The position numbers and the translations under genes were made by a program. 32,000 bases of DNA, taken from the NCBI RefSeq assembly GCF_000284115.1, contig NC_017080.1, positions 2,070,001-2,102,000 on the forward strand, in the 5' to 3' direction. Within the stretch, counting starts at the first letter, position 1; every line of letters begins with the position of its first letter. Positions 1 to 32,000 of this stretch are shown piece by piece. The DNA comes from Phycisphaera mikurensis NBRC 102666 (GTDB lineage Bacteria > Planctomycetota > Phycisphaerae > Phycisphaerales > Phycisphaeraceae). Under the pieces are notes generated by a model. That model was not told where the DNA came from and made no database searches. It saw nothing but the letters and a program-made list of their open reading frames with translations.

Positions 1-592
1 AGCGCTTGTCGGTGGCGGACAGCCGGTCCGCGGCGGTGTAGCCCAGGCCGAAGTAGCGGTCGCCGATGGCGTCCCAGAAGGCGTTGCCGCCGTCGGGCCG
101 CACCGGCGGGCGCAGCTCGGCGAGCGTGGTGTCGGCGAAACCGGCGAGGTCACGCCGCATGAAGAGGTAGCGGCAGCCCGAGAGCAGCCGGCCCAGCCCC
201 GCCGCGGAGCCGCGGGCGCCGGGGTGGAGCAGCAGCGTGCCGACCTCGGTCGGCCCGTGGTGCCGGGCCTCGAGGTGCAGCGTGGCGATGTCGCGGGTGA
301 ACCCCAGCGCGTGGCTCTGGACCGTCCGCGTCTCCAGCCGGTACGCGTACCACGGCTCGCCGGTGCCGACCCGCCGGACGAGGCCGGACACACCGACGAC
401 CGCGCCGGAGGGGTCTTCCATCGCCATCAGCGGCGCCTCGCCGCGGCGCGAGGCCTCGACGCGGGCCGCGATGAAGCTCCCGTCGGCGGGCAGCGAGGTG
501 AAGGCTTGGCCGGCGGTCTCCGCCAGCGCCAGGAGCGCCGGCACGTCCTGCTCGCGCACGCCGCGGACCGTGTGGGGTTGGAGCGGTTTCAT
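1..592 (-). CDS. astA: arginine N-succinyltransferase (AstA-like); N-terminal 197 codons only, gene continues past window start
   Basis: Absent from the ORF track because it runs off the window edge. Manual translation from ATG at 592 stays open to base 1: MKPLQPHTVRGVREQDVPALLALAETAGQAFTSLPADGSFIAARVE...GEPWYAYRLETRTVQSHALGF...HHGPTEVGTLLLHPGARGSAAGLGRLLSGCRYLFMRRDLAGFADTTLAELRPPVRPDGGNAFWDAIGDRYFGLGYTAADRL. It is colinear with remembered E. coli AstA landmarks (LTSLPA, DPWY.YR, LFL.P..R..G.G.LLS..RF.FM, AEMRG, SPFW..LG..FF). The start overlaps the upstream stop (ATGA at 589-592). Confidence 0.8.
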   Translation of the reverse strand, partial: MKPLQPHTVRGVREQDVPALLALAETAGQAFTSLPADGSFIAARVEASRRGEAPLMAMEDPSGAVVGVSGLVRRVGTGEPWYAYRLETRTVQSHALGFTRDIATLHLEARHHGPTEVGTLLLHPGARGSAAGLGRLLSGCRYLFMRRDLAGFADTTLAELRPPVRPDGGNAFWDAIGDRYFGLGYTAADRLSATDKR

Positions 593-1863
593 GCGGCGGT
601 CCGCGGATTCAAGAGCGCTTCGCCTCCGTCGGCGAGGCGGAGCAGCAGGCGGGCGGTGGCGTCGGCCCGCTCCTGGAGGCTGTCGATGACGAGGTACTCC
701 TCGCCGGTGTGGATGTGGTCGCCGCGGACGCCCAGCGTGTCGACCACGGGGCAGCCGGCGGCGGCGATGCGGTTGCCGTCGCACACACCCCCGGTTTCGC
801 GGAGGCCGGGCCGGGCCCCGCTGGCGGCTTCGACCGCGTCGCGGGCGGCGTCGAGCAGCGTGGCGGTCGCGCCCGCGGCCGGCCGCGGCGGCGCGTGCGC
901 CACCCGCAGCACCTCGACCTCCACGCCGAAGCGGTGCGCCGCCGCGGCGGCCGCGCCGCGGACCGCGGCCTCCGCGGCGGCCTCCGCGTCGCGGTCCGCG
1001 GCGCGGGTGTTCAGCCGGAGCACCGCGGCGTCGGCCACGGCGTTGGCCGGGCCGCCGCCGTCGACGGCGCCGCAGTTGAAGGTGCAGCCGGGGCGGTCGT
1101 TGAGCTCCACCATCGCGGCCACCGCCGCGCAGGCCGCGTGCACCGCGCTGCGCCCGGCCGCGAAGTCCCGCCCGGCGTGGGCCGCCCTCCCGCGGAAGCC
1201 GATCGACCAGCGGGACGACCCGCCGCGGGCGCCCACCAGCGAGCCATCCGGCAGCGACGGCTCGAAGAGCAGCGCCGCGTGGTGCCGGCGCGCCTCCTCT
1301 GCCAGCAGGCCCGCGGAGCCCGGCGAGCCGATCTCCTCGTCGGGGTTGAGCACCACCGTCCACCCCAGCCGTTGTTTCTGCCGCTGCGTCGCCGCCGCCT
1401 CGAAGCGCTCCAGCCCGCCGAGCATCACCGCGATGCCGCCGCGGGCGTCGGCCACGCCGGGGCCGATCAACCGGTCGCCCTCCACCCTCACCGGCACCGC
1501 CGAGGCCTCCGGCCCGTGCACCGTGTCGGCGTGGATGTTCAGCAGGACGCGGAACGGGGCGTCGGCCCGCTTCCGCGCGACCGCGGCGGCGCACAGCGGC
1601 GTGGAGGCGGCGCGGCCGCGGGCGTCGAGGTCGGCGACGGCGGGGAGTCCGACCCGCTCCACCGCGCCGGCCAGCGGGGCGAGGGCTTCCGCGGCGATCC
1701 GCTCGAGCAGCGCATCGACGGCGGGCTGATCGGCGGTGCCGCCGCCGGCGTCGCACCACGCGCGGACGCGGTCGAGCAGGAGCTGGGAGTGAGAGCGGGT
1801 CAAGACGGAGTGCGGGTGCAAGCGGGAACCCGTCGCCCGAGGCGAAGGGTGGGAGCCGATCAC
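589..1863 (-). CDS. M20 family metallopeptidase/deacylase (ArgE/DapE/CPG2-like)
   Basis: C-terminal 405-425 aa of track ORF 589..2874. M20 metal-ligand motifs are present: LLNIHADTVH, GPGVADARGG, NPDEEIGSPGS. No in-frame ATG exists. I chose GTG at 1863; TTG at 1803 is the alternative. The rest of the 761-aa ORF is antisense to motA and was discarded. Confidence 0.8.
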   Translation of the reverse strand: MIGSHPSPRATGSRLHPHSVLTRSHSQLLLDRVRAWCDAGGGTADQPAVDALLERIAAEALAPLAGAVERVGLPAVADLDARGRAASTPLCAAAVARKRADAPFRVLLNIHADTVHGPEASAVPVRVEGDRLIGPGVADARGGIAVMLGGLERFEAAATQRQKQRLGWTVVLNPDEEIGSPGSAGLLAEEARRHHAALLFEPSLPDGSLVGARGGSSRWSIGFRGRAAHAGRDFAAGRSAVHAACAAVAAMVELNDRPGCTFNCGAVDGGGPANAVADAAVLRLNTRAADRDAEAAAEAAVRGAAAAAAHRFGVEVEVLRVAHAPPRPAAGATATLLDAARDAVEAASGARPGLRETGGVCDGNRIAAAGCPVVDTLGVRGDHIHTGEEYLVIDSLQERADATARLLLRLADGGEALLNPRTAA

Positions 1864-2047
1864 CCCGAGCCCGGCCCCGGCGGCCGCCCGGTGGATCTTG
1901 CTGGACGCCGCCGACGCTAGCCGGTGGGGCCGGCCTGTCAAGGCGGCGAAAGCGTCGCCCCGAGCCCGCCGCCGCGCGAGGCCGCGCGGCCCTCCGAGGC
2001 GGCGACGGCGGGCCCACGGTCCGCATTGCACCCACCCCCGCCCGTCC

Positions 2048-2055
2048 GCCGATAA
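2048..2055 (+). promoter_or_regulatory. sigma-28 (FliA)-like -10 element GCCGATAA upstream of motA
   Basis: 8/8 match to the enterobacterial FliA -10 consensus GCCGATAA, ending 9 nt before the motA ATG (2065). The expected -35 TAAA, 15 nt upstream, is not present (CACC at 2029-2032). Only half the promoter is supported. Confidence 0.3.
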
Positions 2056-2064
2056 CGCCGGCTC

Positions 2065-2835
2065 ATGGACCTCGGCCTGATCATCGGATTCATCGGCACC
2101 TGGGCCATCATCCTCGTGGCCATGCTGCTCGGCGGGTCGATCATGACCTACGTCGACGTCCCGTCGGTCATCATGATCTTCGGCGGGTCCATCACCGTGG
2201 TGCTCTTCTGCTTCCCGATGGGCAAGGTCAAGGGCGTCTTCGGCGTCGGCCTCAAGGCCCTGTTCTGGAAGAGCAGCTCCGTCGCCGACCTCATCGACGA
2301 GCTCGTCGGCTTCGCCGAGATCGCCCGCCGCGACGGCATCCTCTCGCTGGAGAGCAAGTGCCGCGAGATCGAGGACCCCTTCATCGTGCAGGGCCTGCAG
2401 ATGGCCGTCGACGGCACCGACCCCGAGCTCATCGAGCAGGTGCTGATGAACGACCTGGACAACCTGGTCGACCGGCACGAAGGCGGCAAGGCCCTCTTCG
2501 ACGCGATGACCAAGTACGCCCCGGCCATCGGCATGATCGGCACGCTGGTCGGCCTGGTCGCCATGCTCGCCGACCTTTCGGACCCCTCCGCCATCGGTGC
2601 CGGCCTCGCCGTCGCGCTGCTGACCACGCTCTACGGCGCCATGGTCGCCAACGCCTTCTCCGGCCCGCTCGCCGACCGCCTCGGCCGCCGCTCGGCCGAG
2701 GAGCTGCTTTACAAGACCATCATCCTGAAGGGCGTGATGAGCATCCAGCAGGGCGACAACCCGCGGGTGGTGGAGCAGAAGCTGAAGACGTTTCTGCCGC
2801 CGAGCGAGCGGAAGGCTGTTGAAGAGGCCGCGTAG
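2065..2835 (+). CDS. motA: flagellar stator protein MotA/PomA family (proton/sodium channel)
   Basis: 256 aa with four hydrophobic segments. The MotA/TolQ/ExbB C-terminal signature is present: YAPAIGMIGTLVGLVAMLADLSDPSAIGAGLAVALLTTLYGAMVANAFSGPLADRL. motB follows directly. Confidence 0.9.
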   Translation: MDLGLIIGFIGTWAIILVAMLLGGSIMTYVDVPSVIMIFGGSITVVLFCFPMGKVKGVFGVGLKALFWKSSSVADLIDELVGFAEIARRDGILSLESKCREIEDPFIVQGLQMAVDGTDPELIEQVLMNDLDNLVDRHEGGKALFDAMTKYAPAIGMIGTLVGLVAMLADLSDPSAIGAGLAVALLTTLYGAMVANAFSGPLADRLGRRSAEELLYKTIILKGVMSIQQGDNPRVVEQKLKTFLPPSERKAVEEAA

Positions 2836-2888
2836 CGGCCGGCAAGCGAAGAAGCGGGGAAGCCGCTGCCTCACGATCGGATGAACCC

Positions 2889-3659
2889 ATGAGCCGAAAG
2901 TGCAAATGCCCCCCCGAAGGCGCCCCCGAGTGGATGACCACCTATGGGGACATGATGACGCTCCTGCTCTGCTTCTTCGTGCTCATCGTCTCGTTCAGCG
3001 AGGTGAAGAAGGAGGACGAGTTCCAGGCGGTCGTCCGCGAGATCAAGCAAGCCTTCGGCATCCACGGCGGCGGCGGCAAGATCCCGGTGACCGACGACCC
3101 GACGCTGAGCTTCATCCAGCGGCTCGACGAGACGCGGATGCGGCAGGAGAAGATCGAGAACCGGGCCAACACGAAGCAGCCGGGCCAGCAGGGCAAGGAG
3201 GCGAAGGTCACCAAGATCCGCGAGGGCATGCTGATCGGTGCGGGCGGCCGCATCACCTTCGACCCCGGCTCCGCCACGCTCTCCCGCGAGGTGAAAGAGG
3301 CGCTGGTGAGCCTGGTGGAGGAGGCGAAGATCCGCGGCACCGAGAACGTGCTGGAGCTGCGGGGCCACGCCGACGCGCTGGAGCTGCCCGAGGGCGGGAA
3401 CGGCGTCTTCGAGGACGCATGGGACCTCTCGGCTGCGCGGGCGAAGGCGGTCTTCGCGTTCATGACCCGGCCGGCACCCGACGGCCTCGCGCTGCGGAGC
3501 GACCGCTTCCGCCTCTCGTCGAACAGCTCGCGGGAGCCGCTGAATCCCAGGGCGTACACCACCGCCGACGCCGCGGGCAACCGCCGCGTCGAGGTGCTGG
3601 TGAGCGAAACGCTCGTCGAGCAGCTCAAGGCGCCCGAGACCCTCTCGTCGGCGGGCTGA
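2889..3659 (+). CDS. motB: flagellar stator protein MotB (OmpA-like peptidoglycan-binding C-terminus)
   Basis: 256 aa. The N-terminal plug/TM region carries the conserved Asp (EWMTTYGDMMTLLLCFFVLIV). The C-terminal OmpA/MotB motif is present: LELRGHAD...WDLSAARAKAVFAFM...GNRRVEVLV. Confidence 0.9.
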   Translation: MSRKCKCPPEGAPEWMTTYGDMMTLLLCFFVLIVSFSEVKKEDEFQAVVREIKQAFGIHGGGGKIPVTDDPTLSFIQRLDETRMRQEKIENRANTKQPGQQGKEAKVTKIREGMLIGAGGRITFDPGSATLSREVKEALVSLVEEAKIRGTENVLELRGHADALELPEGGNGVFEDAWDLSAARAKAVFAFMTRPAPDGLALRSDRFRLSSNSSREPLNPRAYTTADAAGNRRVEVLVSETLVEQLKAPETLSSAG

Positions 3660-3800
3660 CGAGCGCTCGATGGCCGGAGCCGGGGGCGGCGGCCACGCGT
3701 CTCCGCCGGCGGGTGCGTGCCCGGGCCGTGTTCGCCCGCGGCCCGCCGAGGAGCTACCTTCCGCCTCCTGTCAACACTCGACATCTTCCGAGGCCACCCG

Positions 3801-4721
3801 ATGAACGTCCCGATCCGATCCGCCACCGCCGCCGCCACTGCCACCCGCGCCCTCGCCCTCGCCCTCGTGCTGTCGCTCGCGGGGCCCGCGGCGGCGGCAC
3901 CCGGAGCGCCGGCCTCGGGGCCGGACGCTCCGGCGGGCCACCGCTGGGTCCTCAACGAGGCCTTTAGCGACGAGTTCGACGGCGACACGCTCGACCGCTC
4001 GAAGTGGAACGACGTCTTCCCCGGCTGGAAGGGGCGACCGCCGGGTCTGTTCCTGCCCGAGAACGTCAGCGTCGCGGACGGCTTCCTGCAGATCCGCAGC
4101 GTGCCGCTGGATCCGCCGCGCGAGGACGGGAAGTGGACGATCGGCTGCGGCGCCATCCAGTCGGTGACCCAGGTCGCGCCCTACGGCTACCACGAGACGC
4201 GGGTGAAGGCCTCGAGCGTGTCGACCTCGACGACGTTCTGGCTGAAGCGCCGCGCCGAGGCGGGCGAGGACCCGCGGAAGTCCACGGAGCTGGACATCAT
4301 GGAGGCGATCGGCAACGCGCAGCGGTTTGCCGGCTTCGCCACGCAGATGCGGTCGAACACGCACCTCAACTACCCCGACCTGCTCGGCGACGACGGCAAG
4401 CCCCTCAACCTCAAGGCGGGCGCCAACACGGTGCTGCCCGGCGGCGCCCGCGTGGACGGCGGCTTCCACACCTACGGCTGCTGGTGGGTGGACGCGACGA
4501 CCATGCACTTCTTCCTCGACGGAGAGCACGTGCACACCATCGAGGTCTCCACCGAGGTCGAGCCCGAGCCCATGAACAAGCCGATGTTCCTCAACGCGGT
4601 CTGCGAGACCTACGCGTGGGAGCACCCGCCGCACCGCGAAAATCTGCTCGACGCCAGCAAGAACACCACGCGCTACGACTGGATCCGCAGCTGGACGCTG
4701 GAGAAGATCGAGGCCGACTGA
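3801..4721 (+). CDS. secreted glycoside hydrolase family 16 (beta-agarase/porphyranase/carrageenase-like)
   Basis: Trimmed to ATG 3801, which gives a signal peptide (MNVPIRSATAAATATRALALALVLSLAGPAAAAP). The GH16 catalytic motif ExDxxE is present as STELDIMEAIG. The N-terminal W..NEAFSDEFDG..LD.SKW....PGWKGR.PGLF...NVSV.DG.L pattern is typical of the marine galactanase clades of GH16. Confidence 0.85.
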   Translation: MNVPIRSATAAATATRALALALVLSLAGPAAAAPGAPASGPDAPAGHRWVLNEAFSDEFDGDTLDRSKWNDVFPGWKGRPPGLFLPENVSVADGFLQIRSVPLDPPREDGKWTIGCGAIQSVTQVAPYGYHETRVKASSVSTSTTFWLKRRAEAGEDPRKSTELDIMEAIGNAQRFAGFATQMRSNTHLNYPDLLGDDGKPLNLKAGANTVLPGGARVDGGFHTYGCWWVDATTMHFFLDGEHVHTIEVSTEVEPEPMNKPMFLNAVCETYAWEHPPHRENLLDASKNTTRYDWIRSWTLEKIEAD

Positions 4722-4787
4722 GCGAACCCAGACCCGGCCGGCGGAGGCCGCGGGCGCGGATCCTCGGCGGGATGCGTCCTAGCGCAC

Positions 4788-4929
4788 CGTGCGCAATTTT
4801 TCGATCGCCTCTGCGGGCGAGTCGTGCCCCTCGCTTCGGCGGCTGCATCGCCCTGCAGGGGCAGGGCTGCTTCGCCTCCTCACGAGGAACACGACGCGCG
4901 GACGCAGGCCGATCGGAAAATTGCGCACG
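4788..4929. repeat. 20-bp inverted repeat pair (1 mismatch) with AT-rich cores, in the convergent GH16/cysE intergenic region
   Basis: CGTGCGCAATTTTTCGATCG (4788-4807) versus CGATCGGAAAATTGCGCACG (4910-4929). 19 of 20 positions are complementary, with a 102-bp spacer. The left arm also forms a local GCGCAC/GTGCGC hairpin followed by AATTTTT. Confidence 0.6.
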
Positions 4930-4934
4930 ATGCT

Positions 4935-5891
<957 letters not shown>

Positions 5892-6344
5892 GGGCCGAGT
5901 ATGCGCTGGGTGGTCCGCGGGGCGGGCTCCGCCCACGCGGAGGCCGGAACCCGAGCGGAGACCGGCGCAGCAACGCACACGATCCTCAGCGCCTTCGCGC
6001 GCGCCGCCGCGCGCGGGAGGGGCCGCTAAACTCCGGCCTCAGCGGCCCCGTGCGAGGCCCGGGGCACCCATGTGCTCGAACCAAGTCGATCCTCAGGGGA
6101 GCGGAGTCGGGCACAACGGTCAAGCCGTCCACGAGCGGAAGGCCCGGGAGCCCCGGCGAAGCGCCCACCTTCAACTGAGGTTCGAGCTCATTCGCCCCCG
6201 ACCCCGCACGGGCCCGCTCGGACGCCCAAGCCGCCGCCGCGACGCGGCGCGGCGCGGTGTCGGTCGCCACCGGATTCCGCGGACCGCCGGCCCCCGCGGC
6301 GTTCGCGGCCGGCGATCCGCGGGACCCCGGCGGAGCGGGCTCGA

Positions 6345-7535
6345 TCAGAAGCCGACGATCTCGAGCCCGAGAGCCCGCTCGGCCAACCAGGCCGCGGCGA
6401 GCAGCGCGACCAGCGCCGAGCCGACCCGCAGCGCCACGACGCGGTAGAAGGCCGTCGCCCGCAGGAGCCAGGCGACCGGGAAGAAGGCGGCGACGATCGC
6501 GAGCTGGCCCAGCTCGACGCCAACGTTGAAACCCAGCAGGGCGACGCCCAGGCCGGTGCCGCCGAGGCCGAGATCGCGGAGCACGCTCGCGAAGCCGAAG
6601 CCGTGCAGCAGCCCGAACGCGAAGGCGATGCCGACGCCGGTCAGCGGCAGCCTCGGGGCCAGGTTGTGCACGGCCGACACGATGATCGAGGCGGCGATGA
6701 CCGACTCCACCAGCCGCGACGGCGGCTCGACCCAGCCGGTCGTCGCGAGCCAGAGCGTGACCGAGTGGGCGACGGTGAAGGAGGTCACCAGCGCGAGGAT
6801 GCCGCCCGCCGCGGGCGCGAAGGCCGGCGCCGGCGTCCACCGGCCTCCGCTGCGCAGGAGCACCGCGGGCAGCATCAGCGTGATCAGGAAGAGCACGTGG
6901 TCGAGCCCGATCCAGATGTGGTACACGCCCTCGCGGACGAAGCCGAGGAAGGACGCGGCGGAGCGGCCGCCGCCCGCGGCGAGGTCCAGCCGCGTCGCGT
7001 CCGCGTCCGGCCCGAGCACGGCGGGGGCGGAGGGCCCCTCCCCGGCGTCGACGAAGACGAGGCCGCGATGGGTGGGATCCGCGTCGAAGAGCAGGCGGTA
7101 GCGGACGGCGAGGGTGGCGGGTTCCGCCTCCGCGTCGGTGCCGACCGCGAGCACGGCGTACGCCCCGTCGGAGTGGTCGGTCACGAGCAGATCGTCGAGG
7201 CGGAGCGTCAACGGCACCCCGTCGGCTTCCAGGCCCAGCCGCGAGAGCGTGGCGGCGGCGATCTCGCTCCGCTTGGCCTTCAGCTCGCCCCAGGTGAGCG
7301 CGCTGTCGCCGTCGGCATCGAGGCCCACCAGGAAGTCGAGGTCCTTCAGCGAGACGTCCCACCGCAGACGCACGGGCGTGTCGGAGGGCGCGGCAACCGC
7401 GTCGCCCGCTCGCGCCGCGGGCCCGACGAGCACGCGGAGGTAGCTGTCGCTGGGCTTGTGCGCCGCGGCGGGCGTCGCCCCCAGGGCCGCCAGGAGGGCC
7501 GCGAACAGGAGCGGGAGCGGGTGGAGGCGCCTCAC
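6345..7535 (-). CDS. HupE/UreJ-family membrane protein with an N-terminal periplasmic domain (putative metal permease)
   Basis: GTG start at 7535 overlaps the stop of the upstream TPR gene (GTGA at 7532-7535). The signal peptide ends in AAAHKPSDSYL. The C-terminal half matches the HupE/UreJ-type TM core: HIWIGLDHVLFLITLMLP...FTVAHSVTL...GLLHGFGFASVL...GFNVGVELGQL. Confidence 0.85.
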   Translation of the reverse strand: MRRLHPLPLLFAALLAALGATPAAAHKPSDSYLRVLVGPAARAGDAVAAPSDTPVRLRWDVSLKDLDFLVGLDADGDSALTWGELKAKRSEIAAATLSRLGLEADGVPLTLRLDDLLVTDHSDGAYAVLAVGTDAEAEPATLAVRYRLLFDADPTHRGLVFVDAGEGPSAPAVLGPDADATRLDLAAGGGRSAASFLGFVREGVYHIWIGLDHVLFLITLMLPAVLLRSGGRWTPAPAFAPAAGGILALVTSFTVAHSVTLWLATTGWVEPPSRLVESVIAASIIVSAVHNLAPRLPLTGVGIAFAFGLLHGFGFASVLRDLGLGGTGLGVALLGFNVGVELGQLAIVAAFFPVAWLLRATAFYRVVALRVGSALVALLAAAWLAERALGLEIVGF

Positions 7536-8716
7536 GGCCGTCCTCCGGGGGCGAGCGCGTCGAGCAGCGGGGCCAGGTCCGCGTCCTCGGTCCCGGCGTC
7601 GCGGAGGAACGCGACCACCCCGCCGGCCGCGGCCGGCCGCCCCGCGGCGAGCGCGGCCTCGAGCACGTTGCGGCTGTCGCGGGGCTGCTTCTGGAGGTCC
7701 CAGTTCTGCAGCGCGACCTCCAGGGCGCGCCGCGCGTCGCCTTGCAGCTCCAGCTCGAAGCGGCTCTCGTAGCGGCCGTGCGGGTCGCTCCCGCGGAGGC
7801 GGATCTCCGCGAACCGGTCGGCGAGCCGGCGGGTGGACGCGGCGGCCGCTCCGCCCTCGCCGGCCCGCGTGGCGGCAAGAGCGTGGGCGAGCAGCAGGCC
7901 GGTGTCCGACAGGCGGGCGGCCGCGAGCGGCAGCACCGCGGCGGGCCGGCCGCGGTCGAGCAGGAAGTCGGCGTAGGCCCGGAGCAGGTACGCGTCGCCG
8001 GGGTCGCGGGCGAGTCCGGCGCGGAAGCGGGCTTCGGCCGCGTCGAAGCGGCCCAGGGCGCGGGCGGCGTCGGCGGCGACGACGTCGGCGAAGCCGCGGA
8101 GCGCCGGCGGCGTGCCGGGGTCGGCGAGAAGGGCGTCCGCGTCGGCAAGGGCCCGCTCCGCGTGACCGGTCACGACGTCCAGCGGCAGACGGGCGGCGGT
8201 CGCCGCGGCGTCCTCGCCGGCGGCCTCGAGCCGCGCGACCGCCGCCCGGGCCGCCGGGTAGTCCCCGAGCACGTAGTGCAGGTTCGCGACCTCCAGGAGA
8301 GCCTGCGGGTCGTCCGCGGCCCGGTCCAGGACGCTCCGCTGGTCCGCGAGGGCCCCGCGGTAGTCGTGGTCCCGCTCGCGGAGCTTCGCCCGCAGCCGGA
8401 GGACGGCCAGCGGCGGATCCTCCAGCCCCCACCACGGCGAGAGGGCGGCCCGGGCGTGGCCGAAGAACCGGGGATCGTCCTCGCGACGCGCGATCTCCAG
8501 GGAGTCCGCCGCGAGCCGCACCGCCGCGTCGGTGTCCCGCGGGTCCTCGGCGAGCCGGGCCCGCAGCCCGGCCAGCCGGTCGCCCGCGGCGAAGAGCACC
8601 CGCGGGATCCGCTCGAGCACCTCGTCGTCGGACGCGGGGCGGCGGGGCTCGCCCGCCCCCGCGGTGGCCGCCCCGAGCAGCGCGATCGAGGCGAGAGCGA
8701 TTCTGGAACGCGGCAT
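7532..8716 (-). CDS. secreted TPR-like repeat protein
   Basis: Trimmed to ATG 8716 (MPRSRIALASIALLGAATAGAG signal peptide). It contains Ala/Leu-rich helical repeats of TPR type (LGDYPAARAAVARLEA, LGRFDAAEARFRAGLARDPGDAY). It is translationally coupled to the HupE-like gene. Confidence 0.7.
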   Translation of the reverse strand: MPRSRIALASIALLGAATAGAGEPRRPASDDEVLERIPRVLFAAGDRLAGLRARLAEDPRDTDAAVRLAADSLEIARREDDPRFFGHARAALSPWWGLEDPPLAVLRLRAKLRERDHDYRGALADQRSVLDRAADDPQALLEVANLHYVLGDYPAARAAVARLEAAGEDAAATAARLPLDVVTGHAERALADADALLADPGTPPALRGFADVVAADAARALGRFDAAEARFRAGLARDPGDAYLLRAYADFLLDRGRPAAVLPLAAARLSDTGLLLAHALAATRAGEGGAAAASTRRLADRFAEIRLRGSDPHGRYESRFELELQGDARRALEVALQNWDLQKQPRDSRNVLEAALAAGRPAAAGGVVAFLRDAGTEDADLAPLLDALAPGGRP

Positions 8717-8883
8717 CGCGGGAAACCTACGGCCAACCCGGGGCGGCGGATGCCTCCGGTGCCGGCGGAGGCCTCCTCCGCGGCCCCGGGGCATCCAGGC
8801 GGCTGCAGACGCCGTACAACACCGGCGGGCGGAACGCCCGTCGCCGCTCGCGGCGTTCACCACCACCATCTTTCGGCTCCTCC

Positions 8884-9927
8884 ATGCAGAATCGCCCCCG
8901 ACTCCTCCTCGCCGCCGCCGTCCTCCCCGCGGGTGCCGCTCTGGCCGCCGACCACCTCGACGCCCCGAGCGTCGCCGCCAACGGCCAGGCCGACATCAAC
9001 GACCTCTACGCCTTCCAGTCGCCGACCAACGCCGACAACACGGTGCTGATCCTGACGGTCAACCCCGCCGCCGGCGTGCTCTCGCCGACGACCTTCGGCG
9101 ACGACGTGCGGTACGACATCCTCATCGACAGCGACGGCGACGCCCTCGCCGACGCCAGCTACTCCACGTCCTTCTTCACCCGGGAAGACGGCCGCCAGGA
9201 CTTCACCGTCACCCGCGGCGGCGAGGCGTACGCCTCGGGCACCACCGGTGCCCGCTCGACGAGCGTCAGCGGCGGCCAGGTGACCGCGGGCCTCTTCGAG
9301 GACCCGTTCTTCTTCGACCTCGATGGCTTCAACGACGGCTTCGCGTTCACGGGTGACGACTTCTTCGCCGGGCTCGACGTGAGCGCGATCGTGCTGGAGG
9401 TGCCCAGCGCCGAGCTCGGCGCTGTGCAGGTCGGGCTCTACGCCGAGACCCGCGTCGACGGCGAGCGCTTCGACCTGATGGGCCGCCCCGCCATCAACAC
9501 CGTGCTGCTCGAGGGCGACCGCAAGGAGCTCTTCAACGACGTCGACCCCGCGGACCAATTCTCGGTCTTCGGCGAGGAGGTGACCGCCAAGATCGCGTCG
9601 CTCTCCGACCAGGAGAACGCGGAGTCGCTCACCCCGATCCTGTTGCCCGATCTGCTGACCTACGACAGCTCCAGCGACGCCGGGTACCTCAACGGCCGCC
9701 GGCTCGACGACGACGTCATCGACGCGAGCCTGAGCCTGCTCACCGCCGGGGCCCTGGTCTCCGACGGCGTCGACGGCAACGACAGAGCGTTTCTGAACGC
9801 CTTCCCCTTCCTCGCCGCCGCCAACGGGGACGGCCCGGTCCCGATCCCGACGCCCTCGGCCGCCGCCGCCGGCCTCGCCCTGCTGGGCGTGGGCGTGGCC
9901 CGCCGCCGCCGCCGCGTCGAGGCCTGA
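8884..9927 (+). CDS. DUF4331-family secreted protein with a PEP-CTERM-like C-terminal anchor
   Basis: ATG 8884 inside track ORF 7456..9927; the upstream 476 codons are an RPG-rich shadow. Signal peptide is followed by ADHLDAP....ADINDLYAF, and later FEDPFFFDLDGF. Both are landmarks I associate with DUF4331. The C-terminus is VPIPTPSAAAAGLALLGVGVARRRRR. Confidence 0.7.
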   Translation: MQNRPRLLLAAAVLPAGAALAADHLDAPSVAANGQADINDLYAFQSPTNADNTVLILTVNPAAGVLSPTTFGDDVRYDILIDSDGDALADASYSTSFFTREDGRQDFTVTRGGEAYASGTTGARSTSVSGGQVTAGLFEDPFFFDLDGFNDGFAFTGDDFFAGLDVSAIVLEVPSAELGAVQVGLYAETRVDGERFDLMGRPAINTVLLEGDRKELFNDVDPADQFSVFGEEVTAKIASLSDQENAESLTPILLPDLLTYDSSSDAGYLNGRRLDDDVIDASLSLLTAGALVSDGVDGNDRAFLNAFPFLAAANGDGPVPIPTPSAAAAGLALLGVGVARRRRRVEA

Positions 9928-9946
9928 GCAGCCCTCCGCTGGGCAG

Positions 9947-9980
9947 CGCCGCCGCGGACCGCCCCCGGTCGGCGGCGTTT
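9947..9980 (+). terminator. hairpin plus short T-run after the DUF4331 gene
   Basis: CGCCGCCG (9947-9954) pairs with CGGCGGCG (9970-9977). Inner GACC/GGTC pairing is possible. TTT follows at 9978-9980. Confidence 0.4.
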
Positions 9981-10089
9981 CGGTGCGCCGTCCGCGGCTC
10001 CCGGCCCCGCCTCCTCTGCGAACCGACCCGCGTCCTGCGCAGGAGACCGTCCCGATCCGCTCTGCGGGGCGTCGGAAGGGTCTTCTGCG

Positions 10090-10163
10090 TGGGCCATACT
10101 GGACTCGAACCAGTGACCTTCTCGATGTCAACGAGACGCGCTAGCCAGCTGCGCCAATGGCCC
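10090..10163 (-). tRNA. tRNA-Val(GAC): tRNA-Val (anticodon GAC)
   Basis: Reverse complement: GGGCCATTGGCGCAGCTGGCTAGCGCGTCTCGTTGACATCGAGAAGGTCACTGGTTCGAGTCCAGTATGGCCCA. It has a 7-bp acceptor stem GGGCCAT/ATGGCCC, D arm GCGC...GCGC, anticodon stem TCTCG/CGAGA with loop TTGACAT, and T arm ACTGG-TTCGAGT-CCAGT. CCA is not encoded. Confidence 0.9.
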
Positions 10164-10229
10164 GGTGCCCGGCGGGGCGCGGGATCCGCGGGGGGAGCAT
10201 AACGCAGAGCCGCCCGCCGTGGCGGCCGC

Positions 10230-11732
10230 TCACGCGGCGATGCGCGGGCGGGGCGCCGCGGCGGGCTCGGGCTCGGCGGACCAGGTGGAGGGCTCGAAGC
10301 CGTGGCGGTCGAGGTGGCCACGGAGCCCCTCGACGGCGCCGCCGCAGACGGCGGTGCGTGCCTCGGCTTCGAGGATGGACAGCACCTTCTCCCGGGGCAT
10401 CGTGGCGCGGTAGGGCCGCTCCGCGGTCATGGCCTCGTACATGTCGGCGACGGCGAGGATGCGGCTGTGCGGGTGGATGGCGTCGCCGACGAGGCCGCGG
10501 TGGTAGCCGGTGCCGTCGAGTTTCTCGTGGTGGCCGGCGGCGACCTCGCTCAGATCGCCGAGCCCCCGGACCCGCCCGAGGATCTGGTGGGTGAAGGCCG
10601 CGTGCTGGCGCATCTCGCGGAACTCGGCGTCGTCGAGCTTGCCGGGCTTGTCGAGGATCGTGTTGGAGACGCCGAGCTTGCCGACGTCGTGCAGCAGCGC
10701 GGCCCGGCGGACCTGCCGCACCTCCGCGGCCGGAAGCCCCTGGTGGCGGGCGATGCCGACCGCGAGCTCCTCCACGCCCTCGCTGTGGCGGCGGGTCCAG
10801 GGGCTCTTGGCGTCGACGACCTGGGCGAAGCCGATCGCGATGTCGTCGATGCGGGCGTCGTCGGCGAGCAGCCGCTTCTCGGGCGGCTCGAGGTCGACCA
10901 ACGCGGCGAACGGATCGGCGGTGTAGACGCCCGACCAGAAGTTGGTCTGGTTCTCCAGCCGAAGCGCCACGTCGGCGATCGTGGGGTCGAACCAGTGGCC
11001 GCGTCGCCGGCGGAGCATGTCCATGCCGGCGCCCACGCCGTGCGCGGCGACGAAGACCTCCAGCGTCTGGGCGAGCCCGAGCACGCGGGCGAGCAGCGGG
11101 ATCGCCTCCCGGCGGGTGCCGTGGGGGTGGCCGCGTCCGTCCCAGTGCTCGTCGAGCGCGTAGATCGCTTCGGAGGTGGCCTCGGGGACGCCGAAGAGCC
11201 GGGAGATGGCGGCGCCACGCTCGCACCGGATCGAGATCATCTCCCGCCCGGCCGCGGGCCCGGCGGCGCCGATGCGGGCGGCCCGGCCGATCTTCTCGAT
11301 CATGGTGCCGCTGCCGAAGGCGTGCCGCGTCGTGTACTTGATCGATTCGCCGAGGCGGGCCCAGTCGACGGTCTTGAAGTCGCGTTTGATGCCCCGATCG
11401 TCGCCGCCGAAGAGGTTGGCGATGCGTGCGGCGTTGCTCGAGCAGCCCAGGTCCTTGAGCTGGCTGGCGTAGAAAAGAGCGGAGTGCTCCTCGACGCTGA
11501 GATGCAGCTCCGACGCGATCTGCATCGCGATCAGGCAGGTCCGGGCGGAGTGGCCCTGCGGCTGTCCCTCGGTCACGTCCAGCGCGGCGGAGAGGGCGGA
11601 GACGAGGTCGGCGAGGCGGATCGTCGGGGCGGGTGCGGACGCGGCATCGGGGGCCCCGGCCCCGCCCGGCGGCGTGGGGCCGGCTTGCAGGGGGCGGTCG
11701 TTCGTCGTCGAGGCGGGCGTGGGGTGATCCAT
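10230..11732 (-). CDS. tandem HD-GYP domain protein (putative cyclic-di-GMP phosphodiesterase/sensor)
   Basis: 500 aa. The C-terminal domain carries HDVGKLGV and HHEKLDGTGYH (HD-GYP signature with P replaced by H). The N-terminal half is a degenerate copy (LKDLGCSS, DEHWDGRGHPHG). Confidence 0.85.
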   Translation of the reverse strand: MDHPTPASTTNDRPLQAGPTPPGGAGAPDAASAPAPTIRLADLVSALSAALDVTEGQPQGHSARTCLIAMQIASELHLSVEEHSALFYASQLKDLGCSSNAARIANLFGGDDRGIKRDFKTVDWARLGESIKYTTRHAFGSGTMIEKIGRAARIGAAGPAAGREMISIRCERGAAISRLFGVPEATSEAIYALDEHWDGRGHPHGTRREAIPLLARVLGLAQTLEVFVAAHGVGAGMDMLRRRRGHWFDPTIADVALRLENQTNFWSGVYTADPFAALVDLEPPEKRLLADDARIDDIAIGFAQVVDAKSPWTRRHSEGVEELAVGIARHQGLPAAEVRQVRRAALLHDVGKLGVSNTILDKPGKLDDAEFREMRQHAAFTHQILGRVRGLGDLSEVAAGHHEKLDGTGYHRGLVGDAIHPHSRILAVADMYEAMTAERPYRATMPREKVLSILEAEARTAVCGGAVEGLRGHLDRHGFEPSTWSAEPEPAAAPRPRIAA

Positions 11733-11938
11733 CCGCCTGGTCGATCGGCTGGGCGGACGGGGGCCTGCAGGCGGGCGCCTCGCCCTCTCGACGAAAGCGG
11801 GCCGGCTGGGCGGGCTGCGCCGGTGTGCCCGCCGGTGCGGGTTTCGGCGCGACCCAGCCGAGGCGGAGGCACGCCCCCGCGCCGAGGACCGCCCGTTGAC
11901 CCGGCTCGCCGCTCCCGCTACCCTCTCCGCCCGACGAA

Positions 11939-12011
11939 GCCCCCTTCGTCTAGTGGCCTAGGACATCGCCTTCTCATGGCGAGAACAGGGGTTCGACTCC
12001 CCTAGGGGGTA
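11939..12011 (+). tRNA. tRNA-Glu(CUC): tRNA-Glu (anticodon CTC); its 3' 21 nt lie inside attL
   Basis: GCCCCCTTCGTCTAGTGGCCTAGGACATCGCCTTCTCATGGCGAGAACAGGGGTTCGACTCCCCTAGGGGGTA is colinear with E. coli tRNA-Glu. Anticodon stem is TCGCC/GGCGA with loop TTCTCAT. T arm is AGGGG-TTCGACT-CCCCT. Acceptor stem is GCCCCCT/AGGGGGT, with a G1-U72 wobble. Confidence 0.9.
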
Positions 12012-13317
12012 AGGGTCCCGTGCGGACCGCACCACGATGCCCCCCAGTGCCTCGCACGGGGGGTTTTTCGTTGCCGGTGCCCCCCCTTGCCCGCGGAGCG
12101 CGCACCACAGGGCGCACCACTCCCGCCTCGGCTCCGGCCGCGCCGCCCACGTCCGCCCCGGGCTCCGCCACCGCCCGCGCCCAGTGATCCGCCGTGATCC
12201 GGTTGTAGTGCGCGTCCGCCACCTTCTCGGAGTTCCCGAGCCACGCCGCCACCACGTGCCCGGCGTAGCGGTCGTTCAGGTCGGTCTGCCGGCTCGCCCG
12301 CAGGGCATGGAACAGCCGGGGCCACGGCTTCAGGCCCGCCCGGTCGATCGCCGCCAGCACCGGCTTGCGGAACGCCTGCCCGGTCCGCGTCGCCGCGTAG
12401 GGCACCACGTGCACCGCGCCCGCGGGCGCGGCCTCGAAGGTTTCCCGCAGGGCCTCCAGCAGCTCGGGGAACAGCGGCACCTCCCGGGTTTCGTGCCCCG
12501 CGTGCCCGGCGGTCTTCGGGCTCCGCACCAGCAGGCGGCCGGCGGCCCAATCCACGTCCGCCCACAGCATCCCCTCCACCTCGGACGGGATCCGCACGCC
12601 GCCCCAGCGGGCCAGGATGAACAGCGTCCGAAGCTCCCCGGTGGACAGTGCCCCGCGGCCTTGCAGCTCCGCCAGCACCGCCAGGGCGTCCGCCTCGGGC
12701 ACGTACGCGGCCCGCTCGGGGTTCGGCATCGACGTGATCGGCAGGTGCCCGAAGGGGTCCACCGCCTCGCCCACCAGCTTCTTCCGCCGGCCGTAGCGGA
12801 ACAGGTCCCGCAGGTCGCCGGTCGTCTTCCGCGTCGTCGCCTCCGCCAGCCCCTTCCGGCCGGGGCCGGTGCCCCGCATCCACGCCCGCCAATCGTCGGC
12901 GTCGCCGGCGGTCACGGTGTCCGGGTTGCGGTCCGCCCCGAAGTGCTCCAGCAGGTACCGCCGCGACTGCCCAAGCCGCCGCACGGTGTTCGGCTTCTTC
13001 GTCGCGGCCTTCGTCTTCAGCCACGCCTCGGACAGCTCCCCGAGCGTTGCGGTTGCGGCGGCCTCCAGGGGCTCCGCCAGCCCGCAGGCCACCAGCCGCT
13101 CCCGCAGCGTCCCCTCCACCCGCGACAGCCACGCCCGCGTCGGCGGCGTCGGCTCCAGGCCCGCCGCCCCCGCGGCCTCCAGCTCGCCCACGTGCGCGGC
13201 CACTTGCTCCGCCCGCCGCTTCGCCATCTTCCCGAGCCACACCGCCCGCCGTCGGCCGTCTCGGAGTCTCACGTACACCCGCACGTTTCCGCGGGGATCG
13301 GTCGTCATGCTCGCCAT
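11974..13317 (-). CDS. int: tyrosine recombinase / phage-type integrase
   Basis: Trimmed to ATG 13317, preceded by AGGAAC. Catalytic signature present: ARWGGVRIPSE (Arg), HALRASRQT (H-x-x-R), AHYNRI (Tyr). The ORF has no stop until 11974, so its low-complexity tail crosses attL and overlaps the tRNA 3' end on the opposite strand. Confidence 0.9.
   Translation of the reverse strand: MASMTTDPRGNVRVYVRLRDGRRRAVWLGKMAKRRAEQVAAHVGELEAAGAAGLEPTPPTRAWLSRVEGTLRERLVACGLAEPLEAAATATLGELSEAWLKTKAATKKPNTVRRLGQSRRYLLEHFGADRNPDTVTAGDADDWRAWMRGTGPGRKGLAEATTRKTTGDLRDLFRYGRRKKLVGEAVDPFGHLPITSMPNPERAAYVPEADALAVLAELQGRGALSTGELRTLFILARWGGVRIPSEVEGMLWADVDWAAGRLLVRSPKTAGHAGHETREVPLFPELLEALRETFEAAPAGAVHVVPYAATRTGQAFRKPVLAAIDRAGLKPWPRLFHALRASRQTDLNDRYAGHVVAAWLGNSEKVADAHYNRITADHWARAVAEPGADVGGAAGAEAGVVRPVVRAPRARGGTGNEKPPVRGTGGHRGAVRTGPLPPRGVEPLFSP
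11991..12016. repeat. attL: 26-bp direct repeat GTTCGACTCCCCTAGGGGGTAAGGGT
   Basis: Identical to 19833-19858. It covers the tRNA-Glu T-loop through 5 nt past the discriminator base. Confidence 0.9.
12040..12068 (+). terminator. intrinsic terminator downstream of tRNA-Glu, supplied by the integrated element
   Basis: CCCCCC-A-GTGC [CTC] GCAC-GGGGGG followed by TTTTT (12064-12068). It starts 29 nt after the tRNA 3' end and lies antisense within the low-complexity tail of the integrase ORF. Confidence 0.65.
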
Positions 13318-13434
13318 GTTGTTCCTGCCTTGCCTTCTTGCGGGGCCCCAGCCCCTCGGGTGATCCACCGCGACCGTAGAGAGCCGCGGGCCGGCGCGCC
13401 AGCGGGTGCCGGCTTCCACGCCTCTTCCTGCCCG

Positions 13435-13971
13435 TCAGAACCCCGGCAGCGCCGCCGCCTCGGGCCTCGGGGTGTTCGCCGCCTCCAGGGCCTCGGCACC
13501 CGGGGGCGTCCAGCGCTGCGCCTTCAGGTCGGCCCGCGTCACGTCCAGCGCGTCGCCAAACAGCCGCCGGAACCCGGGGGCGTCGCCGGCCTCCGCGACC
13601 CGAGCCGCCCACCGGGCCGCCAGCGGCCGCACCACCTCCGGGGGCCACGCTGCCCGAAGGGCCACCAGCAGCCGCTCCGCTGCGCCGTCCGCGGGGGCGT
13701 CTCCGTTCCACAGCCGCACGCCCATCGCATCGGCCACCGCCCACAGCGGGGGAAGGCTGCCCGAAGGGAAGGGCGGCGGCGGGCCGCACGCCTCCCCGAG
13801 CACCAGCAGCCGCAGCAGGGACAGACGGGCGGCGGCGGCCTCCGCCACCAGCGCCGGCGGCAGGGCCTCACCCGCGGCCGGGTCCAGCCGCAGCTTCACC
13901 CGAGCCGCAACGCCCGCGGTCTCCAGCCGCTCCAGCAGGTCCGCCGCGGCGGGGGGGTTGCTGCCGCTCAC
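13435..13971 (-). CDS. hypothetical protein (element-encoded)
   Basis: GTG at 13971 overlaps the stop of the replication gene (GTGA at 13968-13971). Third-position GC bias looks coding. The N-terminal DLLERLETAGVAARVKLRLDP..GEALPPALVAEAAAARLSLLRLLV weakly resembles short docking-helix motifs (TubC-N-like pattern). This is a weak resemblance only. Confidence 0.55.
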   Translation of the reverse strand: MSGSNPPAAADLLERLETAGVAARVKLRLDPAAGEALPPALVAEAAAARLSLLRLLVLGEACGPPPPFPSGSLPPLWAVADAMGVRLWNGDAPADGAAERLLVALRAAWPPEVVRPLAARWAARVAEAGDAPGFRRLFGDALDVTRADLKAQRWTPPGAEALEAANTPRPEAAALPGF

Positions 13972-16514
13972 AGCTCCACTCCCTCCCCGATGCCCGGGGT
14001 CGGCGGCTCGGGCGTCGCTCCGCCGCCACCCGTGCGGGATCCACTCACAGAACCCACAGAACCCCGGGCCGCCGGGGGTTGTGTGAGTTTCGTGCGCGGC
14101 TTTTCCTCCGGCAGGGGCCGCGGGCGGCGCCACGCGTAGCTCACGCTCGGGGCTCCGCCCTTGGCGGTCGTCGGCACCTCTTGCTCCAGCAGGTGCCCGT
14201 GATCCCGCAGCAGCTCAAGCGCCCGCGTCACCGGCTCCGCCTTCCGGCCGATCCCGCTCCAGCCCTTCGCGTACACGTCCCGGCCGCTGAAGCGCTCCGG
14301 CAGGTCGCCCGCCTCCAGCCGCTCCAGGATCCGCCCGGCCCGCTCCACAGCCTCCCGCGTCTCGGACAGCAGCACCCGGCGGGCGTGCGCCTCGAAGTAC
14401 GCCGCCAGCTCCAGGGCCCGCCGCAGGGCGTCGTCGGTTACCCGGTGCGGGTCCGCCACTGCCGCCGGCTCGGTCGCGTCGGCCACGTGCAGCAGAAGCG
14501 CGAGGCTCGGCACCAGCTTCCGCAGCTTGGACAGCCACCCGGACATCATCGGGGATCGCTCCCGCGGCAGCCGGGCCTCCAGCACGTGCCGCCACGCCCG
14601 GAACCGCTCCAGCGCATCGCCGCAGAATCGCAGGTGCGGGATCGCGTCCGCGGGAGCGTTTTCATCCACCCGCCCCCCGAGCCTTGCGGGGTCGGTTGTC
14701 GCGGCCCGCTCGTACGCAGCCTCGGCTCGGGCGAAAGCCACGCGGTCCGGCTTCCGGTCTACGTCCCGCCACTCCGCGGGATGGTCGGGCCAGGTCATCG
14801 CTTGCAGCCTGTCCAGGAACCCGTCGGCTCGGGTGCCACCCGCAGCGACCGCGGCCACCAGCGCGGCCATCGGCTCGGGTTGAATCGCGCCGCACACAGA
14901 CAGGCACATCCGATCCACGTAGACCTCGCCCCGCCTGATCCGGTCCAGCGATAGGCACCCGTCGCCGTTCCAAGCCTCCAGGCACAGCGCCCGCTCTTGC
15001 TCCCGCCCCTTCTTCTCCAGCCCCGCCAGCCACCCGGGCAGCTCATCGCGCAGCAGGGTCACGCCCGCAGGGTTGTGCTCCATGATCGCGTGCAGCTTCT
15101 CGGGCGTCGCATCGTTCACCACGTACCGCCGCGGGGTCGGCGCCGCCGGCGGCTCCACCTCGCCCAGCAGCCGCTCCGCTTCGGCCATCGCCTCCGCGTC
15201 GTCACCCGCCGCCGCCTTCTTCAGCACCGCCTCCGCCGCGGCTCGCTTAGCCTTGAAGGTCGTCACCTTCAGCTCATACGCCGCCTCGGCTTCGGCGTTG
15301 CTCTTCCTCGCCCGCTTCTCCAGCCGCTCCAGCATCCGCTTCGGCTCCTTCATCGCCGGCGTCTTCATCGTGCCCGGTGAACCCACCACGCCGCCCCACA
15401 GGTTCGGAATCTCTTCCCATGTTGTGTCGTCTCCCTTCGGGCGGATGCACAGCCGCGCACCCACGGCTCCGCTGAAGGTCACCAGCGCCGCCACCGCCAC
15501 GTAATCCAAGGGGCATTGCATCCGGTCGGCCACGTCCAGGCACCACAGGCGGAACGCCTCGGGCAGCCACGCGGGATCGAAAGGCGGCACCGCCAGCAGC
15601 GGCGGGGGCAGCGGCCGCGGCTCGGGAGTGCCTGCCGGCTCCGCCTCCGCCGCCAGCGCCTCCACCGCAGCCCGCACCGCCCCGGGGTCCGCCTCCCGCT
15701 CCAGCGCGTCCACCAGGTCACCCCGGGGGGGCAGGTCCGCCCAGCGGTCCACCAGGTGCACCACCCGCACGTCGGCGGCCACGTCGCCCAGGTGATCCGC
15801 GACCCGAGCCGCCCACTTCCTGCCGGGGTCGTCATGGTCCGCCAGCACCCGCACGCAACGGCCTCGAAGCGCTTTCCAGTCGGTTGCATCGACGGGGGCA
15901 CCGCTGCCGCCCGCAGCGGTCACCGTCACCAGACCGGCCTCGGCTCCGGCGTCGGCGGCCTTCTCCCCCTCCAGCACGTCCACCGGCAGGGAAGGGTTGG
16001 CCGCCAGTAGCTCGGGGAGCCGGTACAGCGGGCGCGGCTTCGGCATCGCCTCCGCACGCCACAGCCCATCGACGGGGCAGCGGCTCGCCTGCCGGTAGGT
16101 CTTCCGGCCGCCGGCTTCCTCGAAGCGCAGCACCACGCCCACCGGCTTCTCCGCAGCGTCCCGGTATGTCCACCGCCCGGCCGCGGGGCCACGCTGCCCA
16201 TACGCGGCCTTCACCAGCTCCGCGGCGGTCCCGTAGCCTCCCGGCCTGTTCTCTCCCGCGTCGCCCGTCTCCAGCGGGGCCGCGGCTTGCGGGCGCTTCG
16301 CCGGCATCCACGTCCCGGTCGTCGCCTCGGGCGGGGCGTCGTCGGCCGCGAATACTCCACCGCCATCCTTCGCCGCCAGCAGCTTCCAGCCGGGCGGGGG
16401 GGCCGCCAGCCGCTCACACTTCACGCGGGAACCGTTGCCCATCCGGGCGCACCAGTCCGGCTTGCCGCACACAGGGCAGGGCTCCGCTTTCGTCACGGTG
16501 TTGAAGTCGCTCAA
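13968..16514 (-). CDS. replication protein: N-terminal Zn-finger + TOPRIM-like primase module + DUF3987 (YfjI-like) helicase-loader-like domain
   Basis: Proposed TTG start at 16514 overlaps the upstream stop (TTGA). Zn motif: CPVCGKPDWC...KCER. TOPRIM acidic motifs: LEGEKAADAG and RVLADHDDPG. DUF3987-like block: PLDYVAVAALVTFSGAVG...GSPGTMKTPAM...NDATPEKLHAIMEHNPAGVTLLRDELPGWL. The start codon is uncertain. Confidence 0.8.
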   Translation of the reverse strand: MSDFNTVTKAEPCPVCGKPDWCARMGNGSRVKCERLAAPPPGWKLLAAKDGGGVFAADDAPPEATTGTWMPAKRPQAAAPLETGDAGENRPGGYGTAAELVKAAYGQRGPAAGRWTYRDAAEKPVGVVLRFEEAGGRKTYRQASRCPVDGLWRAEAMPKPRPLYRLPELLAANPSLPVDVLEGEKAADAGAEAGLVTVTAAGGSGAPVDATDWKALRGRCVRVLADHDDPGRKWAARVADHLGDVAADVRVVHLVDRWADLPPRGDLVDALEREADPGAVRAAVEALAAEAEPAGTPEPRPLPPPLLAVPPFDPAWLPEAFRLWCLDVADRMQCPLDYVAVAALVTFSGAVGARLCIRPKGDDTTWEEIPNLWGGVVGSPGTMKTPAMKEPKRMLERLEKRARKSNAEAEAAYELKVTTFKAKRAAAEAVLKKAAAGDDAEAMAEAERLLGEVEPPAAPTPRRYVVNDATPEKLHAIMEHNPAGVTLLRDELPGWLAGLEKKGREQERALCLEAWNGDGCLSLDRIRRGEVYVDRMCLSVCGAIQPEPMAALVAAVAAGGTRADGFLDRLQAMTWPDHPAEWRDVDRKPDRVAFARAEAAYERAATTDPARLGGRVDENAPADAIPHLRFCGDALERFRAWRHVLEARLPRERSPMMSGWLSKLRKLVPSLALLLHVADATEPAAVADPHRVTDDALRRALELAAYFEAHARRVLLSETREAVERAGRILERLEAGDLPERFSGRDVYAKGWSGIGRKAEPVTRALELLRDHGHLLEQEVPTTAKGGAPSVSYAWRRPRPLPEEKPRTKLTQPPAARGSVGSVSGSRTGGGGATPEPPTPGIGEGVEL

Positions 16515-16765
16515 TGGGCACCGCCTTCCGCGAGGGGGGCGGCGGCTTCGGCCTGCCGGGCGTCGGCCCAGCGTTGAAGCTCCGCACGGTTGAACAGGCG
16601 GCAGGTGCCCAGCTTGAAGCTCGGGAGCGTGCCGGCCGCCGCCAGCTCCTTCACCGTCCGCTCGGACAGGCACAGCACCGCGGCGGCTTGCTTCGCCCGC
16701 AGGGTGATCGGCACCAGCACCGCCTCGGGCGGCGCGGCCTTCGGGTCGTCGGGGGTCGCCAGCAT
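16511..16765 (-). CDS. excisionase-family helix-turn-helix DNA-binding protein (Xis/AlpA-like)
   Basis: ATG 16765, 84 aa. ITLRAKQAAAVLCLSERTVKELAAAGTLPSFKLGTCRLFNRAELQRW fits the excisionase-type HTH pattern (L..S..T......G.LP..K.G....F....L..W). Confidence 0.7.
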   Translation of the reverse strand: MLATPDDPKAAPPEAVLVPITLRAKQAAAVLCLSERTVKELAAAGTLPSFKLGTCRLFNRAELQRWADARQAEAAAPLAEGGAH

Positions 16766-16767
16766 GT

Positions 16768-17010
16768 TCACGCGGCACCGCCTTCCGCGTCGCCGGCGGC
16801 GCGGGCCAGCAGGCACCGCTTCACGGCTTCCACGTTGAACAGCAGGCGGCGGCCGGCTCGAAGGTGCGGGATCCGGCCGGCGGCCGTTTCTTCCTTCAGC
16901 CACGCCGCGGGGATCTTCAGGCGCCGGGCGAGGGCCGGCAGCGCCACCAGGTCGGTAGGTGTTTCATTCATGCCCGCCACGTTGCTCGGCAGCGGGCGGC
17001 TCCCGGTCAC
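16768..17010 (-). CDS. second excisionase-family HTH protein
   Basis: LPALARRLKIPAAWLKEETAAGRIPHLRAGRRLLFNVEAVKRCL matches the same HTH pattern. The track start is GTG 17010. ATG 16971 (MNETPTD...) is an equally plausible start. Confidence 0.65.
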   Translation of the reverse strand: MTGSRPLPSNVAGMNETPTDLVALPALARRLKIPAAWLKEETAAGRIPHLRAGRRLLFNVEAVKRCLLARAAGDAEGGAA

Positions 17011-17037
17011 CTCCCGGGCGTTTTTCGGGCGGTTTTC

Positions 17038-17568
17038 CTACAACTTCGGCGTTTCAGGCGGTTGCAGCGTGTAGCGGCCTTGCGTCGGCGTCACCACCAG
17101 CGTTCTCCAGGCATCATGGTTGCGGAACCAGTCCGACGGCTTCGCGCTCTCGCGTGCCCCCACGCGGTCCCGCAGGGTCTCCACAGACAGCGGCCGCCGC
17201 CCATCCTCGTACGCCTCCCAAAGCGCCCGGATGCACCGGCGTTGCATCGGCCGCGGGAAGTCGAAGGTCTTCGCGCCCCACCGGAACGTCTCGAAGTCGG
17301 GGCCGGGCGCCATGCCCGGGCCGGCAGCCGCCTCACGCTCCGCTGCCGTCGCCGGCAGCCCCGGACCGCTTCCCGCCACCTTCAGCCGACCCACCGCCCG
17401 CCGGCACACGTCGGCCACCTCCTCCACCCGGGCCGGGTCCGTCTCCAGGTCCTTCACGGTCCACCCGAAGGGCTCCGGGTCCAGCCTTTGCTCCCGCACC
17501 ACCTCCAGCACCATCGGGAGCGCCAGCTCGTACGCAGCATCCGTGATCGCCAGCGCCTCCCGGCGCAT
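17038..17568 (-). CDS. hypothetical protein; the C-terminal third is weakly winged-helix-like
   Basis: 176-aa ORF with coding-like third-position bias. The C-terminus (PMQRRCIRALWEAYEDGRRPLSVETLRDRVG...WRTLVVTPTQGRYTL) resembles OmpR-type wHTH spacing. This rests on pattern resemblance only. Confidence 0.6.
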   Translation of the reverse strand: MRREALAITDAAYELALPMVLEVVREQRLDPEPFGWTVKDLETDPARVEEVADVCRRAVGRLKVAGSGPGLPATAAEREAAAGPGMAPGPDFETFRWGAKTFDFPRPMQRRCIRALWEAYEDGRRPLSVETLRDRVGARESAKPSDWFRNHDAWRTLVVTPTQGRYTLQPPETPKL

Positions 17569-17601
17569 CTTCAGCTCCGCGCGTGCCTCTCTTGCGCCCG
17601 C

Positions 17602-18204
17602 CTACGCGTCCGGCAGGTCGCCGCCCAAGTCCGGGTCACGCTTCGCCCGCCTCACGCGGTCGTTGCTCCAACCCAGCGTCTCCGCTGCCACCCGCTCCGC
17701 CTCCCGCGCCTCCAGCAGCCCCTTCAGTGTGCCCGGGAAGCCTTGCACCGCCAGCCGCGGGCACCATGGCCGTTGCACCTCCACCGCCGCGGCCCGCCGA
17801 ACCCGCCGCACGTCGGCGTACCACGCCTCCCGCCGGGGGTCCGCCACCCGCAGGCAGTCCAGGCTCGTACCCAGCGTCTCCGCCTCGATGCCCCACCGGG
17901 CCGCCGCGTCCTCCACCGGGGCAAGGTTCGCCGCGAACGTCCGCGACAGCCGCGACGGCACGTCCGCCAGCTTCCCCAGCCGCTCCCGTGCCCGGGCCGC
18001 CGTCGCGTCCGCCTCCGCTCGGGCGGGGCTCCCCTCGGGCAGCGCGGCCGCCGTCGCTCGGGCTCCGCGGTCGGTCGCGTCCGCGTCAGCGCATTGCTCC
18101 AGGGCCTCTACATACTCCGCCGGCAGCTCCAGCAGCCGGGCAGCCGCCGCGTCCACCGCCTGCGCTTCAGCCGCCCGGCGTTGCCCCTCCAGTGTGTCTC
18201 GCAT
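17602..18204 (-). CDS. hypothetical protein (element-encoded)
   Basis: 200-aa ORF starting at an ATG preceded by GAAGGCAGGA. Coding-like bias. No motif recognised. Confidence 0.6.
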   Translation of the reverse strand: MRDTLEGQRRAAEAQAVDAAAARLLELPAEYVEALEQCADADATDRGARATAAALPEGSPARAEADATAARARERLGKLADVPSRLSRTFAANLAPVEDAAARWGIEAETLGTSLDCLRVADPRREAWYADVRRVRRAAAVEVQRPWCPRLAVQGFPGTLKGLLEAREAERVAAETLGWSNDRVRRAKRDPDLGGDLPDA

Positions 18205-18567
18205 GGTCCTGCCTTCGGTGGAAACGGCCGGGCCCCGCGTCTCACCCAGGCAGGGAGGGAACGCAGGGCCCGTACGGCGCGGATCAGGCGCCTACCGGTC
18301 GGGATCGTAGCGGCGGGCGGCTCGGCTCCACCCCGGCGGCCAAAGAAAGAAACAGAATCCACATCCTCGACTGTTCCCCACGGTCTCAGCGGGCGAATCG
18401 TTCGCCAGGAAGGACCCAAACGCCCCCCCTAGGGCCGCCTCCTGCCCGTCGTCAGTTCCGGGGGCCACCAGGGCCGGAACGGTCCGCCAGGCTCTCACGG
18501 TGCCGCGTCGCCGCTGCCCGGGCATCCTCCTGAGCCGCCGCGGGCAGCTTCCGCCACGCCGCCGGGT

Positions 18568-19089
18568 TCATCGCCGCCGGATCCGCCCACAGCCCCGACC
18601 CGCTGCCCGGGCCTCCGCCGCCAGTGTCTCCAGGTCCGGCCGGTCCGCGTGTTGCCACCGCCAGGCGTGCCCCGCCTCCACCAGCCCGGCGCCCAAGTCG
18701 CGCCCGCCATCGTGCCGCACCTCCGCCAGCCGCCGGCCCCAGCGGTCCCGATCGTCGCCCACCAGCTCCACCGCCTCGCCTTCCTCCAGCGCCGCCCAGG
18801 CCCACGCCGTCGCCGCGTCACCTCCAGGCTGCGCTCGCTCGGGGGCGTCGATGCCCAGCACCCGCACCCGCACCACCTCGCCCGCGGGGTCCACCACGTC
18901 CACCGTGTCGCCGTCCACCACCCGGGCCACCCGGAACGGGGGCAGCTCTTCCGGCGTCACCGCCAGCGGGGCCTCGGGCACCGCCTCGGCAGGGGGGCGG
19001 CTCGGCACCGCCGGCGGCCGCATCGTCCACACCACCAGCAGCAGGCCCACCAGCAGCACCAGGCATAGAAGGGTCCGGGGGCTCACCAC
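18568..19089 (-). CDS. membrane-anchored staphylococcal-nuclease-like (SNase/thermonuclease) protein, truncated by a frameshift relative to the family
   Basis: N-terminal TM segment LLCLVLLVGLLLVVW. SNase core: RVVDGDTVDV, RVRVLGIDAPE, DRWGRRLAEV. The family's C-terminal GLWADP....WRK motif is encoded in the -1 frame (track ORF 18452..18805), downstream of a C4 run at 18593-18596. The intact gene would span 18452-19089. Confidence 0.7.
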   Translation of the reverse strand: MVSPRTLLCLVLLVGLLLVVWTMRPPAVPSRPPAEAVPEAPLAVTPEELPPFRVARVVDGDTVDVVDPAGEVVRVRVLGIDAPERAQPGGDAATAWAWAALEEGEAVELVGDDRDRWGRRLAEVRHDGGRDLGAGLVEAGHAWRWQHADRPDLETLAAEARAAGRGCGRIRRR

Positions 19090-19312
19090 CCGACGCTACC
19101 GCCGCTCGGGTCCGCCGCGACACTCCGCCGCACCCGGACCGCGGGAATGCCCGTGAAGGGCCCGCGGCCGGCCGCTGCGCTTTCTCCCTTACTTGCCCGT
19201 CGGCTTCGCTCGGGCGCGGGTCATGGGCTCCCGCGTCCGCACCGCAGCGGGGGCACCCCTCGGGAGGGACCCCTGCCGGTGCATCCGCCACCCGGCAGGC
19301 ACGCCCGGCTTC

Positions 19313-19627
19313 TCACGCGGCCGGCTCCGGGGGCGGCTCGGGCTCTTCCTCGCCCACCAGCCGCAGCACCGGCTCCCCCGCGGGGCCGCTTGCCCCCGAG
19401 CCGCCGCCACGCTCCAGGGAGGCCACCGCCGCCTCCAGCTCCGCGAGGTCGGCCCGCGCCGCCAGCGTCCCCACCCGGCGCCGGAGGTCCGCCCGCCGCT
19501 TCTCTTGTGCCGGCAGTTCCTCCATCGCCCGCACCACCCCCCGCAGTTGCGGCATCGTCAGGCGGGCCAGCGCCTCGCCTCCCCGCTCCAGCAGCTCCGC
19601 GCGGGTCATCCGGTCGTAGTCGCTCAC
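19313..19627 (-). CDS. hypothetical protein (element-encoded)
   Basis: 104 aa. GTG 19627 overlaps a TGA at 19624-19626 (GTGA), implying an upstream coupled reading frame. Coding-like bias. No motif recognised. Confidence 0.6.
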   Translation of the reverse strand: MSDYDRMTRAELLERGGEALARLTMPQLRGVVRAMEELPAQEKRRADLRRRVGTLAARADLAELEAAVASLERGGGSGASGPAGEPVLRLVGEEEPEPPPEPAA

Positions 19628-19832
19628 GCCTCACCCCCTGCCCGAGCCGCCGCCGCCTCCACCCGGGCCTGAAGCTCCGCCACCACGCGGGGCAGCTCAC
19701 CGGCAGGCAGCAGGCCCACCAGCTCCCGAGCCTCCGCCCGCAGGGCCTCACGGCCACCCGCTGCGCCACGCGCACCACCCGGCGCACCACTGCCCCCCGG
19801 TTTTCCCGCCTCACGGGGCTCCAGGGCCGATT

Positions 19833-19858
19833 GTTCGACTCCCCTAGGGGGTAAGGGT
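19833..19858. repeat. attR: second copy of the 26-bp repeat
   Basis: GTTCGACTCCCCTAGGGGGTAAGGGT, identical to 11991-12016. Flanking bases differ on both sides. Confidence 0.9.
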
Positions 19859-19881
19859 GCCGGTTGGCACAGGCTCGAGTG

Positions 19882-19906
19882 CCCCGGCGCGACGCGCCGG
19901 GGCTTT
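19882..19906 (+). terminator. hairpin + CTTT; probable native tRNA-Glu terminator displaced by the insertion
   Basis: CCCCGGCGC (19882-19890) pairs with GCGCCGGGG (19894-19902) around loop GAC, followed by CTTTGG. It begins 24 nt after attR, where a terminator would sit if the tRNA were uninterrupted. Confidence 0.45.
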
Positions 19907-20019
19907 GGCCTGCGCCGTGGCCGGAGGCACGGCTCGCATCGGATTGCGGAGCCAGAGACGCAGCCGGAGACGGAGACGCGGCGGGTCTCGCCCGCGCCCG
20001 CGCGGCGTACGCTCGGCGG

Positions 20020-22458
20020 ATGCACGCGTGGTGGGAGCAGCAGATCCGGTTGCCGTCCGGCTTCCCGGGCCTCCGCCCCGGCGGCCTCGGGGCGGCCGCG
20101 GGGCCGCGGAGGCGCGGCCGCCTCCGCTGGCTGCTCGCCCTGCTGGTCGTGGCGGCGGCCCCGCTGCGGGTGTGGCCGCAAGAGCCGGCCGCGGCGGCGA
20201 GCCCCGGCGGGGTCTCCTTCACGAGTCCGCTCTTGGAGGCCGGCCTGGCGGGCGTGACGAGCCCCGGCGCCTGGACGCCGCTGCTCGTGGAGCTGCAGAA
20301 CGCGGGCGACGCCGACCTGGACCTGACGCTGGTGTGGTCGCTGCCGGACGCGGCGGGCGACACCGCGGAGATGGTGCGGCGGCTGCCGGTGCCCGCGGGC
20401 CGTTCGGCGGCGGCCTGGCTCTACGGCGTGCCGCGGCCCGGGCCGCCGCCGGCCGACGGCTGGCCCGTCGTGGCGCTCGACGCCGGCGGCGCCGTCGTCG
20501 CCGCGGCCGCGGCGCGAGCGGACCCGACGCGCCGGCTGGACACCGGCGAGGAACTGATCCTGCAGCTCTCCGGCAGCGACCTGGGGCTGGGGGACTACCA
20601 GCGGCAGGCGGCGAGCCACGCGAAGCGGAGGCTTCTGCGGGGGTTGCGGCTGGACGAGCTGCCGGACCGGGCGCAGGGGCTGCAGGCCGTGGGCGCGATC
20701 GTCTGGGCGGCCGACGGCGGCGGGGATCCGACGGCCGCCGGCGTGCCGGCGGCCGCCCTGGGGGCGTGGATCCGCGGCGGCGGGCACCTCGTCGTGGTGC
20801 TTCCGGCGGTGGGAGAGCGGTGGACGCAGTCGCCGCTCGCGGCGCTGCTGCCGCTGCCGGCGGGCACGGCCCCCCGGCGTGGCGAGGTGGAGCTGCCGAC
20901 GCTGGGCGTGGTCCGCCCGGCGGACGCCGACGCCGCGCAGGCCTGGATCTTGCCCGACCGCGACGCCGAGGTGCTGCTGCGGGCGGCGTCCGGCGAAGCG
21001 CTCGTCACGTCCGCACGCCGCGGCTTCGGCAAGGTCACGCTGGTGGGCCTGGACCTCACGGCCGCGGCGTACCGCGACGCGGGCCTGCCCAGCGGCACGA
21101 CACGGTTCTGGAACGACGTTTTCGGCTGGTCCGACCCGGCGGTGAGCGAGCGGCGGGAGGCGGTGCTGCGTGGGCAGGTGGCCGCGACCCCGCCGCAGAT
21201 CCAGCCGGCGCGGAACCTGCCGGCGGTGGAGGTGGGCGGCTTCATCGAGCGCTCCCTGGGCCTGCGCGGCAGCGTCTCGACGGCGTTGACGGTGCTGCTG
21301 GGCGTGCTCGTGCTGCTGCCGGTCGCGCTCGGGGCCCTCTCCCTGCGGGGGCGCACGGCCGGGCGCGGGGAGGCGGCCGCGGTGCTTGCCAGCCCGCGCC
21401 GCTGGGCCTGGCCGCTGTTCGCGCTCGCGTGCGTGGGGGCCGCGGGCCTCGCCGCGGCGGTGGCTTTCGCGGGGAGGCCCACGGGGCCTTCCGCGATCCA
21501 CCAGAGCGTGGTGGACCTCGACCCGGCGGCCGGTGCCCGCCGCACCCGCTCCTGGGTGTCGCTGTTCGTCCCGGGCTTCGGGCGGGCGGCGGTGGAGCTC
21601 CGCGGCGAAGGAGAAGCCGGTGCCACGCTCCTCTCGACGGCCGGCGTCCGCAGCGGCGGCGGCGGCTTCCTCGATCCGCAGGCCTACCGCGTCGACGCGG
21701 CGGACCCGCGGGCGGCCGAGCTCCCGCTGCGGTCGACCACACGACCGCTCCGACTCGACCACGCCGAGCGGGACCTGCCCGCGGCCGGCAGCAACCGGGC
21801 GCGGCTGATCGGCACCGCCGAGCACGCGCCGGGGACGCCGCGGCTGCGTGCGACGCTGGAGAGCTCGCTCGCCGCGGACCTCAAGGACGTGCTGATCGTC
21901 TACTGCCCCGGCGAAGGCTTCGCCGGCTCGACGCAGAAGCCGCTCCCGCCGCGGGCCTGGCGGTACGAGCCGGCCGGCGGCGGGACGGTCGGCGTCTGGC
22001 CTGCTGGCGCGACGCTGGAGGTCGACGGCGTGCCGCCCCGGGCGGTGCCGCTCTCCGTCGCGGCGCCGCTGGGCGAGGCCGGCGCCGGCTTCAACGCGTC
22101 CGGCTGGCTCAACGCGGTGCTCGACCAGGGCGGCCTCGCCGCCGCCGCGGACCGCGGGCTCGAACCGTCCCTGGCCGATCCGGTCCGCGCCGGCGAGGCG
22201 CTGAGCTTCTTCGGCCGCCTTCCGCCGCCCGACGTCAACACGGTCGTTCCCCCCTTCGCCGCGAGGCTGCAGCGTGCCCTCCCGGGCCTGGTCGGCCTCG
22301 ACCTGTCGCACCTCACCGGCGGGCCGCGGCTCATCGTCCTCGGCCACGCGGAGGGCGACCCGCTCCCGGTGCCGCTGCGGGTCGACGGCCAGGTCCCGCC
22401 GTCCTCCGGCCGGACGCTGTACCGGGTGATCGTCGACCTCGAGCCCGCCGGCTCCTGA
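20020..22458 (+). CDS. large hypothetical membrane protein (N-terminal signal/anchor, two central TM helices)
   Basis: Track ORF 19864..22458 trimmed to ATG 20020. The track start is 6 nt from attR and runs through the hairpin at 19882. Hydrophobic segments: LRWLLALLVVAAAPL, ALTVLLGVLVLLPVALGAL, WAWPLFALACVGAAGLAAAVAFAG. No catalytic motif recognised. An ABC ATPase gene follows 44 nt downstream. Confidence 0.65.
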   Translation: MHAWWEQQIRLPSGFPGLRPGGLGAAAGPRRRGRLRWLLALLVVAAAPLRVWPQEPAAAASPGGVSFTSPLLEAGLAGVTSPGAWTPLLVELQNAGDADLDLTLVWSLPDAAGDTAEMVRRLPVPAGRSAAAWLYGVPRPGPPPADGWPVVALDAGGAVVAAAAARADPTRRLDTGEELILQLSGSDLGLGDYQRQAASHAKRRLLRGLRLDELPDRAQGLQAVGAIVWAADGGGDPTAAGVPAAALGAWIRGGGHLVVVLPAVGERWTQSPLAALLPLPAGTAPRRGEVELPTLGVVRPADADAAQAWILPDRDAEVLLRAASGEALVTSARRGFGKVTLVGLDLTAAAYRDAGLPSGTTRFWNDVFGWSDPAVSERREAVLRGQVAATPPQIQPARNLPAVEVGGFIERSLGLRGSVSTALTVLLGVLVLLPVALGALSLRGRTAGRGEAAAVLASPRRWAWPLFALACVGAAGLAAAVAFAGRPTGPSAIHQSVVDLDPAAGARRTRSWVSLFVPGFGRAAVELRGEGEAGATLLSTAGVRSGGGGFLDPQAYRVDAADPRAAELPLRSTTRPLRLDHAERDLPAAGSNRARLIGTAEHAPGTPRLRATLESSLAADLKDVLIVYCPGEGFAGSTQKPLPPRAWRYEPAGGGTVGVWPAGATLEVDGVPPRAVPLSVAAPLGEAGAGFNASGWLNAVLDQGGLAAAADRGLEPSLADPVRAGEALSFFGRLPPPDVNTVVPPFAARLQRALPGLVGLDLSHLTGGPRLIVLGHAEGDPLPVPLRVDGQVPPSSGRTLYRVIVDLEPAGS

Positions 22459-22501
22459 CGCGTCCCCGCCCCCGCTCGCTCCCGCCGCCACCGTCCCGCC
22501 G

Positions 22502-23473
22502 ATGATCTCCACCACCAACCTCACGAAGCGGTACGGCGACGTGATGGCGCTCACCAACTTGAACCTGCAGATCGAGGCGGGGCAGGCGTTCGGCTTCATC
22601 GGCCCCAACGGCGCCGGCAAGACGACGACGATCAAGATCCTCGCGACCCTGCTCCGCCCGACCTGGGGCGAGGCCCGCGTCGACGGGCTCTCGGTCGGGC
22701 CGGTCAACGCCCGCCAGGTGCGGCGGATCATCGGCTACGTGCCCGACTACTTCGGCACGTACCAGGACATGGTCGTCGCGGAGTACCTCGGCTTCTTCGC
22801 CGCCGCCTACGGCCTCGACGGCGGCACGCGGAAGCGGGCGATCGCCGACGTGCTCGAGCTGGTCGGCCTCACCGACAAGGCCGACGCCGACGTGAACGCG
22901 CTCTCCCGCGGGATGCAGCAGCGGCTCTCGGTGGCGCGCGTCCTGCTGCACGACCCGAAGGTGCTGCTGCTGGACGAGCCCGCGTCGGGGCTGGACCCGC
23001 GGGCCCGCGTGGAGATGCGCGAGCTGCTCAAGGAGCTGCACGCGATGGGCAAGACGATCCTGATCTCCTCGCACATCCTGCTCGAGCTCGCCGACCTCTG
23101 CGACGTCGTGGGCATCATCGAGTCCGGCGAGATGCGCTTCACCGGCACCGTGAACGCGCTGATGGCCCGGGTGCAGCCCGATCGCGTGCTGCGGGTGGGC
23201 GTGCCGGCGCAGGCGGAGGCGGCCGCCGGCGTGCTCGCGGCGGTGCCGGGGGTGGCAAACGCGGCCGCGGAGGGTCCCGGTGTCCGGGTGACGCTGCGTG
23301 AGGACGCGCCCGCGGACGTGCGGCAGCGGGTGGCCGCGGCGGTCGTCGGCGGCGGCTACCCGCTGGAGAGCCTGAGCGAGGAGAAGCTGAACCTGGAGGC
23401 GGCGTTCATGAAGCTGACGCGTGAACTGGCGGCGGCGCCGCCGCCCGCTCCGGCGGGGTCCGCGGCCGGCTGA
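22502..23473 (+). CDS. ABC transporter ATP-binding protein (ABC-2/DrrA-like, with C-terminal accessory domain)
   Basis: Walker A GPNGAGKTT, signature LSRGMQQRL, Walker B LLLDEPASGLD, H-loop SSHIL. Confidence 0.9.
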   Translation: MISTTNLTKRYGDVMALTNLNLQIEAGQAFGFIGPNGAGKTTTIKILATLLRPTWGEARVDGLSVGPVNARQVRRIIGYVPDYFGTYQDMVVAEYLGFFAAAYGLDGGTRKRAIADVLELVGLTDKADADVNALSRGMQQRLSVARVLLHDPKVLLLDEPASGLDPRARVEMRELLKELHAMGKTILISSHILLELADLCDVVGIIESGEMRFTGTVNALMARVQPDRVLRVGVPAQAEAAAGVLAAVPGVANAAAEGPGVRVTLREDAPADVRQRVAAAVVGGGYPLESLSEEKLNLEAAFMKLTRELAAAPPPAPAGSAAG

Positions 23474-23530
23474 CCGGCCCGGCCGGCGACTCCGCGGCCG
23501 CGTCTTCCCCCCGCTCCGCCCGCCGGCCGC

Positions 23531-24022
23531 TCAGGCGCCGCGGTCGTTGTCGGCCTCCATCGCCTGCAGCATCCAGAGGTGCTCCTCGACCTCCTGGCCG
23601 ATCGCGATGAGCTGATCCTCGGTGAGCGGGTCGGTGTCGCCGGTGACCTCGATGCTCTGCCGCAGCCGCTGGCTCACCGCCAGCAGGACGTCGCACATCC
23701 GCGTGAGGGTGGTCGGCACGTTCTGGAAGCCATCGGGGTAGCCGGGCTGCGGGGCGTCGCTCGCGACGGCGCCGGGCCGGCCATCGGGCGAGAAGCCCAG
23801 TTGGGCCATCCGCTCGGCGACGGTGTCGGCGCCCTCGCGGGCCGACTTCACGACGTCGTCGAGCTTCTCGTGGACGGAGAGGAACTGCGTGCCGAAGACG
23901 TTCCAATGGGCCTGCTTGGCCTCCAGGGCGAGGCCGATCAGGCTCACCAGCACGGGCTGGAGGGCGTCGGCGGTGGTCTTGGCGTGCTCTTCGGAGAGCG
24001 GATTGCGGGGGAAAAAGCTCAT
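23531..24022 (-). CDS. dps: Dps family DNA-protection/ferritin-like protein
   Basis: Trimmed to ATG 24022 (163 aa). Ferroxidase-site pattern: EAKQAHWNVFG..F..VHEKLDD...D..AER. Length and motifs are typical of Dps. Confidence 0.9.
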   Translation of the reverse strand: MSFFPRNPLSEEHAKTTADALQPVLVSLIGLALEAKQAHWNVFGTQFLSVHEKLDDVVKSAREGADTVAERMAQLGFSPDGRPGAVASDAPQPGYPDGFQNVPTTLTRMCDVLLAVSQRLRQSIEVTGDTDPLTEDQLIAIGQEVEEHLWMLQAMEADNDRGA

Positions 24023-24060
24023 GGGCCGACAGTAGGAGCGGGAGCAACGCGGACGTGGGC

Positions 24061-24335
24061 GGTCGCTTCGCTCCATCACAGAGTGCACGAAGGACACGAA
24101 GGCTCGAAGGGAAGCAAGGACAAGGGGATGAGGGGGCCTGCGCCGGCGCAACCGCCAAGCACCCTCAGCCCGCTTGATCCGTGTGAACGCCGCGAACCCG
24201 CGAACCCGCGGACCGTGGCCGGTTCCGATCAACCGGGCCGATGATCCGCGGGTTCCGCACGGTGCAGGCCCCCTTGCCTCCCCGTTTCGCTTCGTGCCTT
24301 CACCTCATTCGTGCTCTTCGTGATCAAGCGAAGCG
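24061..24335. repeat. nested imperfect palindrome with mirrored heptamer arrays, in the dps/glnII intergenic region
   Basis: Outer arms run about 24064-24141 and 24264-24332. Their inner ends are perfectly complementary: GGGGGCCTGC 24132-24141 and GCAGGCCCCC 24264-24273. The left arm carries CACGAAG (24086, 24095) and CTCGAAG (24103). The right arm carries CTTCGTG (24290, 24316) and ATTCGTG (24307). The central hairpin is GAACCCGCGGA 24202-24212 / TCCGCGGGTTC 24245-24255. An 8-bp tandem GCGAACCC x2 sits at 24192-24207. Confidence 0.5.
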
Positions 24336-24400
24336 CTGCCCGGTCGAGCGCGCAGCAAAGCACCCGCAGCCAGCGGCCACGGGCCGGACGCCGCTCTCGC

Positions 24401-25420
24401 TTACGAGATGTTGGCGCCCTTCACCGTGTCGACGATCACCGCGGCCACCTTGTACGGGTCGGCGGCGGAGTTGGGGCGGCGGTCCTCCAGCCAGCCCTTC
24501 CAGCCGCGCTGGACGGCGAGCAGGGGGATGCGGATCGAGGCGCCGCGGTCGGACACGCCGTAGCTGAACTTGTCCATCGACTGCGTCTCGTGCAGGCCCG
24601 TGAGGCGCTGCTCGTTGTAGGCGCCGTAGACGGCCATGTGCTCCTTGATCCGCGGCTCGAAGGCCTGGCAGATCTTCTCGAAGGTCTCCTTGCTGCCGCA
24701 GGTTCTCAGGACCTCGTTCGAAAAGTTGGCGTGCATGCCCGAGCCGTTCCAGTCGCCCTTGACCGGCTTGGGGTGGTAGTCGACCTTGACGTCGTACTGC
24801 TCGCCGAGCCGCTCCAGCAGGTACCGGGCGACCCAGATCTGGTCGCCGGCCTCCGTGGCCGACTTGCACATGATCTGGTATTCCCACTGGCCGGCCATCA
24901 CCTCGCCGTTGATGCCTTCGAAGTTGAGGCCCGCCTCCAGGCACATGTCCATGTGGCGGTCGATGATCTCGCGGCCGAAGGCCCGGCCGGCGCCGACGCT
25001 GCAGTAGTACGGACCCTGCGGGCCGGGGTACCCGTTCATCGGGAAGCCCAGCGGCAGGTTCGTGGTGGTGTCGATCAGGGTGTACTCCTGCTCGAAGCCG
25101 AACCAGAAGTCGTCGTCGTCGTCGTTGATGGTCGCCCGGCCGTTGGAGGGGTGGGCCGAACCGTCCGCCGAGAGCACCTCGCACATCACCAGGAAGCCGT
25201 TCTCCCGCGCCGGGTCCGGGCAGAGGAACACCGGCTTGAGCAGGCAGTCCGACGAGCCGCCGGTGGCCTGCAGCGTCGACGAGCCGTCGAAGCTCCAGAC
25301 GTCGCAGTCCTCGAGCTTGCCGCCGAAGTCGCGCTCGATCTTGGTCTTGGAGCGGAGGGTCTGGATGGGCTCGTAGCCGTCGAGCCAGATGTACTCGAGC
25401 TTCGCGATCTTGGTGGCCAT
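24401..25420 (-). CDS. glnII: glutamine synthetase type II (eukaryote-like GSII)
   Basis: Trimmed to ATG 25420 (339 aa, MATKIAKLEYIWLDG...). GSII hallmarks: FDGSST, GFEQEYTL, GPYYC(S)VGA, NGEVMAGQWEYQ, GSGMHANFS, RLTGLHET, VSDRGASIRIP. Confidence 0.92.
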   Translation of the reverse strand: MATKIAKLEYIWLDGYEPIQTLRSKTKIERDFGGKLEDCDVWSFDGSSTLQATGGSSDCLLKPVFLCPDPARENGFLVMCEVLSADGSAHPSNGRATINDDDDDFWFGFEQEYTLIDTTTNLPLGFPMNGYPGPQGPYYCSVGAGRAFGREIIDRHMDMCLEAGLNFEGINGEVMAGQWEYQIMCKSATEAGDQIWVARYLLERLGEQYDVKVDYHPKPVKGDWNGSGMHANFSNEVLRTCGSKETFEKICQAFEPRIKEHMAVYGAYNEQRLTGLHETQSMDKFSYGVSDRGASIRIPLLAVQRGWKGWLEDRRPNSAADPYKVAAVIVDTVKGANIS

Positions 25421-25558
25421 GGTGGCGAGTCTTTCTTTCGTCGGGACGCGGAGCGCCGGTGTGCAAGGGGCCAACTGGGCCCCGGGCGGCGCGAACGGCG
25501 GGAACGGTAGCGGACCGCCGCGGCGGTTGCAACGGGCATTGCTGCGCCCGCCGACAGC

Positions 25559-25580
25559 CGGCGGTAGAACCGCCGTTTTT
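25559..25580 (+). terminator. terminator-like hairpin + T5 on the plus strand, in the glnII upstream region
   Basis: CGGCGGT (25559-25565), loop AGA, ACCGCCG (25569-25575), then TTTTT (25576-25580). The orientation is antisense to glnII and to the upstream GH gene, so its function is unclear. Confidence 0.4.
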
Positions 25581-25705
25581 CTAAGCAGCGGGTGCCCGGG
25601 GGGCGGGCGGCTCGGTGCGGAGCGGCGTGGGTGTCGGGAGGAGGCGGGCGGCCTTCCGCGGGCGCCGATCGCCCCGCCGCCGCCCGCCAAAGGTCGTGGC
25701 GTCGA

Positions 25706-28093
25706 TCAGCAGCGGTCCACGAGCCGCTGGACGAAGCGGGTGGCACCCGCCGGCAGGCGGGTCCGTCCCTCTGCAGCGAGGCCGCCGCCGAGGGTGACGG
25801 TGGCGGGGCGGTGGATCCACAGAGGACGCGGGAGCGTGAGCTCCCCCTCGATGCGGTCGTCCTGGCGGGTCCAGGCGACGTCGATGGCCTCCCCGGGGTG
25901 CCCGGCCAGCGGGAGGCGGCCGGCGGCCTGGCGGAGCGCCCCGGGCTGCAGCGACCACGACCAGGCTCCGACGCCGTCGGGCCCGGTCAGGGCGTGCCGC
26001 GGGGTGAGGCCCAGGACGGTCCGGCTGAGCCAGGCGACGGGACCGGCGGACCAGACGTGGGCGTGGCTCCAGCGGTCGCTGAAGACCTCCGTGAGCGTGG
26101 TGCGGCCGCCGCCGAGCATCCAGCCCCAGCACCGTTCGACGGCTTCGTGGACGAAGGCTGTGCGGCCGCGGCGGATCAGCTCGGGGAGGACCAGGTCGGC
26201 GAAGAAGGGGGTGACGGCGCCGGCCACCGGCTCGCCGGGATCGCCCAGCCGCGGCGCGTCGGCCTCGGCGGACCAGGGGAAGGCCGATCGCCAGGCGGAC
26301 TCGACGGCGTCGAGGCAGGCGTCGGCCTCGGCGGGGTCGACCTCCCCGGCGGCCAGCGCCAGCCCGACCGCGTGGTACCCGGTGGCGGCCCAACCGCCGC
26401 GGCGGGCGGCCTCGCCGCGGACGGCGGCGGAGAGGGCGCCGGCCTCGGCGGCGAGCCGGCGGGCGTGGCCGCGGTCCGCGAGGGCCAGGTGCCAGGCGGC
26501 GGCGTCGCGGGTGGCCTGCAGCAGCAGCACGTTGAGCGCGAGGCGGTTGGCTTCCTCGTCGATCGGTGCCGCCCAATCGAAGAACGGCCAGCCCTCCGCG
26601 CGGCGGAGGCCGGCGCCGCCCACCGGCTCGAAGGCGGCGAGGGTGGCGCGGGCCGCGGGGGCGAGCTCGCGGAGCAGCGCCCGATCGCCGGTCTGGTCGA
26701 AGAACAGCCACGCGGCGCGCAGCCAGTGCAGCGCGAAGGAGGGCACGTGCAGCTGCGGGCCGGGTCCGAGCCCGGCGACCAGGCCGCTGGCGTCGGCGCC
26801 GGCCGCGGCCTGCACCAGGCCGCGGCGGACCAGCCGCAGGTCGTGGTGGGCGACCGCGGCCACCTTGTTCGAGAGCGCCAGGTCGCCCACCCATGCCCCG
26901 CGCTCCCGCGTCGGGTTGTCCGTGAGCGCGTCCTCGGCGCAGGCGTGCAGCGTCTCGACGCCGGCCGACCAGACGCGGCCCAGCGCCGGCCGGTCGCACG
27001 CGAACGAGCCGGCGGGCTCGCCGAAGAAGCCGCGCTCGTCGATCCGCAGCGTCAGGCCCTCGAGCGCCCCGGCCGGCCCCAGCGCGTGGACCTCCACGTA
27101 CCGCCCGCCGCGTGGCGCCAGCGGGCCGACGGCCTCACCCGAGCCGTCGAGCACGAAGCGGTCGAGGTTGCACGAGAGCCCCAGCGAGTAGGGGATCCAC
27201 GGCAGCACCCGCCCACCGGGCAGCGTCTCGCTGTAGGCCAGCTGCACCTCCACGCCGGCGGCATCGGCCCCGCCCGCCGGCCGCACGCGCGGGAAGAACA
27301 GCCGCACGCGGCCGAGGTCGAATCGCCACCAGCGGCCGCCGCGGTCGGCGGGGGCGGGGTCCAGGTCCCGCAGGTGGAAGCGGGCGGGCGGGTCGTCGGC
27401 GGCGTAGCCGAAGCGGTCGGCGGCGAAGCCCTCGGCGAGAAGGACCGGCTCGACGCGGCCCCGCGGGATGGAGCCCAGACCCGCGGGCACGGGCCGCGGG
27501 GCGTCCGCGGCCATCGGGGTGGGGGTGTCCCAGCCGTCGTCGTCGAAGCCGGACCGCTCCCAGCCGCGGGGGTTCTCGCGCGCGTCGGCCCAGTCGATCC
27601 AGCCCAGCTGCGGGTTCAGCCGCCGCAGCTCCGCCGCGTACCCGGGGAGCCGGAGCAGGCGGACGCGCGGCGCCCCCGCGAGGGCGAGCCCCGCGAGGCG
27701 GACGAAGAAGGCGGCGGGCTCCTCGGCGGCGAGGCGCGTCGGCACCCCGGCGTGCTGGACGCGCAGCGTGAGCACGTGCGGCCCCGCGGCGAGCCCGCGG
27801 AGGCGGGCGGGGTCCGCGGCCACCGCGCCGTCGAAGGCGTCGGGGTCGCAGCGGTGCGGGCCGTCGGCGAGGTGCTCGCCGTCGAGATTCGCCGTGAACG
27901 CGCCGCCGGCCCAGAGCGCCAGCGACGCCTCGCCGCCCTCCGCCGCTCCGGCGAGCTCGAAGCTCACGCGGACCGCGGTGTGCGAGCCCGGCGGCGGCGG
28001 GCCGTCCGCGGCCAGCGAGCCGTAGAACGCCCAGGCGGGCGGAGTCGCGGGCTCGTCGGCGGAGTGTGGGGGCATCGAGGCGGCGGCGGTCAT
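25706..28093 (-). CDS. six-hairpin glycoside hydrolase, GH78 (alpha-L-rhamnosidase)-like
   Basis: ATG 28093 overlaps the permease stop (ATGA) and is preceded by GAAGGA. 795 aa. ALTDNPTRERGAWVGD resembles the GH78 DCP.R.ER.GW.GD motif. The C-terminal W..SHAHVWSAGPVAWL block is typical of (alpha/alpha)6 hydrolases. Family assignment is tentative. Confidence 0.65.
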   Translation of the reverse strand: MTAAASMPPHSADEPATPPAWAFYGSLAADGPPPPGSHTAVRVSFELAGAAEGGEASLALWAGGAFTANLDGEHLADGPHRCDPDAFDGAVAADPARLRGLAAGPHVLTLRVQHAGVPTRLAAEEPAAFFVRLAGLALAGAPRVRLLRLPGYAAELRRLNPQLGWIDWADARENPRGWERSGFDDDGWDTPTPMAADAPRPVPAGLGSIPRGRVEPVLLAEGFAADRFGYAADDPPARFHLRDLDPAPADRGGRWWRFDLGRVRLFFPRVRPAGGADAAGVEVQLAYSETLPGGRVLPWIPYSLGLSCNLDRFVLDGSGEAVGPLAPRGGRYVEVHALGPAGALEGLTLRIDERGFFGEPAGSFACDRPALGRVWSAGVETLHACAEDALTDNPTRERGAWVGDLALSNKVAAVAHHDLRLVRRGLVQAAAGADASGLVAGLGPGPQLHVPSFALHWLRAAWLFFDQTGDRALLRELAPAARATLAAFEPVGGAGLRRAEGWPFFDWAAPIDEEANRLALNVLLLQATRDAAAWHLALADRGHARRLAAEAGALSAAVRGEAARRGGWAATGYHAVGLALAAGEVDPAEADACLDAVESAWRSAFPWSAEADAPRLGDPGEPVAGAVTPFFADLVLPELIRRGRTAFVHEAVERCWGWMLGGGRTTLTEVFSDRWSHAHVWSAGPVAWLSRTVLGLTPRHALTGPDGVGAWSWSLQPGALRQAAGRLPLAGHPGEAIDVAWTRQDDRIEGELTLPRPLWIHRPATVTLGGGLAAEGRTRLPAGATRFVQRLVDRC

Positions 28094-28968
28094 TCCTTCA
28101 CCGCCCCGGCCGTCATGCCGGCCACGTAGTACCGCATGCCCAGCGCGAACACCGCCAGCAGCGGGAGCGAGCCGACCACGTAGCCGGCAAAGACCGGACC
28201 GTACCGCGTGCCGGTGCTGGCTCCCAGGCGCGTGATGCCGACGGTGAAGACCTGCCGGGACTCGGTGGAGACCGTCACCAGCGGCCAGATGAAGTCGTTG
28301 TACGCCCCCACGAAGGTCAGCATGCCCACGGTGGCGACGATCGGCAGCGACATCGGCAGCGCGATCGACGCGAAGGCCCGCAGCTCGCCGGCGCCGTCGA
28401 GGCGTGCGGCCTCGAACAGCGACGCGGGCAGCTGCTCGAAGAAGCCGCGGCACAGGAACACGCCGAGCACCTGGCTGCCGGTCACCAGCGGCAGCAGCAG
28501 CACCAGCCGCCGGTCGAGCAGGCCCGTTCCGCCAAGCCCCCAGGCATCGTTGCCGCCGACCAGCGGCAGCGACTTGAACCACAGGAACGAGGGCACCAGC
28601 GTGAGCACCGCCGGCACCATCATCAGCGTGAGCAACGCCCCGAAGAGGAAGCGCTTCCCGCCGAAGTCCATCCGCGCGAACACGTACCCGGTCAGCGCCG
28701 AGAGCACCACCGTGGCCGCCACCGAGGCCGCCGCGATGCCGAGGCTGTTGAGCACGTACGGCCACAGCAGCCGCGCGGCCTCGGCGTAGAAGCCCGGCCG
28801 GGCCGCGTCGGGCAGGCTCCAGAACGAGGCGTCCATCTCCGCGTCGGTCTTCTGCGACACCAGCAGCATCACCGCGTACGGCGCCAGCGTGAGCGCGAGC
28901 AGCAGGCCAAGGAGCAGCGGGGCCACCCGGGCGAGCGGGCTGCGGTCGGGGGCGGGCTTCGCGGTCAC
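28090..28968 (-). CDS. carbohydrate ABC transporter permease (MalG-like, CUT1)
   Basis: GTG 28968 overlaps the upstream stop (GTGA). 292 aa, six hydrophobic segments. EAA loop: FEAARLDGAGELRAFASIALPMSLP. Confidence 0.85.
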   Translation of the reverse strand: MTAKPAPDRSPLARVAPLLLGLLLALTLAPYAVMLLVSQKTDAEMDASFWSLPDAARPGFYAEAARLLWPYVLNSLGIAAASVAATVVLSALTGYVFARMDFGGKRFLFGALLTLMMVPAVLTLVPSFLWFKSLPLVGGNDAWGLGGTGLLDRRLVLLLPLVTGSQVLGVFLCRGFFEQLPASLFEAARLDGAGELRAFASIALPMSLPIVATVGMLTFVGAYNDFIWPLVTVSTESRQVFTVGITRLGASTGTRYGPVFAGYVVGSLPLLAVFALGMRYYVAGMTAGAVKE

Positions 28969-31445
28969 GGGCGCTCCCGCAGCAGCCGCAGGTTCACCAG
29001 GCTCAGGCCGAGGATCACCACGAACAGCAGCGTCCCGATGGCCGCGGCGTAGCCGAAGTTGCCGAAGCGGAAGGCCTGGTGGTACATCCGCAGCGCGGGG
29101 ATGATCGTGGCGGTGCCCGGGCCGCCGTCGGTCATCAGCAGGATGGCCTGGAAGTCCTGCAGGCTGAGGATGAAGGTCAGCACGACCATGATCCGCGTCT
29201 GCGTCCGCACGAGCGGGAAGTCGACCTTCCACCAGCGCTTCCACAGGCTGCCCGACTCCAGCCGGTACGCCTCGTGAACGCCGGCGGGCAGGTCCATCAG
29301 CCCGGCGAGGTAGATCAGCAGGCCCAGCGCCCCCACCCACGGGGCATTCATGAGGACCAGCGCGGCGAGCGCGGTGTCGGCGTCGCCGAGCCAGTTGGCG
29401 GCCAGCGCGTCCAGGCCGACCGTGCGGAGCGCGACGTTGAGCACGCCGAGGTTCGGGTCGTAGACGAACTTCCACAGCAGGATCACCACGACCGCCGGGA
29501 CGAGCATCGGCAGCAGGAAGGCCGAGCGCAGCGCGTGGGCCACGCGGCGGCGACGCAGCGTGAGCAGCAGCTCGGCGGCGAGGAAGGGCACGACCGTTGC
29601 CTTGAGGATTGCGGTGCCCAGCAGGACCAGCTGGTTCCAGAGCCCGCTCCAGAGGCGCGGATCGTCGAGAGCGCGGCGGAAGTGGTCGACGCCGACGAAG
29701 CTCGCGCTCCCGCCGCCGCGCCAGTCGGTGAAGCCCAGCACCAACCCCAACGCCGCGGGGTACCAGGCGAAGGCGATGAGCAACGCGAAGGTCGGCGTGA
29801 GCAGCGCATACGCGAGCACGGTCGGCCGGCGGCGGCCCGGGCCGGCGCGCCAGGCGTGCCAGGTGCCCAGGCCGGCGAAGCCCAGCAGGCCCAGGCCCAC
29901 CGCCGGCGGGCCGAGGCGGAAGAGCCAGGCGCCGCCGCCGCCGGGCGGCCGCGGAAGGTCCTCGGTCCGCGGGTCCATGTCCAGGTGGTACTGCCGCGCC
30001 ACGCCGTCGATGGCCCGCAGGTTCGAGGCGTGGTACCCGGCGAGGAACGCGTCGAGCGTGGTCCGCCCGGCGAGGAAGTCCTGGGCCCCGCTCCGCCACT
30101 CGAAGACGCCCTCGGGGTCCGCCGAGAGCGAGAGGAAGAGGTCCTTGACGAAGCCGTTCCCCTCGAACGCGTCCAGCTTGTCCCGCAGCGCCGGCGGCAG
30201 CTCCACGCCGTCCACGGCGGGCAGCCCGTTCAGCGGCAGGCCGCGCTCCAGGGCGCTGTCGAAGAGCACCTGCACCCCCGCGGGCGACGTGATGTACCGC
30301 AGGAAGTCGATGACCGCCTCGCGGTGCGCGGCGTCGCCCCGGTCGCTCGCGGAGAGCACGACCGCGGGCCCGCCGACGCCGCGGAACGCGCCGAGCGCCA
30401 GCGGGTCGCCGCGGATCGTCGGCAGCCACGACACGCCCCAGCGGAAGCCGACCGGCCCGGCCGCGCCGCTGGCCCCCGCGTCGGTCTCGCGCCGCGTCAG
30501 GTCCAGCACCTCGCCGGAGAGCATCAGCCCCATCGCCGCTTTCTGCTGCAGGAACAGCCGCGTGGCGTTCTGCCCATCGGTGCCGAGGAAGCCCGGCTGC
30601 GCGAAGGCGAGCAGCTCGCCGAGGCGCCGGTGGATCGACCGGAACCGATCCGACCGCACGTCGATGCGGCCCTCGCGGAAGGCGAGCAGCGCCCGCTCGG
30701 TGTTGATCGGGACCAGCAGGTCCGAGCCGTCCGGGTCGTGGGCCGTGGCCTCCACGTAGTCCCAGTCGCCCGGCTGCGCGGCGACCACCGGCAGCAGGTC
30801 GCGCAGGTACACGTCCATCAGCATCCGGTGGAGCCACGCCACCTGACCCACCCGGAAGCTCTCCGCGTCGCCGCCGATCGCCAGCGGCGTGACGCCGGCG
30901 TCTTGCAGCGTTGCGCAGGCGTCCAGGAAGCCGTCCCAGTCTTCGGGCACGCCGTCGATGCCGTGCGCCGCGAGCAGGTCGCGGTTGAAGACCAGCCCGA
31001 TCTCCACCGCGTCCAACGGAATCTGGTAGACGCGGCCGTTGTAGGCGTAGCGGTCGAGCAGCGCCCGGTCGAAGCCGTCGGCCCATGGCTCGCCGCTGTG
31101 CGGGTTCAACGCGTCCAGCGCCTCGTCGAGGAAGCGGACGCCGCCCTCCTGCACGAGGCCGGAGATGAAGTTGACGTGGAAGAGGTCCGGCACGAGGTCG
31201 CCGCCGGCGGCGAAGCGCGTCCGCAGCCACGTGCCATAGCCCTCGGGGATGAGCGAGAGCTCGATCCGCGTGCCGGGGTTCTCGCGCTCGTAGGCCGCCG
31301 CGAGCTCCTGGAACCCCGGGAAGTAGTTGGGCGTGTTGACCGCGAGCGAGACGGTTTCGGCGGAAGCCGGGCTTGCCCGCGGCAACGCGAGCGTGAGCCC
31401 GACCAGCAGGAAGAGCAGCAGCGAGCCGGAGCGGCGCTCGGCCAT
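28965..31445 (-). CDS. fusion protein: extracellular solute-binding protein (family 1) + linker TM helix + MalF-like ABC permease
   Basis: A single stop-free frame of 826 codons from ATG 31445. Residues 1-~490 hold a signal peptide and an SBP-like domain. Residues ~507-530 form an extra TM helix (WLFRLGPPAVGLGLLGFAGLGTW), followed by a cytoplasmic RAGPGRRR. Residues ~541-826 are a canonical permease with EAA loop HEAYRLESGSLWKRWWKVDFPLV. Confidence 0.8.
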   Translation of the reverse strand: MAERRSGSLLLFLLVGLTLALPRASPASAETVSLAVNTPNYFPGFQELAAAYERENPGTRIELSLIPEGYGTWLRTRFAAGGDLVPDLFHVNFISGLVQEGGVRFLDEALDALNPHSGEPWADGFDRALLDRYAYNGRVYQIPLDAVEIGLVFNRDLLAAHGIDGVPEDWDGFLDACATLQDAGVTPLAIGGDAESFRVGQVAWLHRMLMDVYLRDLLPVVAAQPGDWDYVEATAHDPDGSDLLVPINTERALLAFREGRIDVRSDRFRSIHRRLGELLAFAQPGFLGTDGQNATRLFLQQKAAMGLMLSGEVLDLTRRETDAGASGAAGPVGFRWGVSWLPTIRGDPLALGAFRGVGGPAVVLSASDRGDAAHREAVIDFLRYITSPAGVQVLFDSALERGLPLNGLPAVDGVELPPALRDKLDAFEGNGFVKDLFLSLSADPEGVFEWRSGAQDFLAGRTTLDAFLAGYHASNLRAIDGVARQYHLDMDPRTEDLPRPPGGGGAWLFRLGPPAVGLGLLGFAGLGTWHAWRAGPGRRRPTVLAYALLTPTFALLIAFAWYPAALGLVLGFTDWRGGGSASFVGVDHFRRALDDPRLWSGLWNQLVLLGTAILKATVVPFLAAELLLTLRRRRVAHALRSAFLLPMLVPAVVVILLWKFVYDPNLGVLNVALRTVGLDALAANWLGDADTALAALVLMNAPWVGALGLLIYLAGLMDLPAGVHEAYRLESGSLWKRWWKVDFPLVRTQTRIMVVLTFILSLQDFQAILLMTDGGPGTATIIPALRMYHQAFRFGNFGYAAAIGTLLFVVILGLSLVNLRLLRERP

Positions 31446-32000
31446 CACGCGTCCCGGAGCCGGCGGACGGAAAGCACCGGCCGGGCCCTGAGGCCGACCG
31501 GCACGAACTGGTACCGCTCGACGTCCAGCGGGCCGCCGGGGTCGTAGCACTCCGGGCCGGTCCACTCCGGCCAGAGGTCGCGGTGGTGCAGCGGGCCCAG
31601 GCAGTTGCGCCGGTGACCGAGCAGCTCGACCTCTAAGCCAACGTCGCCGCTTCTTCCGCTCAGCGCCTCGGTCAGGTCCGCTTCGAAGGGCGGCCAAGCG
31701 ACGAGCGCATCCACACCGCCCACCCGCACGCGCGCGGCCACCGCGTCGAAGCCGGGCAGCGAGAGCACGAGCCGGTCGCCGGGGCGGTGCTCCGGCACCT
31801 CCACCGTCAACGCGTGGGTCAGGTTCCCGCCGTACATCGGCAGGCCCTGGCCGTTCCAGTCGCCGAGCGCGACGGCCGTCGGCTCCGCCGTCATCACCAT
31901 GTCGAGCCCGTCGACGCGGGCGCCGAAGCCGCCGAGCAGGTACACCGCCTCGAGCCCGGGGTGCAGCTCGTCGACGCGGCCGCGGACCGTGAGCGTGTGG
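31445..32000 (-). CDS. glycoside-hydrolase-associated C-terminal jelly-roll domain protein (partial; 5' end beyond window)
   Basis: The frame is open to base 32000 (..HTLTVRGRVDELHPGLEAVYLLGGFG..). The pattern G.W..QGLP.Y.G...Y......(V)RV.G......WPPF..DLT..L.....L.VE(L) resembles the galactose-binding-like terminal domains of large GH enzymes. The stop overlaps the next start (TGATG). Confidence 0.5.
   Translation of the reverse strand, partial: HTLTVRGRVDELHPGLEAVYLLGGFGARVDGLDMVMTAEPTAVALGDWNGQGLPMYGGNLTHALTVEVPEHRPGDRLVLSLPGFDAVAARVRVGGVDALVAWPPFEADLTEALSGRSGDVGLEVELLGHRRNCLGPLHHRDLWPEWTGPECYDPGGPLDVERYQFVPVGLRARPVLSVRRLRDA

Follow-up and report, generated by a model that had tools for sequence, protein, structure and literature searches.

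What occupies the 7.8 kb downstream of the tRNA-Glu(CTC) gene of Phycisphaera mikurensis NBRC 102666, and by what means could it travel from cell to cell? We analyzed 32 kb of DNA around this insert (the window, 32,000 nucleotides), for which a sequence-only reading had rightly guessed a planctomycete host. We consider it likely that the insert is an intact site-specific integrative element, probably self-replicating, of a small family from Phycisphaera-like high-G+C bacteria.

The insert is a discrete integrative element downstream of an intact tRNA gene, tRNA-Glu(CUC) (11939..12011, plus strand; ARAGORN; Rfam tRNA, 56.2 bits), its target. It is bounded by GTTCGACTCCCCTAGGGGGTAAGGGT, an exact 26-bp direct repeat (11991-12016 and 19833-19858) that occurs exactly twice in the 32 kb, where none is expected by chance and where no extra copy appears at a tolerance of up to 3 mismatches. 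The identity ends precisely at each edge of the 26-mer, and the perfect repeat described in the sequence-only reading thus holds. The attL core (11991..12016) spans the last T-stem base, the T-loop, the 3′ T-stem, the 3′ acceptor strand, the discriminator base, and 5 further nucleotides, while the attR core (19833..19858) is the displaced tRNA 3′ end and belongs to no tRNA gene according to ARAGORN and Rfam. Because this second copy lies outside any tRNA gene, the scenario in which the 26-mer is merely common to several tRNA-Glu genes is ruled out. Homology between the window and a related element, L001, starts within the attR core (GTCGAAC) and extends inward, and the host side differs. Immediately after the regenerated tRNA, and within the 3′ tail of the integrase frame, lies an element-derived terminator-like hairpin (CCCCCC...GGGGGG followed by TTTTT; 12040..12068, plus strand; sequence reading, with a terminator-scan match at 12049-12064); similar sequence occupies the same position in the related elements L006 and L008. 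Just outside attR, and ahead of PSMK_17780 in the gene calls of L090 (another assembly of the strain), a G+C-rich hairpin followed by TTT (19881..19906, plus strand; sequence reading) is probably the original tRNA-Glu terminator; it was missed by the scan, which requires at least 5 T. Integration would restore the tRNA and also provide it with a new terminator.

Both ends carry a further paired motif. Two copies of GCGCACCAC with 12 bp spacing lie 84 bp inside attL (12100..12120, plus strand), and two more with the same spacing lie 43 bp inside attR (19770..19790, plus strand); these 4 occurrences in 32 kb, against 1.07 expected, all adjoin the two att sites. GGTGCGC pairs with identical spacing are kept in L006, L008, and L009, and the attR-side pair is kept in L001 (at 7395 and 7407). 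These pairs are candidate integrase arm-type binding sites. In the mechanism we propose, the tyrosine integrase would recombine the shared 26-bp core, attP with attB (the T-loop/acceptor end of tRNA-Glu(CUC)), assisted by the paired arm-type sites that flank the core on both sides.

Is the element mobile, or a relic? Seven related loci were found in metagenome assemblies, in tRNA-Lys(CTT) or tRNA-Arg(TCT), and the P. mikurensis gene order recurs in L001, L003, L006, L007, L008, and L009. L006 and L008 are inserted in tRNA-Lys(CTT); the integrase-encoding L003 is inserted in tRNA-Arg(TCT) with a 49-nt flanking repeat, and L005 is its empty-site counterpart. At the DNA level, identity is 79-90% in element modules versus 74.9% in host flanks. 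Module by module, the window and L001 are between 62% and 98.5% identical, and the helicase part varies among family members (DUF3987, AAA_25, or neither), a spread and a pattern of swaps that point to recombination among active elements. These sequence comparisons argue that the family is real, mobile, and recombining, and its known members all come from Phycisphaera-like high-G+C bacteria; IMG/VR, phage records, and plasmid records yielded no family member. The empty tRNA-Glu site envisaged in relatives by the earlier reading did not appear in the data available, the closest relatives having tRNA-Arg(TCT) at that position (their right-flank ortholog shows 61% protein identity).

All of the element genes are intact, and the element is identical and integrated in all three assemblies of the strain (3/3), with no excised form, empty tRNA-Glu site, or junction contig seen. 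Assemblies that agree, the lack of junction contigs, and a G+C (0.749) equal to that of the flanks would also suit a resident cryptic element that is no longer mobile and was retained by chance or for a benefit to the host (nuclease or defence), and PADLOC weakly relates the SNase of the element to a candidate defence family (8e-9). The perfect repeat, the intact coupled genes, and the conserved arm sites and leader nevertheless argue against decay, and a sister element has both occupied and empty sites, so that we regard loss of mobility as quite unlikely. Host-like G+C fits long residence in the lineage as well as mobility within it.

We counted nine genes between the repeats rather than the ten claimed at first, all on one strand, as that reading had it, and this is the minus strand (GC3 frame analysis, with which the independent gene calls of two further assemblies of the strain agree). 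The integrase gene int (11974..13317, minus strand; 447 aa in the integrated state) matches phrog_1 (4.5e-32) and, under the cut-off, Pfam Phage_integrase (5e-5); its putative catalytic residues are R241, K268, H337-x-x-R340, W359, and Y371 (sequence reading). The protein is 75-87% identical to those of L006, L007, L008, and L009, and the 447-aa gene was called independently in L091. The int frame passes through the attL core and stops inside the tRNA gene. At the other end, an open frame computed to extend int through the att core (19624..19832, minus strand) predicts that Int in the circular form would be 511 aa long, ending in a GTGA overlap with the start of o9. This frame and the GTGA overlap are preserved, with one 3-nt indel, in L001; the substitution pattern (5/15/19) is not clearly coding-like, and at 74% G+C a frame this long stays open by chance roughly 40% of the time.

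The replication and excision genes form a coupled set, with stop/start codon overlaps joining HTH1, the replicase, and orf2. The replicase (PSMK_17710; 13968..16514, minus strand; 848 aa) consists of an N-terminal Zn-finger (CxxC...C), a primase region, and a DUF3987 (YfjI-type) helicase-like domain (8e-93), with PHROG primase and helicase families matched, those for primase in the N-terminal third, and NCBIfam PRK07078 over residues 103-290. Of the Zn-finger/TOPRIM/DUF3987 architecture first proposed, the outer two parts stand, while Pfam detects no TOPRIM in the protein itself; we infer one from the PHROG primase families and because homologues carry Toprim domains in Pfam. The replicase gene begins with TTG, in overlap with the stop of HTH1 (16511..16765, minus strand; 84 aa), an excisionase/AlpA-type HTH_17 protein (HTH_17 3.4e-10; TIGR01764 9.7e-10; phrog_66, phrog_1840). 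HTH2 (16768..16971, minus strand; 67 aa) is a weaker excisionase-type HTH (phrog_1840 2.5e-5; HTH_17 1.3e-3 and TIGR01764 1.5e-3, both under the cut-off) and is 98.5% identical to its counterpart in L001 and 97% in L008. Pfam, PHROGs, and NCBIfam matches thus bear out the proposed core of int, Xis/AlpA-type HTH, and primase-helicase, which suggests competence for excision and replication. The stop of the replicase gene is overlapped in turn (GTGA) by the start of orf2 (13435..13971, minus strand; 178 aa), which is family-specific: in a search of 5.8 billion proteins it is represented by just 6 clusters, every one in this element family (70-87% identity), and its AlphaFold model is of low confidence (pLDDT 58).

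Four element proteins lack a library match, where five unknowns had been listed, and one of the four, o6, is confidently modelled with a winged-helix domain at its C-terminus. In o6 (17038..17568, minus strand; 176 aa; AlphaFold and fold search), the N-terminus is variable and residues ∼90-170 have pLDDT >92. Its top-ranking folds in the PDB are the DNA-binding domains of OmpR/PhoB/AfsR, at weak E-values (0.09-0.3; fold-search probability 0.75-0.93), and on this model the domain is a putative OmpR/PhoB-like DNA-binding domain. It is present in 693 representative homologues and is C-terminal in 150/150 of the matches listed, with variable N-termini, and Pfam found no family in 10 homologues scanned. 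The first gene after the leader, o7 (17602..18204, minus strand; 200 aa; called independently in L090 and L091), has no match in any library searched and is not common to relatives. By contrast with this variable gene, o9 (19313..19627, minus strand; 104 aa) encodes a conserved helical protein, 93% identical to L001 b104, whose substitutions fall mostly at third codon positions (10/4/3); it too has no library match.

What might control these genes? Upstream of o7 is a conserved structured leader of ∼94 nt (18205..18298, minus strand), identified by comparison of 6 elements. It comprises a hairpin P1 (5 bp), a long hairpin P2 (14 + 3 bp), GGCCGUUUC, the ribosome-site motif AAGGCAGGA, and the o7 start codon, and it is 84-90% conserved in the 6 elements despite differing downstream genes. 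In these six related sequences, from which all of the leader evidence comes, 22 pairs are 99.2% paired, 3 pairs are doubly changed, and 0/500 shuffles match the observed values. Where only one side of the long stem varies (pairs 39-43), every change is C to U, so pairing is kept on this strand alone. A covariance model (R1) recovers a single copy per element wherever the contig includes the leader region, and none elsewhere, and the leader matches no Rfam family. A pairing between loop and ribosome site was equaled in 84/500 shuffles and is without statistical support. The leader could be merely the terminator of the upstream gene; we favor a regulatory role, in which a leader with a terminator-like hairpin would gate a single long minus-strand unit encoding the winged-helix regulator, the two HTH proteins, the primase-helicase, the family-specific protein, and Int, and read-through would switch on excision of the circle and its replication. 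The AAGGCAGGA motif is found at two places alone, the ribosome sites of o7 and of int (0.09 expected), and is an unusual ribosome-site motif common to the regulatory/replication operon and int.

A second conserved non-coding block (19163..19278, minus strand; hairpin CTCGGG-TCCCT-CCCGAG), aligned with L001, L007, and L008, is possibly a promoter or operator region. Between the two blocks is set a variable cargo, here an SNase-type nuclease (18568..19089, minus strand; 173 aa; SNase 2.2e-9; phrog_452; NucI-like) with a hydrophobic N-terminus of secreted type; L001 is without SNase, and its two blocks are 160 bp apart.

How, then, would the element leave its cell? As the sequence-only reading had noted, Pfam, PHROGs, NCBIfam, and PADLOC detect no capsid, terminase, tail, lysis, or conjugation family in it. 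A profile-HMM check of element and flanks likewise found no virion or conjugation set: of ten flank genes scanned, from outside ORFs 25592-28129 and 28965-31697, all but PSMK_17780 match housekeeping-type families (MotA/B, GH16, HD-GYP, ABC ATPase, ferritin, GlnA), and PSMK_17780 is without a match in Pfam. Since particle and conjugation genes are absent, the element must leave in something made by others. Transfer by an outside conjugative system, with the insert as an integrative mobilisable element or an integrated plasmid, would accord with 'YfjI family' matches to the replicase on plasmids, many predicted mobilisable (∼30% identity), but the element proteins match none of the relaxase, coupling-protein, FtsK-like translocase, and type IV secretion families and the DNA of the element matches no plasmid, making this route very improbable.

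Helper-phage capsids would be the most likely vehicle, as for a minimalist PICMI-like satellite, a transfer route that we find plausible yet hold to be somewhat short of an even chance. In its strict form, to which we give the same tentative weight, a Phycisphaera phage would derepress the element, which would excise, replicate, and be packaged, probably as concatemers in full-size capsids like PICMI, with variable regulators of the o7/o6 type sensing different helpers. Small size and the lack of particle genes are consistent with this proposal, as are DUF3987 primase relatives in IMG/VR viral contigs (up to 36% identity). The slot directly after the leader holds non-homologous genes among relatives, several with DNA-binding C-termini, recalling variable satellite repressors, and a small protein of L001 and L007 has a weak DUF5681 match (E 0.009, under the cut-off). 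Weighing against it, no helper phage, packaging signal, or interference gene was identified, Pfam and PHROGs searches of the element for psu/delta/sid/eps and for terS/capsid-morphogenesis markers found none, the family is absent from IMG/VR, and the regulators are co-directional with the operon, where those of PICIs are divergent. Membrane vesicles, as proposed for tycheposons, are the alternative exit: a vesicle-borne or otherwise phage-independent shuttle, stress-induced and using vesicles or free-DNA uptake, with the SNase as cargo. The host is a marine bacterium, the tycheposon-like gene set is without terS or major capsid protein, and the cargo slot is variable (other genes in relatives), but the cargo is minimal, one nuclease; we judge this shuttle unlikely.

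Comparison with known systems places the element near several and within none: P4, PICI, and PICMI membership each fails on a defining feature, and the P4-like/PICI assignment made earlier finds no support, the searches having met no hijacking or packaging markers. The E. coli cryptic prophage CP4-57 carries intA-alpA-yfjI, and like it and P4-like satellites the element combines int, an AlpA-type activator, and a large primase/helicase with a tRNA or tmRNA target, its DUF3987 domain being of the YfjI family. P4 controls its replication operon via its own leader RNA (CI RNA), an arrangement that the leader position here resembles. Unlike P4, the element has no psu, delta, sid, or eps, and its replicase is not of the P4 alpha type. 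In Myxococcus phage Mx8 (intP/intX), attP lies inside the integrase gene, with a tRNA target and a high-G+C host. The att core is similarly in the int 3′ end here, with a C-terminus that differs between the integrated state and the predicted circular form; unlike the element, Mx8 is a complete temperate phage, and the alternative Int tail is a prediction only.

A formal match is to PICMI, whose mandatory genes are int, AlpA (PF05930 or PF12728), and prim as DUF3987, a trio necessary for excision and replication in elements without capsid genes (PMC10803314). The P. mikurensis trio matches both this search model and "Type C PICI", a class that the SatelliteFinder authors call ambiguous when the trio stands alone, since it may be another mobile element (PMC10085698). 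Like PICMI of Vibrionaceae, the element falls in a size range of ∼6-8 kb, with a small unknown gene beside int, a variable accessory slot, short terminal direct repeats, and no capsid-remodelling or packaging genes. Integration adjacent to fis is a PICMI hallmark, and no complete PICMI was found outside Vibrio (PMC10803314); by contrast, our element sits in a tRNA gene and has two HTH genes plus a winged-helix regulator, genes on one strand, and a structured leader. The likeness lies in shared Pfam families.

Marine virions and vesicles commonly contain integrative elements that lack capsid genes (PMC9618062; tycheposon preprint), and Prochlorococcus tycheposon-like sets without terS or major capsid protein are found in vesicles rather than virions (tycheposon preprint). 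The P. mikurensis element shares with tycheposons a marine host, tRNA 3′-end targets, related integrases in different tRNAs, the hallmark set of tyrosine recombinase, excisionase, and primase/helicase, the lack of capsid genes, and modular exchange of integration and replication genes; it differs in phylum and is smaller than most (10-20 kb). Within the paper library searched, no study connects Planctomycetes with phage satellites, in keeping with the first impression that such elements are uncharacterised there. Against these systems it is a fairly ordinary type of hitchhiking genomic island, but one from a little-studied phylum with some unusual regulatory features, and the GCGCACCAC arm-site pairs, the int frame running into the tRNA, the structured leader, and the AAGGCAGGA motif are newly described.

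Two exact copies of the 26-mer GTTCGACTCCCCTAGGGGGTAAGGGT are present in the window, at 11991–12016 (attL) and 19833–19858 (attR), and no further copy with three or fewer mismatches was found in the window, where none is expected by chance. ARAGORN and Rfam both place an intact tRNA-Glu(CUC) at 11939–12011, and the left copy runs from the last base of the T-stem through the T-loop and the 3′ strands of the T-stem and acceptor stem to the discriminator base, and then five bases farther. Sequence identity between the two copies stops abruptly at either edge of the 26-mer. Thus, the bounds proposed in the sequence-only reading, a perfect 26-bp repeat in tRNA-Glu, are upheld. The alternative that the 26-mer is simply common to several tRNA-Glu genes is not borne out, since no tRNA-like sequence precedes the right copy. 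The locus displays what is generally seen in tRNA-integrated elements, namely a tRNA gene that stays whole and whose 3′ part is repeated at either end of the element, and the integrase gene (int, 11974–13317, minus strand) abuts attL. The G+C content of the element is no different from that of its flanks (74% for the window). The predicted attB junction joins ...GGGGTTCGACTCCCCTAGGGGGTAAGGGT to GCCGGTTGGCACAGGCTCGAG, and the predicted attP junction reads ...CCAGGGCCGATT, then GTTCGACTCCCCTAGGGGGTAAGGGT, then CCCGTGCGGACCGCACC. A terminator scan places a hairpin inside the element directly after the regenerated tRNA (12040–12068, plus strand), where it is terminator-like and could serve as a replacement terminator for tRNA-Glu; by reading of the sequence, the native one is probably a G+C-rich hairpin just outside attR (19881–19906, plus strand) that ends in a few T residues. 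Directly to the left of tRNA-Glu lie tRNA-Val(GAC) (10089–10163, minus strand) and a gene for an HD-GYP-type protein (10230–11732, minus strand), and no second element was seen at tRNA-Val(GAC).

Because DNA of 74% G+C abounds in spurious reading frames, we called genes by codon-position G+C and start-codon context. We found nine genes, all on the minus strand and running from the attR side toward the tRNA: o9 (19313–19627), SNase (18568–19089), o7 (17602–18204), o6 (17038–17568), HTH2 (16768–16971), HTH1 (16511–16765), replicase (13968–16514), orf2 (13435–13971), and int. Two other assemblies of the strain, in which genes were called independently, have these nine genes as well. The single-strand layout described earlier therefore stands, while the ten genes then counted (integrase, two HTH genes, replicase, nuclease, and five unknowns) become nine.

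Profile searches point to integration and replication functions. The int product matches the large PHROG integrase family phrog_1 (4.5e-32), scores 23.6 bits against Pfam Phage_integrase, under the 27.1 cut-off, and by reading offers R241, K268, H337, R340, W359, and Y371 as candidate tyrosine-recombinase catalytic residues. HTH1 is a clear excisionase/AlpA-type HTH_17 protein, and HTH2 gives a weak match of the same type. The replicase (PSMK_17710 of Phycisphaera mikurensis NBRC 102666) begins with a CxxC Zn-finger, followed by a stretch with matches to PHROG primase families and to NCBIfam PRK07078; its full DUF3987 domain (8e-93) is named YfjI family in plasmid records. Of the Zn-finger/TOPRIM/DUF3987 arrangement originally suggested for this protein, the Zn-finger and DUF3987 parts hold; Pfam does not find TOPRIM in the protein itself, though its homologues carry Toprim domains. 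Searches of PDB sequences with int and with the replicase gave no match. Neither an iteron array marking an origin (tandem-repeat search) nor any site in a sigma-70 promoter scan was found, the latter being a promoter type that may not apply to planctomycetes.

The remaining genes are less familiar. The nuclease assignment is confirmed (SNase, 2.2e-9), and reading of the sequence gives the protein a hydrophobic N-terminus; we considered the gene as a defense system and did not adopt this, the PADLOC match being weak only. The C-terminal domain of o6 (residues about 85–175) is confidently predicted, and its best structural neighbors are OmpR/PhoB-type winged-helix DNA-binding domains, with weak E-values. 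Representative proteins with this type of domain number 693, and in 150 of the 150 matches listed it stands at the C-terminus behind varied N-termini; no Pfam match to it was found in o6 or in the ten homologues scanned. The C-terminal part of o6 looks like an undescribed putative DNA-binding domain family. No library searched gave a match for o7, o9, or orf2. The family-specific orf2 falls into no more than six clusters in a set of 5.8 billion proteins, and its predicted structure (pLDDT 58) is too poor for a fold search; a TubC_N-like N-terminus for orf2 was discarded at a profile comparison probability of 1.4%. As the sequence-only reading had it, virion and conjugation genes are absent: the profile-HMM check of the element proteins gave no match to families of capsid, terminase, tail, lysis, relaxase, or secretion functions. 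Scanned flanking genes, a set of ten lying outside the ORFs at 25592–28129 and 28965–31697, match housekeeping-type families, except for the right-flank gene PSMK_17780, which has no Pfam match.

To place the element among relatives, we compared it with loci from other assemblies (L001, L003, and L006–L009), obtained from contigs of homologues. L001, L003, and L008 come from one ENA sample, L007 and L009 from another, and L006 from a Logan assembly. The order common to the family is att, o9, a variable slot, conserved noncoding blocks, one or more variable regulator genes, HTH2, HTH1, replicase, orf2, int, and tRNA, with the full order not covered by every contig. The elements are mosaics: between the window and L001, identity falls from 98.5% in HTH2 through 93% in o9, 83% in HTH1, and 71% in orf2 to 62% in the replicase. 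The replicases of the window, L003 (5683–8136), L006 (1452–3593), L007 (3618–6196), and L008 (1991–4510) have a common Zn-finger/primase N-terminus with 61 to 74% identity, the Zn-finger part being a separate 94-aa gene in L007, and a helicase part that varies by family member (DUF3987, AAA_25, or, in L003, no Pfam family). At the DNA level, element modules are 79 to 90% identical versus 74.9% for syntenic host genes in L003–L005. L001 (7994–8278) and L007 (625–909) encode a protein of 94 aa that has the motif GNPGGPGNP near its N-terminus and weakly matches DUF5681 (E 0.009), a type of protein frequent in phages; the window lacks it and has SNase in the variable region instead. A Phycisphaerae MAG (L002, 10001–14645) encodes a DUF3987 replicase of 37% identity, and after it come genes for a small TubC_N-like protein and an HTH protein, near tRNA-Ser(TGA) and adjoining a restriction/SNF2 cluster; no integrase was called there, and the region may be a decayed or different element. 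Scans of the genome contig collection returned no relatives with the replicase and no match with a leader 27-mer, not even in P. mikurensis, the region being presumably masked there. JGI metagenome scans with a leader 23-mer and an integrase alignment found no relatives, IMG/VR scans with leader, integrase, orf2, and o9 no family member, and megablast of the whole element against phage and plasmid records no match.

The relatives show that such elements move. In L003, a sister element of ~6 kb has a complete tRNA-Arg(TCT) on one side and, on the other, 49 nt that repeat the 3′ part of this tRNA; the element encodes an integrase overlooked by the gene caller (Pfam 1.4e-11). In L005, from another sample, a single tRNA-Arg links the two outer junctions of L003, which is the empty-site configuration. 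The landing-site loci are L003 3670–9911 (occupied), L005 327–834 (empty), and L004 1–137. In L008, the integrase frame ends within tRNA-Lys(CTT), with fatty-acid synthesis genes beyond, and L006 ends in the same tRNA-Lys sequence. An empty tRNA-Glu site was not found in the data available, because relatives hold tRNA-Arg at the syntenic position: their nearest right-flank orthologs, 61% identical to PSMK_17780, have tRNA-Arg(TCT) rather than tRNA-Glu directly upstream, where P. mikurensis has attR. Evidently, the locus upstream of this ortholog serves elements of this kind as a landing zone. In all three assemblies of the strain the element is integrated, and no other form was seen. Homology between the window and L001 begins inside the att core and runs inward, with differing host sides, a sequence comparison that gives independent support for the element boundary. 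We conclude that the family is small, mobile, and recombining and so far restricted to Phycisphaera-like bacteria, and that the finding is real, the element being a competent-looking integrative and replicative one with a richer anatomy than was first described.

Part of that anatomy concerns the att arms. The motif GCGCACCAC occurs four times in the window versus 1.07 expected, as same-strand pairs 12 bp apart at 12100–12120 (84 bp inside attL) and 19770–19790 (43 bp inside attR). Pairs of its core GGTGCGC with equal spacing lie at equivalent places in L001, L006, L008, and L009, and L003, whose integrase differs, carries another motif that is repeated on each arm. The GCGCACCAC pairs look like candidate integrase arm-type sites on both attP arms.

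The core itself lies within the int reading frame (11974–12016 and 19624–19858, minus strand), which has no stop before att and encodes PLPPRGVE on the minus strand of the core. In the integrated state the frame stops five codons past the core, inside the tRNA, giving 447 aa. On the attR side the frame also stays open, up to a GTGA in which it overlaps the start of o9, and Int from a circular element would thus reach 511 aa. Among relatives, int-type frames end inside the tRNA in L008, continue past the att core in L006 and L003, and keep the extension in L001. We did not adopt the long tail as a real coding extension: a 68-codon open frame is ~40% likely at this G+C, and substitutions are not biased to third positions. 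The att-dependent frame is an observation, not a demonstrated switch.

A second feature is a conserved block of ~94 nt directly upstream of o7 (the leader; 18205–18298, minus strand), which recurs in L001 (8609–8700), L003 (9362–9456), L006 (1–90), L007 (1633–1729), and L008 (537–628) and is 84 to 90% conserved across the six elements, while the following gene differs in each. The leader folds into a 5-bp hairpin and then a long hairpin, followed by GGCCGUUUC. Pairing is kept in 99.2% of 132 pair-cells, and three pairs are changed on both sides; one-sided changes in the long stem (pairs 39–43) are C to U only, which preserves G-U pairs on this strand alone. The observed values were reached by 0 of 500 shuffles. 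A covariance model finds one copy per element wherever the contig covers the region and none elsewhere, and Rfam 15 contains no family for it, tRNA being the sole match at E up to 1. Across six related sequences, these data are suggestive of a conserved RNA structure. With only about 15 to 25 nt between the long hairpin and the start codon that follows, there is hardly space for a promoter, and we therefore read the leader as a putative gate on read-through into the regulatory/replication/int operon. The motif AAGGCAGGA has just two occurrences in the window (expected, 0.09), one at the int ribosome site (13323–13331, minus strand) and one at that of o7 (18207–18215, minus strand), and likewise in relatives; its complement is CCUGCCU, the invariant loop of the long hairpin. 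Pairing of the loop with these ribosome sites is a hypothesis only, with one compensatory change, one break, and no statistical support. A second conserved block (19163–19278 in the window) has its L001 counterpart right beside the leader; the window has the SNase gene between block and leader, which marks the nuclease as inserted cargo.

What, then, is this element? A phage satellite is a reasonable reading, to which we give somewhat less than even chances; no helper phage, packaging function, or virome copy (IMG/VR, phage records) was found for it. A fuller model, which we judge improbable, is that of Phycisphaerae-specific minimalist phage satellites kept in lysogeny-like silence by RNA. 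The leader would block, as a terminator and by occluding ribosome sites, both the regulatory/replication operon and int, which have in common the AAGGCAGGA site complementary to its loop, and integration would switch Int between a long (circular) and a short (integrated) form, owing to the location of attP within the frame of int. The functional analogue of the leader in such a scheme is the P4 CI RNA.

To our knowledge, almost no mobile elements or phages have been described from Planctomycetes, and in the literature searched we found no paper treating Planctomycetes and phage satellites together. Since P. mikurensis is a cultured type strain, the element is a workable entry point to planctomycete mobile elements. 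It brings the int/AlpA/primase solution of P4, PICMI, and tycheposons into a phylum where it was undescribed, and the family supports this module as a general, repeatedly assembled design for hitchhiking elements. The leader, the ribosome-site motif common to o7 and int, the pairs of candidate arm-type sites, and the position of the att core within int supply concrete, testable regulatory hypotheses, and the integrase/att pairs (tRNA-Glu, tRNA-Lys, tRNA-Arg) could serve as integration tools in a group where genetic manipulation is difficult.

Among known systems, elements that conjugate are set apart by content: no match to a relaxase, coupling protein, type IV secretion, or FtsK-like translocase family was found in the element, in contrast to ICEs, IMEs, and AICEs. 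Of the P4-like/PICI-like architecture proposed at the outset, the int, xis/alpA, and primase core is present, but the hijacking and packaging genes of those families have no profile match. SatelliteFinder defines seven core components for P4-like satellites and five for PICIs (PMC10085698). P4-like satellites have int, alpA, and an alpha-type primase; here int and HTH_17 excisionase-type proteins are present and the replicase is of the DUF3987/YfjI type, and psu, delta, sid, and eps have no PHROG or Pfam match in the nine element proteins. No PICI packaging or capsid-morphogenesis module (terS and similar) was found, and with three core genes the element would be, as a PICI, a "Type C" hit; the SatelliteFinder authors regard the int/AlpA/primase trio alone as such an ambiguous hit (PMC10085698). 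PICMI are recognized in practice by co-located int, AlpA (PF05930/PF12728), and a DUF3987 or DUF5906 "primase" without capsid genes, near 6 to 7 kb; integration downstream of fis is the authors' hallmark, and they detected no complete PICMI beyond Vibrio (PMC10803314). Our element has this mandatory trio co-located (int, AlpA-type PF12728, DUF3987 prim) but sits in tRNA-Glu, with no fis among the ten flanking genes scanned. The same hallmark set is found in tycheposons and VEIMEs, capsid-less tRNA-targeting elements carried in marine virions or vesicles (PMC9618062; tycheposon preprint).
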